64,000 nucleotides of DNA from Peptococcaceae bacterium UBA5752 (lineage in GTDB: Bacteria > Bacillota > Dehalobacteriia > UBA4068), in assembly GCA_002419055.1 (NCBI GenBank), contig DIFI01000021.1, forward strand, positions 24,102 to 88,101, read 5' to 3'. Of the stretch, positions 1-64,000 are shown piece after piece. Positions within the stretch are counted from its first letter, which is position 1, and every line of letters begins with the position of its first letter. The position numbers were made by a program, and so were the translations under genes. The notes beneath the pieces were generated by a model, which searched no databases, was not told the origin of the DNA, and saw only the letters and a program-made list of their open reading frames with translations.

Positions 1-142
1 TGTTCATATAATGGCAGAATGGTGATTTCTTTTACATCACCTTTCCGCGATACAAATATCCAAAAGACATTTTTTACGATGCTTTCTAAACAGGGAATAG
101 AGATTGAAATTACGTCTAATTTCTAAAAGAGAGGAGAGTACA

Positions 143-811
143 ATGCAATATTGCAAGCACTGTCATGTGCATATTCGGGGAGAAAATGATCAATGTATTT
201 TATGTGGAAATACCCTTTCCGCCGGCGATACTGTTTATGAACATGAAAAAATATTTCCCCGTATACCGCCTTCCTATGAAGGGCATTTGGCAATGCGGAT
301 GGCGGTATTTATTTCTTTTACATCTGTGATAGCCAGTTTTGCGGTTCGTATCATGTTTCCTACAGATATTAATTGGCCCATATTTGTGGTATTTGGGCTT
401 TTGAGCATGTGGTTAAGTTTAATTATCATTTTACGTAAAAGAAAAGATATACCTAAGACCATCATGTGGCAAGTATCCATTGTGTCCTTGCTTTCTGTTT
501 TATGGGATTGGCTATTCGGCTGGAGAGGCTGGTCGTTGGAATATGTTATTCCGATTATTTATATCGGAGCAATGTGTATAATGTATTTAACAGCGAGAAT
601 TATGAAACTCAGTATCAGGGATTATCTTATCTATGCAGTATTAGATAGTATGTTCGGAATAGTGCCGATTCTGTTTATTATATTTAATTGGGTAAATAGA
701 CCTTATGCTTCCATCTTATGTGTAGCAATCAGTATCATATTTTTAGCAGCAATATTCATTTTCCAGGGTGATAATATCAGAAATGAATTAAGCAAAAAGA
801 TGCACTTATAA
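143..811 (+). CDS. Membrane protein with N-terminal zinc-ribbon (CKHC...CILC) and 4-5 TM helices; function unknown
   Basis: ORF 104..811. The internal ATG at 143 is preceded by GAGAGGAGAG (RBS). Two CxxC pairs are followed by hydrophobic helices. Confidence 0.55.
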   Translation: MQYCKHCHVHIRGENDQCILCGNTLSAGDTVYEHEKIFPRIPPSYEGHLAMRMAVFISFTSVIASFAVRIMFPTDINWPIFVVFGLLSMWLSLIIILRKRKDIPKTIMWQVSIVSLLSVLWDWLFGWRGWSLEYVIPIIYIGAMCIMYLTARIMKLSIRDYLIYAVLDSMFGIVPILFIIFNWVNRPYASILCVAISIIFLAAIFIFQGDNIRNELSKKMHL

Positions 812-918
812 ACAGTTGTTATCAGCTTTGTCTGCATTTTTTTGTAGAGATTAACCGGGTAGCAATTTAATTAATAATCGAATGTTAATAATACTATAAG
901 AGATAAGGAGAAAATATT

Positions 919-1053
919 ATGGGCGATAAGAATATAAAAAAAGAAGCAAAGAAGAAGAAGAAAACAGATGTAAAAACTTCTATATCCTCAATATCACAAA
1001 AACCGGTTATGACGCAACCCGAATTAATCAAAAAAAAGAAAACTCCTATGTAA
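919..1053 (+). CDS. Small lysine-rich peptide (44 aa), hypothetical
   Basis: ATG at 919 is preceded by AAGGAG. It translates to MGDKNIKKEAKKKKKTDVKTSISSISQKPVMTQPELIKKKKTPM and is followed by a hairpin terminator. Not in the ORF track (<60 aa). Confidence 0.25.
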   Translation: MGDKNIKKEAKKKKKTDVKTSISSISQKPVMTQPELIKKKKTPM

Positions 1054-1132
1054 AAATAGCGTATTAGTTGCAGTCATCAATAGCATAACAGTAGCAGTTA
1101 TTTCAGGTATGCTCCTTTGCTATTGCATAAAA

Positions 1133-1173
1133 CAAAGACCTGCCATCATTTTTAGATATCAGGTCTTTTTGGT
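1133..1173 (+). terminator. Rho-independent terminator-like hairpin (AGACCTG...CAGGTCT + T-run)
   Basis: Inverted repeat AAGACCTG / CAGGTCTT followed by TTTTT. Confidence 0.4.
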
Positions 1174-1425
1174 GTGTCTAACTAAAGCACAGCGGTAATC
1201 TCTTGTATCATTGTTGTTACATAACAAAAATCCTTTTTATAGCTAATAATATATATTGTATCCGGCAAAGAATAATCTATAGTGTAAATAATTTTATAGA
1301 GGCCATTTACAATTATTTACAAGAATGGTATAATTAAACCGTTATATTTATTAATGTATAACGAATTGACGTGTGTCAATTTTCGCCATAACGGCTGATA
1401 AAAAATAGATATTGGGTGGGTGAAA

Positions 1426-2496
1426 ATGCATTTAAAAAACTGTTTGATACTGGCTTGTATTATATTTGGCATAGTATTTCTTCTTGGTTGTGATGCCAAA
1501 ACTGATGAAAATACTATTGCCGACTACTCTAATGAAGAGATAACTGTTTCCGGCCTTGCGGATGAGGATTTTACTGTCACTGTTGCGGACTTGGCCGCAC
1601 TGGACAGCGTTGAGCGCAGCGCTTCCGCCCAGCGCTCAAATGGAGAGGAAGTTTCTATTGACGCGGTCGGCCCCCTGTTGGATACTTTTTTAGCACAGTA
1701 TGGCAAAAGTCAGAGCGATTTTACCAGCATCCGCTTTACAGCTTTCGACAAATATTCCATTACTGTTGACAGTCAAGTGCTGGATAACAGGGAAATTGTG
1801 CTGGCGGTTGCGGATGGAGGCGATGCGCTTTCCAAAGATGACCAGCCGCTGCGGGTGGTGATACCGGGGGAGAGGGCGATGTACTGGGTTCGTCATCTTT
1901 GCCGCATTGATTTTGAAAGCGGCGAGACAACCAGTCAGTGCCGGAAGATGGTCTTTCTTTCCGCGGCAGTACAGACGCTCAAAAGCAGTGATTATGATTA
2001 TAACGGCGTAACGGATCAGGTGATTGCTGTCGGCGATTTGCTTGATGCTTATGCGGACAGTGAAAATGCCGATACGGTATCTCTGATTGCCGCCGACGGT
2101 CTGACAAAATCGGAAACCGCCGCCAACTTCCGTTCCGGGTTGCTTAAATACACGGGTGCGGATGCTCCGCGCTTTGTTGCCGATGAGCTTCCGGAAGGGA
2201 TGCAAATTTATGACTTGTTGATGATCGGTTATGGGCAGATGGAATTTCTAACGTTGGATAAACTGATTTCACTCTATGGAAACGAGGATGGTATTTTATT
2301 CTTTGATGTTACCCAAAAGGCTAACGGAGTAAGCGCGGAAAGTTATGTCTTCACTTGTCAGGATGGCAGCAGCGTTACGCTTCCCGTAGACGAGCTGCAG
2401 GATGCGACACTTTCTTTGGACGAAGAAGGCCGAGTTATTTTGCAACCTGCTAGCGGTGAGAAGGTAATTGACCTGCTGCAAATTGAGGCGAAATAA
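1426..2496 (+). CDS. Secreted lipoprotein with two tandem sulfite-oxidase/YedY-like (Oxidored_molyb-like) domains
   Basis: Lipobox FLLGC after a hydrophobic N-terminus. ATG 1426 is preferred over GTG 1420 given the upstream GGGTGGG. The motif QPLRVVIPGERAMYWVRHLCRIDF resembles the YedY/SO C-terminal strand. No Cys at the Moco-ligand position. Confidence 0.65.
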   Translation: MHLKNCLILACIIFGIVFLLGCDAKTDENTIADYSNEEITVSGLADEDFTVTVADLAALDSVERSASAQRSNGEEVSIDAVGPLLDTFLAQYGKSQSDFTSIRFTAFDKYSITVDSQVLDNREIVLAVADGGDALSKDDQPLRVVIPGERAMYWVRHLCRIDFESGETTSQCRKMVFLSAAVQTLKSSDYDYNGVTDQVIAVGDLLDAYADSENADTVSLIAADGLTKSETAANFRSGLLKYTGADAPRFVADELPEGMQIYDLLMIGYGQMEFLTLDKLISLYGNEDGILFFDVTQKANGVSAESYVFTCQDGSSVTLPVDELQDATLSLDEEGRVILQPASGEKVIDLLQIEAK

Positions 2497-3275
2497 TGAT
2501 AAAAAAACGCTGGCCATGGCTGTTAATAATAATACTGGCAGCGGTAGCAGCATATATCTCAGGCAGGCTGATGCAGCCAGCCTATACCCCTGTAATATAC
2601 ATTGTTGGCGATGTTGAGAAATGTTTAGAAACAAATGATATAGACAAGCTGGGGGATTTGCAACAGGTTGATTTTGATAGCGATACATATCAAGCGGTAA
2701 CACTTGCGGATGTTGTTGCCGCAGCGCAGCCCGCTGCACAAACCAAGAGGGTTCTGATGATTGCGGACGATGGGTTTTCGGTGGAGATAGCAGGGGATAC
2801 GCTGGATGATTGCTGGCTGACCTTTACCCCTAAAGATGGTTGGCGCGTTTTGGCTCCGCTGCATCCGCTCTCCGCCAACGGCACGCATATTTGGCGCATT
2901 GTGGTAGTTGCTGACAGTAGCAGCCAAACTGCTCTTACGGTAACTGCCGGCGGCGAAACGAGCAGCTTTACAATTGGACAATTGTATGCAGGAACAACAA
3001 TCAGCTTCCCTTATCCGGAAGGAACGGCGGAAAAGGCAACGGATGACGTTGTTTATTCCTCTACTGTCTATACCCGTCGTGATTGCCTGACATTGGCGCA
3101 GCTTGGCTGTGATGAGGCCGCTGAAATACAGATAAACGCGGCAAATGGTCAAAGTCTGACTGTGAACTCGTCCGAAACAGGGCTGTTCCAGCTGAACGGT
3201 AATAGTTTGAGTTATATCAATGCAATACAGCGCAAACAAATGGAAGATGTTGATGAAATTGTGGTACTGAAGTAA
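2496..3275 (+). CDS. N-terminally membrane-anchored protein with an SO/YedY-like half domain
   Basis: TAATG overlap with the upstream gene (translational coupling). N-terminal TM WPWLLIIILAAVAAYI. Motifs VTLADVV...VLMIADDGFSVEIAGD...THIWRIVVV. Confidence 0.55.
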   Translation: MIKKRWPWLLIIILAAVAAYISGRLMQPAYTPVIYIVGDVEKCLETNDIDKLGDLQQVDFDSDTYQAVTLADVVAAAQPAAQTKRVLMIADDGFSVEIAGDTLDDCWLTFTPKDGWRVLAPLHPLSANGTHIWRIVVVADSSSQTALTVTAGGETSSFTIGQLYAGTTISFPYPEGTAEKATDDVVYSSTVYTRRDCLTLAQLGCDEAAEIQINAANGQSLTVNSSETGLFQLNGNSLSYINAIQRKQMEDVDEIVVLK

Positions 3276-3351
3276 TTTTTTTACCGTTGTATATTCTTTT
3301 GTGAGAATAGTTTTGTACGCAAATAATAAAAAATAGTTTTTAGGAAAGATA

Positions 3352-5274
3352 ATGAACAAATTTAATTTCAAATCACAATGTTTATATAGTTCTAACATAA
3401 AATTGGTGACAATTGCCTTGCTAATGATTGCATTAATTGTTTTTGCTTGGCCTGCACAGCCAGCTTCGGCGGCTAATGCTTTGACCGTGCAGGTGAGCAA
3501 AGGCGGTGAAATCGCAAAAGTTGCAAGCTACAGCAAAGAAGATCTGGAAGCGCTGGGTACGGTGCAGCAGTATTATTCTTCGGTGGATGCTAACAGTGCA
3601 CCGGTAGTAGTTGTGGCGCGCGGCGTGGCCATATCTACCCTGATGGCCGATTTGGGTATTAATATCGCGGATGCTGAAACTTTGCGCTTTGCTTCCTCTG
3701 ACGGCGGCAACCGCAGCTATAGCGTAGCGACTTATGTTTCCGCAGCACGTTATTATTATCCGCAGATTGTAGACGGTTACGATGCGGATGCCGATGAAAT
3801 TCCGGCATTCGTAGCCGGTGCTGATCAAGAAAAAGTTAAAGTCAGCGCTATGTTGGCATTAGCCAGCTATGAAGGACGCTATCAATCGAAGCCAGACGCT
3901 TCACAAATGAGCTCTGCCAATGGTTTACGATTTTGCTATGGGCAAAGCGCTATTAACGAAGCGGTTTCCCTTAATTACAACAAATATATAAACAGCCTGA
4001 CTATTGTCCTCAAAAGCAGCAGTAGCTATCAACTGCCCGAAGAAGATGAGAGCAGTGGAGAAAGCAGCGGTGATACTGCCATACCCAGTACCGGTATTCC
4101 GGAAGTTCTGGATAGGGAAGGATTGATGGCGGATACGCTGACCATCACTGTGGGCTATTACGGCGGTACATATTATACAAAAAAGGTTTTTACCTTGGAA
4201 GAACTGCAGGCCATGGCCAATGTGCAGCAGGTATATAGCTGTATCGATAATATGCCGGCGGTATGTCTGGATGCAGCGGTTGGCGTGAGGCTAACGGATA
4301 TATTGGCGGCGGCTGGTATAGATGTCAATTCAGTGCAGAGCTTCCACTTTTATTGTGCGGATGTCTCCCGAACTTGGTATACGTCCATGAGTAAAACATA
4401 TTTGCTCGATACGCCGCGTTATTATTATCCTAATTTGCCGAAAAGCTGGGATTATGATGAAGCTAAGGCTATTTCCGGCGCGACTGCCGGTGCGCGGGAG
4501 GTTGATGTTATCTTAGCACTGCAGGATAAATGGCGGCGTTTTGCTATGGAAACGGATTATAGTGATCTTACCGATACAACCCGCTTTCGCTTGCTGTTCG
4601 GCCAAAGTGACGTCTATACCGTGGAGGGCTCCCGTTCCGCCAAATGGGTACATACCATAGCCGTCACGCTGGGCGGATCACCACCCAAGGGTGTTACTCT
4701 TAACGCCTCTGCTTTGGATCTGACAGTTGGCAGTGATTATCAGCTTTCCGCTACAGTGGAAAAGACAGATCAAACCACCGATACCCGCGTCATCTGGAGC
4801 AGCAGTGACGAAGATATTGTTTCCGTAGATAAATCAGGCAATATTACGGTTAAGGGCGACGGTCAAGCTACCGTTACCGCTACTACTGTTTTCGGTGGAT
4901 TGACTGCCACTGTGGTGATAAACGGCAGCACCGATGCGGCTGACAGTACCGCCACCGGCAGCAGTACCAATACCAATGGCAGTAACACAACCGGCGGCAG
5001 TAATTCTACGGAGGGCAAGGAGGATACCGATTCTGCTGATGCGGCGCAGACCGAAACCGGCGGCGTATATCGTATTTCGGTAGGTGGCTCGGATACAGCG
5101 AATAGTGAGGCAGGTGTTCAAAGGTGGCGGGACAGTGAAATGGCTGCCAACGCGGTAGCGCTTCCGGATATAGAAACGGATAGTCCTTTGATGAGGATTA
5201 CATTAATTGCAATACTGGCTTTATTTATAGTCGGTATTCTTGGCAGAATAATTATTTATCGTTTGGAGGTATGA
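3352..5274 (+). CDS. Secreted 640-aa surface protein: two RYYYP-type domains, Big_2 domain, S/T/G/N-rich linker, C-terminal TM anchor
   Basis: Signal peptide ending ASA/AN. Motifs ARYYYPQ and PRYYYPNL. Big_2-like VTLNASALDLTVGSDYQLSA...VTATTVFGGLTATVVI. C-terminal LIAILALFIVGILGRIIIYRLEV. Confidence 0.75.
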   Translation: MNKFNFKSQCLYSSNIKLVTIALLMIALIVFAWPAQPASAANALTVQVSKGGEIAKVASYSKEDLEALGTVQQYYSSVDANSAPVVVVARGVAISTLMADLGINIADAETLRFASSDGGNRSYSVATYVSAARYYYPQIVDGYDADADEIPAFVAGADQEKVKVSAMLALASYEGRYQSKPDASQMSSANGLRFCYGQSAINEAVSLNYNKYINSLTIVLKSSSSYQLPEEDESSGESSGDTAIPSTGIPEVLDREGLMADTLTITVGYYGGTYYTKKVFTLEELQAMANVQQVYSCIDNMPAVCLDAAVGVRLTDILAAAGIDVNSVQSFHFYCADVSRTWYTSMSKTYLLDTPRYYYPNLPKSWDYDEAKAISGATAGAREVDVILALQDKWRRFAMETDYSDLTDTTRFRLLFGQSDVYTVEGSRSAKWVHTIAVTLGGSPPKGVTLNASALDLTVGSDYQLSATVEKTDQTTDTRVIWSSSDEDIVSVDKSGNITVKGDGQATVTATTVFGGLTATVVINGSTDAADSTATGSSTNTNGSNTTGGSNSTEGKEDTDSADAAQTETGGVYRISVGGSDTANSEAGVQRWRDSEMAANAVALPDIETDSPLMRITLIAILALFIVGILGRIIIYRLEV

Positions 5275-5275
5275 C

Positions 5276-5908
5276 ATGTTTGCGGAAAATTTAAGTGTTG
5301 CCCTACGGGCAGTGGCAGAAAACCTGCGTAGTCCGGTGATGTGTATTCTGCTGCTGTTGATCATAATAGCGGTAGTAATGTTTGGCTCCATGATAGCGGA
5401 GATTTTTACCGAAAGAATGCGGCTCAAGGCAAAGATGCCCCGATTGGTGGATGATATTAAAGACGAAGATAAAGAGTTGGCGGATACTATCGAAAAAAGC
5501 GGATTGCTCAAGCGTCAGAAGAATGCCTTATTGGAATTGATAATTCATCCGGAATTGACACCTGTGATGCGTGAAGCTTTAGCCAGACGTCTGATTTTTG
5601 AGGAGCAGAACCATTATGACCGGATCGTTAAAATCACTGATTTGATTTCGCGGCTTGGCCCGATGCTGGGTCTGCTTGGTACGCTGATCCCCTTGGGGCC
5701 GGGGCTGATTGCCTTAGGACAGGGAGATACATATTCTTTATCTCAATCCCTGCTTACTGCCTTTGATACAACCATTGCAGGTTTGGCCTCAGCCGTACTG
5801 GCTTTTGTGATATCCGCTATCCGTAGGAGCTGGTACGAAAACTATATGACGATGCTCGAAGCTTTGATGGAATGTATATTGGATAGGGAGGCCGGCCATG
5901 CAAAATAG
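5276..5908 (+). CDS. MotA/TolQ/ExbB-family proton-channel protein (3 TM)
   Basis: GGAGGT RBS. The start lies 1 nt after the upstream stop. Family signature LGPMLGLLGTLIPLGPGLIALGQGD...LLTAFDTTIAGLASAV. Topology is TM1, cytoplasmic loop, TM2-TM3. Confidence 0.75.
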   Translation: MFAENLSVALRAVAENLRSPVMCILLLLIIIAVVMFGSMIAEIFTERMRLKAKMPRLVDDIKDEDKELADTIEKSGLLKRQKNALLELIIHPELTPVMREALARRLIFEEQNHYDRIVKITDLISRLGPMLGLLGTLIPLGPGLIALGQGDTYSLSQSLLTAFDTTIAGLASAVLAFVISAIRRSWYENYMTMLEALMECILDREAGHAK

Positions 5909-6221
5909 TTTAAGAGGCGGCGGCTTGCGAAGCGGCCGTACGCAAAGTGATTTTAATCCTATGGATGGTTTGGCTAATTTGGCCGACTGTATGCTGGTTT
6001 TGGCCTGTGGCCTGCTGCTTTCGTTGATTGTCAGCTGGAATCTGGATATCGCGGTGGACGAAACCGTGGCAAGTCCCAACGAAAGCGCTGTTAGCGAGGT
6101 AGATGGCGTGGAGAATAGCGATCTAAATTCCATAGATGAGAACAGCGGTTATAAGGAAATGGGAAAGGTTTATAAAGACCCAAAGACCGGGCAGCTTTAT
6201 ATGGTAATAGATGATAAATGA
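5898..6221 (+). CDS. ExbD/TolR-like single-pass protein with short acidic C-terminal domain
   Basis: Overlaps the exbB-like stop (ATGCAAAAT at 5898, with GGGAGG upstream). FNPMDGLANLADCMLVLACGLLLSLIV resembles the ExbD N-terminus/TM. The periplasmic part is only ~55 aa and D/E-rich. Confidence 0.55.
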   Translation: MQNSLRGGGLRSGRTQSDFNPMDGLANLADCMLVLACGLLLSLIVSWNLDIAVDETVASPNESAVSEVDGVENSDLNSIDENSGYKEMGKVYKDPKTGQLYMVIDDK

Positions 6222-6240
6222 TAAAGGGGGAAGGGATATT

Positions 6241-8229
6241 ATGAAAAAGATCAAGGGTATATTACTGGTATTATTGACATTGTCGCTGGTGCTTTTTGTA
6301 GCTCTGCCGGCTATGGCAATTGACCCGGTGGAGCCCAGCGACACTCTGGAAGTCTGCCTTAAAACGGCGGACGGTACAGTAACGCTGCATACTTACACAT
6401 TGGCCGAGATGGAGGCCCTAGCAGACGGGGAGGATATCTGCTATTCCGGTATTGATGCCATGCCATGCACGGTAAAAACCGTGGCCAGCGGCGTTTATAT
6501 CGAGGATCTTTTGGATGATGTAGCGCAGTATACCACTATGGACGTATGGGATTTTTCTAAGCTGCGTTTCACATCTACCGATGGCGCGACAGGCATCTTT
6601 ACCGAAGACGATCTCTTCTGCGACCGCTATTATTTTGCTGCACTTCACGAAGAAAGCGGCGGGCTAAATGAAGATGGTTTAGTAGATTACGATTATGGAG
6701 AGGGCGAATTGGTTCAGCCAATGCTTTCCATCAGTGCCGAGCAGGGTCGCCGTCCGATGCCGTCAGAATTCCGCGATGATTATAACCCGGAGCGCTATAC
6801 CATTCTTTTTGGTATAACTGAGGATGAAGTAGAAAACGCTACCCAGCGCGTTTCTCAGTACAAGCGCGGCGTATATAAAATGGTTATTGATCTGGGCAAT
6901 GTATCCGCGCCTCAAGTGGCTGTAACGGGCATTGCTCTTGATAGAACCAGCGACAAGGTTTATACCGGCAAATCGATCCAGCTTACAGCTATCATTAGTC
7001 CGAGTGATGCGACTAATACGGGGGTTACCTGGAGCAGCAGTGATCAGTCGGTAGCGAAGGTATCTTCCACAGGGGTTGTCACAGGGGTTGCCACAGGAAC
7101 AGTTACTATCATCGCTACAGCTGCCGGAAATACCGCATTTAGTGCATCCTGTAACGTAACCGTATCCAACCGGAGCGTATCGGTTTCGGGCGTTTCTTTA
7201 AGCCAAAGCAGCCTGTCATTGGGAGTAGGCGGTAAAAAAGAGCTGACCGCCACCGTACTGCCCGGCAATGCCGACGAGCGCGACGTGACTTGGTTAAGCA
7301 GCAATGAAAAAGTTGCAACTGTCGATGACGGTATGATCACTGCCGTTGCCGTGGGTCAGGCTACTATAACCGTCGAGACCTCTGACGGCGGTTACACCGC
7401 TGTATGCACGGTTACCGTCACAAATGAGGCGATTGCCGTCACCGGAGTGACGCTGAACCGTACTGCCGTATCACTAGCCAAAGGCAGCAGCTTCCAGCTT
7501 GTTGCCAATTTCAGTCCGGAGGGCGCTTCCAATATGGCTGTTGTTTGGAGCAGCAGCGCACCGGGCGTTGTTGCAGTGGATACCAATGGCCTACTTACTG
7601 CAAAGAATATCGGAACCTCGACTATTACCGTTCTGACAAGTGAAGGCAGCTTTACCGCGCAATGTCTGGTAAAGGTTGCGGATTCGGTCGAAGCTTTCAG
7701 TGATATATCGGGTAATTGGGCGAAGACGTATATTGAAAGCATGGTGGATGCAGGATTTATTAGCGGCTATACTGACGGCAGCTTCCGTCCTATGGCTAAC
7801 ATTACCCGTGCTGAATTCATAAGCATACTCATCCGCATCCTTCAAAGCGCCAAGGGTGAAACATTGCAAACAGGGCATGTATTTAACGATACGTCAGCAC
7901 ATTGGGCTAAGGACTATATTTCCACCGCGGTAGCACTTTCGATTACTTCCGGCTACGGCAACGGTAATTTTGGCCCCAATGACCCAATCACCCGCGAGCA
8001 GATAGCAGTAATGCTGACCAAGGCTGCGGATTCAAGCGGCAGCACCACCGCCACCAGCTTCACCGATGTAGCTAAGATTTCCTCCTGGGCGGTTTCTTCT
8101 GTTGCTTATGCTGCGGAACAGGGATGGATCAGTGGCTACAGCAATGGCAGCTTTGGTCCGCAAAGACAAGCCACCAGAGCAGAAGTATGTGCGTTACTCT
8201 GGCGTTTTTATCAACAGATCAATGGTTAA
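6241..8229 (+). CDS. SLH-anchored surface protein: RYYYP-type domain, 4x Big_2, 3x SLH
   Basis: ATG 6241 after GGGGGAAGGG. Signal peptide ...ALPAMA. Four repeats of the type VTGIALDRTS...VTWSSSD...ATGTVTI. Three C-terminal SLH motifs (FSDISGNWAKTYIE.., FNDTSAHWAKDYI.., FTDVAKISSWAV..). Confidence 0.85.
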   Translation: MKKIKGILLVLLTLSLVLFVALPAMAIDPVEPSDTLEVCLKTADGTVTLHTYTLAEMEALADGEDICYSGIDAMPCTVKTVASGVYIEDLLDDVAQYTTMDVWDFSKLRFTSTDGATGIFTEDDLFCDRYYFAALHEESGGLNEDGLVDYDYGEGELVQPMLSISAEQGRRPMPSEFRDDYNPERYTILFGITEDEVENATQRVSQYKRGVYKMVIDLGNVSAPQVAVTGIALDRTSDKVYTGKSIQLTAIISPSDATNTGVTWSSSDQSVAKVSSTGVVTGVATGTVTIIATAAGNTAFSASCNVTVSNRSVSVSGVSLSQSSLSLGVGGKKELTATVLPGNADERDVTWLSSNEKVATVDDGMITAVAVGQATITVETSDGGYTAVCTVTVTNEAIAVTGVTLNRTAVSLAKGSSFQLVANFSPEGASNMAVVWSSSAPGVVAVDTNGLLTAKNIGTSTITVLTSEGSFTAQCLVKVADSVEAFSDISGNWAKTYIESMVDAGFISGYTDGSFRPMANITRAEFISILIRILQSAKGETLQTGHVFNDTSAHWAKDYISTAVALSITSGYGNGNFGPNDPITREQIAVMLTKAADSSGSTTATSFTDVAKISSWAVSSVAYAAEQGWISGYSNGSFGPQRQATRAEVCALLWRFYQQING

Positions 8230-8259
8230 CGGGTAAATGTTTACCGGAAAGGAGCAGAT

Positions 8260-9687
8260 ATGAAGAAGTTAAAAAAGACGGGCCTGTTTTTCTGCGTCTT
8301 GGTGGCAATTTTGATCCCTACTATGTCCTGGGCGGGAGCAACAAGTAGTCTCGATATTACCGGCCCCTGTTACGAGATGCTTTCACCCACCAACAGCGCT
8401 ACTGAGATGGCAGTTACCTGGTGGGATGCGCTGGAGGTAAACACAGCCTCTGTGCAATACAGCACCAGTTCGAACTTTAGCAGTGGTGTTTTCAGTGTTG
8501 CAGCTACCTTATCCAAAAACGATACCACTAACGGATATAGCGCTTTTGCGGCAACGATGACCAATCTTACCGCTGATACTACTTATTATTACCGCGTTGG
8601 TAATGTCACCGCTTGGAGCGATACCAATAGTTTTACAACCGGTGATGCAGCCTCGGCCAGCAGCCTTTCCATCATGTATCTGGGCGATGCCCAGTATGCA
8701 AGCTATAATGCCGCAGTAGAGGAGTATGCTACCTGGGGTAGTTTGATCAATGGCGCATATACAAAATTTCCCAATCTTGATTTTGCGTTAATGGGCGGTG
8801 ATTTAGTTAGTCTAGGTCAGTCGGCTGTCGATTGGCAGCGTTTCTACAATAATGCTAGTCCGGTATTTTCCAAATTGCCTGTATTAGCAGTGCCCGGCAA
8901 CCATGAAAGCAATGCAACTTCCGGCAAGCCGGAGCTGTTCCTGAAACTGTTCGATTTGCCGACCAACGGCCCCACAGGTTTTGAAGAGGAATTCTATTCC
9001 TATGATTACGGAAACTGTCATATCGTTTGTTTGAGCAGCAGCATATTCCTCGATGAGCAATTAGCAGCCGGCACTATGACCGAAGCTGACTTCGACACGA
9101 TTAAGCAGTGGATTGCCAGTGATTTGGCTGATTCCGATGCAACCTGGAAGATTGTGGTCATGCACCATCCTGCTTATGCGGTAGTCAGCGACGACACTGC
9201 TGTTGATGTATTGGCGAACTGGGCGCCGGTTTTTGTCAATGCACAGGTAGACTTGGTCTTATGTGGTCATCAGCATGTTTATATGCGTACCGAAGCGATT
9301 AAGGGCGTTACCTATGTGATGGGCGTATCCGGCAGCAAGTTTTATGCGCCGGCTACTGTGTCCTATTCTGAGTGTATGATCGGCTATACCAGCAATTATG
9401 AAATCATTAACGCTGATAGCAACAGTTTGACGGTAACGGCTTATGATTCTACTGGTACCAGTTTGGATACAGTGACGATTAAACCAAAAAATAGGACCAT
9501 CACGCCGACTTGGCCTGAGGATATTGTCGGTGACCTCAACGGCGACGGGTCTATTACCTCTGCCGATGTAACACTACTGATTAGCGCGATTTTAACCAAT
9601 GCTGCTTATTCCACTGTCATGGATGTAAATGATGATGGAAAAGTAAACATCTGTGACGCTCATCAGCTTAGCTTAAGCTTACTATAA
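8260..9687 (+). CDS. Purple-acid-phosphatase-like metallophosphoesterase with C-terminal dockerin
   Basis: AAGGAG RBS and a signal peptide. Fn3-like PAP N-domain (TTYYYRVGN). Metallophos motifs GDAQY, GGDLVS, GNHE, MHHPAY, CGHQH. C-terminal DLNGDGSITSADVTLL and DVNDDGKVNICDAHQL dockerin repeats. Confidence 0.85.
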   Translation: MKKLKKTGLFFCVLVAILIPTMSWAGATSSLDITGPCYEMLSPTNSATEMAVTWWDALEVNTASVQYSTSSNFSSGVFSVAATLSKNDTTNGYSAFAATMTNLTADTTYYYRVGNVTAWSDTNSFTTGDAASASSLSIMYLGDAQYASYNAAVEEYATWGSLINGAYTKFPNLDFALMGGDLVSLGQSAVDWQRFYNNASPVFSKLPVLAVPGNHESNATSGKPELFLKLFDLPTNGPTGFEEEFYSYDYGNCHIVCLSSSIFLDEQLAAGTMTEADFDTIKQWIASDLADSDATWKIVVMHHPAYAVVSDDTAVDVLANWAPVFVNAQVDLVLCGHQHVYMRTEAIKGVTYVMGVSGSKFYAPATVSYSECMIGYTSNYEIINADSNSLTVTAYDSTGTSLDTVTIKPKNRTITPTWPEDIVGDLNGDGSITSADVTLLISAILTNAAYSTVMDVNDDGKVNICDAHQLSLSLL

Positions 9688-9704
9688 GGAAGGGGGATCA
9701 GCAA

Positions 9705-11402
9705 ATGCGAGTGAGTGATAAACTAAAAATCTTCGTTTTACTGTCTGTAATCTTTTGTTTGATATTGCTGCCGACTGTATGCTTGGCCGCCGGCACCAAA
9801 GTGTCGGATGCCGTCAATAATATATTCGTCTATGCTGACGATGCCACCGGCGCTCAGGTTTTACTTAAAGTCATTCCATTATCTACCCTTAAGTCAATGT
9901 CACATGGTAGTGATGGTACAGCCAATACCGACTATTACGGTTCTTTTCTTGACGCCTATAAAACGCCGACTTACTTAGAAGGGCAGGGCGTTACCATACC
10001 TGAGCTGCTTACCTATGTCAAAAAGAACTCTTTGGTGGCAGATGTTGGTTCGCTGACTTATGCCGGATCGGATATACTATATTTTACTTGCTGCGACGGC
10101 GCTTCCGTTAATTTTACCTATGATGCGCTGTATGGTACTGAATTAAACCCGGTGAACCGCTATTATTATCCAGCCTTATATGATTACTGGGACAGTGAAA
10201 ACGTTGAAGTGCCGGATGCTGATGAGGCTACAGTTTTGGCAAGCGGCATTTCGGCACCGGTTTATCTTGCAACCGTATCCAAGGGCGGACGGGTATTTGC
10301 CAGCGCCGGCGGCACAAATATTTCCTCTTATGTTACAGCTAACGATGGCGTGGTCAGCGGTTGCCTGGCCGGTCAACTTACGGATGAAGATGCGCTGCGT
10401 TTAATCTTTCCGCAGACTGCCAGCGATATTCAAAGTAGTACCGATACATTAAGTTTTATCAAAAAATGGGTGTATAAGGTCCGGCTGAAAACAGCTGAGA
10501 CTTCACCGATTGCCTCGCTTGGTACGATCAGCAATCCCACATGTACCTATACCCTGGACGGCACCACACTCACTATCACCATGAGTTGTGAGGATGCAAA
10601 TGCTTCTCTCTATTATTCAACCATCGGTGGTTATACCGCCACGCCGGTAAACCTCTATACCGAGCCGATAACCGTGGAAAATTACGATACCAGCAAGCCA
10701 TTCACCATCAGCGTGATGGCGGTACGGGAAGGTTATGTGAACAGTACTGCTATATCCGCAAGCTCCGCCAATTATACCGATGGCGAGGGCGCGCCCAGTT
10801 TCACCTATGCTTTAACTTCATCCGATGCTACGCCCACGGTTGGCACCGCTTTTGATCTTTCGGTGACCCTTGCTGCCGATAAAGATTATACGCTTTACGG
10901 TGCCGAATACCGCGTTTCGGTACCGGCAGCTTATACAGTCAACAGCGTTACTCTCGGCACCGGCTGGCAATATGGTACAGCCACTTACGCTAATGAAGCG
11001 ACAATTGTCACATTTACCTATCTGAATACTACAGGGACTGCTGAAACCGCAACTACTGCCGTGCCGGTGGGGTCAATTAATTTGATTCCGGTTACGGCAG
11101 GTGATACTTCCGTTACGGTCAGTGAAGCGATTGTAACCAAAAGCGATGCTACCGCTTACACCAATATTACAGCCGCAGATTCAAGTTTCACGGTTGAGAG
11201 CAATATCACGCTCGGCGATGTGGATAGTGACAGTTATATCACTATGGGCGATGCCCTGCAAGTATGTAAGACTGTGGCTAAGGTAGTGACTCTAAACGAT
11301 GATCAGAAAAAAGCGGCTGATGTAGACAAAGACGGCTATATCACCATGAGCGACGCACTACTCATCTGCAAATATGTAGCCAAAGTTATCAGCGAATTTT
11401 AG
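9705..11402 (+). CDS. Secreted adaptor-like protein: RYYYP-type domain, Fn3/CHB_HEX_C-like, cohesin-like domain, C-terminal dockerin
   Basis: RBS GGAAGGGGGA and a signal peptide. NRYYYPALYD. Cohesin-like FDLSVTLAADKDYTLYGAEYRVSVPAAY...VTFTYLNTTGTAE. Dockerin-like DVDSDSYITMGDALQVCK and DVDKDGYITMSDALLICK. Confidence 0.8.
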   Translation: MRVSDKLKIFVLLSVIFCLILLPTVCLAAGTKVSDAVNNIFVYADDATGAQVLLKVIPLSTLKSMSHGSDGTANTDYYGSFLDAYKTPTYLEGQGVTIPELLTYVKKNSLVADVGSLTYAGSDILYFTCCDGASVNFTYDALYGTELNPVNRYYYPALYDYWDSENVEVPDADEATVLASGISAPVYLATVSKGGRVFASAGGTNISSYVTANDGVVSGCLAGQLTDEDALRLIFPQTASDIQSSTDTLSFIKKWVYKVRLKTAETSPIASLGTISNPTCTYTLDGTTLTITMSCEDANASLYYSTIGGYTATPVNLYTEPITVENYDTSKPFTISVMAVREGYVNSTAISASSANYTDGEGAPSFTYALTSSDATPTVGTAFDLSVTLAADKDYTLYGAEYRVSVPAAYTVNSVTLGTGWQYGTATYANEATIVTFTYLNTTGTAETATTAVPVGSINLIPVTAGDTSVTVSEAIVTKSDATAYTNITAADSSFTVESNITLGDVDSDSYITMGDALQVCKTVAKVVTLNDDQKKAADVDKDGYITMSDALLICKYVAKVISEF

Positions 11403-11463
11403 CTTAGTTGATTATACTCTGCCTTAATATAGATCAAAAAAAAAATTTAAGGAGTGATAGAAA

Positions 11464-14400
11464 GTGTTACAAAAGTTGAAGAAAAAGAACCTGACGGTGT
11501 TAGTAATCTTCATAATGGTTCTAGCCCTTTGCGTTGCTTTACCGATTCTGGCGACAGCGGAAGGCACTGCGACCGTTACAGTGGGCAGTACGACTACAGC
11601 AGCAGCTCCCGGAGATAGTATAACCATCCCCGTTGTCATTACCAGTAACCCCGGTATTACTGCATATGGATTTGCGATTTCGTATGATAGCTCAAATTTG
11701 ACATTGGATAGTATTTCGAAAACGGATAATGATTCGAATACGACCGATCTTTGCACTTCCGGTAGTTTTACCCCCAATACAGCATCTGCAGGCACTGGCT
11801 ATGTTAGCTGGCTGGATGGCGGTGCGGATATTACCGGCACCGGAAATTTGTTCTATTTAACTTTCACCGTCAAGAATACTGCGATGGGTGGCAATTATGC
11901 TGTTTCCTGCACTTTAACCGACGGTAGTGCTGCTAACTGCAAAAACTATGCCGGGTCAAATGTTGGCGTATCCTTCACTGACGGCATTATTGAGGTAGTA
12001 GCACCCGACACAACCGCTCCGACAATGACGAGCGTTGCTCCTGGCGAGGGCTTAGTAGCGCTGGGCGCTAGCGATAACCTCGTGCTTACCGTAACGGCAG
12101 ATGACGACGCGGCGCTTTCCGAGCTGGAGATCGACCACAGCATGGAGGGCACGCTGCCGGAATTCAGCGTCTACGCCGACATTGCGAACCCCTACGGCAC
12201 GGCAGATGATAAAGCTCAGTTTGAATCTGCCGGTGTTTCCGTAACCTACGCTGATGGCGTTTGGACGATTGATTTTGGCAGCACGATAACGAATACTATA
12301 GTGAATAACGGCGGCATCACCTTTTACATGGTGCTCAAGGATACGTCCGGCAACAGCTGGGGCAGCATGAGCCCGACTACTGCCGAGAATACCTATGCCT
12401 ATACCATAGCGCGGGACACAACCGCTCCGACTATGACAAGCGTTGAACCGGCTGAAGGCGCGGTGGAGCTGGACGCCAGCGAGGACTTTGTACTGACCGT
12501 GACGGCGCATGACGATATTGAGCTGTATGAGCTTGAGATCGACCACAGCATGTCAAGCACATTGCCGGAATTCAGCGTCTACGCCAACAGCGAAAACCCC
12601 TATGGCACAGCTGAGGATAAAGCTGAATTTGAAGCCGCCGGTGTTTCCGTGACCTACGGCGGCGGCGTCTGGACGATCGATTTTGGCGATACAGCAACGG
12701 ATGCTTTCGTGGCAAACGGCGGCATAACCTTATACATAGTAGTCAAGGATATGGCCGGCAACAGCTGGGGCAGCATGAGCCCGACTACTGTCGAGAATAC
12801 ATATGCATACACGATTACCCGCAAATACATTGCGGCGGCTAATTTCACTGACGGAGTCTATGCAATTACATCGGGCGGCGAATATAAGCTCGCTACTGAT
12901 GCGGCAGGGACGATTCAGATCAGCACCACCGATCCGGTGACTATTAGCGGCAATGGCACGACCGGCACCGCTAACAGTGGCCTTAGCATTGATAATACCG
13001 TAGCTGGTGCGGACCTGACCATAGAAGACCTCTATATCACCGGCGCAGTTACCGGTTCCGGTATGGTTGAATTTACCGGCAAAGACAATAAACTGTCGCT
13101 TTCCGGTGTCAGCACCCTTCAACGTATCGGAGGATCAGTTTGGGGCAATGCACTGATCCATGTGCCTGCGACTGCTGATCTGACCATTGACGGCGACGGT
13201 ACAGTCTATCTGGCCCAAGATGGCGACGGTGCTGCCATCGGCGGCAATCCTTCCGAGATCAACGGTAATATCACTATTAACGGAGGCGAAATCTTCTGCC
13301 GCAGTAATAAAACAGGCTCCAGCATCGGCGGCGGCCAGAGCGCTAACGGTGGTAATATTACCATCAACGGCGGTGAACTCAATATATTCCACAACGCGCG
13401 CGGCGCCATTTTGGGCGGCGGCGGCTATAGTGGCAGTTTAGTAGGCAACGGCGGTACTGTAACCATGACCGGCGGCAATGTCTCCCTGTTTGTAAATTTC
13501 ACAGGCGCGGCCATTGGCGGCGGCGGCGGGAGCAATTCTGCTCTGGAGCAGGACGGAGGAGACCTTTATATCACCGGCGGCTCGCTCAAAACCTATATCA
13601 ACAGCAATGCACTCAGTTTCTGGGGACTCACAACCGAAGGCGTCACGCCTGTTATCATCACCGCGGATAAATCAACCGGCGTGGGCGGAAATGCAGTCCA
13701 TCTGCTTACTATGGATGTGAGCGGTGTTACGGCCAATGACACCGGCGCCGCTTATGTGGCTTATCTGGATAATGAAACCACCGATCCCATTTATTCCGGT
13801 GGGTTGCACAGCTATGCTTATACCGGTACCAGCACCAACGCTATGACATATTGGCAGAAGTCTACCACGGATAACAACCTCTACCTCTATGTCACCGGTG
13901 AGAATCATACTGTCACCGTTAATGATCAAAAATTCAATGTCACTTGGGATTCCGGCACTTCCGGCTTCAGTGTTGCGGCGGCTCCTAAAATCTGGGATGG
14001 CACTGCGAATACAGGTTGGTATAATACCACTGATACGGAATTCCATCTCACCATGGGTAACCAACTGGCCGGACTTGCGCAGATCGTCAACGGTACGGCA
14101 ACCGGCATCACTCAAGACAGTTTCAGCGGCAAGACCGTCAATATTGATAACGATATCTATCTTAACGACGGTACAACCAGTAATAATTGGACGCCTATCG
14201 GTGATATTACACACCATTTTGACGGTGTGTTTAACGGCGGCGGCTACAATATATACGGTATGAAAATTATTGCAACAAAGGGCTATGCCGGTTTATTCGG
14301 CAACGTATCCGGTACAGTTAAGAACTTTAAACTTTACGGATCTGTTACTATTAATTCGGCGATTGACGGCGATATTGCAAAAGGTAGTAAAACTAATACC

Positions 14401-17400
14401 GATAACGACTTTGTCGGTGCGGCAGTTGGTAAACTCAATGCGGGCGGTACGATCAGTAACGTCATCAACTATGCTCCCATTGAAGCCAAGGAATGCATGA
14501 ACGTCGGCGGTATCGTCGGTTTTGTCGGCACGCCCGTCACGTATGGGACGAAATCAGACGCTTATGCCGAATATAACTCCAACCCCTCCGGCAGTAACAC
14601 CTATGTGCTCAACTGCGGCAATAACGCCACTGTACATGGTTTTTACAAGCTGGGCGGTATCGCCGGTGAAAGCGCGGGTATTGTTATGTACTGCTACAAT
14701 ACCGGCTACATCCTCCCGCACATGCACGGTTCCGGCGGCGGCTGGGGCGGCATTGTCGGACGCAACGGCAACAACAACACAGCGACCGAGGTCGGCACCA
14801 TTGCCTATTGCTGGAACAGCGGTACAGTTACCGACAACGGCATGAACGATGACCACAACGAGACGATCAAGTGGTATGGCGGTATCACTGCCTTTTGCAA
14901 CAGTAAGTCTTCTGTACACAACTGTTACAACATCGGCGCAATTCCTGCCGGACGCAACACTTTTTCGTCCATCATTGGTAACTGCGAAAGCACTATGGTT
15001 TACAACAACTGTTCGCTGATTTCCACCAGCATCAATAGCGACAGCACATATGAGAAAAACTTGGGCATACAGTTTGAGGAATCTGATTTCAAGAGCGCTG
15101 CCAATACGGATACCTCTATATTGACTGTGCTGGGCCCTGTTTTTGTCGCTGATACCGGAAATATTAACAACGGATATCCTGTCCTGCGCTGGCAGGCGGG
15201 CAGCAGCGCCGAACCGACGCTAACCTCTGTTTCGTTATTCTCGGTGCCGACAAAAATCGCTTATTATGAGCTGGAGACCTTTAATCCTGCAGGTATGAAG
15301 CTTAAAGCAACATACAGTGACGGAACTTATGCAATATTATCGGGCGGCTTCACTTATCCCACCGATCCGTTGTCTGACAGCACTAACAGCGTTACCGTTA
15401 GCTATGGCGGTTTTGATATTACTCAAGCCATCACGGTCTACAATCTCGATTCTATCGCTGTTACCACACAGCCTACCAAAACGGTTTACAATGCCACCGA
15501 TTTATTTAACAGATCCGGTATGGTAGTTACCGTTTACTACAGCGATAATACTTCGAAGGTGATTTATTCATATACTTATCCTACAACTCCTTTAACTGAT
15601 GACATGACCAGCGTTACTATCGGCTATGGCGACAAGACCACTACCCAGCCGATCACGGTCAATGCTTTAGGCTTGACCGTGATCGCGGTAACAACTGTGC
15701 CGACCAAGACTTTCTATCTCCCCGACGAATCATTTGATAATACCGGTATGGTAGTTAATGCAACATATAACAGTGCAGTGGTACAGCCTTTGGCTGCGGA
15801 AGACTACGTCGTCACTCCCGCCTCACTGACCATTGGTACAACTGCGGTCACCATCAGCTTTACCTATCTTGGCGTAACTCAGACCGCGTCTACTCCGGTG
15901 ACAGTGATATCTGCAACACCTGCCTTGGTTGACGGGTATTATCAGATAGTGAGCGCAGATGATCTTCGCTGGTTCGCCGATTATGTGAGCGTCCAGGGCA
16001 ATACAACTGCCTGCGCCAAGTTGGTCAATGATATTACCCTCACCTCTGATTGGACGCAGCCGATCGGTAACAGTACCAATAAGTTTGCCGGTACTTTTGA
16101 CGGTAACGGCAAGACGATCAGCGGCCTAGATAATGCTGCGGTGACCACACAGAATTTTGGTCTTATTGGCTATGGCTTAGGGGCTACTGTCAAAGACCTT
16201 ACAGTCGGCGGCGAAATCAGCACGACCGCCTCTAATACCGGTTTGGTTGCCGGTTGGGCCGACGGTTGCACTTTTACCAATATCACAGCCAACGGTTCGC
16301 TGACCAGAGCCAGCGGTACCCTAAACAATACTGCCGGTATCACAGGTTACGCCTGCAATGCCAGCGTATTAACTAACTGCGTGAACAATGCCGCTATTAC
16401 CTCCGGCGGTCAGTATACAGGCGGTATCGCCGGCAGCGCAGACGGCGCGACCAGCTTCTCCGGCTGTATCAATAACGGTGTGATCAATACTACCCATCGG
16501 TATATAGGTGGCATCGTCGGTTCGTTCGGCGGTACGGGCAACATCACATCCTGTATCAATAAAGGTGCAGTTACTGCCACCTATAACGTTGGTGGTATCG
16601 CCGGTAGATATAACTCAACCGGCAGCATGGAGAATTGCTATAACAGCGGTGCCATCGTCGCTACCTTATCATCAACATCTACTGCTTACGCTGCAGGCGG
16701 CGTGATCGGTTATTTCGGCGGCGCCGGTACTATAGACACCTGCTACAACAGCGGTGATGTCACCGGCGCTATCGGTAATGTCGGCGGTGTGGTCGGCTGT
16801 ATGTATGCGGCCAATAGCATACTGACCAACAGTTATAATACCGGCGACGTCTGTTACACCGGCAATGCCACTACTCCTTGCGTGGGCGGCGTTGTTGGCG
16901 CGACCAATGATGTTAGCTGCACGATCCAGAACTGTTACAACCGCGGCGCGGTAACCTTTGCTACAACCAAACCTTTGATCGGCTCCGTCGTCGGTACACC
17001 CAAGATCGGATATACCGCCATCAGCAATAACTATTATCTCAACACCACTTCTGCTGATGCGACATCTACAGCCAAAACTGCCGCTGAACTGAAGAATCTT
17101 GCTGCCACTTTGGGCGCAAGCTACAAGGCAGGCGGCATTTCACCTATCTTCACCTGGCAGCCGGATGAAGTATTTACCTCCGCAGCACCGGTAGTGAACG
17201 TAGATACTGTTACCGCCGATGTTCCGGATACGATCGTCATTGGCGCTAATGCCAATGTGGAAATCAACGCTTCGGCGGTGACTGTGGAAGATATCAACAC
17301 ATCAAATGTTTCAATTCCCGCAGCTTTGGTTGAGAATCTGGACAATGCCCAATCAGTCACCATTGTGACCAACATGGGTAATATCACATTTGACAACGCT

Positions 17401-19356
17401 GCTCTTGCTGATATTGTGGATAACGCTACCACGTCCCTGACCTTAGGCCTCGATCGAACCAGCGATGCGGACGGTGTTACGGTATATGAGCTGACGCTCA
17501 AAGACAGCGGCGGCAATAATGTCTTTACCGAAGGCTCCGCTACAGTCACATTGCCTTATACCCTGGCCGAAGCAAAAAGCCCTGATAGCGTCAAGGTTTT
17601 CTATGTGGCGAGCAACGGTACCAAGACAGAAGTGACCAATTGTACCTATGCCAACGGTTACGTCACTTTCACAGTTGAGCACTTCTCCACATACAGCATC
17701 GAGGCAGACAGCACCACAATCTCCGCAATTACCGCTGCCACTAATGCCAACGCCGGTGAAACCTTTACCGTCGATGTCAAGGTCAGCGGCGATGCAGCTC
17801 AGCAGTTTGCTTCCATGTCCGCCAATCTCAATTATGATAAGACCAAAGTAGCATTTGTAAGCTTTGCTGCGGGGGCCGGTACAACTGAAGCCAGCGCCTA
17901 TGATAATACAACTACCGCCAAGGTAAATATCCTCGAAAGCGGTGCGGATAAGACCATCGGCGCCGACGGCTTTGTGATCGGCACAATCACTTTCCGTGCC
18001 TTGACTGCCATCAGTACCGGCAATAGTGTTGCAGCTTTCTCTATCAGTGACGGTATGGTTGGTGATTCCGGTACACCGACTCCTGCGGTAAGCGCTTTGA
18101 GCGGTGCCAATATTTCCGTCAATTTGCATAATCTGGCGGTTATCTTCCAACAAGGCACGGGCAACACGCTGGCCGCTTCTACCGCATATGCCAAGTACAA
18201 TGCGGCGGGTCTCTTCGCCAGCAATGCCTATACCGATACTTTCACTATTCCTACTCCGGCAGCCTCTGATGGCTACCGCCTGGCGGATATCCTCTGGAAT
18301 AACGGTACCAACAATTACACTTCCGAACAGGTTGCGGCATTGGCTATAACCGCCAATGCGACCATGACTGCGCAATCAGTCAAAACCTACGCTGTAAGTT
18401 TCTATAATAGCGACGCCGCCCAGATAGGCAGCACCCAGAATATAGATACCGGCCTGACTGCCACTGCTCCGGCTGATCCTACTGCCCCGGCGGGCACTGC
18501 TTTTGTCGGTTGGTTTATAGCAGCCTCCAGCGACGCCACCTATGACGGCATTGCCACTCTCTACAGTAAAGCCCAGATTGACTTAGCTGCGGTGACTGCC
18601 GATACCATTTACAAAGCCTATTATTCAGATAATGAGTATGCGATCACCGTTCCTGTCGATGTGACCGTCGTCAGCGGCGTTACCGACAGTAAAGCCAAGC
18701 ACAACACTGACGTAGTCTTCACTGTCAGCACCACCACTGTGGATCAAGGTTATACCATCACTGTTTCCTATAAGGTAGGTACGGCTGATGCAGTAATCAT
18801 CACGAAGGATGCAGAGAACAAGTACACCATCCCCGGCTCTGCTATAACTGATGCGACAGTGATCACAGTCCAGAAAACGATCAACGGCACAATCAGCTAT
18901 ATCAACTATGACAATTACAAAGGCGCACCGGCCAATTATAAAGTGGCTCTGCTGACACTTAGCGACAGCGCTCCTGCGGATAGCAAATACCAGTATGACG
19001 GACAGGATATGTTTTTGGCTCAACCGGTCAATACTACTGCCGCATATGGTACCGGCGCCTACGTATTCTTCGTCGCCTCTGATGAGGATGCGGTGACTAC
19101 GTTATCCAAGATTGCGATTGTCAGCGGCACACAGCTGACTGTCGACTATGACGGAAACGTCAACGGTCTGAGTGAGGTAGAAATCAATGACGCGCAGTTG
19201 GTCTATGATTTGTATAATAATAACACCAATTATTCGTCCGACTTCAATCTCGCCACGATGCTGATGCGCTTTGAAGCCGATGTCAACGGCGACGGCACAA
19301 TCGGCGTCAACGACATCAGAATGATCTACAGCACTATCCGCGGTATCACTGAGTAA
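11464..19356 (+). CDS. Giant 2630-aa secreted multidomain protein: cohesin-like, 2x137-aa tandem repeats, Gly-rich beta-helix, 2 GLUG modules, Ig-like repeats, second cohesin-like, dockerin
   Basis: GTG start 9 nt after AAGGAG. Signal peptide. N-terminal cohesin-like GDSITIPVVITSNPGITAYGFAISYDSSNLTLDSI...NLFYLTFTVKNTA. Repeated GG[IV][AV]G...C[YI]N.GA[IV] GLUG periodicity. C-terminal DYDGNVNGLSEVEINDAQL / DVNGDGTIGVNDIRMI dockerin. A single uninterrupted ORF. Confidence 0.85.
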   Translation: MLQKLKKKNLTVLVIFIMVLALCVALPILATAEGTATVTVGSTTTAAAPGDSITIPVVITSNPGITAYGFAISYDSSNLTLDSISKTDNDSNTTDLCTSGSFTPNTASAGTGYVSWLDGGADITGTGNLFYLTFTVKNTAMGGNYAVSCTLTDGSAANCKNYAGSNVGVSFTDGIIEVVAPDTTAPTMTSVAPGEGLVALGASDNLVLTVTADDDAALSELEIDHSMEGTLPEFSVYADIANPYGTADDKAQFESAGVSVTYADGVWTIDFGSTITNTIVNNGGITFYMVLKDTSGNSWGSMSPTTAENTYAYTIARDTTAPTMTSVEPAEGAVELDASEDFVLTVTAHDDIELYELEIDHSMSSTLPEFSVYANSENPYGTAEDKAEFEAAGVSVTYGGGVWTIDFGDTATDAFVANGGITLYIVVKDMAGNSWGSMSPTTVENTYAYTITRKYIAAANFTDGVYAITSGGEYKLATDAAGTIQISTTDPVTISGNGTTGTANSGLSIDNTVAGADLTIEDLYITGAVTGSGMVEFTGKDNKLSLSGVSTLQRIGGSVWGNALIHVPATADLTIDGDGTVYLAQDGDGAAIGGNPSEINGNITINGGEIFCRSNKTGSSIGGGQSANGGNITINGGELNIFHNARGAILGGGGYSGSLVGNGGTVTMTGGNVSLFVNFTGAAIGGGGGSNSALEQDGGDLYITGGSLKTYINSNALSFWGLTTEGVTPVIITADKSTGVGGNAVHLLTMDVSGVTANDTGAAYVAYLDNETTDPIYSGGLHSYAYTGTSTNAMTYWQKSTTDNNLYLYVTGENHTVTVNDQKFNVTWDSGTSGFSVAAAPKIWDGTANTGWYNTTDTEFHLTMGNQLAGLAQIVNGTATGITQDSFSGKTVNIDNDIYLNDGTTSNNWTPIGDITHHFDGVFNGGGYNIYGMKIIATKGYAGLFGNVSGTVKNFKLYGSVTINSAIDGDIAKGSKTNTDNDFVGAAVGKLNAGGTISNVINYAPIEAKECMNVGGIVGFVGTPVTYGTKSDAYAEYNSNPSGSNTYVLNCGNNATVHGFYKLGGIAGESAGIVMYCYNTGYILPHMHGSGGGWGGIVGRNGNNNTATEVGTIAYCWNSGTVTDNGMNDDHNETIKWYGGITAFCNSKSSVHNCYNIGAIPAGRNTFSSIIGNCESTMVYNNCSLISTSINSDSTYEKNLGIQFEESDFKSAANTDTSILTVLGPVFVADTGNINNGYPVLRWQAGSSAEPTLTSVSLFSVPTKIAYYELETFNPAGMKLKATYSDGTYAILSGGFTYPTDPLSDSTNSVTVSYGGFDITQAITVYNLDSIAVTTQPTKTVYNATDLFNRSGMVVTVYYSDNTSKVIYSYTYPTTPLTDDMTSVTIGYGDKTTTQPITVNALGLTVIAVTTVPTKTFYLPDESFDNTGMVVNATYNSAVVQPLAAEDYVVTPASLTIGTTAVTISFTYLGVTQTASTPVTVISATPALVDGYYQIVSADDLRWFADYVSVQGNTTACAKLVNDITLTSDWTQPIGNSTNKFAGTFDGNGKTISGLDNAAVTTQNFGLIGYGLGATVKDLTVGGEISTTASNTGLVAGWADGCTFTNITANGSLTRASGTLNNTAGITGYACNASVLTNCVNNAAITSGGQYTGGIAGSADGATSFSGCINNGVINTTHRYIGGIVGSFGGTGNITSCINKGAVTATYNVGGIAGRYNSTGSMENCYNSGAIVATLSSTSTAYAAGGVIGYFGGAGTIDTCYNSGDVTGAIGNVGGVVGCMYAANSILTNSYNTGDVCYTGNATTPCVGGVVGATNDVSCTIQNCYNRGAVTFATTKPLIGSVVGTPKIGYTAISNNYYLNTTSADATSTAKTAAELKNLAATLGASYKAGGISPIFTWQPDEVFTSAAPVVNVDTVTADVPDTIVIGANANVEINASAVTVEDINTSNVSIPAALVENLDNAQSVTIVTNMGNITFDNAALADIVDNATTSLTLGLDRTSDADGVTVYELTLKDSGGNNVFTEGSATVTLPYTLAEAKSPDSVKVFYVASNGTKTEVTNCTYANGYVTFTVEHFSTYSIEADSTTISAITAATNANAGETFTVDVKVSGDAAQQFASMSANLNYDKTKVAFVSFAAGAGTTEASAYDNTTTAKVNILESGADKTIGADGFVIGTITFRALTAISTGNSVAAFSISDGMVGDSGTPTPAVSALSGANISVNLHNLAVIFQQGTGNTLAASTAYAKYNAAGLFASNAYTDTFTIPTPAASDGYRLADILWNNGTNNYTSEQVAALAITANATMTAQSVKTYAVSFYNSDAAQIGSTQNIDTGLTATAPADPTAPAGTAFVGWFIAASSDATYDGIATLYSKAQIDLAAVTADTIYKAYYSDNEYAITVPVDVTVVSGVTDSKAKHNTDVVFTVSTTTVDQGYTITVSYKVGTADAVIITKDAENKYTIPGSAITDATVITVQKTINGTISYINYDNYKGAPANYKVALLTLSDSAPADSKYQYDGQDMFLAQPVNTTAAYGTGAYVFFVASDEDAVTTLSKIAIVSGTQLTVDYDGNVNGLSEVEINDAQLVYDLYNNNTNYSSDFNLATMLMRFEADVNGDGTIGVNDIRMIYSTIRGITE
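12004..12825 (+). repeat. Two tandem ~411-nt (137-aa) near-identical coding repeats inside the giant gene
   Basis: PDTTAPTMTSVAPGEG...NTYAYTIA and RDTTAPTMTSVEPAEG...NTYAYTIT. High amino-acid identity; the nt-level similarity is visible by eye. Confidence 0.7.
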
Positions 19357-19384
19357 ATGCAGTAAGTAAGTTAGGAGAATACAA

Positions 19385-20722
19385 ATGAAACGATTTACAA
19401 TTACTATTATCGTTTGCATATTGATCTTTGCTTTGAGTATCTCCACCGCTTTGGCTGTTGATAACAGCAGAACATATTCTTTTCAACTCACCTCCAATGG
19501 CAGCAGTACTGCTGCCATTGGAGTGGGGGATATGATTACGGTGAAGTTTACTCTGGCGGCAGACAACAGCTATGCTTTGTATGCGATGCAGAATGAGATT
19601 AAGTATGACAGCCGCTATTTGCAATATGTTGATGGAAGCCTTAGTATGACCTCCGGTTTTAATTCCGGCTTTCGGGATATGGAGGATGGCATCAATAAAC
19701 TGGTGCTGATGAATTATGTTTCCGATACAGCAGAGGGAGAAACCATAAACTCCAGTGTCGTGGTGGGAACCTTCCAGTTGAAGGCCATCGCTAATGGAAC
19801 TTCGACTGTCAGCAACGAGGATTATTATTGCACAACCAAAACCGGTGCAAATAATTACACTGCTACCGCCAGTGATCTTATTGTCAACATTAAATCTTCC
19901 GGCGGCGGTGGCGGCGGTAGTAGTGTCACTTATTACACCATCAACGCCAGCGCCGGCGAGGGTGGCAGCATATCGCCTTCCGGCAGCGTCAGCGTAGCTC
20001 AGGACGGTTCACAAACTTTCACTATAAACCCCAACTATAGATATATTATAGAAGACGTACAGGTAGATGGCAAAAGCGTCGGCGACGTCAGCACATATGC
20101 CTTCTCCGCTGTCACTGCCAACCACACCATAAAAGCAACGTTCATTGCGGGAGAAGAGGAGCCAAACCTCACCGATCAATTCACCGACCTTGTCCCCGGC
20201 GCCTGGTATATAAACGGCATCAATTATGTTTTGCAGGCTGGACTGTTTAACGGTACCTCGGCAACCAGATTTAGTCCTGATGCCAATATGACGAGATCTA
20301 TGCTGGTAACGGTATTGTGGCGTTTAGACGGCACGCCTGACGCAACAGTAGACACCATCTTTAATGATGTGGCAGACGGTCTCTGGTACAGCGACGCTAT
20401 CGAATGGGCTGCGGCCAATAATATCGTCAACGGCTATGGCAACGGTAGGTTCGGTACCAATGACAGCATCACGCGCGAACAGATGGCGGTAATCTTATAT
20501 AACTATGCCAAAATTAAAGGTTACGATGTCAGCCAAACCACTTCACTCAGCAAATACACCGACACCGGCGATATTTCCGATTGGGCCAGCACAGCTATGG
20601 CCTGGGCCAATGCTACCGGCCTTGTCAACGGACGCACCGCTACAACTCTCGCTCCCGGCGGTACTGCCACAAGAGCTGAAGTTGCTACGATCTTAATGCG
20701 CTTTATCGAATATTACGTTTAA
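19385..20722 (+). CDS. Anchoring scaffoldin-like protein: cohesin-like domain + InlB-B-repeat-like middle domain + 3x SLH
   Basis: AGGAG RBS and a signal peptide. Cohesin-like MITVKFTLAADNSYALYAMQNEIKYDSRYLQYVDGS. Gly8 linker. Three SLH motifs (FTDLVPGAWYING.., FNDVADGLWYSDA.., YTDTGDISDWAST..). Confidence 0.85.
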   Translation: MKRFTITIIVCILIFALSISTALAVDNSRTYSFQLTSNGSSTAAIGVGDMITVKFTLAADNSYALYAMQNEIKYDSRYLQYVDGSLSMTSGFNSGFRDMEDGINKLVLMNYVSDTAEGETINSSVVVGTFQLKAIANGTSTVSNEDYYCTTKTGANNYTATASDLIVNIKSSGGGGGGSSVTYYTINASAGEGGSISPSGSVSVAQDGSQTFTINPNYRYIIEDVQVDGKSVGDVSTYAFSAVTANHTIKATFIAGEEEPNLTDQFTDLVPGAWYINGINYVLQAGLFNGTSATRFSPDANMTRSMLVTVLWRLDGTPDATVDTIFNDVADGLWYSDAIEWAAANNIVNGYGNGRFGTNDSITREQMAVILYNYAKIKGYDVSQTTSLSKYTDTGDISDWASTAMAWANATGLVNGRTATTLAPGGTATRAEVATILMRFIEYYV

Positions 20723-20874
20723 GTAACCAGTAAATTGACATTTAGCATAAAATTATAAGACCTTCCAATATATTGCAGTGCCCCCTAAGAAGACACAGGA
20801 AAAAGCGTGCAAAATCTACTTAGGGGGTATTATTATGGGTGAACATAGGAATTATGGTTTGGAAATTTAAACAA

Positions 20875-20907
20875 AAGGCCTGATATCTTTAAAATATCAG
20901 GCCTTTT
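20875..20907 (+). terminator. Rho-independent terminator (AGGCCTGATAT...ATATCAGGCCT TTTTT)
   Basis: Perfect 11-bp inverted repeat plus a T-run, downstream of 19385..20722. Confidence 0.55.
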
Positions 20908-20950
20908 TGGTGGGGCTATACAAAAGTCAACCAGTGACCTTGCATGTCAA
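20906..20950 (-). pseudogene. Degenerate copy of the 3' half of tRNA-Val (anticodon loop to CCA end)
   Basis: TGGTGGGGCTA...CCAGTGACCT...TGACATG here, versus TGGTGGGGCTAACTGGGCTCGAACCAGTGACCTCTACGATGTCAA in the intact gene at 22385. Same orientation. Confidence 0.4.
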
Positions 20951-21011
20951 ACAAGTATCTAAACAGCTGGGCTATAAGTTCGCAACAAATTTCAGACAAA
21001 GCCGCGCTTTT

Positions 21012-21515
21012 TTAGCGCCGGCGAATGATTCCACAAGCAATTTTAGGGCCTGATTTACCCGCGGGCTGTGTTGTAAAATCGTCGGGAGATCTGTGTAGCA
21101 CTACGGTTCGTCCGATTACTTCGGCAACGGTAAAGCGGTTGGTTAATACCGACATTAGTGCAAACCCGTTATTTCCAAACAGTGGAGGAAGATCGCCGGC
21201 ATGGTGAGGATGGTCGCAGTTGCCGGGATTATAGTGCATGCCGGTATTGGCAAACGGATCCTCGGCGTTTCCTGTACAGGCCGTTCCCTCATGGATATGG
21301 AAACCGAAAACATTGCTGTTGCATGGACCCGGCTCATTCGGTAGTCCGGTGACTCTGGCTGCCAGTATTACGCCTTTTTTTGTTTGATATAAATACACAA
21401 TTCCGTTTATATCTGGAAAATCGCTGCTGCCAGACAATTTCGCCATTGCTTCAGGCGACTTTTTAAGCAGTGTCCCCATATCGATAATTCGTGGCAATGA
21501 AATCATTTTTACCAC
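21012..21515 (-). CDS. Cu/Zn superoxide dismutase family protein (SodC/YojM-like)
   Basis: Motifs GFHIHE..C..., HYNP, HPHHAGDLP, ACGII. No obvious signal peptide. Confidence 0.75.
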   Translation of the reverse strand: MVKMISLPRIIDMGTLLKKSPEAMAKLSGSSDFPDINGIVYLYQTKKGVILAARVTGLPNEPGPCNSNVFGFHIHEGTACTGNAEDPFANTGMHYNPGNCDHPHHAGDLPPLFGNNGFALMSVLTNRFTVAEVIGRTVVLHRSPDDFTTQPAGKSGPKIACGIIRRR

Positions 21516-21660
21516 CTCCTGATAAAAATGTATGCCAAACTAATAAAAAAAATTTTAATATTTTATTTACTTTCCTTCCTGTAGCTTAGCATCTTTATTG
21601 GCGCGGATGTATTTGCAACATCATTGCGGTGTCTTCATATACTGTATCGAGGTGGTCAAT

Positions 21661-22341
21661 ATGCAGGCATCAGATTTAATTGAAGCGATGGAGTTATCGG
21701 CTGTCGCATACCGTAAGGTTCAGCCAGATTCCTTTGGCGGCTCTCTTATCACGATAGATGATCCAAAAACCGATATTCAATGCTACCTGCGCAAAAGAGA
21801 CGGCTGCCTTAGCATCACATTTAGGGGATCAAACTCCGGTAAGGACTGGAAAACGAACCTTGCTTTCGGACAAAAAACTATACCATATGGAAACAGCGCA
21901 TCAAAAATAAGAGTACATTACGGATTCATCGAGGCTTATAAATCTCATGCCGTGAGAGATGTCATCAACGATATAATATCCGACGACATTCATCAAGTAA
22001 AGATAACCGGTCATTCACAAGGCGCGGCGCTGGCCGTTTTGTGCGCAGTGGATCTGGAATATCACTACCCCGACAGGGACTTTGAGGTAATACTGTTCGG
22101 CGCACCGCGCGTGGGAAACCGTGCTTTCCAGAAATCCTATAACAAGAGATTATTCAAAACCATGCGCATCGAAAACGGCAACGATATCGTAACCAAGATT
22201 CCGTTTGCCTGCATGGGATATCGCCATGTCGGCATGGGTGTACATATCGGCAAACCGAAGATTCTGGGCGTCATCTCATTTAATGACCACTATCCTCAAG
22301 CCTATTACAAAAATCTTTTTAAACGAATTGAACTAAGATAA
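21661..22341 (+). CDS. Lipase class 3 / alpha-beta hydrolase
   Basis: ITGHSQGAALAVL nucleophile elbow. ATG 21661 (MQASDL) inside the longer ORF 21598. Confidence 0.7.
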   Translation: MQASDLIEAMELSAVAYRKVQPDSFGGSLITIDDPKTDIQCYLRKRDGCLSITFRGSNSGKDWKTNLAFGQKTIPYGNSASKIRVHYGFIEAYKSHAVRDVINDIISDDIHQVKITGHSQGAALAVLCAVDLEYHYPDRDFEVILFGAPRVGNRAFQKSYNKRLFKTMRIENGNDIVTKIPFACMGYRHVGMGVHIGKPKILGVISFNDHYPQAYYKNLFKRIELR

Positions 22342-22354
22342 ATACAACAAAATA

Positions 22355-22384
22355 CCTGCTATCTTATGGATAGCAGGTATTTTT

Positions 22385-22385
<1 letters not shown>
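22355..22385 (+). terminator. Rho-independent terminator (ACCTGCTATC...GATAGCAGGT + T7)
   Basis: 10-bp inverted repeat followed by TTTTTT, abutting the tRNA 3' end. Confidence 0.55.
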
Positions 22386-22461
<76 letters not shown>

Positions 22462-22585
22462 GCGACAAACTATATTATGCCTGAAAAAAGACAATAAGTC
22501 AATAATATTTTCAATAAAAATGTAGTAAAAAAGAAAGAAAACTTAAATAAGCAGCCTTTTTAGATTAATTATTTAGTGGTTAGTA

Positions 22586-22846
22586 CTATTCATCTGTCTG
22601 ATCATCATCGGGGAAGATTGGTTTACTGTTGCGGATATCATTTAAAATTGCCAGTATCCGCTGTTTATCTTCGGCAAAGCCAAAAACGCGCCCCCAACAG
22701 CCTTCGGTTAGTTCAAAGAGGTTGCCGTAAGCGCTGTCATCATTGCTTTGGATACGGAAGCTAATGCCTTCGTCGGTTAAGCATTGCTCAAGCAGCGCCG
22801 CCTCAAAGTTGTTTCCAATATCGGCTATTTTTATCACTTTAGACAT
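22586..22846 (-). CDS. Hypothetical 86-aa acidic protein
   Basis: GAAGGAG RBS 8 nt upstream. Lies immediately downstream of ftcD on the same strand. Confidence 0.45.
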   Translation of the reverse strand: MSKVIKIADIGNNFEAALLEQCLTDEGISFRIQSNDDSAYGNLFELTEGCWGRVFGFAEDKQRILAILNDIRNSKPIFPDDDQTDE

Positions 22847-22850
22847 AATT

Positions 22851-23780
22851 TTACTCCTTCATTAATAAACCATGTTCAACAAGTTGGGATTCGAGTATTT
22901 GACGTGGTGAAAAGTTGGTCATTCTCATCAACTGCCAATCACACCCGGCAAGGGATGCTTGCGGCGGCAAGCCGATAATCTCCGTTTCGGCGACTGCCGT
23001 ATTATAAGCGGCAGCCAGTTGACTGACACGCTCGAATACCTGTACGGGGGAAGTAATGCGATAATCCAACAAATTGCAGGATACCTGTGCGATACCGCGG
23101 GAATGCAAATCGACGGCTATCGATTTTACCTCTGCCATGCCGTTAGAGGAAAAGCGGATGGCTTTAGCGATAGCGCGGGCTGCCTCCATATCGTAACGGT
23201 TGAGATTGAAGTTGATGGCAATCAGGAAGAAGCGGCTGCCGATTACCGCTGCACCAAACGTCGGATGGGGGTGTCGGCGGCCGAAATCGGGACGCCATTC
23301 TTGGGTCTGCAGTTTAGCGCTCAAGCCCTCAAAATTACCTCGCCGCAGTTCTGAAAGATTGTCACGGCCGCTAATCAGAGCAGCTTGGCCGTATAGATAA
23401 ACAGGTAGTTGCAGTTCCTTGGCTACATTTTCCCCAAAATTGCGGGCGACAATACCGCAATATTCCAGATCAGCACCGGCAACGGGTATAAAAGGTGTGA
23501 CATCAACGGCGCCGATCCGCGGATGTGCGCCTCGGTGTGTGTTGAGATCAAAATGTTCTAAAGCAAATACAAATCCGTTGAACAGCGCCTCCGTTATACT
23601 TTCCGGTTTGCCGGCCAACGTATAAACGCTGCGGTTGTGGTCATAATCGCTACTGTAATCAAGCAAGCCAACGCCGCTGATTTTGTCCATAGTTACCGCC
23701 AATTTTTCTAAGAGACGAAGATCGCGTCCTTCGCTGAAATTAGGGACCGATTCAATTAGTGGCGGTGTTTTAATCATCAT
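22851..23780 (-). CDS. ftcD: Glutamate formimidoyltransferase (formiminotransferase domain only)
   Basis: N-terminal IESVPNFSEGRD is the classic FtcD formiminotransferase start. Length 309 aa with no cyclodeaminase domain. Confidence 0.8.
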   Translation of the reverse strand: MMIKTPPLIESVPNFSEGRDLRLLEKLAVTMDKISGVGLLDYSSDYDHNRSVYTLAGKPESITEALFNGFVFALEHFDLNTHRGAHPRIGAVDVTPFIPVAGADLEYCGIVARNFGENVAKELQLPVYLYGQAALISGRDNLSELRRGNFEGLSAKLQTQEWRPDFGRRHPHPTFGAAVIGSRFFLIAINFNLNRYDMEAARAIAKAIRFSSNGMAEVKSIAVDLHSRGIAQVSCNLLDYRITSPVQVFERVSQLAAAYNTAVAETEIIGLPPQASLAGCDWQLMRMTNFSPRQILESQLVEHGLLMKE

Positions 23781-23913
23781 TTATCCTCTAAATAGAAATT
23801 CGATAACAATTTAAATATATTATATATATTATTTAATGTCAAATTAGCTTTATTAAATATAGGAAAATATGTTATAATTTACTGAAATTTAATTCAGAAA
23901 GCAGGGGAAAAAA

Positions 23914-25296
23914 TTGAAAATTTGCTTTCAAAAACTAATTGTTATAATGATAATTACATCATTGGTAATTGCGTGCGGCAGTGCAGTATTAGCAGCCGAT
24001 ATCACTGTTACCATCAGCGGCGACGGTGTTACTACGCAACAAAGCTTTACCGGTGAGCAATTGGCGGCAATGACTGATCAAATACAGCAGCATTATTATT
24101 CCTCAATTAATAACTGGCCCACCAATAAAAATGTTTATGCGAAAGGCATCTCGCTTTCATATTTGTTGCAGCTGTCGGGTATCAAGGATGAGGCTACCTT
24201 GATTAAGATCACCAGCACCGACGGATATTACAAAACTTTTACCGTCTCCGAGTTGCTAGATTCCGAGCGTTACAGCTACAGTGACGGTAGAGCTACAGAA
24301 GTGCCGGTAATTTTAGGCTTGCAAAGCAGCGATAGTTCTTTCGCATCTATGACGGACGATCAGGCCCCGGTATTGGTAATAGGACAGCGCGCGGCAACAG
24401 AACAAACATTTCCTTGGTTTATTAAAAACGTTAGTACTATAGAAGTCAGCGCTGATACGTTAGCGCGGTGGCCGCAAGCAACATATGAGATTAACGATGC
24501 TGCAAACGGTTATCAGCTGGAGCTGAATCATAGCAATTTTGATACGGTTAAGCTCTATTATACAACTGACAGCACTACCCCGTCTGTTGAGAGTAATATG
24601 TATAATATCAGCACTACCTATTGGCAACCGGATCTGATCGTGCCGCTGCAGCTTACCGCCGGTACGGTTGTCAAAGTTATCGCCATCGGCCCCGGCAAGC
24701 CGGACAGTGAAGTTGTGACCATCAACTTGCCGACAACATCTGCCGGAACAGACCTGTCGTTTAGCGATGTGGCAAAAAACAGCTGGTATTATGATGCAGT
24801 TGATTATGTTAGTAACAAGGGATTATTCCAAGGCACATCGATAACAACATTTTCGCCCATGGCTCCAATGACACGCGCCATGTTTGTAACGGTACTTTAT
24901 CGGCTTTCCGGTGAGATATATTCGTCTACTACGGCCAAATTTAGCGATGTAGAATCCGGCAGTTGGTATGCCGATGCCGTTACCTGGGCTTCCGAAAAGG
25001 GAATAGTCAACGGTTACGGTAATGGTACATTCAGACCGTTAAATGCGGTGACCAGGGAGCAGATGGCTTTGATAATGTTCAATTATCTTAAATGCATTGG
25101 CGAAGGACCGCAGGGAGCTTGGATGATCAACCTAAATTACCCGGACAAATCTGCTATCAGTGATTGGGCTTTTGAAGCGGTAACGTATTGTACAATGAGA
25201 GGTTTGCTCAGCGGACGCAGTAACGGCAATTTTGATCCGCAGGGAACGGCCAACAGAGCGGAAGTGGCGACAGTGATGATGCGCTTTGACAAATAA
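23914..25296 (+). CDS. SLH-anchored (3x SLH) surface protein with N-terminal RYYYP-type domain
   Basis: TTG start (ATG 23947 is an alternative). Signal-like N-terminus. HYYSSINNWP...GISLSYLLQLSGI...ITSTDGYY...ERYSYS. Three SLH motifs at the C-terminus. Confidence 0.75.
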   Translation: MKICFQKLIVIMIITSLVIACGSAVLAADITVTISGDGVTTQQSFTGEQLAAMTDQIQQHYYSSINNWPTNKNVYAKGISLSYLLQLSGIKDEATLIKITSTDGYYKTFTVSELLDSERYSYSDGRATEVPVILGLQSSDSSFASMTDDQAPVLVIGQRAATEQTFPWFIKNVSTIEVSADTLARWPQATYEINDAANGYQLELNHSNFDTVKLYYTTDSTTPSVESNMYNISTTYWQPDLIVPLQLTAGTVVKVIAIGPGKPDSEVVTINLPTTSAGTDLSFSDVAKNSWYYDAVDYVSNKGLFQGTSITTFSPMAPMTRAMFVTVLYRLSGEIYSSTTAKFSDVESGSWYADAVTWASEKGIVNGYGNGTFRPLNAVTREQMALIMFNYLKCIGEGPQGAWMINLNYPDKSAISDWAFEAVTYCTMRGLLSGRSNGNFDPQGTANRAEVATVMMRFDK

Positions 25297-25432
25297 AGAT
25301 AAATAAAAGCTAAGAAAGTATTTGCATTTTAATAAACAGCGTGCTATAATGTGTTATAGTTTGAAGTTGCTAGCAGGAAGTGGGTGTTTTTACCCACTTT
25401 TTGTTTTACGAATGGAGATTAAAGATAATATA

Positions 25433-25918
25433 ATGGCTAAAAAAAAGTCATTCACGGTTGATTATAATCGTATTGAAAAATTAATTTGGCAGTTGACCGA
25501 ACCTGTGATGGTTGAAGTCGGCTGCGAATTGGTAGATGTGCAATATGTTAAAGAAGGTCCTAACCGGTATTTGCGCCTGTTCATTGATCGCGAGCCGCCG
25601 GTTGACCATATTTGTTGTCAGTCAGTCAGCGAACGGATCAGCGATATAATAGACAAAGTAGACCCGATTGAACAAAGTTACTATCTTGAGGTATCTTCTC
25701 CGGGGGTTGAGCGTCCTTTGCGCAAAGCCGAGGATTTCGCCCGTTTTGCCGGTGAGCAGGTTATTGTTAATCTTTATGCACCTTTAAACGGCGTAAAACA
25801 ATATAAAGGTCTATTAATCGGACTTGAAGAAGAGCAGATCGTTATTGAGGCAGAGGGTAATCGCCTTGCATTCGCAAAAGAAACAGTTGCCAATGCTCAT
25901 ATAGCGGCTGATTTATAA
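25433..25918 (+). CDS. rimP: Ribosome maturation factor RimP
   Basis: ATG 25433 after GGAG. Contains the LEVSSPGVERPL motif. Confidence 0.85.
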   Translation: MAKKKSFTVDYNRIEKLIWQLTEPVMVEVGCELVDVQYVKEGPNRYLRLFIDREPPVDHICCQSVSERISDIIDKVDPIEQSYYLEVSSPGVERPLRKAEDFARFAGEQVIVNLYAPLNGVKQYKGLLIGLEEEQIVIEAEGNRLAFAKETVANAHIAADL

Positions 25919-25969
25919 AAAAATCAAGTTTATTTTTGTATTTGTTAGTTTTGATAAGGAGAGAAGAAC

Positions 25970-27079
25970 ATGGCAGTGAATTTAGAATTAATCGAGGCCC
26001 TAAAAAATCTGGAAAAAGAAAAGGGCATTGAAATGGATGTCTTAATCGAAGCGATTGAAGCAGCTTTGATTTCTGCGTATAAAAAACATTTTGGCTCTTC
26101 GCAAAATGTTCGGGTTGAGATTAACAAAAGCAATGGTGATATTCACGTATATTATCGAAAAACGGTAGTCGAGCAAGTTGAAGATTCGACTTTGGAAATG
26201 TCGATTGAGGAGGCCAAAAACTATGATCCCGATTTCGAAATAGGCGATATATTTGAATCAGAAGTAACACCCCGCTCTTTTGGCAGGATTGCTGCCCAAA
26301 CAGCCAAACATGTGGTAGTACAAAGAATTCGCGAGGCTGAACGCAGCATGGTTTACGATCAGTATGCTACAAGAATGGAAGATATAGTGATAGCCACTGT
26401 GCTTCGTTATGAAGGACGAAATGTAATCATCGATTTGGGACGCAGCGAGGCAGTCTTAATGCCTTCCGAGCAAATCCCGCGTGAAAATTATATTCAGGGA
26501 GAACGTATCAAGGTTTATATACTAGAGGTAAAAAAGACCACCAGAGGACCGCAAATTATGGTTTCGCGCACTCACCCCGGGATGCTCAAAAAACTTTTTG
26601 AACGCGAGGTGCCGGAGATTCACGACGGTACGGTTGAAATTAGATCGGTAGTCCGTGAGCCCGGTTATCGTTCAAAAATTGCCGTATTCAGTAAAAATGA
26701 AAACGTTGATCCGGTGGGCGCGTGTGTCGGCGCCAAAGGAATGCGTGTTCAGTCAATAGTCAACGAACTTGCCGGCGAAAAGATCGAAATTGTTCGCTAT
26801 GACGATGATCCGGCCGTATATGTAAGTAACGCATTGGCCCCTGCAAAAGTAATCAGCGTTTCTGTTAGTGTTCCAGATAAATTCACCCAAGTGGTTGTGC
26901 CTGATTATCAACTGTCGCTGGCTATTGGCAAGGAAGGTCAAAACGCACGTTTGGCCGCACGATTGACCGGCTGGAAGATCGATATTAAGAGCGAAAGCCA
27001 AATGGTGGAAATTATGGGCGAGCAAGATCCGAATGATGATAATGATATAGAAGACCTGGTTGAGGATACGGAGGCGTAA
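25970..27079 (+). CDS. nusA: Transcription termination/antitermination factor NusA
   Basis: S1 and two KH domains (GxxG). Conserved synteny. Confidence 0.95.
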   Translation: MAVNLELIEALKNLEKEKGIEMDVLIEAIEAALISAYKKHFGSSQNVRVEINKSNGDIHVYYRKTVVEQVEDSTLEMSIEEAKNYDPDFEIGDIFESEVTPRSFGRIAAQTAKHVVVQRIREAERSMVYDQYATRMEDIVIATVLRYEGRNVIIDLGRSEAVLMPSEQIPRENYIQGERIKVYILEVKKTTRGPQIMVSRTHPGMLKKLFEREVPEIHDGTVEIRSVVREPGYRSKIAVFSKNENVDPVGACVGAKGMRVQSIVNELAGEKIEIVRYDDDPAVYVSNALAPAKVISVSVSVPDKFTQVVVPDYQLSLAIGKEGQNARLAARLTGWKIDIKSESQMVEIMGEQDPNDDNDIEDLVEDTEA

Positions 27080-27367
27080 ATGGCCAAAAAAGTGCCTAAG
27101 AAAGAGCCGGAAAGAATGTGCGTGGCCTGCCGCCAGTTAAAGGACAAAAAGCAGCTACTGAGGGTTGTCAAATCACCGCAAGGAGAGATTGCTCTTGATG
27201 AAAGCGGCAAAAAACCGGGGCGCGGAGCTTATGTATGCCGTCAAAGTGAATGCTTAATTAAAGCACGAAAAACTAAAAGTTTTGATAAAATATTTAAAAT
27301 AAAATTACCCGAAGAAATGTGGCAGCAATTATCGGAAAAAATTACTGCCGGCGAGACAGATTTATGA
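27080..27367 (+). CDS. ylxR: YlxR/RnpM family RNA-binding protein (DUF448)
   Basis: Motif RMCVACRQLKDKKQLLRVV. Confidence 0.8.
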   Translation: MAKKVPKKEPERMCVACRQLKDKKQLLRVVKSPQGEIALDESGKKPGRGAYVCRQSECLIKARKTKSFDKIFKIKLPEEMWQQLSEKITAGETDL

Positions 27368-27699
27368 GTGAATGCAAACCGTTATCTGCGGAAATTGAGC
27401 AAAAAGTTGCCGGTTATCTGGGATTGGCACAAAAAGCTAGACGATTGGTAGCCGGAGATGCAGCAACAGTGACAGCCTTATCGGCAGGGAAAGCTTGTTT
27501 GGTTGTTTTGGCAATTGATGCTGCGGCAAAGGTACAAGAAGAAATAGGCGGACTTGCTACGGCTAAGCATGTACCGCTAATCTATTGGCGAGATAAGAAT
27601 TCTTTAGGCGCTGTGGTTGGCCGTTCACGGCGTGGCGCTATCGCAATAATAGATACAGGTTTTGCTGCTGCTATTGAAAAATGTTTATCGGAGTTTTAG
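27364..27699 (+). CDS. ylxQ: L7Ae/L30e-family ribosomal-protein-like protein (YlxQ)
   Basis: ATG 27364 overlaps the ylxR stop. Sits between nusA and infB as in Bacillus. Confidence 0.7.
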   Translation: MSECKPLSAEIEQKVAGYLGLAQKARRLVAGDAATVTALSAGKACLVVLAIDAAAKVQEEIGGLATAKHVPLIYWRDKNSLGAVVGRSRRGAIAIIDTGFAAAIEKCLSEF

Positions 27700-27724
27700 T
27701 AAACGGGAATAGGGAGTGATTTTT

Positions 27725-30574
27725 TTGGCGAGAGTCAAAATATATGAATTAGCTAAAGAGCTTTCAATCGAGAGCAAAGATATTATGCATAAACTACAAA
27801 AAATGGGAGTGGAAGCGAAAAGTCATATGAGCAGCATCAGCGAAAGCAATGCTGAAATGATTCGCCAAAGTGTAGTCAATAAGTCATCTAAGGATAAAAC
27901 CGTTATAGATAGCGGCTTTGTGCCCAAAATAACTCGTATTCCCAAAGCAGTAATTGAGCAGGAACAAATAAGTCTTATTAATACAGCGGATAAGGAAGAA
28001 CAAGGTAAGCCGGAAACAGAATCAGTTGTGTCAGCACCGCAAGAGGTTAGTGTTACTGAACCGATCGCAATTGCACAGACCAAACCTGAACCGACACCTG
28101 AACCTAAATCTGAACTTGAACCCAAGCCGGAGGCTAAACCAGAGCCCGAGCCTGAGGTTAAACCAGAGCCAAAGCCAGAGGCTAAACCAGAGCCCCAACC
28201 AGAACCCAAGCCAGAGGCTAAACCAGCGCCGAAACCTGAGCCTATGCTGGAGTCTCAAGCTGCGACCAAACCAATAACCGAGGCTAAACCAGAGGCTAAA
28301 CCTGAGTACAAACCACAACCTAAATCTGAGTTCAAACCACAACCCAGGTCTGATTTTAAGTCTCAATCTAAGCCGCATTCATTTACGCAAACGAGACAAT
28401 TTGCGGTCGGAGAAAATAAAACAGAAGGAAAGCCGCAGCCCAATCAGTCCAATCAGCTGAATCAGCCCAGGTATGCCAAGCCTTTACCAAAAGCCGAGGC
28501 AGGTCGTACTGATAATAAGAGTGGTACCTATAAAGACAAACCACATGATCAAAATCGTACGCCGTCAGCCAGACCGGATAATCGTCCGGCTAAGGATAAC
28601 AAGGGTGGTAAGGATAATAAAACAAACGGCAAGCCTGCGACTTTTGCTGCTCCGGTTGCCGCAAAACCTGCTGTCAATTACAGGCCTAGCCGTAATAAAC
28701 CTTCTGCCAAAGATTTGGCTGTCGAAAAAGATAACGAAGCAATCAGAAATAGAGGCTACCGGCCTAATAAAGGGCGTCGCGATAAGTTTAAAAAAGTACA
28801 AAAAGTGGTTATGCCACCTGTTGTGCCGAAAAAAATATTTATCGGTGAAACCGTCATCCTTGGTGAGTTAGCTAAAACTATGGGTAAATCTGCGGGAGAA
28901 ATAATCAAGAAACTTTTTGAGATGGGCACAATGGCGACCATTAATCAAGAATTAGATGCAGAATCCGCAATCTTACTAGCCGAGGAATTTGGCGTTACCG
29001 TTGAAGTCAAAACCGATAAAGCGGAAGAAATCATGGAAGACCTTGAAGACGATGAAGCTTTACTTAGCTTCCGTCCGCCGGTAGTGACAATTATGGGGCA
29101 TGTTGACCATGGTAAAACTTCCTTACTTGATGCCATCCGTCATACTAATGTTATTTCAACAGAAGCAGGAGGAATAACACAGCATATCGGTGCTTATCAG
29201 GTGGAAATTAATGGTAGAAAAATAACCTTCCTGGATACTCCGGGTCACGAAGCATTTACTGCAATGCGTGCCCGTGGTGCTCAGGTTACAGATATTGCAA
29301 TTATAGTTGTTGCCGCCGATGATGGAGTAATGCCTCAGACAATAGAGGCTATCAACCATTCCAAGGCAGCTAAAGTGCCTATTATAATTGCGATTAATAA
29401 AATTGACAAGCCCGGCGCCAATCCCGACCGTGTAAAACAGGAATTGATGGAATACGGTTTGGTTGCCGAAGAATGGGGCGGCGAAACGATAATGGTTCCG
29501 GTTTCCGCCAAAGCTCGTGAAAATATTGAGGGACTTTTGGAGATGATACTATTGGTAGCCGAAGTTGGCGAGTTAAAGGCCAATCCTAATCGCCAGGCGC
29601 GCGGTACCGTCATCGAAGCCAAACTTGACAAAAACAGAGGTCCTTTAGCAACGCTGTTGATTCAAAAAGGCACCCTTCATTTAGGGGACAGTATTTTAGC
29701 CGGGCCGGTATTTGGCAAGGTTAAAGCTATGAACGATGACAAAGGCCGCAAAGTTAAAGCTGCGCTGCCTTCAATGCCGGTGGAAGTATTGGGATTTTCC
29801 GAAACGCCGGCCGCCGGTGAGGTATTTATTGCTGTAAAAGATGATAAGGATGCACGTTTTGTAGCTTATAAACAGCAGATCAAGAAACGTGAAGAAGGCC
29901 TGACCAAAACGGCAAAAGTCAGTCTTGACGATTTATTTGAACAAATTGCTCAAGGCGAAATCAAAGAGTTGAATCTGGTTGTCAAGGGCGATGTCCAAGG
30001 ATCGGTGGAAGCTTTAAAGCAAAGTTTGGTTAAGCTCAATACCGATGAAGTCAAGGTTAATGTAATTCATGCCAGTGTTGGCGGTGTCAGCGAATCTGAT
30101 ATCATGCTGGCATCGGCCTCCAATGCAATCATCATAGGTTTCAATGTCCGTCCGGCCCCGGCTTCGCTTAAAGCAGCCGAGCACGAGAATGTTGACATTC
30201 GTCTTTATCGCGTTATCTATGATGCCATCGAAGATATCAAAAAGGCAATGACCGGTCTGTTAGCTCCTGAGTTTAAAGAGCAGGTAATCGGTCAGGCCGA
30301 AGTGCGTAGCATCTTTAGGGTACCCAAAGTTGGCGTTGTTGCCGGAGGCTACGTTATCTATGGTAAGATCACCAGAAATGCACTGGTGCGTGTAATTCGC
30401 GACAGTGTAGTTGTAGCAGAGGATAAGATAGATAGTCTACGCCGTTTCAAAGACGATGCCAAGGAAGTAATGTCCGGCTTTGAATGCGGTATCGGTTTGG
30501 AATCGTTTGCCGATATTAAAGAAGGGGACATCATCGAAGCCTATGTGATGGAAGAAATTAAGAGGGAGCTCTAA
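27725..30574 (+). CDS. infB: Translation initiation factor IF-2
   Basis: TTG 27725 lies 8 nt after AGGGAG, giving (M)[13 protein letters not shown]-domain [17 protein letters not shown]. Confidence 0.95.
28083..28260 (+). repeat. Low-complexity PEPKPEAK-type repeat tract in the IF2 N-terminal linker
   Basis: (P-E-[PA]-K)n at both nt and protein level. It generates spurious repetitive ORFs on both strands (28026..28378). Confidence 0.7.
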
Positions 30575-30575
30575 T

Positions 30576-30977
30576 ATGGCTCGTTATAGAAGCGGCCGTC
30601 TGGCCGGAGAAATCCAAAAACAAGTGGCGCAAATTATCAGCAGAGATCTCAAAAATCCGCAACTGGATCTGGTATCGATATTGGCTGTTGACGCTTCTCC
30701 CGATTTCAGCTCAGCGCGGATTTATATCAGCCCGCCGCTGGGACGAGAAGATGAGAGTGATTTAATTGCGGCAGCTTTAGAAAATTCCAAAGGTTATATC
30801 CGTCATTTGTTGGGGCAGCGGATGAAGATGCGGCAAATACCCGAACTGTATTTCCATATCGATAATTCGATTGCCTATGGTGTGAAAATGATCAGTATTA
30901 TAGATAAACAAATAGAGGACGATAAGGCAAAGGCTGCCTTGCGTCCGCCGGAAGAGGAAAATAAGTATGAAAAGTGA
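30576..30977 (+). CDS. rbfA: Ribosome-binding factor A
   Basis: Follows infB by 2 nt. RbfA-like sequence. Confidence 0.9.
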   Translation: MARYRSGRLAGEIQKQVAQIISRDLKNPQLDLVSILAVDASPDFSSARIYISPPLGREDESDLIAAALENSKGYIRHLLGQRMKMRQIPELYFHIDNSIAYGVKMISIIDKQIEDDKAKAALRPPEEENKYEK

Positions 30978-31941
30978 TTACGGAGTATTGATCGATAAAC
31001 TCCGTGACTGCCATGAGATAATTGTTTGTGGTCATGTAAACCCGGATCCGGATTGCATAGGCACTATGCTGGCGTTGGATCAAGCTTTTGCTGGGAAAAG
31101 CAAAGGTTGGCGATTGGTAATGGATGAACCGGTACCGTCATATCTTGACTATCTTGACGGTATCGATAGATTTATTACTTCGGATGCGTTGGATATTCGG
31201 CCGCAAAAGGTGTTGTTGGTGGATTGCAGTGAACCGGAACGTTGTGGCAGCTGGCTGCCGCCGTTGATTGAGCAATATCAGCCGCAGCTTTATTGCCTTG
31301 ACCATCATCTCAGCAATGAATTTGTCGGTGATGGCATGGTACTGGAGACCGACGCTGCCGCCAGCGGCGAAATTGCCGCCGTATTGTTGGAGAAAGCCGG
31401 TATCGAAATTGATACGGCTATAGCTACCCAACTTTATACTGCGATTGTCGGTGATACCGGTTGCTTCCGTTATACCAATACTACACCGCGAACGCTGCGT
31501 ATCGGCGCTGATTTGTTAGCCAAACATATCGATGTAGAACAGATCAGAATCAGGCTATTTGAAAGTCATTCATATACAAATATGCAAATGATCCGCGTGG
31601 CCTTCGAAAATATGCAGGTAGAACTCAACGGTCAGCTATGCTATATGATAATCGATCATCAATCGATGCTGGATGCGGGTGCAGCAAGCGGTGATTGTGA
31701 TAATATCGTCAGCAATACATTGACATTGAGCGGTGTTAAAATCGGTTTGCTGTTTGAAGAATATCCGGATATGGTCAAAGTCAGTATGCGTTGCCGCAAT
31801 GGTTATCGCGTTGATCATTTAGCACAGAGTTTCGGCGGCGGAGGCCATTTACTGGCTAGTGGCTGTCGTATCAAGGCCAGCCTGGAGCAGGCCAAGACAG
31901 AGGTTTTAGCGGCAGCGCGTCAGCTGTTGCAAGCGCAATAG
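30967..31941 (+). CDS. nrnA: DHH/DHHA1 phosphoesterase (NrnA-like oligoribonuclease/pAp phosphatase)
   Basis: Motifs DHH (LDHH), GGGH. Conserved position between rbfA and truB. Confidence 0.8.
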   Translation: MKSDYGVLIDKLRDCHEIIVCGHVNPDPDCIGTMLALDQAFAGKSKGWRLVMDEPVPSYLDYLDGIDRFITSDALDIRPQKVLLVDCSEPERCGSWLPPLIEQYQPQLYCLDHHLSNEFVGDGMVLETDAAASGEIAAVLLEKAGIEIDTAIATQLYTAIVGDTGCFRYTNTTPRTLRIGADLLAKHIDVEQIRIRLFESHSYTNMQMIRVAFENMQVELNGQLCYMIIDHQSMLDAGAASGDCDNIVSNTLTLSGVKIGLLFEEYPDMVKVSMRCRNGYRVDHLAQSFGGGGHLLASGCRIKASLEQAKTEVLAAARQLLQAQ

Positions 31942-31988
31942 CATTGCAGTAAATAATTATAGAGCCAAAAGATGTGGTGGTAGATATC

Positions 31989-33827
31989 ATGGACGGTTTC
32001 ATCAATATCAACAAAGAGCCTGGCATCTCTTCTCATGGTGTCGTGGCCGCCGTGAGGCGGCTTTTGCATTGTAAGGCTGGCCATTGCGGTACGCTTGATC
32101 CTGCGGCCGGCGGAGTGCTGCCGGTTTGCATCGGCAAAGCGACCAGACTGGCCGAATATATCAGCGGCGGCGTTAAACGTTATCGCGGCACGGTAGTTTT
32201 CGGCATAGAAACAGACAGTTACGATGCGATGGGTGCTGAGGTCGGTCGAGCCAGCGCCGCGCATTTAAACCGCCAGGATATTGAAGCATTGCTGCCGCAA
32301 TTCATAGGTGAAATCGACCAGATACCGCCTGTGGTATCGGCCCTAAAAAGCGGTGGCGTACCGCTTTATAAGCGCTTTCGCCGTGGAGAGGATATCGAAG
32401 TTGCTGCCCGCAAGGTGCGGATTTATGATATTGAGCTTAAAAATTTTCGGCCGGGCGTTGAAACAGCCGAGGCAGAAATTGAGGTCGAATGCGGGCAGGG
32501 GACATATATCCGTTCGATTGCCCACGATTTGGGACAGCTTTGCGGTTGTGGCGCTCACCTTGCTCATCTACAGCGTTTGCAAGTTGGCGATTTTAGGATT
32601 GAAACGGCGCTGACGCTTGAACGATTGGCGGAAATTATTGCTGCGGGTGAAGACGATTGGTTATTGCCGATGCAGTATCCATTGGCTAATTGGCCGCGAT
32701 TTGTGGTTACCGATCAGCAACTGCGTCAGGTTTTGCATGGCAACCCTTTATGCTTAGGGCCTGAAACAGAACCGGTGGAGTTGTGTTTAGTGGAAAACAG
32801 TGACGGAGTATTACTTGGCATAGCTAATATTCTTAACAATGATACTAAGGAAGGTGCAGTACTGAATATGACAAAGGTATTGGCTGATCCGCCTGCTGCC
32901 AAAAAATATGATGCGGTGGTAATAGGTAATTTTGACGGAGTGCATTTGGGACATCGTGCTTTATTTAGTGAGCTTTATCGGATTAAACAGCAAACAGGGG
33001 CTGTGACGGCGGCTGTGACGTTCGATCCTCATCCGATGGCATTGATCAAAGGCAAAATGCCGCCGTTACTCAATGCTGCGGAAGCAAAAATTGCGCTGAT
33101 CAAAAAATATTTTGCTGTTGATGAAGTAGTGGTGTTACCTTTTGATCAGCAACTGATGAACAGCACGCCGCAGCAATTTGTGGATAGGATAATTTGTTGC
33201 GTACTCAAAGCATCGCAGGTAATCGTTGGCTATAATTTTAGTTTCGGCGCCGGTGGACAAGGAAACGCCCAGATGCTCAAAGAACTGTGTGAACCCCGCG
33301 GCATCAAAGTGATGATCATAGATCAAGTGACGTCACCTTATGGCGATATCTCATCATCCAATATTCGTGAGCGTCTGTCGCGCGGCGATATGGAAGCGGC
33401 TAATTATATGCTTGGCTATTGGTATACATTGGCCGGTGAGGTTGTTCGCGGCAAAAGTATTGGCCGTACACTAGGTTTTCCAACGGCTAATTTTTATCCG
33501 GCGACTGATAGAGTTTATATACCCTGCGGCGTATATGCCGTTCGTGTAGAACATAATAGAATAACTTATGATGGTGTAGCCAATTACGGTTACAAACCGA
33601 CGGTTGGCAATTTCCTGCAGCCATCGATTGAGGTGCATATTTTCAATCAAGATATCACGCTCTACGGCGAAAATATCAAAGTTTGTTTTGGTGAATTTAT
33701 TCGTCCCGAACATAAATTTGACAATCTTGATCAACTGAGAGAGGAAATCGGCAGAAACAAGGAAACAGCCAAAGATTTTTTAATTACTCAAAATGCAGAT
33801 AAACACTTGCCAAAGCCGATCAAATAG
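31989..33827 (+). CDS. In-frame fusion of tRNA pseudouridine55 synthase TruB with bifunctional riboflavin kinase/FAD synthetase RibF
   Basis: The ORF is uninterrupted. TruB motifs GHCGTLDP through the PUA-like end run to about aa 295. RibF follows: VVIGNFDGVHLGH ... the riboflavin-kinase domain. A possible internal start (MTKV) sits at 32868. Confidence 0.75.
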   Translation: MDGFININKEPGISSHGVVAAVRRLLHCKAGHCGTLDPAAGGVLPVCIGKATRLAEYISGGVKRYRGTVVFGIETDSYDAMGAEVGRASAAHLNRQDIEALLPQFIGEIDQIPPVVSALKSGGVPLYKRFRRGEDIEVAARKVRIYDIELKNFRPGVETAEAEIEVECGQGTYIRSIAHDLGQLCGCGAHLAHLQRLQVGDFRIETALTLERLAEIIAAGEDDWLLPMQYPLANWPRFVVTDQQLRQVLHGNPLCLGPETEPVELCLVENSDGVLLGIANILNNDTKEGAVLNMTKVLADPPAAKKYDAVVIGNFDGVHLGHRALFSELYRIKQQTGAVTAAVTFDPHPMALIKGKMPPLLNAAEAKIALIKKYFAVDEVVVLPFDQQLMNSTPQQFVDRIICCVLKASQVIVGYNFSFGAGGQGNAQMLKELCEPRGIKVMIIDQVTSPYGDISSSNIRERLSRGDMEAANYMLGYWYTLAGEVVRGKSIGRTLGFPTANFYPATDRVYIPCGVYAVRVEHNRITYDGVANYGYKPTVGNFLQPSIEVHIFNQDITLYGENIKVCFGEFIRPEHKFDNLDQLREEIGRNKETAKDFLITQNADKHLPKPIK

Positions 33828-33829
33828 GT

Positions 33830-34013
33830 TATAATAGCTGCACAGCAGCTCGAAATCTATGATTTCGAGGCTGAGCGTCTATTTAAGCTCATGCTTTTCC
33901 CATAAGGGAAAAGACAGCTAGAATAGCTGCGCGTACTAAAAATCCCTATCTGGGTTTGACGATGCTCCGACGCTTTCTCGGATATGGGGGATAAAAATAA
34001 AGGAGGTGCCGTT
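33830..34013 (+). promoter_or_regulatory. Structured rpsO leader (three consecutive perfect hairpins)
   Basis: Stems AGCTG/CAGCT, CTCGAAATC/GATTTCGAG and TTTTCCC/GGGAAAA lie upstream of the AGGAGG RBS. Confidence 0.3.
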
Positions 34014-34277
34014 ATGGATTCGGCAGCAAAACAACAAATTATTGAAAAATATCGTGTTCATGAGACCGATACCGGTTCGCCGGAAGTACAAATCGCTATC
34101 CTCAGTTATCAAATTAATTATTTGACTGAGCATCTGAAGATCCACAAAAAGGATTTTCATAGCCGCCGCGGTCTTTTGAAGATGGTTGGCCAACGCCGTG
34201 GTCTTTTGAATTATCTTAAGGGCAAAGACATTGACCGTTATCGTAAGATAATTACTTCTCTTGGCCTGCGTCGTTAA
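34014..34277 (+). CDS. rpsO: 30S ribosomal protein S15
   Basis: ATG 34014 after AGGAGG. S15 sequence. Confidence 0.95.
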
Positions 34278-34296
34278 ATTAAAAGCAAAAGTAAAA

Positions 34297-34327
34297 CACC
34301 CTCTATTGACAGAGGGTGTTTTTTTAT
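34297..34327 (+). terminator. Rho-independent terminator (CACCCTCT...AGAGGGTG + T9)
   Basis: 8-bp perfect stem followed by TTTTTTTAT. Confidence 0.7.
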
Positions 34328-34468
34328 ATGTAAAATTATCTAAATATTTTTTAATGTTATTAAGTCAGATAATATGGCAAGCAGGAGATGAGATATATTT
34401 GTTGAATATTCATAAGTTAATAAAAAAGTGAAAAAGTGAAAGAATAAGTAGGTATGGAGGGTAATTTT

Positions 34469-36622
34469 ATGAATCAAATTTTAACAAAGAGTATTGAAGT
34501 CAGCGGACGGCAGCTGACGCTGGAAACGGGGCGGATGGCCAAGCAGGCCGGTGGTGCTGTTTTCGTATCCTATGGCGATACCATGGTATTGTCGGCCGCG
34601 ACTATGAGCGACGTGCCTCGTAACGGAGTTGACTTTTTTCCGTTATCTGTTGATTATGAAGAAAAAATGTATGCTGTCGGCAAGATTCCCGGCGGTTTTA
34701 TCAAAAGAGAAGGACGCCCCAGTGAGAAAGCAGTGCTTTCATCGCGGATTATCGATAGACCATTGCGTCCGCTGTTTCCCAAAGCGATGCGTAACGATGT
34801 GCAGGTAATTAATACCGTAATGTCGGTTGATAATGATAATGCTCCGGATATGACGGCGATGATCGGCGCTTCAGCGGCGCTGCATATTTCTAAAATACCT
34901 TTTGGCGGACCTATTGCCGGTGTTATTGTCGGTTATGTTGACGGTGAATTTATCTTAAATCCCACAGTTGACCAAGAGGAAAAAAGTTTGATGCATTTGG
35001 CGGTCGCGGGTACTGCTGATGCGGTTATGATGGTAGAGGCGGGGGCAAAAGAGGTGCCGGAGGAAATAATCCTTGAAGGTATTTTGTATGCTCATCAAAA
35101 TATCAGATTAATTGTTGAATTCATTGAAGAGTTCAGAGCCGAAGCCTTAACGATGGGATTGGCAAAAGAAAAATGGCTATATGTTGAAGAAGAGATAGAT
35201 GCCGCGTTGGTGGAAAAAATTAAAGAACTTGCCACTCAACCGATGAAAGATCTGATGTACCGTTGTTGCCAGGAGCATTTGGATAAAGCAACGCGGGAGA
35301 ATTTGATTAAAGAATTAAATGATAGTATTAAACAACAATTAGCAGAAGAATATCCCGATTCTTCCGCACAAATCGGCGGAGTCATTTATAAAATAGAAAA
35401 AGAAACTATGCGTTCGCTGATAGCCAAAGATAAAATCAGAATTGATGGCCGCGCGATCAACGAAGTACGTCCGATCTCCTGTGAAGTGGGCGTTTTGGCG
35501 CGGGCACACGGTTCTTCGCTGTTTACCAGAGGTCAAACACAGATATTAAATGCGCTGACTCTGGGCACTATCAGCCAGGAACAGATCTTGGATGGGCTTG
35601 GCGTAGAAGATTCAAAACGGTATATGCATCAATATAACTTCCCGCCTTACAGCGTCGGCGAGACGCGTCCGATGCGCAGCCCGGGCCGCAGAGAAATCGG
35701 TCATGGCGCTTTGGCGGAACGTGCACTGTTGCCGGTAATACCTTCCGAGGAGGCTTTCCCCTATGCGCTGAGGCTGGTTTCGGAGGCTATCGAATCTAAC
35801 GGTTCTACTTCGATGGGCAGCGTTTGTGCCAGCACTTTGTCGCTGATGGATGCCGGTGTTCCGATATCCTCGCCTGTCTCCGGTTGTGCAATGGGCCTGA
35901 TTAAAGAGGGCGAAGATATTACAATTCTTACCGATATTCAGGGTATGGAAGATTTTCTCGGCGATATGGACTTTAAAGTTGCCGGTACGGTGCATGGAGT
36001 GACTGCTATCCAAATGGATATCAAGATTGCCGGTATCGGTAAAGAAATTCTTACCCGTGCTTTAACACAGGCCAAAGAAGGCCGTGCCTTTATCCTTGGC
36101 AAGATGCTGGAAGCACTAGCCGAGCCGCGTCAAGAGCTTTCACCATATGCGCCGCGGATTATCACCATCCAGATTAATCCAGATAAAATAAGAGAAGTCA
36201 TCGGTTCCGGCGGTAAAGTAATCAAGAAGATTATTGAAGAAACAGGCGCTGCAATTGATATTGAAGATGACGGCAGAATATTTATTGCCAGCGTCGATGC
36301 GTTAGCCGGTGACAGAGCTCTGAAAATTATCAATAGTATTGTAGCGGAGCCGGAAGTCGGCAAAATTTATGAAGGCAAAGTAGTAAAAATTATGGATTTT
36401 GGCGCTTTTGTAGAGATTATTCCCGGCGTGCTGGGAGCCGGCGGTAAAGACGGTATGGTCCATATATCCCAATTGGCGAGCAAGCGCGTAGATAAAGTCA
36501 CTGATGTTTGCGCGGAAGGCGATACAATGTGGGTTAAGTGCATAGGCGTCGAAGCTGCAACAGGTAAAGTTAAGCTTTCGCATAAGGATGCGTTGAAGGA
36601 AATGGGCTTAAAAGAGGAATAA
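34469..36622 (+). CDS. pnp: Polyribonucleotide nucleotidyltransferase (PNPase)
   Basis: ATG 34469 lies 6 nt after GGAGGG. Two RNase PH domains, KH, S1. Confidence 0.95.
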
Positions 36623-36638
36623 TCAGGAGGCGTTGAAT

Positions 36639-37268
36639 ATGAAGGTTTTACTGATAAACGGTAGTCCCCATAAACAAGGCTGCACATTTACGGCATTAAC
36701 GGAAGTAGCGTCCGCGATCGCGGACGCTACTATCGATACAGAAATATTTCATATCGGTAGTCAGCCTCTTCGCGGTTGCTGCGGTTGTAAAGTTTGCCGC
36801 AAAGACAATATTAACCGCTGCGCCTTTGACGATGATTGCGTCAATATCGCATTGGCAAAAGCCAAGGAAGCAGACGGCTTTGTTTTCGGTTCTCCGGTAC
36901 ATTTTGCGGGAGCTTCCGGCAGCATCACCTCATTTTTAGACCGCTTATTTTATGCGGGAAGCGGCTTCTTTGCTTATAAACCGGGCGCTGCTATCGTAAC
37001 TTGCCGCCGTGGCGGTGCGACAGCAGCCGTGGAGCAACTGAATAAATATTTCATGTATGCCCAGATGCCGGTAGTATCATCTCAATATTGGAATATGGCT
37101 CATGGCAATACGCCCCAAGAGCTGGTTCAGGATGCCGAGGGTATGCAGATCATGCGGGTTTTAGGTAAAAACATGACCTGGTTACTTAAATCAATCGAAG
37201 CCGGACGTTTGGCAAATGTTGAATTACCAAAACAAGAAAAAAAGGTCGCAACGAACTTTATTCGATAA
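36639..37268 (+). CDS. Iron-sulfur flavoprotein (NADPH-dependent FMN reductase family, compact Cys motif)
   Basis: MKVLLINGSPH flavodoxin-like start. GCCGCKVCRKDNINRC cysteine cluster. AGGAGG RBS. Confidence 0.7.
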   Translation: MKVLLINGSPHKQGCTFTALTEVASAIADATIDTEIFHIGSQPLRGCCGCKVCRKDNINRCAFDDDCVNIALAKAKEADGFVFGSPVHFAGASGSITSFLDRLFYAGSGFFAYKPGAAIVTCRRGGATAAVEQLNKYFMYAQMPVVSSQYWNMAHGNTPQELVQDAEGMQIMRVLGKNMTWLLKSIEAGRLANVELPKQEKKVATNFIR

Positions 37269-37526
37269 AATGCTTGTATAATTTACAAAAAATGGTACTA
37301 TTAGTAAAGAATATAAATATATTTAATGACAAATGTATGAGAAAATAATGACGCTTCAAGTGTAACGCATAAGCTTTGTGAAGCAATTCCTATAGTATAT
37401 TGCGTAAAAGATTCTATCAGATGGCAACCTTTTAAACGGAGGCGTACGGTTTTATTCTGTTACGCTTCCTTTTTGTTATATTATCTTTGTTAATGGAAAT
37501 TATATTAGCGAGGAGGATTAAAGTCT

Positions 37527-38618
37527 ATGGAATCAAAAACTCCATTGTACGAATGTCACCTACGCGCCGGCGGTAAAATGGTGGCCTTTGCCGGTTATTT
37601 GTTGCCTGTGCAATATGCGGGAGGCGGAGTAATTGCCGAGCATAATGCTGTTCGCAAAGCAGCCGGACTATTTGATGTTTCCCATATGGGGGAATTCATT
37701 TTAAGCGGCAAAGACGGATTGGTCAATCTGCAATTGTTATTGACCAATGATTACAGCAATTTGGCGGATGGGTTTGTGCGGTACAGCCCAATGTGTTATG
37801 AAAACGGCGGCGTGGTTGACGACCTGCTGGTATATAAATTAAAAGATAATCAATATCTGATAGTTGTTAACGCTTCTAACAGAGCTAAGGATTATCAATG
37901 GATCAAAGACCATTTAAGCGGCGATGCCAAACTGAATGATGTTTCCGATCAGATAGCACAATTGGCCCTACAAGGGCCTATGTCTATTAGTATTATGCAA
38001 AAGTTGGTAGCTGCTGCAGATATTCCTCAAACAAATTATTCATTTAAGCCTAAGGTTAAGGTCGGTAATATAGAATGTTTGCTTTCCCGTACCGGCTATA
38101 CCGGCGAGGACGGCTTTGAATTATATTGTTCTGCCGCCGATGCGCCTTTTTTATGGGATATGTTATTGCAGGCAGGGGAGCAATTTGGTCTGCGTCCATG
38201 TGGTCTGGGTGCGCGTGATACACTGCGCCTGGAAGCGGCAATGCCACTGTATGGACATGAGATCGATGCCGATATCTCACCGCTGGAGGCCGGCCTTGGC
38301 TATTTTGTCAATCTTGACAAAGCAGATTTTATTGGCAAGCAGGCGCTGATAGAAGCAAATCCACCGCCGCGCTGTCGGGTCGGGCTGAAAATGATTGACA
38401 AAGGGATAGCCCGCGAAGGCTGTTTTGTTTATGCCCAAGACCGAACAATCGGTCATATCTGTTCCGGCACCATGTTTCCTTATTTAGGTTATGCGGGCGC
38501 AACCGCGCTGGTAGATAGAGCATATAAGCCAATCGGCAGTCTGGTTATTGTTGATGTGCGGGGGCGCAAATTGCAGGCGGAAGTTATAAAAACGCCCTTT
38601 TATAAACGGCAAAAATAA
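37527..38618 (+). CDS. gcvT: Glycine cleavage system T protein (aminomethyltransferase)
   Basis: GGAGG RBS. GcvT sequence. Confidence 0.9.
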   Translation: MESKTPLYECHLRAGGKMVAFAGYLLPVQYAGGGVIAEHNAVRKAAGLFDVSHMGEFILSGKDGLVNLQLLLTNDYSNLADGFVRYSPMCYENGGVVDDLLVYKLKDNQYLIVVNASNRAKDYQWIKDHLSGDAKLNDVSDQIAQLALQGPMSISIMQKLVAAADIPQTNYSFKPKVKVGNIECLLSRTGYTGEDGFELYCSAADAPFLWDMLLQAGEQFGLRPCGLGARDTLRLEAAMPLYGHEIDADISPLEAGLGYFVNLDKADFIGKQALIEANPPPRCRVGLKMIDKGIAREGCFVYAQDRTIGHICSGTMFPYLGYAGATALVDRAYKPIGSLVIVDVRGRKLQAEVIKTPFYKRQK

Positions 38619-38647
38619 AATTTTTATAGATTTAAGGAGGAATCACA

Positions 38648-39028
38648 ATGAGTAAAATTAAAGAAGGCATATTTTATACCGATAGCCATGAATGGGTAGA
38701 GTATATCGATGATATTGCCGTAATTGGGCTAAGCGATTATGCCCAGGAAGAATTAGGCGATGTTGTATTTGTCAATCTTCCTGAAATCGGCGATAAGATT
38801 AGCGCCGGGGAAGCTTTTTGTGACGTGGAAAGTGTTAAAGCAGTATCCGACATAATTGCTCCGATCTCCGGCGAAGTAACTGAAATCAATGATGAACTTG
38901 CCGATAATCCGGAAATGCTTAATAGCGATTGTTATAGCGCTTGGATATGCCGCGTTGGCAAAATCACCGGCGAGGGAAAGCTGATGGATGCCAAAGTATA
39001 TGGAAAGTTTTTGGTGGAGCAGGAATAA
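38648..39028 (+). CDS. gcvH: Glycine cleavage system H protein
   Basis: Lipoyl-lysine motif ESVKAVSD. Confidence 0.9.
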   Translation: MSKIKEGIFYTDSHEWVEYIDDIAVIGLSDYAQEELGDVVFVNLPEIGDKISAGEAFCDVESVKAVSDIIAPISGEVTEINDELADNPEMLNSDCYSAWICRVGKITGEGKLMDAKVYGKFLVEQE

Positions 39029-40350
39029 TGGGAAACTATATCGCCACTACCGCTTCCGAACAAGAGGATATGCTTGCCAAAATAGGCGTATCTTCTATTG
39101 ACGAGCTCTATGGCATGGTACCGCAGCAATTACTGGTAGACAAATTAGCTTTGCCGGAGGGCTTAAGTGAAATAGAAGTACGGGCAGCTATGGAGGATCT
39201 GGCAGCAAAAAATACGGTATTTAATATTATTTTTCGCGGCGCGGGCGCATACGATCATTATATTCCGGCGATAGTCAAGCAGATTGCCGCCAAAGAAGAA
39301 TTTGTCACTGCCTATACGCCATATCAGGCCGAGATCAGCCAAGGTATCTTACAGGCGATATTTGAATATCAAACAATGATTTGCGAATTAACCGGCATGG
39401 ATGTTGCCAATGCCTCCGCTTATGACGGCGCTTCGGCGGCGGCGGAAGCAGCTACGATGTGCCGTGATAAAAAACACAACCGCGTTTGTATTGCGGCTAC
39501 TTGTCATCCCGATACGATAGAAACAGTCAAAACATATTGTTTTGCCGCTGATTGCGAGTTTTTGATTATTGACGCAGTTGACGGTCTGACCGATGCAGCG
39601 GCATTAGAGACGATTGCTGAAGATACAGCTTGTTTGATCGTCCAGCAGCCTAATTTTTACGGATTAATAGAAGATGCGGCGGCATTGGCCGATAAAATTC
39701 ATCAAAAAGGCGGCAAATTAGTATTAAGCTGCAATCCAATTGCTCTGGGTTTATTATCTTCACCGGCGGAAGTCGGTGCCGATATTGCAGTTGGCGAAGG
39801 CCAGCCGCTGGGTTTACCTTTGTCATTCGGCGGGCCGTATTTGGGATATATGGCTTGTAAAAACTCTCTAATGCGCTCTTTGCCGGGACGGATAGTCGGT
39901 GAAACAACCGACGCTGATGAGCAGCGTGCATTTGTATTGACGCTGCAAGCACGCGAACAGCATATTAAAAGAGAAAAAGCCTTGAGTAGTATTTGTTCCA
40001 ATCAGGCTTTGTGTGCCTTGACTGCTGCCGTCTACTTGGCGGTGGTGGGCAGTAGCGGTTTGCGCGAGGTAGCAGAGCAGTCGGCAGCCAAGGCGCATTA
40101 TCTGGCCGCACGGCTGTGTGCTATTGATGGTTTTGAACTAGTATATAAAGGCGAATTCTTTAATGAATTTGTGGCGACTACACCGATTAGCGCCGAAAAA
40201 TTGTTATTGGAATTAGAAAAAGCAGGCATACTGGGCGGCTATCCGCTCAGCAATAATACAATTCTGTGGTGCGCTACCGAAAAGAACAGCAAGGCCGATA
40301 TCGACCATTTGATTGCTTTGACCGAAAGGGCGGTGAGCCAATGCGATTAA
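39028..40350 (+). CDS. gcvPA: Glycine dehydrogenase (decarboxylating) subunit 1
   Basis: TAATG overlap with gcvH. MGNYIATT start. Confidence 0.9.
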   Translation: MGNYIATTASEQEDMLAKIGVSSIDELYGMVPQQLLVDKLALPEGLSEIEVRAAMEDLAAKNTVFNIIFRGAGAYDHYIPAIVKQIAAKEEFVTAYTPYQAEISQGILQAIFEYQTMICELTGMDVANASAYDGASAAAEAATMCRDKKHNRVCIAATCHPDTIETVKTYCFAADCEFLIIDAVDGLTDAAALETIAEDTACLIVQQPNFYGLIEDAAALADKIHQKGGKLVLSCNPIALGLLSSPAEVGADIAVGEGQPLGLPLSFGGPYLGYMACKNSLMRSLPGRIVGETTDADEQRAFVLTLQAREQHIKREKALSSICSNQALCALTAAVYLAVVGSSGLREVAEQSAAKAHYLAARLCAIDGFELVYKGEFFNEFVATTPISAEKLLLELEKAGILGGYPLSNNTILWCATEKNSKADIDHLIALTERAVSQCD

Positions 40351-41771
40351 TATTCGAAAAAAGCCGTCAGGGCATTAGCCAAAGTATACTGCCGTCCTTA
40401 GACGTACCCAAATATAAATTTGCGCCGCAGCTGCAGCGCAAGACCGCGCCGCGCTTACCGCAAGTGACCGAAAACGACTTATCACGCCATTATTCGCAAT
40501 TGGCGCGGCGTTCCTATGGCGTCAACACCGGCTTTTATCCGCTTGGCTCTTGCACTATGAAATACAATCCGAAAATCGATGAAGAAATAGCCGCATTATC
40601 CGGTTTTGCAGCTATCCATCCGCTGCAACCGCCAAGAACTGTGCAAGGCTGTATGCAGGCATTAGAACAAACAAGCAGATTGCTTTGCGAAATCTGCGGC
40701 ATGGATGAAATGACCTTCCAGCCATCGGCCGGCGCTCATGGCGAATTTACCGGCATGATGCTAATCAAAGCCTATCACCGTTCCCGTGGAGATTTTGATC
40801 GCACCAAAATCATTGTGCCCGATTCAGCTCACGGTACAAATCCCGCATCTGCCGCCATGAACGGGTTTTCTATAGTCAATGTTCCGTCATCAGCCGACGG
40901 TTGTGTAGATATTGAGGCTTTAAAGTCTGTGCTCGGCGACGATGTGGCCGGATTGATGCTGACCAATCCCAATACGATGGGGTTGTTCGATAAAAATATT
41001 CTCCAGATTACTCAATTGGTGCATGATGCAGGCGGACTAAACTATTATGACGGTGCTAATCTCAACGCTATTATGGGTGTAGTTCGTCCCGGCGATATGG
41101 GTTTTGATGTGATCCATCTTAATCTGCATAAGACCTTTGCTACTCCTCACGGCGGCGGCGGCCCGGGCAGCGGACCTGTCGGTTGCAAAAAAATATTGGC
41201 GGACTTTTTGCCGTCGCCTGTTTTATACCATACTTGCTGTGCGCTTGATTTCGCGGCACCGCCGCAAAGCATTGGCAAAGTACGCGCCTTTTGGGGCAAC
41301 TTTTCGGTCATCATCAAGGCCTTAACTTATTTACTGACATTAGGCGGCGAAGGTATCAAGCAGGCAGCGCAAATTGCAGTGCTCAATGCTAATTATCTCA
41401 AGAGTCTGTTGGCCGATGATTATGATTTAGCCGTCCCCGGCATTTGTATGCATGAATTTGTGCTTAGTTTGGAGAGATTAAAGAAGGAAACAGGCATCTC
41501 GGCACTTGATATAGCAAAAGGCCTGCTTGATTGCGGTGTTCATCCACCTACCATCTATTTCCCGTTGATAGTTCATGAAGCTTTGATGATTGAGCCGACA
41601 GAAACGGAATCTAAGGAAACGTTAGATGAAGCCGCCGCGTGCTTTTTGAAGTTATATAGGTTAGCTTATGATGATGCTCAAATTCTGCATAATTCTCCTT
41701 TAACAACACCGATTCATCGTCCTGACGACGTTTCGGCGGCGCGTAATCCCCGGCTTAAATATCAGTTCTAA
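40341..41771 (+). CDS. gcvPB: Glycine dehydrogenase (decarboxylating) subunit 2
   Basis: ATG 40341 (MRLIFEKS) overlaps the gcvPA end. PLP-lysine region HLNLHKTF. Confidence 0.9.
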   Translation: MRLIFEKSRQGISQSILPSLDVPKYKFAPQLQRKTAPRLPQVTENDLSRHYSQLARRSYGVNTGFYPLGSCTMKYNPKIDEEIAALSGFAAIHPLQPPRTVQGCMQALEQTSRLLCEICGMDEMTFQPSAGAHGEFTGMMLIKAYHRSRGDFDRTKIIVPDSAHGTNPASAAMNGFSIVNVPSSADGCVDIEALKSVLGDDVAGLMLTNPNTMGLFDKNILQITQLVHDAGGLNYYDGANLNAIMGVVRPGDMGFDVIHLNLHKTFATPHGGGGPGSGPVGCKKILADFLPSPVLYHTCCALDFAAPPQSIGKVRAFWGNFSVIIKALTYLLTLGGEGIKQAAQIAVLNANYLKSLLADDYDLAVPGICMHEFVLSLERLKKETGISALDIAKGLLDCGVHPPTIYFPLIVHEALMIEPTETESKETLDEAAACFLKLYRLAYDDAQILHNSPLTTPIHRPDDVSAARNPRLKYQF

Positions 41772-41783
41772 TGGAGGATCAAT

Positions 41784-42854
41784 ATGATACCATTTTTTAT
41801 CGTTAGCGATAGCAGAAATGTTTATGATAATCAGGCTTTGGAAGAGTATTTATTTGATAACGTTGAAGATGATCAAGTTATACTCTATATGTGGCAAAAT
41901 GATAATACAGTGGTAATCGGCAAAAATCAAAATGCCTATAAAGAGTGTAATCTTGCGGCCATGGAAGAGCGTCAAATTAACTTAGCCAGGCGTATTTCCG
42001 GCGGCGGCGCGGTATTTCATGATAAAGGCAATCTCAACTTTACTTTTATTGCTCATAAGCGCAATTATGATACAAAAAGACAATTTGAAATTATTATTGC
42101 AGCGTTGTCACGTTTTGGTATTAATGCAGAGATGAGAGGACGTAACGATTTGTTGGTCGATGGTCGCAAAATTTCCGGCAGCGCCTTTTGCCGTCGCGGT
42201 GATCGCTGCCTTCATCACGGTACCATATTAATGTCCAGTGATTTGGATATCTTAACCGAAGTCCTCAATGTGGATAAACAAAAACTAATATTAAAAGGCG
42301 TCGATTCGGTGCGCTCACGGGTGGCAAACCTTAATGAATTTGATCCCTATATTACAGCCGTAAGAATAATTACCGATTTAATTGTGTTATTCGGCGCAAC
42401 TATCAAAGGTAGGGTAAGTGAGCTTGCAATGCCTTCCGACAATCAACTTAAACCTTATCGTGACAGATTCTCATCGGAAGAATGGATCATGGGTCGGAAT
42501 TTTGATAGCGACTTGGCCGCTTACAAACGTTTTCATTGGGGAGAGATCGATTGTCGGGTAAAATTAAACGAAGGTATTATCGCCGACGCGATTATATATT
42601 CCGATGCCCTGAACGAGCAGTTGATTGCCGCAGTAACGAAGTCGCTGATCGGCCGCAATTTTGAAACCTCCGAACCCTTGCTGCCGTTGCAAACAGATAC
42701 AGACAATTCCTTGCTCCATGATATCGGCGGGTTTTTATTGGCAGAGAATTTTACTGTTATTGAAAAGTCTGTTGAAAGCCTACCAGATGAAACAGAAGAA
42801 GCAGAAGAAATAGAGCAAATAGAGGAAATATCAGACCAAGGTGTCGGTGAGTAG
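41784..42854 (+). CDS. Lipoate-protein ligase A-type protein with acidic C-terminal tail
   Basis: GGAGG RBS. Contains RRISGGGAVFHDKGN. Confidence 0.8.
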   Translation: MIPFFIVSDSRNVYDNQALEEYLFDNVEDDQVILYMWQNDNTVVIGKNQNAYKECNLAAMEERQINLARRISGGGAVFHDKGNLNFTFIAHKRNYDTKRQFEIIIAALSRFGINAEMRGRNDLLVDGRKISGSAFCRRGDRCLHHGTILMSSDLDILTEVLNVDKQKLILKGVDSVRSRVANLNEFDPYITAVRIITDLIVLFGATIKGRVSELAMPSDNQLKPYRDRFSSEEWIMGRNFDSDLAAYKRFHWGEIDCRVKLNEGIIADAIIYSDALNEQLIAAVTKSLIGRNFETSEPLLPLQTDTDNSLLHDIGGFLLAENFTVIEKSVESLPDETEEAEEIEQIEEISDQGVGE

Positions 42855-42979
42855 AAAAGTATATTATCAATAAAGCAATTAACGAGGCTGCGGGGGCTGC
42901 TTTGAGGTGTAGTATCCATTCGTTGCCGCGAAAATTATACAATACTAGTTTATAAGATGCTTAAATAAGGAGTGATACT

Positions 42980-44737
42980 ATGCTGGATCCCCGGGAATTT
43001 GAGGATTGGCAGATTGCCGAAGAGGCAGAAAAGCATATGCCTACCCCCATGGAGTTTCAAAAGAGGCTATCTCTTGAAGATGGGGAATTAATTGCCTACG
43101 GAAAAGTAGCCAAACTCGACTTTATGTCGATAATGAACAGACTTAAAAATAAGAAAAATGGTAAATACATTGAAGTAACCGCAATCACACCCACTCCTTT
43201 GGGTGAAGGTAAGTCAACTACTTCCTTGGGTTTGATTGAAGGTATGGGAAAATTAGGTCTTAATGTAGGCGGCTGTCTGCGCCAACCGTCGGGCGGCCCG
43301 ACGATGAATATTAAAGGCACGGCTGCCGGCGGCGGCAATTCGCTGCTAATTCCCATGACAGAGTTTTCTTTAGGTCTGACCGGCGATATTAATGATATTT
43401 CCAACGCCCATAATCTGGCAATGCTGGCGCTCAATGCGCGGATGCAGCATGAGTACAATTATAGCGACGAGGTTTTATTCTCCAAAGGGTTGCGTCGTCT
43501 CGATATCGACTCTCGCAGGGTAGAATTCGGTTGGGTGATCGATTTTTCCGCTCAATGTTTGCGTAATATAATCATCGGCTTGGGCGGTAAAATGGATGGT
43601 TTCACAATGAGTTCTCAGTTTAATATTACCGTTAGCAGCGAATTGATGGCGATACTGTCCGTTGCCAGGGATTTAGCGGATTTACGCCAGCGTATCAGCG
43701 AGATTATACTTGCTTATGATAAGTATGGTAATCCGGTTACAACTGCCGATCTGGAAGTAGATGGAGCCATGGCGGCCTGGATGCGTAATACGATAAATCC
43801 AACGCTCTGCTCGACTATCGAATACCAGCCTTGTTTTATCCATGCCGGTCCTTTTGCCAATATTGCGATTGGCCAATCATCTATTATCGGCGACCGCCTC
43901 GGATTGAAGATGTTTGACTATCATGTTACAGAAAGCGGCTTTGCCGCGGATATCGGTTTTGAAAAATTTGCCGATGTCAAATGTCCGTTAAGCGGCCTGA
44001 AGCCGGATGTCAGCGTATTGGTAGCAACAATTCGTTCGTTAAAGATGCATGGCGGAGGACCGCAGGTTACACCGGGTCGCCCCATCTCCGATGAATATTA
44101 TAAAAATAATCCCAAGCTGGTTGAGGCAGGTATCGAAAATCTCCTTCATCATATCAATACTGTCAAAAAAACCGGCTTAACGCCGGTGATCTGTCTTAAT
44201 AGTTTTGATAGCGATACCAAAGAAGAGATCAGGATTGTCCGCGATGCGGTAGAAGCGGCAGGCGCCAAATTTGCATTATCCGAACATTGGCGTTACGGCG
44301 GTGAAGGTGCTATTGAACTGGCGGAGGTTGTTAAGGAAACCTGTGAGGAGCCTCACGATTTTCACCCGATTTATGATTTGTCGCTGCCTCTCAAGGATAA
44401 GGTTGAGATAATCGCCAGAGAAGTATACGGCGCTGACGGTGTTGACTGGCTGCCGTCATCTTTGCCGAAACTCAAAGAGTACAGCGAAAACCCGGCCTAT
44501 CAAGATTTTTCTGTGATCGTAGTTAAGTCTCACTTGAGTTTGAGTCATAATCCGAATCTTAAAGGCGTGCCAAAGAACTGGCGTTTACCTATTCGCGATA
44601 TTCTGGTTTACGGTGGTGCCCGCTTCCTCTGTCCTTGCGCCGGTGATATTACACTGATGCCCGGCACCGCTTCCGACCCGGCATATCGCCGCGTTGATAT
44701 TGATGTAAATACCGGCAAGGTCAAAGGCTTATTCTAA
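42980..44737 (+). CDS. fhs: Formate-tetrahydrofolate ligase
   Basis: AAGGAG RBS. Contains [14 protein letters not shown]. Confidence 0.9.
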
Positions 44738-44770
44738 TAAAAAAAAATATATCAGATATAAAAAACCAAA

Positions 44771-44793
44771 CCCCTCCGTAATGGAGGGGTTTT
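44771..44793 (+). terminator. Rho-independent terminator (CCCCTCC...GGAGGGG TTTT)
   Basis: 7-bp G/C stem plus a T-run after fhs. Confidence 0.65.
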
Positions 44794-44972
44794 GCACGTC
44801 TTAATATTTACAGCATATACTGAACAAGGGTGATGTATATGTTACGGTTGATTGGCTGCTGGCTGCTTTTACCTTTTTGGGTAATCCAATGCTATATCAA
44901 TAATATTACAGGCAAAGAAGATGATTACTGGCAGGAAAATCCCTGATTTGATTGGGGAGAAAGGACTTTACA

Positions 44973-45377
44973 ATGCAAAAGGGCATAGCCGAGCAGGTAT
45001 TGGAAGCGATGAATATTGAAAAGCGGGCGGTGCGTTCGCTGGCCATAATCGCGGCGGAGGCGGTACGGATATCCGATCGTGAACTGCTGACTGCTGTGCG
45101 GCGTGAGGATCGGCGCCACTATTATTTGCTTGAAGGTATTTACGAAGAATTGACCGGTAAACCTCGTCCCACGTATAAGGCTGCTGTGAGTCTGCCGAAA
45201 AACTATCACGATATGTTGAAAACGGCGATCTGTGACAAATTGACGGCAGTTGAATATTTTGAAGAATTGGAACAACAAATCCGCTGTGCGAAGCAAAAAG
45301 AATTAATTAGATTGATTGTAAACGATCAAAAGGAACATGCCCGTATTTTGGCAGGACTATACGATCGGGTAGTCTAA
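44973..45377 (+). CDS. Hypothetical helical protein (ferritin-like?)
   Basis: ATG 44973 after GGGGAGAAAGG. Preferred over the antisense ORF 44925..45296. Confidence 0.45.
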   Translation: MQKGIAEQVLEAMNIEKRAVRSLAIIAAEAVRISDRELLTAVRREDRRHYYLLEGIYEELTGKPRPTYKAAVSLPKNYHDMLKTAICDKLTAVEYFEELEQQIRCAKQKELIRLIVNDQKEHARILAGLYDRVV

Positions 45378-45381
45378 GTAA

Positions 45382-45921
45382 TTAAAAATCTTTGGGGAAT
45401 TGCGCATGCAGAGCACGGTGGACAGCATGGCCGCATGGCGTAAATATTGCGACCTTGGCCAGATCAATCGGTATAAACGGTACTACAGAGGTAGCAAATG
45501 ATACGCTAAGCGGTACCGAGCTGATATAAGCAAACCAGACGCCGCCACAAACCCAACAGATGACAGCGGCAGTAATTGTGGCGATATAGCAGTATTTAAG
45601 ACTTTGCCATTTTTTATTGCGCAGCAAGGCGGCGCCGATGGCGGCTGCCAAGATGAAGCCGATCATGAAGCCGCCGGTAGGTCCAAGCAGTACGGCCGGC
45701 CCGGCTTTGCCTGCGGCAAAGACGGGCAGTCCGATTGTACCCAAAAGTATATATACTGCAAAGCTCAGGGCGGCCCGGCGGCTGTCAAAGATGCAAACCG
45801 CAAAGAATAGCGCTGCTGTTTGCAGTGTTATAGGTATCGGTCCGATCGGGAAGGCTATCTGAGCCATTATCGCAATCAGTGCGGCCATCATCGCTACAGT
45901 GGTTAAGGTGCGGATTTTCAT
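45382..45921 (-). CDS. bioY: Biotin transporter BioY (ECF S component)
   Basis: BioY-like TM pattern. Overlaps the birA stop. Confidence 0.85.
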   Translation of the reverse strand: MKIRTLTTVAMMAALIAIMAQIAFPIGPIPITLQTAALFFAVCIFDSRRAALSFAVYILLGTIGLPVFAAGKAGPAVLLGPTGGFMIGFILAAAIGAALLRNKKWQSLKYCYIATITAAVICWVCGGVWFAYISSVPLSVSFATSVVPFIPIDLAKVAIFTPCGHAVHRALHAQFPKDF

Positions 45922-46886
45922 ATGCTGTCTCCTTCTATTAACATGTCTCCGGCCGCGATTGTCTGTATTTGTCCGTCAACCTCCAGCAACAGACAACCGT
46001 AGTTGTCAATACCGCGTGCAATGCCACTGATGCTGCGGCTACTGTCTTTGATTACGACTTGCTTATCAATATTAACCGCGAATTTTAACCATTGGTCGCG
46101 GATCGGCGCAAAACCTTGTTCAAGGTATAATTGATAATTTTTATTAAAACTTGTTAAACAGGCGGCGGCAACCTGCGGTGTGGAATACTTATTGCCTGTT
46201 TCCAGTAATAGGGACGAGGCGACCTCATCAAGAGGCGACGGGAAAAAGTTGTTTTTGATATTGATACCGAAGCCGATGATCAGCCATTTGATGTTGTCCA
46301 TATCGGCGCGCAGCTCGCATTTAATACCGCAAAGCTTACGATGTTGCGGGGTCAGTACGTCGTTTGGCCATTTGATGCGGCTGTCGCAGCCTAATTGGGA
46401 CAAGGCTTGTTGTACGGCAACGGCGGTCAGCAGCGTCATATGCGGGGCCTGCTGTGGCGCAAACGGTGGTTTAAGCAGCAGCGATAGATAAAGGCTGCAG
46501 CCCGGCGGCGAATACCAGCCGCGATCTAAACGTCCTTGACCGGCTGTTTGAGTTTCGGCGATTATGACGCTATAAGGCGGCGCGCTGTTCTCTGCGGCCA
46601 GACGCAGCTGTTTGTTGGTTGAATCAACCTCGTTAAGATAAGTGATCAGCCAAGGTGCATCCGGCGGTAAATAGGTAGTTGTTTCCGCAGCGTTGGCGAT
46701 ATCCGGCGCTGCTATCAATTTGTAACCGCGTTTGGGTGAAGCCTCAATGATATATCCCGCCTCGCGCAGTGCCTTAATGTGCTTGGCGATAGCGGTGCGG
46801 CTGATATTGAATTGACGGCTTAAATCTTCACCGGATACTAACTGTCCTTGATTTTGACGTAAAATGGTCAGTATTTGTTTACGCAT
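45918..46886 (-). CDS. birA: Bifunctional biotin-protein ligase / biotin operon repressor BirA
   Basis: N-terminal HTH, GRGRxGR-like loop (GQGRLDRGW), AAGGAGG RBS. Confidence 0.9.
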   Translation of the reverse strand: MRKQILTILRQNQGQLVSGEDLSRQFNISRTAIAKHIKALREAGYIIEASPKRGYKLIAAPDIANAAETTTYLPPDAPWLITYLNEVDSTNKQLRLAAENSAPPYSVIIAETQTAGQGRLDRGWYSPPGCSLYLSLLLKPPFAPQQAPHMTLLTAVAVQQALSQLGCDSRIKWPNDVLTPQHRKLCGIKCELRADMDNIKWLIIGFGINIKNNFFPSPLDEVASSLLLETGNKYSTPQVAAACLTSFNKNYQLYLEQGFAPIRDQWLKFAVNIDKQVVIKDSSRSISGIARGIDNYGCLLLEVDGQIQTIAAGDMLIEGDSI

Positions 46887-46900
46887 GTACGCCTCCTTAT

Positions 46901-46930
46901 TGTAAACCCAATAAATAATTCTGGTTTACA
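46901..46930 (-). promoter_or_regulatory. Putative BirA operator (bioO): TGTAAACC-N14-GGTTTACA, overlapping a TATAAT box
   Basis: Perfect 8-bp inverted repeat 15 nt upstream of the birA start. Confidence 0.6.
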
Positions 46931-47140
46931 TTATAATTAAGCGGATAGAACAAGTCAATAGAGAATTCAACGGAATTAATTAAAACGAAACAATAAATAA
47001 TAAATATTGGCATTTATGCAAATAAAAGATATAATAATAAGCAAAGTAAATAAATATAAAAAGCTGAGTACTGCTCGGTTTTTATTGCATAACGGTTGAT
47101 TGTTTTGATGATTTGAAGTGGTTTAAAGGAGGGGTTGACA

Positions 47141-47917
47141 ATGTTATTTGCTATCGATTGCGGCAATACCCATATTGTGGCCGGTATTTATGATGAAAGC
47201 AAGCTTGTTCGCTATTGGCGCTTGGGCAGTGATATCAAAAAAACAGAAGACGAATATATGGCAACATTCTGTGAGCTGTTCCGCTCAGAACAAATTGAGG
47301 CTGAAAGTATTGATGCGATGATCATCGCATCTGTAGTACCTGATATAACTTTTGTGATGAATAAATTGGCGCGTAAATATTTACAGCTTAAGCCAACGAT
47401 AGTTGGTAGCCGCACCGATACCGGCATTACTATTGATTACGACTATCCGGAAGAAGTAGGCGCCGACCGGATAGTTAATGCAGTTGCCGCGCACCGGATT
47501 TATGGCGGCTGTTTAATTGTGGTTGATTTTGGCACAGCCACTACGTTTGACTGTGTTTCCGAAGACGGCTGTTATTTGGGCGGAGCGATCGCGCCCGGCA
47601 TTGAAATATCGAAGCGGGCCTTGTTTGAGCATGCCGCCAAGCTGGCAAATATCCCGTTGGAGCGGCCGGAGCATGTGATTGGCAAAAATACTACCGAGAG
47701 CCTCCAATCCGGTATTCTCTGGGGCTTTGCCTCGCAGGTAGACGGAATAGTGGCGCGTATGAGCGAGGAATTAGCGCAAAAGCCGCGGGTGATTGCCACC
47801 GGCGGGCTGGCGCGGATCATTTCCGCATATAGCGAAAGTATTGACAGCGTTAATCCATTGCTGACGCTTGAGGGGTTGCGGTTTATCTATGAGCGTGGAA
47901 TGGCAGCGGTTGAATAG
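47141..47917 (+). CDS. coaX: Type III pantothenate kinase
   Basis: MLFAIDCGNTH; GADR; AGGAGGGG RBS. Confidence 0.9.
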   Translation: MLFAIDCGNTHIVAGIYDESKLVRYWRLGSDIKKTEDEYMATFCELFRSEQIEAESIDAMIIASVVPDITFVMNKLARKYLQLKPTIVGSRTDTGITIDYDYPEEVGADRIVNAVAAHRIYGGCLIVVDFGTATTFDCVSEDGCYLGGAIAPGIEISKRALFEHAAKLANIPLERPEHVIGKNTTESLQSGILWGFASQVDGIVARMSEELAQKPRVIATGGLARIISAYSESIDSVNPLLTLEGLRFIYERGMAAVE

Positions 47918-47931
47918 ATTACCATTATAAG

Positions 47932-47960
47932 ATAAAAACAAAAGCAAAGCTATATTGGCC
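47932..47960 (+). terminator. Terminator-like hairpin after coaX
   Basis: AAGCAAAGC...GCCTTGCTT + T6 (one mismatch). Confidence 0.4.
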
Positions 47961-48339
47961 TTGCTTTTTTACTTAATATACTTATTTGTACAATTAAAGC
48001 AAATGAATTATCATTTTGCTTAATAGGGAAAAATTTTAGATTTAATTAACCGGGAATTTAAAGCATCTGCTTACCCTTTTACTTTCTTAAATGTTAGACC
48101 TTGGAGAAATTATTTGGATGAAATTAAAAATGTGATACAATTAGATGCAAATAGAATAAGAACTTATATATTTTTGATGTTGATGATGATACCATGTAAA
48201 CCTGCTTGTCTAAAAGTAGTGTGATGAATGGTTGATTTTTTTTATTTCATGCCGATATACAAATAGGATAGGATGAGCTTTTTTTCATGGTAAATCCGGT
48301 AAATAGCATGAGGTTTATTACTAGGGAGGGTTAATATAT

Positions 48340-49197
48340 ATGAAAAATGTTGCTATCGTAGGCGCGGGGCATGGTGGTACGTCTATTCTTAAATCATTGC
48401 AGGGAATAGCAGCCATAAATGTGATGGGTATATGTGATTTAGATGATAATGCCCCGGGAATTGTCATGGCTCGCAGACTTGGCGTAGATACCTACTCTGA
48501 TATAAAGAAGATTGTGACGCTTCCGTTGCTGGATCTATTGATAGAAGTCACCGGTGTGCCAAAAGTACAAGAGCTGATCAACCAACATAAAAGTGAACAT
48601 GTTGCTATAATCGATTCTCATGGTGCCAACCTGATGATGAATATTGTTGAGGCCCGTGAAGAAATGATTGCCGGACTACATCATGAAGCGGAAAAGCTGG
48701 CAAATCTGTCTACCGAATTATCCAGCACTATGGAAACGGCAACCCAGCTGGTAAAAGAGGTAAGTGGCTATGCCCATGATGTTAACGCCAAAAGTATAGA
48801 ACTAATAGATTCTGCCGGTGAGGCTAACATACAATTAAAAGAAACCGGGGAAGTCTTAGTTATTATCAATAAAATTGCCCAACAAACCAAATTTTTGGGT
48901 CTAAATGCCGCCATTGAAGCAGCTCACAGCGGGGTACACGGTAAAGGTTTTGCGGTTGTGGCCGATGAGGTCAGAAAACTGGCAGAAGATAGCACCGTCT
49001 CGGTATCGAAAATTTCTACGATCTTGTCCAATATTCAAAAATCAGTTGTAGTTATTAACAACGGCGTAAATGAGGCCGCCGTGGTGATACAAAAACAAGA
49101 CCAGCTAACAGATTCGGTCTCCAATAGTATTTATTCGCTGAAATCAATGTCGCAGGAATTGAATACGCTGGCCCAACACCTAGCTCAATTAGCTTAA
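48340..49197 (+). CDS. Soluble MCP-signalling-domain protein with N-terminal Rossmann-like domain
   Basis: AGGGAGGG RBS. N-terminus [15 protein letters not shown]-terminus [37 protein letters not shown] (MCP signature). No TM segments. Confidence 0.75.
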
Positions 49198-49203
49198 ACC
49201 GAA

Positions 49204-49256
49204 GCTAAAAAGCAAGGAAAGCACGGAAGGCAAGGAAAGCAAGGAAAGCAAGGGAA
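49204..49256 (+). repeat. Short tandem repeat (GCAAGGAAA-like x4-5)
   Basis: aaaaagcaaggaaagcacggaaggcaaggaaagcaaggaaagcaaggg. Confidence 0.5.
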
Positions 49257-49260
49257 AAAT

Positions 49261-49370
49261 TGGCGCGGATCATTTCCGCTTATAGTGAGAGCATTGATAT
49301 CGTCAATCCTTTGCTGACGCTTGAGGGGTTGCGGTTTATCTATGAGCGGCCAAGGGCGACGGTTGAATAG
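49261..49370 (+). pseudogene. Duplicated 3'-terminal 110-nt fragment of coaX (about 85% identity to 47808..47917)
   Basis: TGGCGCGGATCATTTCCGC...CTGACGCTTGAGGGGTTGCGGTTTATCTATGAGCG...GGTTGAATAG is shared between the two sites. Confidence 0.7.
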
Positions 49371-49412
49371 GCAGCGGTTGAGATTGTTTCCCTTTAATAT
49401 GCAAGCAAAGAA

Positions 49413-49447
49413 AAAGCAAGGCTAATAAAATAGCCTTGCTTTTTGGC
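49413..49447 (+). terminator. Terminator hairpin, paralogous to the one after coaX
   Basis: AAGCAAGGCTA...TAGCCTTGCTT + T5. Confidence 0.5.
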
Positions 49448-49466
49448 TTAGAACAAAGATTGCTGA

Positions 49467-50777
49467 TTATCCCAGTTTGTTGATAGCCAGTCCGGCGATA
49501 ACTTTGGGAGAGAAAAACGTTGATTTTTGGGGCATCTTTTCGCCTTCGTCGGCGACTGCCAGCAATTCATCAACCGATGTACTGTTAAGCAGCAAGGCGA
49601 AATTATGCTCGCCGCTGTCGACCATGGCAATCGCTTCTTTGTCGTCGCGGCTGTAGGAGATAGCAGCGCCGGAAGCCAATTCTTCTTTTCCGATCGAGAA
49701 GATGTTTTCCAATATCAGCTTATGAGCGATACTGACATCCAGCTTGCGGGAGGCGTCAGACGTATTGGGCATCATTTTGGTCAGCAAGTGATGGCTGCGG
49801 TTGGTGGTCAGCAGATAGTAGCTGCCCTGCATATATAAACCAAAGGCTGCATTTTCTTTGTCGCTTTTTTCTTTCATAGCGTCTAATGTCATGTCTAATG
49901 GATCTTGCCCATTATCTGCAGTGATTTTATTAATAGCAAACCCTGTATTTGTTAATTGATCAAGAAAAAATTCGGGGCGAAAATCCGCTTGCTTCTTTAA
50001 CAATCTGTGGGTCGGCAGTACAATCAATCCCGGATCGAAAAGATTAACCAGGTCAATTAAGAGATAATCGCAGTTGCTCCAGCCATTTTTGGCAGCTTCT
50101 TTGGCAAAATTGGTTGCGGTTTCGTAACGGTGATGACCGTCTGCAATATATATTTTTTGGCTGGCCAGCTCTTTTTCGACTTGTGCTACTGTTTCCGCAT
50201 CATCGACGACCCAAATCTGGTGACGGACATTAAGCTCGTCGGTAAAATCGATAGCAGCTTCTTTATTTTGGGCAGCCGCCGCCAGCGCTTTGTCGCAGCT
50301 GCGGTCGGGTTGGGAATAGAGGCCGAAAATGGGGCTAAAATTTGCCAGGCAGGCATGCATCAGATTCAAACGGTCGCTTTTGTGATGCGGCAGCGTTTGT
50401 TCATGTGGCAGCACGTTGCCCGAGGAATAGCCTTCCGCCTTGATCGTCGCCAGAAAACCGCTGCGGCGGTAACGGTTGCCTTTGGCGGTAAATTCTTGAC
50501 AGTAAAGATAAAATGAGGGCTTTTGTTCCTGTAATAACACACCCGCTTGCTGCCATTCGCCAAAAAATTCGGCAGCGCGCGTATAGCGGTTATCGGTATC
50601 GCTGTCTTGCGGGTATTGTTTGCCCAATTCGAGGCGGATAATATTGTACGGGCTGCGATTATAATAATCATCTTGCTGCTTTTCATCTAACACGTCATAA
50701 GGTTGGGTAACTGCGTCAGCAATCTTGACCATTTGTTGATTATAGCGTAAAGCGCGAAAAGCTTTGATATCTGCCAT
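49467..50777 (-). CDS. DUF1015-family protein
   Basis: N-terminal MADIKAFRALRYN and an IADGHHR motif. AAGGAG RBS. Confidence 0.65.
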   Translation of the reverse strand: MADIKAFRALRYNQQMVKIADAVTQPYDVLDEKQQDDYYNRSPYNIIRLELGKQYPQDSDTDNRYTRAAEFFGEWQQAGVLLQEQKPSFYLYCQEFTAKGNRYRRSGFLATIKAEGYSSGNVLPHEQTLPHHKSDRLNLMHACLANFSPIFGLYSQPDRSCDKALAAAAQNKEAAIDFTDELNVRHQIWVVDDAETVAQVEKELASQKIYIADGHHRYETATNFAKEAAKNGWSNCDYLLIDLVNLFDPGLIVLPTHRLLKKQADFRPEFFLDQLTNTGFAINKITADNGQDPLDMTLDAMKEKSDKENAAFGLYMQGSYYLLTTNRSHHLLTKMMPNTSDASRKLDVSIAHKLILENIFSIGKEELASGAAISYSRDDKEAIAMVDSGEHNFALLLNSTSVDELLAVADEGEKMPQKSTFFSPKVIAGLAINKLG

Positions 50778-50927
50778 CTTTTATCATTCTCCTTATATTT
50801 AATACTCCAATATTATAAGATATCGGCGGCGAAATAGCAACCGTTTGCTGGTAGCAGGGATATTCTTTCTGTATGGCGAAATTATTACCGAATAAGTATT
50901 AATTTATGCGGAAAAGAGGTAATTGCT

Positions 50928-52466
50928 TTGCTGTATATGGTCAATAGCTGCGCTGTATTCGGTTTGAGCGGTTATAATCTGAGGGTCGAGGTGGACGTCG
51001 GTCGCGGTCTGCCGGCCTTTGATATTGTCGGTTTGCCCGATGCGACGGTGCGCGAGAGCAAGGAACGCGTCCGTTCCGCTTTGCGTAATGCCGGTTACGA
51101 ATTTCCCCTGCAAAGGATTACCGTAAATCTGGCGCCTGCTGATATCAAAAAAGCCGGAACTTTACTGGATCTGCCGATTGCGGTTGGTATTTTGGCGGCC
51201 AGCGGCCAGATCACAGACGGCTCGTTATTGCGCCGTTCGGCGATCGTCGGTGAGTTATCTCTCGATGGCACAGTGCGTGCTGTACCCGGCTGCCTCTCCA
51301 TGGCCGACTGCTTAATCAATAACGAAGATATCGATAATTTTATTGTGCCGGCGGCAAATTCGAAAGAAGCTGCTATCTACGGCAAAATCAATGTTTATGG
51401 TATAGAACATTTATCCGAGCTGGTAGCAGCTTCCAACGGCGAACAGCAATTGTCGCCGACGGTTATCGACGCCCATACTTTGCTTAATAATAAACCGCAG
51501 CACCCGATATTGGATATGGCCGAGGTCAAGGGACAACTACAGGCGCGGCAGGGGTTGGAAATTGCCGCAGCAGGCGGTCATAATCTGCTGATGGTCGGCC
51601 CGCCCGGTACCGGCAAAACTATGCTGGCCAAAAGGCTGCCGGGGATAATGCCTGATATTTCGCTTGCAGAAAGTATCGAGATTACTAAAATATATAGTAT
51701 TGCCGGTATGCTGCCGCAGGGTACAGCTTTGATGTGCGAGCGGCCTTTTCGCTCACCGCATCACGGAGCATCGGCGGCGGCGATTATCGGCGGCGGCGGT
51801 AACCCCCGTCCCGGCGAGATCAGCCTTGCCGGTCACGGCGTTTTGTTTCTGGACGAAATGCCGGAATTCTCCCGTGATGTATTAGAGGCTCTGCGTCAGC
51901 CGTTGGAAGACGGCGTGGTTACGGTATCGCGCGTACAGGCGCATATTGATTATCCGGCCCGTTTTCAGTTGGTTGGCGCGCTCAATCCTTGCCCTTGCGG
52001 TTATTTTGGCGATAAGCAAAAGCAATGCACTTGTACGCCGCTGATGCGCCAGCGTTATCTGCATAAAATTTCCGGTCCCTTAATGGACAGGATAGACCTT
52101 CATGTTTTTGTGGCAAGAGTTGAATACGATGATATATCCGATAGAAATAATAGAGGAGAGAGCAGTGCGTTAATCAAGGCCAGAGTTGAAAAGGCCCGCG
52201 CTGCCCAATTGGTGCGCTTTGATGATCCGCTGATGGTTAATGCACGGATGACTCACAGTGATATTGACCAATATTGCCCGCTGGATGCCACCGGCCAGCA
52301 TTTATTGGCCGATGCCTTCCGTCGGCTCAATATGAGCGTGCGGGCACACGATAAAATAATCAAAGTGGCGCGGACAATCGCCGACCTGGCAGGCGAAGTT
52401 AACATTGAATTCGAGCATATTGCGCAGGCATTGCAGTTTAGAGGTTTGGATAGGCCGATAGTATGA
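50928..52466 (+). CDS. YifB/ComM-family Mg-chelatase-like AAA+ ATPase
   Basis: Walker A GPPGTGKT. Lon-like N-terminal and ChlI domains. Confidence 0.85.
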   Translation: MLYMVNSCAVFGLSGYNLRVEVDVGRGLPAFDIVGLPDATVRESKERVRSALRNAGYEFPLQRITVNLAPADIKKAGTLLDLPIAVGILAASGQITDGSLLRRSAIVGELSLDGTVRAVPGCLSMADCLINNEDIDNFIVPAANSKEAAIYGKINVYGIEHLSELVAASNGEQQLSPTVIDAHTLLNNKPQHPILDMAEVKGQLQARQGLEIAAAGGHNLLMVGPPGTGKTMLAKRLPGIMPDISLAESIEITKIYSIAGMLPQGTALMCERPFRSPHHGASAAAIIGGGGNPRPGEISLAGHGVLFLDEMPEFSRDVLEALRQPLEDGVVTVSRVQAHIDYPARFQLVGALNPCPCGYFGDKQKQCTCTPLMRQRYLHKISGPLMDRIDLHVFVARVEYDDISDRNNRGESSALIKARVEKARAAQLVRFDDPLMVNARMTHSDIDQYCPLDATGQHLLADAFRRLNMSVRAHDKIIKVARTIADLAGEVNIEFEHIAQALQFRGLDRPIV

Positions 52467-53473
52467 TGGATATTAACTGGCAAAATGCGGTATTTGCCGC
52501 ACCGATGGCCGGTATCAGCAGCCGTGCTTATCGGGAAATAGTGCGTGCCCATGGCGCTGCGGTTGCCTGCAGCGAGATGATCAGCGCGCAGGCGCTTTGT
52601 TATAATAACAAAAAGACACGTGAACTGATCGATATTGATGACGAACTCTCGCCGAAAATGGTGCAACTAAGCGGCAGCAGTACCGATTTTATCAAAGAGG
52701 CGTCGCTGATACTGCGTCAACTTGGCGCGGATATTATTGACCTCAATATGGGATGTCCCGTGCCGAAAGTGGTGCGTAACGGCGAGGGCGCGGCGTTGAT
52801 GCTGCAGCCGCAGCTGGCAGCAGATTTGGTGAAAGCGGCGCGTAGTGCCTATCTGCCGGTATCGGTGAAGTTCCGCTCCGGCTGGGATAATAACAGCATC
52901 AATTGCGTGGAGTTTGCCCGCTGTCTGGAGGATGCCGGCGCGGCGTTTATCACTATCCATGCCCGCAGTAGGGAGCAAATGTATCGCGGCAGCGCCGATT
53001 GGCAGCAGATTGCCGCAGTTAAAGAGGCGGTAAACGTGCCGGTAATCGGAAACGGCGATATCGTTTCTGCCGCTGATGCTGTGGCGATGCAGGAGATCAG
53101 CGGTTGTGACGCGGTAATGGTAGGGCGGGGTATGTTAGGCAATCCCTGGCTTTTTGCTGATATAGATTCTATATACAACGGGCGCAAACAGCCGGGGCGT
53201 CCCGACGCGGAGCAAATATTAACACAGGCGCTGGCGCATCTGCAGCGGGAGATGGAGCGGGCGCGATATTGGGCGAAAATGCGTGGTGGCGACAGCGTTG
53301 AAGAAGACACCGCCGCAACAGCGGCCTTGCGCAGCCTGCGCACCCATTTGGGTTTTTATCTTAAAGGTTTACGCGGCGCCGCTTTGATGCGAAATGAGCT
53401 TAATCATTTGTTGAGTTATAGCGAAATAGAGTTGTTGTTTAAAGAATATTTACAAAACAAAGCGGAGGATTAA
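52463..53473 (+). CDS. dusB: tRNA-dihydrouridine synthase
   Basis: ATGATG overlap with the yifB stop. TIM-barrel Dus motifs (NMGCP). Confidence 0.85.
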   Translation: MMDINWQNAVFAAPMAGISSRAYREIVRAHGAAVACSEMISAQALCYNNKKTRELIDIDDELSPKMVQLSGSSTDFIKEASLILRQLGADIIDLNMGCPVPKVVRNGEGAALMLQPQLAADLVKAARSAYLPVSVKFRSGWDNNSINCVEFARCLEDAGAAFITIHARSREQMYRGSADWQQIAAVKEAVNVPVIGNGDIVSAADAVAMQEISGCDAVMVGRGMLGNPWLFADIDSIYNGRKQPGRPDAEQILTQALAHLQREMERARYWAKMRGGDSVEEDTAATAALRSLRTHLGFYLKGLRGAALMRNELNHLLSYSEIELLFKEYLQNKAED

Positions 53474-53486
53474 ATCCTCCGCTTTA
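53462..53486 (+). terminator. Terminator hairpin (GCGGAGGAT...ATCCTCCGC TTT)
   Basis: 9-bp stem spanning the dusB stop codon. Confidence 0.55.
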
Positions 53487-53592
53487 TAATAAATAATTAT
53501 TATAGTTATCTGATTATATATAAACAAAATCTATTTTACGCAGGTGTTTTACCATGTTATAATTGACAAAGAAATTTTTAGGAGGAACACAT

Positions 53593-54177
53593 ATGCAAAA
53601 TGACAAAACATGGAAAACAAAAGAAGTAGTAGTAGCGGCAATGGTTTCGGTAGTAATCGGTATTTTATTTATATTATTAGATTTGGCTTATATGCCATTA
53701 GCTGCAGTATTAGGCGCTACATTTATGGAAGTTCTCTTTGGCGTTTATATGCTTTCGGCATTTTTGCCTGCTTATATTATGCAAAAACCGGGGTTCGCGC
53801 TCTTTGGCGCCGTAGTAGCAGCCGGTGTCAATATCTTAGGCGGCAGCGCATATGGCATTCAGGTGCTGCTGGCGGCATTGTTACAGGGGGTGGCTGCGGA
53901 AATAGTTTTTGCCGGCCGTAAATACAAATACTCGGATCTTACTATGTACCTGGCGGGTATATTGATGGCTGTCTTCGTATTTGTCCGTGATTACTTCGTA
54001 TTCGGTTATTCCGCGATGCCGGTTAGCGTTTTACTCGGCATGATGGCGGTAAGGCTGGTTAGCGCAATCTTTATCGGCACTTATCTGACTAAGGGCATCA
54101 GCTTAGCTTTAGTTAAAACCGGCGCTTTGAAGAATTATCAAGTTGCCAATGTGGCAAGGAAAGGTAAAGCGGCTTAA
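53593..54177 (+). CDS. ECF transporter substrate-specific (S) component (YkoE/HmpT-like)
   Basis: AGGAGG RBS. Six TM helices. Immediately followed by the A and T components. Confidence 0.65.
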   Translation: MQNDKTWKTKEVVVAAMVSVVIGILFILLDLAYMPLAAVLGATFMEVLFGVYMLSAFLPAYIMQKPGFALFGAVVAAGVNILGGSAYGIQVLLAALLQGVAAEIVFAGRKYKYSDLTMYLAGILMAVFVFVRDYFVFGYSAMPVSVLLGMMAVRLVSAIFIGTYLTKGISLALVKTGALKNYQVANVARKGKAA

Positions 54178-56016
54178 ATGTCTGAAAAACCGTATGGTGT
54201 TCAATTCCGGGATCTGGAATTCACTTATAGCGGAGAAACGTTGCCGGTTTTAAAATGTTTAAACTGCAATTTCCCCAAAAATAAGCTAAACCTGTTACTC
54301 GGCCCCTCGGGCTGCGGCAAAAGCACCGCTATGTATATGCTAAACGGCATTATCCCCCATGCCATACAAGGAGTCTATCAAGGAAGCATCTATCTGGATG
54401 GGGAAAATATTACGGGGAAGCGGCCGCAGGAATTGTCAGGTAAGGTTGGCTTTGTTTTTCAGGATCCCGAAAGCCAGTTTTGTACTTTTACAGTTGAGGA
54501 CGAGATTGCCTTCGGTCTGGAAAATATCAATACCCCTCCGCAAAAAATTAGCCAGAGAATCAGTGATTCTCTGGCTATGGTTGGCTTAAAGAACAGTGAA
54601 AAATTAATTATCAACAATCTCTCCGGTGGTGAAAAACAGAAAGTAGCACTGGCGGCTGTTCTGGCTATGGAGCCTGATACCATTATATTGGACGAACCAA
54701 CCGCTAACCTGGATCCGGCCAGCACCTGTGAGGTATTCCTCTTGCTGGAAAAGCTAGTTAAGGAACAGGGTAAAACACTAATAGTTATAGAACACAAACT
54801 GGACGGTTTTCTGGATAAAACCGATTATATCGTAGTTATGGATCAAAACGGAGTCGTGCGGCTGGAGGGCGGTCTCAATAGCGTGCTGCCACGGCTGCTC
54901 TTCGACCCTGATTTTGATTCACTGAAAGTGTTTTTGCCGGAACATCTGCTGATTATCAGAAATATATATTCCAAACTGTCAGAATGTCAAGCCATTCGTG
55001 ATTTACGTAAAGAAGAGCTTGCCGAAGTTGGCGGCGACAATCTTAATCATCACGGCTACGGTCTGGATTTTGGCGTAAAAACATTAAAGAGAACAGCTAC
55101 TGCATTAGGAATAGAACAACTCCCGGTTTTGGGGCACAGCCGCCGCACCGCAAAACCACTGCTGGTTTTGGAGAGTGTCGGATTTTCCTATCAGAAAGCC
55201 GGTGCGGGAAAATTGTTCGGCGGAGGCTTAAAAAAATCCGCCTCCCGAGACATTCTTGATGATATTGATCTGACTATCAATGAGGGCGATTTTGCCGCTA
55301 TTCTCGGACCAAACGGGGCAGGCAAATCCACGCTCTTAAATCTGATATTTCAGATCGAAACCTCTTACCGAGGCAAAATAACCCTCGGCGGCAAGGATAT
55401 TAGAACATTGAAACGGCAAAAGCTCTATCAGCACTTAGGACTGGTATTTCAAAATCCGGAATGGCAATTTGTAACCAACGATGTGGAGCAGGAATTACTC
55501 TATAGCCTCCGTAACTTAGAATTAAGCGATCAGCAAAAGAACAAAAAAGTACAAGAAATGCTTAGAACTTTTCATCTCGAAGACGAAAAGGGTCAAAGTC
55601 CCTTTCTGCTCAGCCAGGGACAAAAACGCCGCCTCAGTGTGGCGGCAATGCTGCTGACCGGACAGAAAATGTTGTTTTTGGATGAGCCTACTTATGGACA
55701 GGATTATCAAAATCAGTTGGAACTGATGGAATTGATGAAAAATCTCAATCAAAATGGCATTACGATCGTACTGGTCACTCATGATATGTCTTTGGTTGCG
55801 GATTATGTGGATACCGTGCATTTGCTGCTCGACGGCAAGATCGGGTTCAGCGGTACCCCGGAGCAATTGTTTGCTGATGACGACCTGGTAGAAGAAGGAA
55901 GGTTACTTAGACCGGTTACCTGGGAGCTTAGCCGAAAATTGGCAGAACATTTTCCCGGCTTTCGGCCGCTGATCAGCAAGGAAAAAATCATCAAGGTCTT
56001 CAGCGAACCGGCTTAA
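54178..56016 (+). CDS. ECF transporter fused duplicated ATPase (A-A') component
   Basis: Two Walker A sites (GPSGCGKST, GPNGAGKST) and two LSGG signatures. Confidence 0.9.
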   Translation: MSEKPYGVQFRDLEFTYSGETLPVLKCLNCNFPKNKLNLLLGPSGCGKSTAMYMLNGIIPHAIQGVYQGSIYLDGENITGKRPQELSGKVGFVFQDPESQFCTFTVEDEIAFGLENINTPPQKISQRISDSLAMVGLKNSEKLIINNLSGGEKQKVALAAVLAMEPDTIILDEPTANLDPASTCEVFLLLEKLVKEQGKTLIVIEHKLDGFLDKTDYIVVMDQNGVVRLEGGLNSVLPRLLFDPDFDSLKVFLPEHLLIIRNIYSKLSECQAIRDLRKEELAEVGGDNLNHHGYGLDFGVKTLKRTATALGIEQLPVLGHSRRTAKPLLVLESVGFSYQKAGAGKLFGGGLKKSASRDILDDIDLTINEGDFAAILGPNGAGKSTLLNLIFQIETSYRGKITLGGKDIRTLKRQKLYQHLGLVFQNPEWQFVTNDVEQELLYSLRNLELSDQQKNKKVQEMLRTFHLEDEKGQSPFLLSQGQKRRLSVAAMLLTGQKMLFLDEPTYGQDYQNQLELMELMKNLNQNGITIVLVTHDMSLVADYVDTVHLLLDGKIGFSGTPEQLFADDDLVEEGRLLRPVTWELSRKLAEHFPGFRPLISKEKIIKVFSEPA

Positions 56017-56033
56017 AAAATCAAGGAGCAATA

Positions 56034-56834
56034 ATGTTTACTTATGACGACAGGGATTCTTATTTGAAAGACACCAATCCTGTGATCAAGCTGTTTTTGA
56101 TTATAGGCATTACTATCCTTGTCAGTCTTTCCTTTTTCCCGGTTGTTCCTCTTGTCACGATCATCGTTATTGTTTTGGGTTTGATGATTTTAGGCCGTTT
56201 TCAGCTTAGCGAGATCATCTATCTGGCCAGATATTTTATATTTATCTGCTTAAGTTTTATGGTCTTTTTGTTAGTGACCAGAGGCTTAGTTGGCCCCGGC
56301 GCTTATAAACTTGCCTTTTTGCATTTTCAGTATAATGATTTTATATATGCTTTCTCTCTGGGGTTAAGGATCATGGTTTTGGCCTTACTATCCCTTGCTT
56401 TTGTACTGACCACAGATCCCAACGATCTGGTATTGAGCATGATGCTTCAGCTCAAGCTGCCGCATGTCCACGGTTATGCCGCCTTGGCCGCGTACCGCTT
56501 TATTCCGACCTTTAGCCGCGAAGTGCAGAAAATTCAATTGGCGCAAACAATCCGCGGCGTCAAAGATGAAAAGGGGATAGCAAATAAATTGAAAAGGCCG
56601 TTCAAGCTTTTTCTGCCTTTGTTATCAACTGCGATCCGGCGCGGTGAAAGGGTATCAATGGCTATGGAAAGCAGAGCCTTGGGTGCTTATCCGACAAGGA
56701 CTTTTTACCGCAAGACCTCGATCAAGAAAAAAGACCTGGTGTTTCTCATAGGTGCAGTAATCGTTTTTGCTGCAATTGTGATTATCCTCATAAAATTTAA
56801 TCTGTTCCGTTTTAATTTCGGTTTTACTTCATAA
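56034..56834 (+). CDS. ECF transporter transmembrane (T) component
   Basis: CbiQ-like TM protein; AAGGAG RBS. Confidence 0.8.
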   Translation: MFTYDDRDSYLKDTNPVIKLFLIIGITILVSLSFFPVVPLVTIIVIVLGLMILGRFQLSEIIYLARYFIFICLSFMVFLLVTRGLVGPGAYKLAFLHFQYNDFIYAFSLGLRIMVLALLSLAFVLTTDPNDLVLSMMLQLKLPHVHGYAALAAYRFIPTFSREVQKIQLAQTIRGVKDEKGIANKLKRPFKLFLPLLSTAIRRGERVSMAMESRALGAYPTRTFYRKTSIKKKDLVFLIGAVIVFAAIVIILIKFNLFRFNFGFTS

Positions 56835-56853
56835 ACAATTTGAGGAGAAAAAT

Positions 56854-57696
56854 ATGCCTTATAAACATCCTAAGATCAGCTACGGCCTACCCGCCGATAG
56901 CCATAATAGCGAGCTTACTTCGGAGTATATCGAAGATCTGCAAATGGCTATTGGTATCAAAGAAAACCGCCGGATTGTTGGCGTACGGTTCTTCTTTAAT
57001 AAAGAAGATTACGACGCTTGCCCTGATCCGCAGGTATCGGGAAAACTGGCCTATTGCGTAATGGTAAAAAAAGCCTGTGAAGGTAAAAGCTATAAGAGCC
57101 GCCTGCAAAATCATAACTGTGATGGCGGCACCACCGCGTTGGGACTGGAAAAAAGCAACAACAGTATCGAAAGCGGCGAAGAATATTTCTCCTATAACCT
57201 CTACGGCAACAGAGGCGCTGCCCGGCGCATGCGCCAAAGTGTTGACAGCCTGCACCGGCTGGAAGCCGATACCTACGGCATACTTGTCAAACCTTTAAAT
57301 GAATTTATTTCTGCACCGGATGTGGTTATTTGCCTGGTAAATCCTTATCAGGCGATGCGTATTGTCCAAGGATACGTCTATCACGACGGACGAAAACCTA
57401 ATTTTAATATTGGCGGTATGCAGGCCTTATGCTCTGAGATCACTGCAACTCCCTACATTACCGGCGAACTCAATCTCAGTGTGCTATGCCCCAGCACCAG
57501 AATGCTTTGCCGTTGGGACGACGATATAATGGCTGCAGGGCTGCCTTTTGATAAATTTTTTCCGACAGTGGAAGGTGTGATCGCCACAATTAATACCACG
57601 GATCTAAAAAAATACAAAGAAGAGATTATCAAACGTTTTGCTGCCCGCGGTAAAGAACTATCGCTTACCCTCAATGAAGATTACTCAGCTGATTGA
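56854..57696 (+). CDS. DUF169-like (COG2043) protein
   Basis: GAGGAG RBS. Soluble, Cys-containing. The family assignment is from memory of COG2043 features. Confidence 0.5.
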   Translation: MPYKHPKISYGLPADSHNSELTSEYIEDLQMAIGIKENRRIVGVRFFFNKEDYDACPDPQVSGKLAYCVMVKKACEGKSYKSRLQNHNCDGGTTALGLEKSNNSIESGEEYFSYNLYGNRGAARRMRQSVDSLHRLEADTYGILVKPLNEFISAPDVVICLVNPYQAMRIVQGYVYHDGRKPNFNIGGMQALCSEITATPYITGELNLSVLCPSTRMLCRWDDDIMAAGLPFDKFFPTVEGVIATINTTDLKKYKEEIIKRFAARGKELSLTLNEDYSAD

Positions 57697-57706
57697 TAAA
57701 AATATG

Positions 57707-58090
57707 TTATTGATTACAGGCGTTTTCGATTGCTTTTAAATAGGCTTTGCTGGTTACCGTAGCGCCCGAAACGGCGTCAACAGTGGTGTTATGCTCGGCA
57801 ATTACGCGGTCGAAAAGCTCATCTGACACGTCCTTCTGGGCAAAGGTAATATCGTCGGTGATTTCGATAGCGGTGATTCGGTGATTTTCTACCGTTACAT
57901 TCAGTTGGTTGCTCCATCTACCGCCTTGATATTGGCCGCTATAAACGCCGTCAGCCAACGTAGCTGTATCAATGCTATTGATGGCGACATTTTCGCCATC
58001 TTTTAGGCCCTGTAGTAAATACAAAAACACAAAAAGAAAAATAATGACTATAATTGTCAGGATAATCATGATGACTTTTAATATTTTCAA
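57707..58090 (-). CDS. Membrane-anchored FMN-binding-domain protein
   Basis: N-terminal TM plus the C-terminal FMN_bind motif DAVSGATVTSKAYLKAIENA. Start TTG 58090 (GTG 58099 is possible). Confidence 0.65.
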   Translation of the reverse strand: MKILKVIMIILTIIVIIFLFVFLYLLQGLKDGENVAINSIDTATLADGVYSGQYQGGRWSNQLNVTVENHRITAIEITDDITFAQKDVSDELFDRVIAEHNTTVDAVSGATVTSKAYLKAIENACNQ

Positions 58091-58144
58091 ACAACACACC
58101 CCTTTCCCTTATTATAAATGCACTGTTACATAACAATTATACAA

Positions 58145-58176
58145 AAATGCGGCCCTTTTTGATGGGCCGCATTTTT
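58145..58176 (-). terminator. Terminator hairpin (AAAATGCGGCCC...GGGCCGCATTTT)
   Basis: 12-bp perfect stem flanked by A/T runs (bidirectional). Confidence 0.6.
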
Positions 58177-58234
58177 GTATTAATAGCATATGTTGTTTGC
58201 TGCCGCGGCTTTCTTCTATATGACTATACCACGG

Positions 58235-58831
58235 TTATTTATTTATCAGTAATTTTTCATTTTTAGTTGCTTCATCGCCGCATTTTTTACGAAGTACTTT
58301 AATTTCGGCTCCGTATTTGTTTTCGGGATTGTTTTGGAAATTAAACATCGGTACATTATAAGCGATGATGGTGTTTAGTAGTTGATCTGTTACTTCCGAT
58401 TCGGATTGGTAAAATGCGCCGGTGAAATTGTCTTTCATCCAGGCTGTCAGCTTTTCTTCACCTTGTTCGTCGAGCGTATAATTGATATAACGGTCGGCAT
58501 CATTGGTGTCGAGGGTACGCGGCACAGGTACCAATTCTAGTTGCGATTGCATAAGTGCTGCCAGCGACCGGCGCAGTGTCGAAAAGCCGGTATTGCCGCT
58601 GATAAAATGGCGAGAGCTGTTAGATTTGGATTTGCCCACATATACAATGCGGGGTTCATCGTTGCGCCAGAGGTGGTAGCCGAGTTCGTTACCGTTGTAG
58701 GCAATAACATAGATGCCATTTTGACTGTCAAAGCTGTCTAAGAGCGCTTGATCGAGTTGGCAGAGGCGGGACAGCAGCTCTTTGGTCACCGCCTCTGAAT
58801 CCTGCCAGGTGATAGTATCCTCTTTGTTCAT
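58235..58831 (-). CDS. GIY-YIG-like domain protein, function unknown
   Basis: GIYVIAYNGNELGYHLWRNDEPRIVYVGKS. ATG 58831 lies 9 nt after GGAG. Confidence 0.55.
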   Translation of the reverse strand: MNKEDTITWQDSEAVTKELLSRLCQLDQALLDSFDSQNGIYVIAYNGNELGYHLWRNDEPRIVYVGKSKSNSSRHFISGNTGFSTLRRSLAALMQSQLELVPVPRTLDTNDADRYINYTLDEQGEEKLTAWMKDNFTGAFYQSESEVTDQLLNTIIAYNVPMFNFQNNPENKYGAEIKVLRKKCGDEATKNEKLLINK

Positions 58832-58857
58832 AAAAATCAACTCCGTTCTGCTATTTA

Positions 58858-59430
58858 TTACTCGTTGGCATAAGTCTCCGGATTTAAGATCGCTACATAG
58901 GGCAGATGGCGGTAACGTCCGGCATAATCAAGGCCGTAACCGACCAGAAACTCGTCAGGAACCTCAAAGCCGCGAAAATCGACTTCGATCTTTGTCTGTC
59001 TGCGGGCGGGTTTATCAAGCAATGAGCAGAGGCTCAGTGATCGGGGGTTACGCGCCCAGAGCATATCCTTGAGGCAGCGCAGTGTAATACCTGTATCAAT
59101 AATATCTTCGATTACCAATACGTGTTTTTGGGCTATCGGTTCGGATACGTCCTTAATGATTCGCAAAGTGCCGGAAGATTGTGTTTTGTCCTCATAGCTG
59201 CTCACGGCCATAAAGTCTATTGATATAGGCATTTTGAGCTCACGAATCAGATCGCTTAAAAATACCACCGAACCACGAAGTATACCGATCACTATTAGTT
59301 GATCAGCATTAAGAGAGGCATAATGAGCTGTAATTTGTCTTCCTAATTCTTCAACCTTCTTTTTGATATCTGTTTCGGAAATGATAATACCGGCAATATT
59401 TTTTTCAAGATCCTGCTGCCAATCTTTCAT
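58858..59430 (-). CDS. hpt: Hypoxanthine phosphoribosyltransferase
   Basis: PRPP motif VLVIEDIIDTGIT. ATG 59430 lies 7 nt after GGAGGTG. Confidence 0.9.
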   Translation of the reverse strand: MKDWQQDLEKNIAGIIISETDIKKKVEELGRQITAHYASLNADQLIVIGILRGSVVFLSDLIRELKMPISIDFMAVSSYEDKTQSSGTLRIIKDVSEPIAQKHVLVIEDIIDTGITLRCLKDMLWARNPRSLSLCSLLDKPARRQTKIEVDFRGFEVPDEFLVGYGLDYAGRYRHLPYVAILNPETYANE

Positions 59431-59570
59431 GCTAAACACCTCCATATGGATAGTAATTCTTGATTGCGACTCCAACACCTTCTTATAGAGACTTATTAAT
59501 CAATATTTTCCAGACATTTTTATCTACATTCTTCCATAGATATGTGATATAGCAAAGGAGGAGCAATATT

Positions 59571-60302
59571 ATGAAATTCATCGAAAATTGTCGTCAGTGG
59601 ATTAAAGATCATATTCTACTACATATACCGCAGCTACCGGACAGATACCGCAATCTAATTGTCGGCTTGCTGGTGGCAGCAGCGCTGTTTGGTTGTTATT
59701 ATTTGGTTTCGGATACAGGCAGTATGGACACAGCCTCGGTAGAACAGGCAATTGTAAATACCTTTACAGCCGAAAGCTATACTTTCAAAAGCCGCTCCGT
59801 TGTTTATATTAATGAGGAAGAGCGTGTTTTCGCGGTAATAAGCGGCGAAAAGTCAGGTGAAAACCGCCATGTTTCCGGTAGCGTGCTTGGCACCGCGCTT
59901 AATATTTATTATGTCGACGGACAGCTTTATCAGCAGGACGCCATCGACGGCGATTGGCTGCGAATCAGCGGTGATTGGGGCAATGTCACCATGCTGTTGG
60001 CGGAGACCGACCCCCAAACGAATTTTAATTTTGAACAGTTGGGAGAAGTCGTAATCCAGGGCCATGAGCAGGTAGAAGGGCAGAGAACAGTCAAAGTCTC
60101 CTGTTCTCCTGTATTATCCGACGTCTGGATCGAGGAATATTTTTCCGATATCAATTATACGCTTTGGATTTCTACACGCAGCAATTATTTGATTAAGGCC
60201 GAGATTACCGCTGTCTTGCGCGAAGATCCCAATGCCTCACTGATGATTGAAAACTACTTCGCCGATTTCGGCGATAAAATCACTATCAATGCACCTATTT
60301 AA
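59571..60302 (+). CDS. Hypothetical membrane-anchored or secreted protein
   Basis: AAGGAGG RBS. One N-terminal TM. Confidence 0.55.
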   Translation: MKFIENCRQWIKDHILLHIPQLPDRYRNLIVGLLVAAALFGCYYLVSDTGSMDTASVEQAIVNTFTAESYTFKSRSVVYINEEERVFAVISGEKSGENRHVSGSVLGTALNIYYVDGQLYQQDAIDGDWLRISGDWGNVTMLLAETDPQTNFNFEQLGEVVIQGHEQVEGQRTVKVSCSPVLSDVWIEEYFSDINYTLWISTRSNYLIKAEITAVLREDPNASLMIENYFADFGDKITINAPI

Positions 60303-60483
60303 TTAATATTTAAAATAAAATATGTTATACATATTGATCCACAGTGTAAAAGTGATAGAGAGTTATCTTGAAATGGGACTCGCTATTACTTTTTCGTAAA
60401 AATAAGAAGGTAAAGCAATGTTTATGGATAAATATTAGACTAGATAATTACCTGTTTAATTGCATATAAAAAAGAGGATTTTT

Positions 60484-60897
60484 ATGAAAAAGAGAAATAA
60501 GATATTATTGACTATCCTAATAATAATTATCGCAGTTGTATGTATTGGGTCTATAGTATATTATAATATTGAAGCAAAATTAAATAACCTTGCCGATTTG
60601 CCTATATCGGATGTCGATTTAACAAAGTTAGATGACGGTGTTTATAGCGGCAGTTATAGTACATTTCCCATTACCGCTGAGGTGAAAGTGATAATTAAAG
60701 ACCATCAAATAACAAAAATAGATCTTGTCAAGCATACCAATGGCCAGGGGCAGGCAGCTGAAGTATTGCCGGGGAGAGTTGTTGAAGCTCAGTCATTGGA
60801 TGTGGATGCGATAACAGGAGCTACATATAGCAGCAAAGTAATCTTAAAAGCAATAGAAAATGCATTGAATAGTGACGTAGTGACGGCAAATAGATAG
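60484..60897 (+). CDS. Membrane-anchored FMN-binding-domain protein
   Basis: ATG 60484 after AGAGGA. N-terminal TM. DAITGATYSSKVILKAIENAL. Confidence 0.65.
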   Translation: MKKRNKILLTILIIIIAVVCIGSIVYYNIEAKLNNLADLPISDVDLTKLDDGVYSGSYSTFPITAEVKVIIKDHQITKIDLVKHTNGQGQAAEVLPGRVVEAQSLDVDAITGATYSSKVILKAIENALNSDVVTANR

Positions 60898-60899
60898 GA

Positions 60900-61385
60900 T
60901 TGAGGAGGTCGCTTATGAAAATAGGTATAATTATTCATTCCGCAACAGGCAATACGTATGCTGTAGCGCAAAAACTTCAGCAAAAACTAATAGCGGCAGG
61001 TTATGAGGCAGAGATCGAAAAATTAGAATCTAGCGGCGGCGAGCAAACGGATAAAAATAAAATCCGCCTTGAAAAAATACCGGAAATCGAAAAGTATGAT
61101 GCTTTTGTATTCGGCGGTCCGGTCAGAGGATTTTCGATTTCTCCGGTATTGTCAGCTTTTTTGAATGAGGTTAAAAATTTTCATGGTAAAAAGGCCGCTT
61201 GCATGGTTACTCAATCTTTTTCAAGCCCCCGTTTAGGTGGAAACCGTACAATTAAACAGATCCAAGAGCTTTGTGAATCCAAAGGAGCAAAGATCATAGA
61301 AACCGGTATTGTTAATTGGAACAATCCCCGGCGCGAAAGTATGATTTACGATGTAGTAGAAAAGATAAGCAAATCATTCAAATAA
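60900..61385 (+). CDS. Flavodoxin-like protein
   Basis: MKIGIIIHSATGNTYAVAQ flavodoxin P-loop. GGAGG RBS. Confidence 0.7.
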   Translation: MRRSLMKIGIIIHSATGNTYAVAQKLQQKLIAAGYEAEIEKLESSGGEQTDKNKIRLEKIPEIEKYDAFVFGGPVRGFSISPVLSAFLNEVKNFHGKKAACMVTQSFSSPRLGGNRTIKQIQELCESKGAKIIETGIVNWNNPRRESMIYDVVEKISKSFK

Positions 61386-61391
61386 TATTAA

Positions 61392-61994
61392 TTAGTTAGC
61401 CTTGTTTACTAAAAAGCTATAAACTTTTATTTCATCAGATGAATTGACAGTTAGTACTACATCAATAACATTTATTTTATCTGAATCGTACATTGTAACT
61501 AAGTATTTGTTCTCTTCTATTTTTTGTGGTGCTTTGATAAAGAAAGGCTTTTTATCTTTACTTAATTCCGCTAATTTAACAACCTGATTCCCTCCATAGT
61601 TATAAGATGCCTCGTTAGTGTCCGATAGAGCCTGCTCTATTTCCGCCATAAGTTTGGTGTCTGAATATGCTTTTACATATTCGAGGTCATCTATGTATGC
61701 TTCTATGTAGAAGCGAACAGCTATTGCCATTAACCTTTCAGATAAATTGGATGAGATTTCTTGATAGCTTTCTCCTAAAAAAGTCATTTTTTCGCCACTT
61801 ACTTCAACAAGGGGAAATTCAGCGCAATTAACAACTTCATAGGATTCAAATTCTTCAATTTTAGTTTTACTATCATCTAATGCCGGTTTGTTTTCATCTT
61901 GAGGGGTAACATTCTCCGAGCTTGTATTATTGGTACAACCGTTAAGCAACAAGAGCATAATTATAATCAATAGCCCAAACAAAAATTTTCTCAT
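61392..61994 (-). CDS. Hypothetical lipoprotein
   Basis: Lipobox LLLLNGC. Confidence 0.55.
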   Translation of the reverse strand: MRKFLFGLLIIIMLLLLNGCTNNTSSENVTPQDENKPALDDSKTKIEEFESYEVVNCAEFPLVEVSGEKMTFLGESYQEISSNLSERLMAIAVRFYIEAYIDDLEYVKAYSDTKLMAEIEQALSDTNEASYNYGGNQVVKLAELSKDKKPFFIKAPQKIEENKYLVTMYDSDKINVIDVVLTVNSSDEIKVYSFLVNKAN

Positions 61995-62111
61995 AATCCC
62001 TCCGGTATGATATTTATCTAAGTTACTTACTCATTGATATAAATATGACAACTCGCTCATTAAAAAAGTTTCACAAATTGCTTTGCCAAGCGGATTAAAG
62101 CTTAATTAAAA

Positions 62112-62139
62112 AGGGGAGCGGATAAATATACCCGCTCCC
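62112..62139 (-). terminator. Terminator hairpin (GGGAGCGG...CCGCTCCC)
   Basis: 8-bp G/C stem immediately 3' of the acyl-CoA synthetase stop. Confidence 0.5.
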
Positions 62140-62153
62140 TTAAATATTGATTT

Positions 62154-63716
62154 TTAAAAAGCAACAACGCAACCGTGGCAATACTGCTGGCGCAGCCGCG
62201 GTTTTTCTATTTTGCCGGTGGCATTGCGCGGCACATCGGCAAAGATGATTTGGCGCGGCCGTTTGTAGCGAGGCAGCTGCTGACAAAATTCTTTGATATC
62301 GGCTTCGCTGCAAGATGCGTTATTTTTTAGCTCAATGATCGCGGCCACGATCTCGCCGAGTCTTTGGTCAGGCAGGCCGATTACCGCCACGTCTTTGATC
62401 GCCGGATGACTGTGGAGGAAATCTTCTATCTGCACCGGGAAGATATTTTCGCCGCCGCAGATCACCACGTCTTTTTTACGGTCGACCAGATAGATAAAAC
62501 CGTCATTGTCAATACGCGCCATATCGCCTGTATAGAGCCAGCCGTTTTTGATTGCAGCGGCAGTAGCCTTTGCGTCTTTGTAGTAGCCTTTCATAACGCC
62601 GGGGCCTTTAATCAGCAGCTCGCCGACGTTACCGTCGGGTACGGGTTTGCCTTCCTTATCCGCCACGATGGCCTGCCAGCTGTAGCCGGGTTTACCGATA
62701 GCGCCGACTTTATGAATATTCTCGATGCCCAGATGTACGCAGCCGGGGCCGGTCGATTCGCTTAGTCCGTAATTGGTATCATAGAGATGATGCGGAAAGA
62801 CCTCTTTCCAGCGCAGTATCAGGCTCGGCGGTACCGGTTGAGCGCCGATATGCATCAAGCGCCATTGGTCGAGTTGGTAATTTTTAAGGTTAACTTCGCC
62901 GCATTCGATCGCGTCCAGTATATCCTGCGCCCAGGGAACCAGCAGCCAAACAACGGTGATTTTTTCCGCTGAGACAGCCTCAAGTATCCATTGCGGCCGT
63001 ACGCCGCGCAGCAGCACCGCGCGACTGCCGGAGATGAGGCTACCGAACCAGTGCATTTTGGCGCCGGTATGATAAAGCGGCGGTATGCAGAGGAAGTTGT
63101 CTTTGCGCGTCTGGCCATGATGCTTCTGCTCGGTGACGCAGGCCGACATCAGGCTGGCATGAGTATGTAAAATCGCTTTGGGAAAGCCGGTAGTTCCGGA
63201 GGTGAAATAGAGCGCGGCATTATCGTCGTCGGTCAGTTTCATATCAACCGGTGCGGAGGAGGCCTTTTCCATCAGCTTGCTGTAACTTTCGCAAAAGTCG
63301 GGCGTATTGGCTCCGACAAAAATAAATTTTTTCACTTTCGGTATCTGCTTTTTGACCGCTGTCACCCGTTCCACAAATTCCGGCCCGAAGACCAGTATCT
63401 TGGCATCGCAGATATTGAGGCAGTCGCGAATCTCATCCGAGATGTAGCGGAAATTGAAAGGCGAGGCCAACGCTCCTGTTTTAATGACGCCAAAGTAGAT
63501 CGGCAGCCATTCAAGGCAGTTGGTCATTAAGATAGCCACTTTATCGCCCTTTTTGATGCCTTTGGAAATCAGTACGTTGGCGAAACGGTTGGCGTCATCT
63601 TCAAATTGGCGCCATGTTATAGTACGGCGGCTGCCAACCGCCGGATCTCTTTCGATCAGGCTGATTTCCTCGCCGTATAGCTCGGCGTTACGAGTCAAAA
63701 AATTAGTAATAGGCAT
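62154..63716 (-). CDS. AMP-dependent acyl-CoA synthetase/ligase
   Basis: AMP-binding motif FTSGTTGFPKA, GELLIKG, GDMARID. ATG 63716 after GGAGG. Confidence 0.85.
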   Translation of the reverse strand: MPITNFLTRNAELYGEEISLIERDPAVGSRRTITWRQFEDDANRFANVLISKGIKKGDKVAILMTNCLEWLPIYFGVIKTGALASPFNFRYISDEIRDCLNICDAKILVFGPEFVERVTAVKKQIPKVKKFIFVGANTPDFCESYSKLMEKASSAPVDMKLTDDDNAALYFTSGTTGFPKAILHTHASLMSACVTEQKHHGQTRKDNFLCIPPLYHTGAKMHWFGSLISGSRAVLLRGVRPQWILEAVSAEKITVVWLLVPWAQDILDAIECGEVNLKNYQLDQWRLMHIGAQPVPPSLILRWKEVFPHHLYDTNYGLSESTGPGCVHLGIENIHKVGAIGKPGYSWQAIVADKEGKPVPDGNVGELLIKGPGVMKGYYKDAKATAAAIKNGWLYTGDMARIDNDGFIYLVDRKKDVVICGGENIFPVQIEDFLHSHPAIKDVAVIGLPDQRLGEIVAAIIELKNNASCSEADIKEFCQQLPRYKRPRQIIFADVPRNATGKIEKPRLRQQYCHGCVVAF

Positions 63717-64000
63717 TTTCTGTTTCCTCCTTGAATACGGCAGCGCTCTAATAAAAAACAGCTTTCGTGAAGGAAAGCTGCACAAATTAGACTATTGCAC
63801 CTACCGCTTTGCCATCCTTCGTTTTATTAGATGATTTCAAATCTCTGTTTTACTTTTCGGCGAATGCCGAAACCTACGGCTGATATTATATCAGATAATA
63901 TCAAATTTGTGAAGAGGTTTGCTAAATTTTTGTCTATTTGCCAATATCTACTAATATTATATGATCAAATTCTCTAATATACCATTTAATCTTGTTCATT

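What the first reader, a model, noticed from the sequence alone, without database searches (positions are those of the whole stretch)
47808..49447. A ~150-bp direct duplication of the coaX 3' end plus terminator flanks an inserted MCP-domain gene
Positions 47808..47960 (the last 110 nt of coaX plus its terminator hairpin) are repeated at 49261..49447, at about 85% identity in the coding part. Between them lie an AT-rich region, a gene for an MCP-signalling-domain protein, and a GCAAGGAAA-like short tandem repeat. The second copy retains the TGAATAG stop context but has no 5' part of coaX, so it is a pseudogene fragment. This looks like a target-site-like duplication from insertion of the 1.3-kb segment, or from a local duplication followed by gene replacement.
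Basis: seen in the sequence. Interest (0 to 1): 0.55.

Follow-up and report, generated by a model that had tools for sequence, protein, structure and literature searches.

The report
Chemoreceptor-like gene inserted after coaX
The repeat is real: in this lineage a small chemoreceptor-like gene with its own promoter was inserted between coaX and the DUF1015 gene, with the end of coaX and its terminator copied on both sides, which makes it an old and fairly ordinary rearrangement scar with no sign of a mobile element.

Summary
The last 37 codons of coaX, the terminator hairpin and the spacer up to the DUF1015 stop codon occur twice, at 47807-47996 and 49260-49469. The coding part is 87% identical over 110 nt.

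Two relatives at about 80% nt identity (UBA4068 and a Logan contig) have birA-coaX-terminator-DUF1015-comM with one copy and nothing between. The window therefore carries a 1453-bp insertion.

The cargo has three parts:
- 225 nt of AT-rich DNA of unknown origin.
- A 285-aa soluble Rossmann + MCP-hairpin gene with its own conserved promoter. Its closest homologues sit at other loci and have no flanking repeats.
- A partial third copy of the terminator's left arm, expanded into (AAAGCAAGG)x5.

I found no integrase or transposase within 15 kb, no terminal inverted repeats, and no phage or plasmid match.

The two copies are old and mosaic. The 5' 51 nt differ at 9 sites, while a 38-nt core is identical although it carries 5 lineage-specific substitutions (Fisher p about 0.001). 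This points to gene conversion between the copies.

The origin is most likely recombinase-independent, by template switching at the terminator or by single-crossover integration, but that step is inferred rather than shown. Interest is low to moderate.

The parts
47141..47917 (+). coaX (type III pantothenate kinase), intact, 258 aa
   Evidence: PF03309, E = 2e-74. 90-91% aa identity to orthologues in L007 and L028.
47807..47996 (+). Repeat copy 1: last 37 codons of coaX (47807-47917), a 22-nt spacer, terminator T1, and the spacer ending in TTA (47994-47996), which corresponds to the DUF1015 stop codon
   Evidence: blastn homology to the empty site in L007 runs to 47979.
47858..47895 (+). 38-nt core, identical in both copies (equals 49311-49348); carries 5 substitutions shared by both copies and absent from three relatives
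   Evidence: Fisher test of shared versus copy-specific changes, segment A versus core: p = 0.001.
47940..47968 (+). Terminator hairpin T1 (11 pairs with one A.C mismatch, followed by a T run); it terminates coaX
   Evidence: -11.2 kcal/mol, z = -2.4. The left arm, AAAAGCAAAGC, is identical to that of the relatives.
47997..48221 (+). AT-rich segment U1 (GC 0.27) of unknown origin
   Evidence: No match in the window, in the loci, in phages or in plasmids. No residual similarity to the upstream regions of MCP homologues (z < 0.2). No Rfam hit.
48232..48261 (+). Promoter-like element of the inserted gene (TTGATT, 17-18 nt, (GA)TATACA), conserved upstream of homologues at three other kinds of locus
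   Evidence: Alignment A5. blastn homology to L004 begins at 48222.
48340..49197 (+). Inserted gene: 285-aa soluble protein made of an N-terminal NAD(P)-type Rossmann domain and an MCP signalling hairpin
   Evidence: PF00015, E = 4e-23. AF2 model with pLDDT 82. Foldseek matches the N-terminal ~100 aa to the NAD domain of DmpF 1nvm_B. A fixed-length 285-aa family, mostly from Syntrophomonadaceae.
49202..49259 (+). U3: a partial third copy of the terminator's left arm (AAGCTAAAAAGCAAGG), a 9-nt tandem array (AAAGCAAGG)x5 at 49209-49253, then GAAAAA
   Evidence: (D2, I5). The motif occurs only at T1, T2 and here in the 64 kb.
49260..49469 (+). Repeat copy 2: coaX 3' fragment (49260-49370; 36 codons from TTG, then TAG), a second partial copy of the coaX end (GCAGCGGTTGA, 49371-49381), terminator T2, and the spacer up to the DUF1015 stop codon
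   Evidence: (tblastn 89% over CoaX residues 223-258).
49411..49444 (.). Terminator hairpin T2: a perfect 14-bp stem with an A run and a T run, so it can act in both directions. It is the only terminator downstream of the inserted gene and also serves DUF1015
   Evidence: I8; -24.1 kcal/mol for 49371-49460.
49467..50777 (-). DUF1015 gene, convergent with coaX; intact
   Evidence: PF06245, E = 1.7e-90. 84-87% aa identity to L007 and L028.

Best explanation
This is the scar of an old insertion that happened in this lineage and did not involve a mobile-element recombinase.

What is there. About 1.27 kb was placed in the convergent coaX/DUF1015 intergenic region. It consists of AT-rich DNA of unknown origin, a chemoreceptor-like gene with its own promoter, and a slipped copy of the terminator's left arm. 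The target (the last 37 codons of coaX, the bidirectional terminator and the spacer up to the DUF1015 stop codon) ended up on both sides of it.

Functional outcome, as read from the sequence:
- coaX keeps a full reading frame and terminator T1.
- The new gene is transcribed from its own promoter. It uses the coaX fragment plus T2 as its 3' untranslated region and terminator.
- DUF1015 keeps T2.

Later history. The two copies diverged for a long time. A short tract that includes the 38-nt core was later made identical by gene conversion, or by a crossover, between them.

How the structure first arose is inferred, not shown:
- My preferred route (about 0.35-0.4) is replication template switching or break repair started at the terminator hairpin. 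Synthesis would leave the locus after T, copy the cargo from elsewhere, and re-enter 190 nt upstream. The slippage scars would date from that event.
- The second route (about 0.25) is single-crossover integration of a circular DNA that already carried a coaX-3' homologue.
For: Shown by tool results:
- The repeat is real.
- Two relatives have empty sites with one copy of the segment, and both window copies align to it. More distant coaX loci have no MCP gene.
- The cargo gene's closest homologues (80-84% aa) lie at other loci, amt-MCP-FIST/GGDEF and MFS-MCP near rimP. Homology is limited to the promoter through 4 nt past the stop codon (window 48222-49201), and those loci have no flanking repeats.
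- There is no integrase, transposase or other mobile-element gene among the ORFs of 150 aa or more from 11.4 to 64 kb.
- There are no inverted repeats at the ends of the insert other than the terminator arms.
- There is no phage, plasmid or IMG/VR relative.
- The terminator motif is not a dispersed repeat.
- Mosaic divergence: segment A has 1 shared and 11 copy-specific changes, and the core has 5 shared and 0 copy-specific changes (Fisher p = 0.001). The core's identity is not explained by base composition, since 4.5 differences are expected (P = 0.011).

Slippage-type scars at the right junction, which favour a replication or repair origin:
- The 9-nt x5 array, whose unit equals the terminator's left arm.
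- The 15-nt tandem re-copy of the coaX end in copy 2.

T1 and T2 both fold as terminators.
Against: - The source of the cargo and of the AT-rich segment was not found. No junction microhomology could therefore be examined, and copy versus move is undecided (the search led nowhere).
- Neither copy is uniformly closer to the ancestral sequence. Copy 2 has the more ancestral coding tail (2 vs 6 specific changes). Copy 1 has the more ancestral terminator left arm and spacer. No single-step model predicts this.
- The identical core flanked by diverged arms is also the pattern expected of att sites.
- All empty-site relatives are about 20% diverged and cluster together, so polarity (gain here versus loss there) rests on more distant loci that also lack DUF1015 next to coaX.
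- All assemblies come from one enrichment culture, and reads were not available.
Confidence: 0.6

Rival explanations
1. Campbell-type integration. A circular DNA of about 1.45 kb carried a homologue of the coaX 3' end and terminator together with the MCP cassette. It could have been a loop-out product from a related genome or a circularised piece of transforming DNA. It recombined with the chromosome inside the 38-nt identical core, producing two hybrid repeats.
For: - Full-length homology of both repeats, from codon -37 to the DUF1015 stop codon.
- An identical core flanked on both sides by diverged arms.
- Copy 1's coding tail is the more derived one and copy 2's the more ancestral (6 vs 2 specific changes), as expected if the tail now attached to coaX came in with the insert.
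- 8 of the 9 differences in the 5' arm are synonymous. This would fit two coaX ends that diverged while each was part of a working gene.
Against: - It needs a pre-existing molecule that already joined the coaX end to the cargo, so it only pushes the origin back.
- The core carries 5 derived substitutions shared by both copies while the arms are star-like. Donor and host would have to be identical in the core yet about 20% apart next to it.
- T1, which would be insert-derived, is closer to the relatives than T2, the opposite of the prediction.
- The synonymous bias is explained by C-to-T bias: 5 of 6 copy-2-specific changes are C-to-T, and 12 of 18 C sites are synonymous for C-to-T (my count).
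Confidence: 0.25
2. Remnant of a site-specific integrative element (prophage, ICE or IME) that targeted the 3' end of coaX and carried a replacement 3' end, as e14 does at icd. Nearly all of the element was later deleted, leaving att-like repeats around one cargo gene (a CIME-like element that could still be moved in trans).
For: - The geometry matches e14 at icd, which has an intact gene extending into the element and a displaced C-terminal pseudogene at the far end (PMC13626634, read).
- An identical 38-nt core within diverged repeats.
- Two contigs from other metagenomes end within 31 nt of the coaX 3' end. One of them diverges 8 nt before the usual stop codon, which could mean the site is variable in the clade.
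Against: - No integrase, excisionase or any phage or conjugation gene between the repeats or within about 15 kb.
- No viral contig carries the coaX core or a close MCP relative, and there are no phage or plasmid hits.
- The upstream arm of copy 2 is also homologous to coaX, which attP arms do not need to be.
- The displaced copy is not clearly more host-like than the attached one: 19 vs 20 differences to L028 and 23 vs 26 to UBA4068.
- The cargo is a family gene with its native promoter, found at ordinary chromosomal loci elsewhere.
Confidence: 0.08
3. Assembly artefact. The two 'copies' are allelic coaX ends of two co-existing strains, or a chromosome plus a small circle, threaded into one contig through the shared 38-nt core.
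For: - All evidence comes from metagenome assemblies of one enrichment culture.
- The Logan k=31 unitig runs exactly from core to core (47866-49340). The de Bruijn graph therefore cannot by itself tell the integrated form from an empty site plus a circle.
Against: - Two different JGI assemblies, which differ elsewhere by frameshifts, give the identical integrated arrangement on contigs of 160-162 kb.
- A 38-nt repeat is spanned by ordinary reads.
- The junctions T1 -> U1 and U3 -> copy 2 are novel sequence lying inside a single unitig.
- Copy 2 starts abruptly inside coaX after a 9-nt array, which strain mixing does not produce.
- A 1.45-kb circle without replication functions is not a plausible stable replicon.
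Confidence: 0.04
4. The arrangement is ancestral, and the relatives lost the MCP gene by recombination between the two repeats.
For: - The three close relatives (L028, UBA4068, L015/16) form one tight cluster (1-4 differences among them in segment A), so gain and loss each need one event.
- In segment A the duplication looks almost as old as the split (1 shared vs 11 copy-specific changes).
Against: - More distant coaX loci (L047, L049) have no MCP gene after coaX.
- The relatives' single copy lacks the roughly 17-36 nt between the stop codon and the terminator that both window copies share. That sequence would have to be removed as well.
- UBA4068 and Ga0068712 carry their MCP homologue at a different, shared locus (amt-MCP-FIST/GGDEF), diverged about as much as the rest of the genome (82.6% nt).
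Confidence: 0.05

Closest known systems
e14 prophage at icd in E. coli K-12 (icd / icdC)
   Same: An insert sits inside the 3' end of a housekeeping gene. The gene stays intact because a second copy of its 3' end lies at the proximal end of the insert, and a C-terminal pseudogene fragment is left at the distal end. The two copies differ mostly at synonymous sites and can recombine (PMC13626634).
   Different: - e14 is a 15-kb prophage with its own integrase and SOS-induced excision. Here the cargo is 1.27 kb with a single ordinary gene and no recombinase nearby.
- Here the duplication also includes the terminator and the whole intergenic spacer.
- Neither copy here is clearly the 'host' one.
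CIMEs: cis-mobilisable, integrase-less elements flanked by att sites at the 3' end of a gene (for example at fda in Streptococcus thermophilus). This comparison is from my own knowledge and was not checked in the literature here.
   Same: A short insert without recombination genes, bounded by direct repeats that contain the 3' end of a housekeeping gene.
   Different: CIMEs are recognised by att sites shared with related ICEs at the same site. No related element at coaX was found in any collection searched. The repeats here are 190-210 nt and about 13-18% diverged, not short conserved att cores.
Duplications with templated junction insertions from replication template switching or break-induced replication (MMBIR/FoSTeS-type events). 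This comparison is from my own knowledge.
   Same: - A segment is duplicated, with foreign or ectopic sequence between the copies.
- The junctions lie at hairpin-forming sequence.
- There are slippage scars (the 9-nt x5 array and the 15-nt re-copy).
- No recombinase is needed.
   Different: The template for the inserted DNA was not found, so microhomology at the switch points could not be tested. Such events are documented mainly in eukaryotes and in laboratory bacterial systems.
Transposon or IS target-site duplication
   Same: Direct repeats of target sequence flank an insert.
   Different: TSDs are typically 2-15 bp and start out identical. Here the repeats are 190-210 nt, and there is no transposase and no terminal inverted repeat.

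Membership tests
Integrase-mediated integrative element at a gene 3' end (e14/icd type, or a CIME-like remnant) | A tyrosine or serine recombinase gene in or next to the element (or, for a CIME, a related integrase-bearing element using the same site elsewhere) | tested here: not met
   The insert holds only the MCP-like ORF. Pfam scans of the ORFs of 150 aa or more from 11.4 to 64 kb show housekeeping genes and no recombinase. No related element was found at coaX in the genome, metagenome or viral collections.
Integrase-mediated integrative element at a gene 3' end (e14/icd type, or a CIME-like remnant) | Direct repeats (attL/attR) that share an identical core at the crossover site | tested here: met
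   The 38-nt core 47858-47895 is identical to 49311-49348 and is flanked by diverged arms. This feature is not specific, because gene conversion gives the same pattern.
Integrase-mediated integrative element at a gene 3' end (e14/icd type, or a CIME-like remnant) | The distal (displaced) fragment is host-derived, so it should be closer to orthologues than the proximal copy | tested here: inconclusive
   Differences to L028 are 19 (copy 2) vs 20 (copy 1), and to UBA4068 23 vs 26. The coding tail favours copy 2 as ancestral, whereas the terminator and spacer favour copy 1.
Integrase-mediated integrative element at a gene 3' end (e14/icd type, or a CIME-like remnant) | Excision and circular forms exist | not testable with these tools
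   This needs the raw reads or PCR. The Logan unitig topology is uninformative.
Transposable element (IS, MITE or transposon) with a target-site duplication | A transposase or terminal inverted repeats, and a short identical TSD | tested here: not met
   There are no inverted repeats at the insert ends other than the terminator arms. There is no transposase. The repeats are 190-210 nt and 87% identical. There is no second copy of any part of the insert in the window.
Integron gene cassette | An attC site at the cassette end, a promoterless cassette, and intI/attI nearby | tested here: not met
   The cassette carries its own conserved promoter. There is no intI nearby. The hairpins are A/T-flanked terminators that relatives have at the empty site.
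Type III pantothenate kinase (coaX), for 47141-47917 | A full-length match to the Pan_kinase family above the curated cut-off | tested here: met
   PF03309: 250 bits against a cut-off of 24.7, covering profile positions 2-205 of 205.
Methyl-accepting chemotaxis protein, for 48340-49197 | An MCP signalling domain (a helical hairpin with the conserved tip) | tested here: met
   PF00015: 82.6 bits against a cut-off of 34.6. The AF2 model shows a hairpin at 93-196/202-284. The tip motif [23 protein letters not shown] is conserved. Methylation sites, CheW/CheA coupling and a role in taxis were not tested.

The most novel reading that the evidence does not exclude
The 1453-bp unit is a minimal mobile cassette without its own recombinase. 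It would consist of a replacement coaX C-terminus and terminator plus a one-gene cargo with its own promoter. It would enter and leave the chromosome by recombination at the 38-bp core inside coaX, either through RecA or through an integrase supplied in trans, switching a chemoreceptor-like sensor on and off in the population. The identical core within otherwise diverged repeats, and the contig breaks at the coaX 3' end in two other metagenomes, would be traces of that activity.
Probability: 0.07. Interest if true: 0.55.

Novelty: new member of a known kind. Interest (0 to 1): 0.25.

Why it matters
This is a clean, datable example of how a single regulatory or sensory gene can be added to a tightly packed convergent intergenic region without damaging either neighbour. 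The duplication supplies a terminator for each transcription unit and keeps coaX intact.

The mosaic pattern shows that repeats of only about 100-200 nt still exchange sequence in this genome. The inserted gene could therefore be lost again by loop-out.

For annotation, the 36-codon coaX fragment should be marked as a pseudogene remnant lying in the 3' UTR of the inserted gene.

It does not reveal a new kind of mobile element or a new mechanism.

Tried and rejected
- Source locus of the cargo. I searched for the SCADC orthologue of the FIST-GGDEF gene that follows the MCP homologue in UBA4068. The best hits were only 63-65% identical and came from other organisms at unrelated loci. tblastx of the L004, L003, L006 and L032 flanks against the window found only rimP/nusA. 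Copy versus move stays undecided.
- Origin of the AT-rich 225 nt. There was no blastn match in the loci, window, phages or plasmids, no residual alignment signal to the upstream regions of MCP homologues, no Rfam family, and only ORFs of 36 aa or less.
- Phage or plasmid link. A degenerate coaX-core pattern and the MCP protein searched against IMG/VR gave only generic MCP-domain hits.
- Dispersed terminator-repeat family as a recombination substrate. Rejected, because the motif is confined to T1, T2 and U3, and the 9-nt array is absent from all other loci.
- Flanking repeats around MCP homologues at other loci. None were found, so the gene is not generally repeat-flanked.
- 'Copy 2 evolved under coding constraint.' This was suggested because 8 of 9 differences are synonymous. 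I did not adopt it, because 5 of 6 copy-2-specific changes are C-to-T and most C sites are third positions.
Full report
**1.

The repeat finder reports 47808-47917 and 49261-49370 as a 110-nt direct repeat at 87% identity, 1453 bp apart (pairwise alignment). blastn gives E = 1e-33 for the pair and finds no further copy in the 64 kb.

- 47141-47917 is a full-length type III pantothenate kinase (PF03309, E = 2e-74).
- 48340-49197 carries an MCP signalling domain (PF00015, E = 4e-23).
- 49467-50777 on the minus strand is DUF1015 (PF06245).

The 9-nt tandem array is 49209-49253, five copies of AAAGCAAGG. The stretch after the first copy has GC 0.27.

Alignment with relatives shows the duplicated unit is longer than reported. 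It begins at the Leu codon 47807/49260 (CTG vs TTG). It continues through the terminator to the TTA that is the DUF1015 stop codon on the other strand, at 47994-47996 and 49467-49469. Copy 1 is therefore 47807-47996 and copy 2 is 49260-49469.

**2. Provenance and assembly support**

The window matches contigs of 160-162 kb in two JGI metagenomes (3300000568 and 3300002219, the latter named SCADCLC). The second is 100% identical to the window over 10.8 kb. The first differs elsewhere by frameshifts, so these are distinct assemblies of one culture, and both have coaX-MCP-DUF1015.

A Logan contig from SRR636559 covers exactly 47866-49340. That is the k=31 unitig between the two occurrences of the identical core. 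It confirms the inner junctions but cannot tell an integrated insert from an empty site plus a circle.

Reads were not available. I rate a mis-threaded assembly as unlikely (about 4%), because a 38-nt repeat is spanned by ordinary reads and two assemblies agree.

**3. It is an insertion**

'Peptococcaceae bacterium UBA4068' (L007) and a Logan contig (L028) have CoaX 90-91% and DUF1015 84-87% identical in protein, and are about 77-82% identical in DNA. Both have birA-coaX-terminator-DUF1015-comM with a single copy of the segment and no gene in between. Both window copies align to that single segment.

More distant coaX loci keep birA-coaX, but are followed by an MscS gene or by nrdR-nrdD, and again have no MCP gene. 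One gain in the window's lineage is therefore the simplest reading. Loss in the relatives is not formally excluded, because the three close relatives cluster tightly.

**4. The cargo**

The 285-aa protein belongs to a fixed-length family with more than 100 clusters, mostly from Syntrophomonadaceae MAGs (alignment).

An AlphaFold model (pLDDT 82) shows an N-terminal Rossmann-type domain (residues 1-92, with a GxGxxG motif) followed by one long helical hairpin. Foldseek matches the N-terminal ~100 residues to the NAD-binding domain of acylating acetaldehyde dehydrogenase DmpF and to Gfo/Idh/MocA enzymes.

The closest homologues (80-84% aa) lie at other loci:
- amt-MCP-FIST/GGDEF in UBA4068 and in metagenome Ga0068712.
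- MFS-MCP upstream of rimP-nusA in two other genomes.

Across all these contexts, homology is confined to a conserved promoter-like element (TTGATT, 17-18 nt, TATA(A/C)A) through 4 nt past the stop codon, which is window 48222-49201. None of the other loci has flanking repeats.

The 225 nt between copy 1 and that promoter (47997-48221) match nothing. There was no hit in the loci, the window, phages or plasmids, no Rfam family, and no residual similarity to the upstream regions of the homologues.

**5. No mobile-element signature**

- The ORFs of 150 aa or more from 11.4 to 64 kb are ordinary chromosomal genes, mostly housekeeping: cohesin/SLH surface proteins, rimP-nusA-infB, truB-ribF, pnp, glycine cleavage, lplA, fhs, bioY, birA, comM, dus and an ECF transporter. 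There is no integrase or transposase.
- The only inverted repeats at the insert ends are the terminator arms.
- The coaX core pattern is absent from IMG/VR, and viral contigs contain only generic MCP-domain relatives.
- The terminator motif AAAAGCAAGGC is not a dispersed repeat. All good matches are T1, T2 and the sequence just after the MCP stop codon.

**6. Fine structure of the junctions**

- T1 (47940-47968) keeps the relatives' left arm (GCAAAGC) but has the derived right arm (GCCTTGC), which gives one A.C mismatch (-11 kcal/mol).
- T2 (49411-49444) has both changes and forms a perfect 14-bp stem with an A run and a T run (-24 kcal/mol). It is the only terminator after the MCP gene.
- Immediately after the MCP stop codon there is a partial third copy of the left arm (AAGCTAAAAAGCAAGG, 49202-49217). 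It is followed by the 9-nt array, whose unit is the same left-arm core.
- Copy 2 contains a 15-nt re-copy of the coaX end (GCGACGGTTGAATAG then GCAGCGGTTGA).

These are slippage-type features concentrated at the right-hand junction.

**7. Age and mosaicism**

I polarised the differences with the three relatives.

| Segment | Differences between copies | Shared derived changes | Specific to copy 1 | Specific to copy 2 |
|---|---|---|---|---|
| 5' 51 nt | 9 | 1 | 5 | 6 |
| 38-nt core | 0 | 5 | 0 | 0 |
| 22-nt coding tail | 6 | 1 | 6 | 2 |

- Shared versus copy-specific changes differ between the 5' segment and the core at Fisher p = 0.001.
- From the per-base difference rates in the 5' segment, 4.5 differences are expected in the core (P of none = 0.011).
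- In its arms the duplication is therefore nearly as old as the split from the relatives. The core was homogenised later by gene conversion or a crossover between the copies.
- Eight of the nine 5' differences are synonymous. This could mean both ends diverged inside working genes.
- However, five of the six changes specific to copy 2 are C-to-T, and most C sites are third codon positions. Mutation bias is a sufficient explanation, and I do not rely on the synonymous pattern.
- Neither copy is uniformly ancestral. Copy 2 has the more ancestral tail, and copy 1 has the more ancestral terminator arm and spacer.

**8. How it works now (read from the sequence)**

- coaX is intact and ends at T1.
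- The inserted gene has its own promoter and Shine-Dalgarno sequence (AGGGAGGG, 48323-48330). It has no terminator of its own, so its transcript should run through the 9-nt array and the coaX fragment to T2.
- T2 also terminates the convergent DUF1015 gene.
- The coaX fragment is thus a pseudogene remnant now lying in a 3' UTR.
- It retains an open 36-codon frame that now starts with TTG, 5 nt after AAGGGA. I consider translation unlikely and did not test it.

**9. How it arose (inferred)**

| Route | Probability | Main argument for | Main argument against |
|---|---|---|---|
| Template switching or break repair at the terminator hairpin, leaving the locus after T, copying cargo from elsewhere and re-entering 190 nt upstream | 0.35-0.4 | No recombinase, a composite cargo, and slippage scars | The template was not found, so junction microhomology could not be read |
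| Single-crossover integration of a circular DNA that already carried a coaX-3' homologue | 0.25 | Explains the identical core and the derived tail of copy 1 | Needs a pre-formed coaX-cargo molecule and mispredicts the terminators |
| Decayed integrase-borne element of the e14/icd type (PMC13626634) | 0.08 | The geometry fits | The recombinase test fails, and no related element was found |
| Ancestral arrangement lost in the relatives | 0.05 | Gain and loss each need one event | More distant coaX loci lack the MCP gene |
| Assembly artefact | 0.04 | All data come from one culture | Two assemblies agree, and reads span a 38-nt repeat |

**10. Verdict**

It is a lineage-specific gene insertion flanked by a long, old, partly homogenised duplication of the target.

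It belongs to a known kind of rearrangement scar. The unusual details are that the duplication includes a bidirectional terminator and that no mobile-element machinery is present. It neither reveals nor requires a new mechanism. Interest is 0.25.

The most novel reading still open is a minimal cassette without its own recombinase that cycles through the 38-bp core. I give it about 7%, and it could be tested directly with the reads.

Noticed in passing
window 48340-49197: The inserted gene belongs to a fixed-length (285 aa) soluble family that fuses an NAD(P)-type Rossmann domain (GxGxxG at residues 8-13; fold match to the DmpF/Gfo-Idh-MocA NAD domains) to a single MCP signalling hairpin. The family has more than 100 clusters, mostly from Syntrophomonadaceae MAGs, annotated only as 'methyl-accepting chemotaxis protein'. 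It may be a cytoplasmic redox or nucleotide sensor. One literature search did not turn up a paper describing such a family.
   Followed up: partly
L015 4760-4791 and L016 4760 (contig ends): Two contigs from different metagenomes (CoaX 88-89% identical to the window's) both end within 31 nt of the coaX 3' end. L015 departs from all other orthologues 8 nt before the usual stop codon (…GACGGTCAGCGCCGAAAGGGCCTTTCT). This could be another variable junction at the same site, or just low coverage.
   Followed up: partly
window 49202-49259: The 9-nt array in the 3' UTR of the MCP-like gene contains four or five evenly spaced AAGGA/ACGGA motifs, which resemble CsrA-type GGA binding sites. This rests on my own knowledge of the motif and was not tested. 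The array is absent from all homologous loci.
   Followed up: no
window 49260-49370: The coaX fragment is still an open 36-codon frame. Its first codon changed from CTG to the possible start codon TTG, and it lies 5 nt after an AAGGGA Shine-Dalgarno-like sequence. Translation is unlikely but not excluded.
   Followed up: no
window 47997-48021: The first bases of the AT-rich insert form a small hairpin (AAGCAAA-N11-TTTGCTT) whose stem resembles the terminator arm motif. Its significance is unknown.
   Followed up: no
window 11464-19356 and 19385-20722, 23914-25296: A 2630-aa ORF with cohesin domains is followed by a cohesin+SLH protein, and a second SLH protein lies upstream of rimP. Together they look like a large cell-surface scaffold locus.
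   Followed up: no
L001 vs L026 (same locus, two assemblies): In assembly 3300000568 the fhs gene (FTHFS) is split (94 + 497 aa) and comM is fused to dus (845 aa). In 3300002219 and in the window they are normal (585 aa; 512 + 336 aa). This indicates frameshift errors in the first assembly.
   Followed up: partly
L003, L006, L032 vs window 25322-27079: In three other genomes the MCP homologue or the FIST-GGDEF gene lies a few kb upstream of rimP-nusA. In the window, rimP-nusA lies 21-23 kb upstream of the inserted MCP gene, and none of those neighbouring genes is present.
   Followed up: partly

Follow-up and report, generated by a model that had tools for sequence, protein, structure and literature searches.

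A short soluble chemoreceptor-like protein with a predicted N-terminal Rossmann domain, a candidate signalling input module

In the window (the whole 64-kb stretch of DNA analysed here), about 40 open reading frames were annotated with Pfam, and their matches include rimP-nusA-infB-rbfA-nrnA-truB/ribF-pnp, gcvT/H/P, lplA, fhs, birA-bioY, coaX, DUF1015, comM and dus, together with an ECF transporter and surface proteins of the SLH, cohesin and dockerin kinds. The same Pfam survey of these ORFs found no che or fla gene, and no MCP gene besides the one described here. The source organism is an uncultured member of the Bacillota, whose PNPase comes closest, at 69%, to those of Ca. Formimonas and Dehalobacterium. 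Beside coaX lies a gene encoding an N-terminal Rossmann-like domain joined to the signalling domain of a methyl-accepting chemotaxis protein (MCP). An earlier note, made from the letters alone, had called this ORF, and the call was accurate: the gene starts with ATG behind a ribosome-binding site and encodes 285 aa, and the two peptides singled out in that note, one of 14 letters near the N-terminus and one of 31 letters at the chemoreceptor tip, correspond to residues 4-17 and 186-216. The same exact protein occurs on a 161-kb JGI metagenome contig (3300002219 SCADCLC_10011851), where it has the same neighbours. The features of the locus are collected in Table 1.

Table 1. Positions of the Rossmann-MCP gene, its parts and the elements around it, numbered along the window.
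Feature	Position	Strand	Basis and remarks
Left copy of direct repeat	47807..47975	+	3' end of coaX plus terminator; repeat bracketing the MCP cassette
Candidate sigma-D/FliA-type -10 box, GCCGATAT	48251..48258	+	Perfect box; 82 nt upstream of ATG; TTGA 15 nt farther upstream
Shine-Dalgarno AGGGAGG	48323..48329	+	10 nt before ATG; read from sequence
Rossmann-MCP gene, complete	48340..49197	+	285 aa, ATG start; stop codon included
N-terminal Rossmann-fold domain, residues 1-92	48340..48615	+	AF2 model
Glycine-rich loop G8-A-G10-H-G12-G13 (GxGxxG fingerprint)	48361..48378	+	Invariant glycines in family
D33, acidic residue at C-terminal end of beta-2	48436..48438	+	Invariant in family
Junction helix, residues 93-112 (conserved DSHGANLMM...REEM)	48616..48675	+	AF2, conservation, heptad count
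MCP signalling hairpin, residues 113-285	48676..49194	+	Pfam PF00015, PDB sequence matches, Foldseek, heptad count
Hairpin-tip motif (31 letters), residues 186-216	48895..48987	+	Alignment; R196H and E199V relative to family consensus AARSGEHG
Right copy of direct repeat	49260..49450	+	37-codon coaX pseudo-fragment plus palindromic terminator (49411-49444); repeat comparison

The candidate sigma-D/FliA-type element GCCGATAT is also conserved upstream of the orthologue in L001, one of the two nearest relatives. Among the 31 loci carrying the gene that we compared, CCGATA[AT] occurred in only 4, and this promoter was therefore rejected as a regulon marker. A scan for sigma-70 promoters gave results no better than those from shuffled sequence. 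Downstream, the palindromic terminator in the right repeat copy probably ends the MCP transcript. The direct repeat around the MCP cassette spans 170-190 bp, with 87% over 110 nt. The gene occupies different places in its closest relatives, and the MCP of P0001 is 84% identical to that of the window, compared with merely 73% for the PNPase that apparently comes from P0001's genome. The bracketing repeat, the differing locations and this disparity in identity suggest a mobile cassette, which might for instance have arrived when a coaX-linked copy integrated by a single crossover.

Searching 5.8 billion proteins, with clustering at 90% identity, returned more than 100 family clusters at 45-84% identity to the window protein, nearly all of exactly 284-285 aa. 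Named members come mostly from the Syntrophomonadaceae (Syntrophomonas zehnderi, S. palmitatica, Thermosyntropha and Ca. Syntrophocurvum), and a genome scan added Moorella mulderi, Pelotomaculum, Gelria and MAGs of other Clostridia. Their annotation reads simply 'methyl-accepting chemotaxis protein', save for P0088, which is named 'Gfo/Idh/MocA family oxidoreductase'. An alignment of 41 family sequences had a mean column identity of 67%. Pairwise dN/dS between the window gene and its relatives came to 0.09-0.24 overall. None of the four parts (N-domain, N-arm, tip and C-arm) reached 0.4, and purifying selection thus acts over the full length of the protein. The number of homologue clusters, their nearly uniform length and the low dN/dS place the gene far beyond chance. 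These same observations bear on whether it could be a decaying piece of what was once a longer MCP or an oxidoreductase, or an ORF called in error, as might be supposed from the shortness of the protein, its weak, sub-threshold Pfam Rossmann scores and the NCBI name of P0088. Conservation of length and dN/dS speak against this, the ribosome-binding site is strong, and both domains are modelled by AF2 with high confidence, so that the remnant reading is effectively refuted.

At the 31 loci the gene stands alone, with variable neighbours, intergenic gaps that are usually large and a downstream gene that is often convergent. No CheW, receiver or second MCP was found within 10 kb on either side (559 ORFs, searched with an MCP HMM and by phmmer with E. 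coli CheW and CheY, single query sequences, which give limited sensitivity); the one exception to this isolation, in Syntrophocurvum, is a CheR gene that lies 8 kb upstream. All-against-all clustering of the neighbouring ORFs yielded a single recurrent neighbour, a large MEDS/PAS protein at 9 of the 31 loci. We rejected it as an operon partner; its recurrence probably reflects synteny among close Syntrophomonas relatives. Genes of CoA biosynthesis are neighbours at two of the loci, coaX in the window and coaD in Syntrophocurvum, the latter beside an acyl-CoA dehydrogenase/thiolase/ETF cluster.

The earlier note had proposed a Rossmann-like N-domain with a dinucleotide-binding-like GxGxxG, fused to an MCP domain. 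Modelling with AF2 on the family alignment gave a pLDDT of 89 for the full protein and of 94.4 (pTM 0.86) for the isolated N-domain (residues 1-112), and the model bears out this architecture: residues 1-92 adopt a beta-alpha-beta fold with a parallel sheet (b1 2-7, aA 11-20, b2 26-32, aB 39-47, aC 55-59, b4 66-69, aD 74-83, b5 89-91), and the Pfam MCPsignal model covers residues 142-283. Thirteen N-domain positions are invariant in the 41-sequence alignment: I6, G8, G10, G12, G13, D33, G40, A44, E69, T71, G72, V76 and A96. They include the glycines of the fingerprint and the acidic residue that ends beta-2, which is the position that binds the adenine ribose in NAD-binding Rossmann folds; the pair is of the NAD rather than the NADP type. 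The N-domain is thus predicted, from the model, to be a minimal, five-stranded dinucleotide-binding fold of the NAD(P) type. Fold searches with it returned Rossmann domains exclusively, and Pfam found no HAMP, PAS, Cache, globin or CZB match at E<=1 in the window protein, so the possibility raised earlier that the N-domain is a fragment of a known sensor such as PAS or Cache did not materialise.

Affinities within the Rossmann folds were broad. Residues 3-86 of the window protein matched the Pfam models NAD_binding_3 and GFO_IDH_MocA with E of about 1e-3 and 19.4-22.2 bits, below the 24-bit cut-off. Across 33 family members, GFO_IDH_MocA was matched in all 33 (best 2.4e-8), NAD_binding_3 in 32, CoA_binding in 18 and TrkA_N in 3, the last with weak E-values; we take the CoA_binding model to cover the Rossmann domain of Rex as well. 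In Foldseek searches of the PDB the top match to the N-domain was DmpF, an acetaldehyde dehydrogenase that depends on NAD+ and CoA (1nvm; E 5.6e-6, TMq 0.68), followed by other NAD(P) Rossmann domains. An N-domain profile run against PDB sequences likewise ranked DmpF first (1.9e-5), then DapB (4e-4) and Rex (9e-4), and in a PDB sequence search with the full protein the N-terminus weakly matched an acylating acetaldehyde dehydrogenase.

The best fold and sequence matches to residues 1-100 come from DmpF, the GFO/IDH/MocA enzymes, DapB and homoserine dehydrogenase. With these the N-domain shares the beta-alpha-beta topology, the glycine loop and an (E/D)xTG-type motif after beta-4, but identity is 15-28%, and the sixth strand of the enzymes is missing here, as is the catalytic or dimerisation domain at their C-terminus. 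Neither Pfam nor the AF2 model places a catalytic domain after the Rossmann fold; the coiled coil follows directly. An oxidoreductase identity, despite the name given to P0088, was therefore rejected, since the scores fall short of the family cut-off and a catalytic or substrate domain is lacking. Rex, a transcriptional repressor in Gram-positive bacteria that senses redox state, differs in another way, as it carries a winged-helix DNA-binding domain at its N-terminus followed by the Rossmann domain, whereas here a five-stranded Rossmann domain is itself N-terminal and is joined by an unbroken helix to the MCP hairpin or, among paralogues, to histidine kinase, sigma-54 or GGDEF modules; the protein has no DNA-binding domain, and its Rossmann part alone is weakly similar to Rex. 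It may nevertheless work in a Rex-like way. The KTN/RCK (TrkA_N) regulatory domains, which bind NAD and regulate K+ transporters and channels, show no specific sequence kinship beyond the weak TrkA_N matches. These comparisons place the N-domain in the NAD(P) Rossmann superfamily, yet in neither an enzyme family nor Rex.

The remainder of the protein is a chemoreceptor signalling domain. Its match to PF00015 (E 4e-23) scores 82.6 bits against a cut-off of 34.6, and NCBIfam matches are confined to the signalling part of assorted chemoreceptors. Among PDB sequences the MCP part matched TM1143 (2ch7; 5.5e-14), Tsr and Tm14 (3g67). The alignment to TM1143, a 44H receptor, is essentially gap-free over residues 107-282, so this part looks like the tip-proximal portion of a Firmicute/Thermotoga-type receptor. 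The full model superposes on receptor hairpins: in Foldseek its first match was B. subtilis YfmS, taken from an integrative model of that receptor bound to CheW (9a72_A; E 2.4e-7, 31% identity, 171 columns), and Tm14 (3g67, TMt 0.69) and Tsr came next. In the AF2 model one unbroken helix extends from residue 93 to 284, with 3-4 hydrophobic spacing from about L98 on. Its first part, the junction helix (conserved residues A96, M99, M100, R106, E107 and M109), leaves the Rossmann domain and runs into the N-arm without a C-arm partner.

The coiled coil had been described as short, and counting heptads indicates how short. With V199, which corresponds to the E of AGExG, taken as the tip residue, the C-arm of 86 aa amounts to 12.3 heptads and the helical N-side of 106 aa to 15.1. 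Pairing of the C-arm with the N-arm would give a hairpin of about 24 heptads, from which residues 93-112 project past the bundle toward the Rossmann domain; in length this is equal to 24H, the shortest chemoreceptor class recognised. The claim that the protein has neither transmembrane segment nor HAMP also held: a 19-residue Kyte-Doolittle scan peaked at a mean of 1.52, over the Rossmann beta-4 strand, which makes the topology cytoplasmic (class IV). The strict methylation site [ASTG][ASTG]xx[EQ][EQ]xx[ASTG][ASTG] is absent, as is any conserved methylation consensus. One loose methylation-like sequence, EEMIAG (residues 107-112), lies outside the paired bundle, and its A111 is not conserved. 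The C-terminus, LAQLA, is not a CheR-tethering pentapeptide, and the methylation sites of 44H receptors sit farther from the tip than this protein reaches. 'Methyl-accepting' is probably a misnomer for it. Profile and fold place it in the MCP family, as a cytoplasmic member with an unusually short hairpin and without an adaptation region.

The tip motif that the earlier note had called highly conserved is present, and across the family outside the window subclade it is canonical (EAARxGExGRGFAVVAxEVRxLA); within the subclade, made up of the window protein together with L001 and L037, which are nearest to it, AAHSGVHG replaces the AARSGEHG of the family. H196 and V199 thus stand in for a nearly invariant R and E, which we take to be equivalent to R388 and E391 of E. 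coli Tsr, residues that presumably matter both for contacts within the trimer and for control of the kinase. The variant tip is itself strongly constrained (omega 0.016-0.23). The paired substitutions may compensate for one another, or they may shift the bias of the output.

These features raise the question of whether the MCP module steers flagella at all. It might instead serve a Che-like pathway with another output, or act as a coiled-coil regulator independent of CheA. The altered tip of the window subclade (R196H, E199V), the absent methylation region and the fact that the gene was never found beside che, fla or other MCP genes (31 loci, 10 kb on either side) are in keeping with such a role. 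There is a precedent in Tls, a chemoreceptor-like protein documented to have a non-chemotaxis output (PMC12623472). On the other hand, the wider family keeps the canonical tip, and a model exists of CheW bound to YfmS, which is likewise short and soluble. It is common for receptor genes to lie scattered, at a distance from che operons. Genes of both kinds, che and fla, do occur in the lineages that bear the family: in S. wolfei, expression of the che operons and flagella (operons Swol_1446-1457) responds to partner organisms (PMC11087674), and Syntrophomonas MAGs are enriched in che/fla genes (PMC4926282). On balance we consider a non-flagellar output unlikely.

The N-domain is not confined to this family. 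A profile search of 1.84 billion cluster representatives (50% identity) gave 1590 matches at E<=1e-3, of which 816 reached <=1e-10 and 23 reached <=1e-30. True dehydrogenases reach merely about 1e-5, in a PDB set 10,000-fold smaller, and the profile matches are therefore family-specific. Among the best 118 representatives of at least 200 aa, MCPsignal was found in 76, HisKA in 16, HATPase_c in 15, PAS in about 21, REC in 8, Sigma54_activat in 5, GAF in 5 and GGDEF in 2. In these 118 the N-domain is almost always at the extreme N-terminus, sometimes in two or three tandem copies. P0190 has the order N-domain-HisKA-HATPase-REC-REC, with the DHp, an output entered through a coiled coil, about 22 residues after the domain. 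P0217, P0200, P0248, P0130 and P0121 read N-domain(s)-PAS-HisKA-HATPase(-REC); the domain is doubled in tandem in P0130 and tripled in P0121. P0145 and P0150 read N-domain-PAS-Sigma54_activat-HTH_8. P0155 is a 494-aa MCP with the domain, and P0235 and P0253 combine it with GGDEF. Source taxa include Desulfobaccales, Omnitrophota and Firmicutes, and the source names of these proteins are generic, such as 'ATP-binding protein' and 'PAS domain S-box protein'.

Conservation follows the domain through these contexts. G8, G10, G13, D33, A38, A44, T71 and G72 are each present in at least 90% of the 118 representatives, whatever the output, and position 33 is D in 64 of 64 MCP-type, 11 of 12 histidine kinase-type, 5 of 5 sigma-54-type and 2 of 2 GGDEF-type domains. 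The N-terminal place, the combinatorial fusion, the tandem duplication and the invariance of putative ligand-contact residues argue that the N-domain is a signalling input, that is, a sensor. No dedicated Pfam or NCBIfam model matched it. A literature search, with the main chemoreceptor reviews lying outside its reach, found no description of a Rossmann-MCP protein or of a Rossmann input domain for chemoreceptors or two-component sensors. The N-domain seems to be a general input module, hitherto undescribed, and what it reports may be the redox state of the cell; as far as we have found, it is new for a Rossmann fold to serve as a modular input to chemoreceptors, kinases, enhancer-binding proteins and cyclases.

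A domain reused in this way could also be a ligand-free structural cap or dimerisation module, which would make the protein a sensor-less array component. Sensor-less soluble receptors do exist (Tm14 of T. maritima, 3g67), and glycine-rich turns are needed for Rossmann folding itself. A mere cap would have no need of a ribose-binding acidic residue, however, and D33, T71 and G72 are invariant across the MCP, histidine kinase, sigma-54 and GGDEF contexts. The N-terminal place in many signalling architectures is likewise typical of ligand-binding inputs, and we regard the cap as improbable.

Our preferred reading, which we hold tentatively, is that the protein is a soluble, dimeric, methylation-independent transducer of the chemoreceptor type, in which the Rossmann domain senses a ligand, most likely NADH/NAD+ in the manner of Rex, and modulates CheA via CheW. 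The earlier proposal of a soluble, atypical transducer sensitive to redox state or NAD(P)H agrees with the architecture and, as an interpretation, is supported. The Rossmann domain would have lost any catalytic partner and would serve as a cytoplasmic sensor of NADH/NAD+. The protein would be a dimer, as are all MCPs, in which residues 93-112 form a parallel stalk of two helices with a Rossmann domain on either side. Depending on whether NADH or NAD+ is bound, the two domains would, as in Rex, be re-oriented and the stalk packed differently. Because the exit helix continues unbroken into the N-arm, such re-packing could be passed down the coiled coil to the tip, where it would modulate CheA through CheW and produce redox or energy taxis. 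Lacking methylation sites, the receptor would adapt through its array neighbours or through ligand turnover, as in Aer. In syntrophs that oxidise fatty acids, the NADH/NAD+ ratio depends on removal of H2 and formate, so a receptor that follows this ratio would report the proximity of a partner; we speculate that it would track local H2/formate and direct taxis toward partner methanogens, which would be consistent with the partner-responsive expression seen in S. wolfei (PMC11087674). Some observations sit uneasily with the preferred reading, namely the R196H/E199V tip of the subclade, the stand-alone gene, the lack of a conserved methylation consensus, the sigma-D-like element found at few loci, the sub-threshold Pfam Rossmann scores of the window protein and the presence of only five strands.

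The sensor role could be the same and the ligand another: CoA or acyl-CoA, NADP(H), FAD, SAM or a nucleotide second messenger. The fingerprint would allow this, since what a GxGxxG loop and an acidic residue after beta-2 recognise is ADP-ribose, a moiety common to several cofactors. CoA or acyl-CoA is the main alternative to NAD(H), and in fatty-acid oxidisers such a sensor might report acyl-CoA/CoA status. The closest sequence and structure matches are CoA-acylating acetaldehyde dehydrogenases, more than half of the members tested match CoA_binding, and the gene adjoins coaX in the window and, in Syntrophocurvum, coaD and the acyl-CoA dehydrogenase/thiolase/ETF cluster. DmpF uses one site for both NAD+ and CoA, and this dual use, with the coaX and coaD adjacency at two of 31 loci, keeps a CoA-type ligand in play. 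We think a ligand other than NAD(H) rather unlikely, though less so than a non-flagellar output.

Among the closest parallels to an NADH/NAD+-sensing receptor are Aer and Aer2 (PAS-FAD/haem), the globin HemAT and the CZB-containing TlpD of H. pylori, which also place soluble or cytoplasm-facing sensors on an MCP domain and presumably report metabolic state, not ligands from outside; Aer is likewise independent of methylation. In contrast to these, the sensor here is a Rossmann domain rather than PAS, globin or CZB, HAMP is absent, and the hairpin, at about 24 heptads, is much shorter. YfmS (286 aa, an orphan, deposited as a model in complex with CheW) and Tm14 resemble the window protein in size and solubility and are the closest structures to its MCP part, but the hairpin alone aligns (171 of 286 columns). 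We know of no Rossmann domain in either.

Catalogues of chemoreceptors and two-component sensors rest chiefly on input domains, and this one deserves a profile of its own. Its bearers are now annotated as 'methyl-accepting chemotaxis protein', 'ATP-binding protein' or 'PAS domain S-box protein' and, wrongly, as 'Gfo/Idh/MocA oxidoreductase'. It is possible, on a wider and less secure reading than that of the single protein, that a large unnamed Rossmann input family wires pyridine-nucleotide or acyl-CoA state directly into the four major signalling outputs of bacteria (chemoreceptors, histidine kinases, sigma-54 enhancer-binding proteins and diguanylate cyclases), and that its MCP version gives syntrophic fatty-acid oxidisers an NADH/NAD+-driven 'redox taxis' toward H2/formate-consuming partners. 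If NAD(H) is indeed bound, the domain would link cytoplasmic redox poise directly to motility, phosphorelay, sigma-54 transcription and c-di-GMP in strict anaerobes, a counterpart of Rex in signalling. For syntrophs, which live at the thermodynamic limit, it would also supply a testable mechanism for something still debated in the field, namely how they find, and stay near, their partner methanogens.

At the hairpin tip, the window protein and its two nearest relatives (from loci L001 and L037) read AAHSGVHG in place of the near-universal AAR(A/S)GE(x)G. The two substitutions, R196H and E199V, fall at positions that we take to be equivalent to R388 and E391 of Tsr. The variant tip is under purifying selection across these three organisms, and the two changes may be a compensatory pair.

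Upstream of the chemoreceptor-like gene lies a perfect match to the sigma-D/FliA-type -10 element, GCCGATAT, which we list as a candidate promoter; a TTGA occurs 15 nt upstream of it. The L001 orthologue has kept an element of the GCCGATAT type, 83 nt before its gene, and CCGATA[AT] precedes the gene in only 4 of the 31 family loci.

Features of the chemoreceptor-like (MCP) gene, its surroundings and its relatives
Feature	Location	Strand	Remarks
coaX 3'-end direct repeat, copy 1	window 47807-47975		last ~37 coaX codons and palindromic terminator
Candidate sigma-D/FliA-type -10 element	window 48251-48258		82 nt before the MCP ATG
Hairpin-tip variant R196H + E199V	window 48925-48936		residues 196-199; also in L001 and L037
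9-nt tandem array, unit AAAGCAAGG	window 49209-49253		~5 copies
coaX 3'-end direct repeat, copy 2	window 49260-49450		downstream copy: coaX pseudo-fragment and palindromic terminator
MEDS/multi-PAS gene	L007/L018 8936-12184	-	and 7 further loci
Relatives with tandem Rossmann input domains	P0121 (811 aa), P0130 (763 aa), P0133, P0147, P0246		

Some relatives of the histidine-kinase type carry two or three Rossmann input domains in tandem before PAS-HisKA-HATPase. Within the family itself, NCBI lists the 285-aa member P0088 as a 'Gfo/Idh/MocA family oxidoreductase', a name that is probably wrong, because the protein lacks a catalytic domain and carries an MCP signalling domain.

Comparison of the 31 loci revealed a recurrent neighbour, a large MEDS and multi-PAS protein (611-1082 aa) encoded within 10 kb of the family gene in nine of them, and directly downstream and convergent in two of the nine. 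A functional link between the two genes is possible, but the recurrence probably reflects synteny among close Syntrophomonas relatives.

Elsewhere in the window, a single 617-aa ORF (31974-33827) joins TruB (pseudouridine synthase) to RibF (FAD synthetase and riboflavin kinase) with no stop codon between the two parts; either truB and ribF are genuinely fused here, or a stop codon has been lost. A cell-surface gene cluster (3352-25296), which includes a 2630-aa ORF (11464-19356), encodes Big_2, SLH, cohesin and dockerin domains; for an anaerobe of this kind, a cohesin/dockerin system resembling a cellulosome is unusual.

The MCP gene sits in a cassette of ~1.3 kb that is flanked on both sides by a direct repeat of the coaX tail, the two copies being 87% identical over 110 nt. 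This bracketing by a duplicated coaX tail suggests that the cassette was inserted via recombination at coaX. The 9-nt array follows the MCP stop codon and precedes the downstream copy; its unit, AAAGCAAGG, resembles one arm of the neighbouring terminator stem, AAAAAGCAAGGC. The MCP of the window is 84% identical to P0001, its relative at L037, whereas the housekeeping PNPases of the window and of the presumed same source as P0001 (P0321) share just 73% identity; the neighbourhoods of the MCP gene also differ among the window, L037 and L001. Together, the last two observations hint that the MCP gene is mobile, either horizontally or within the genome.
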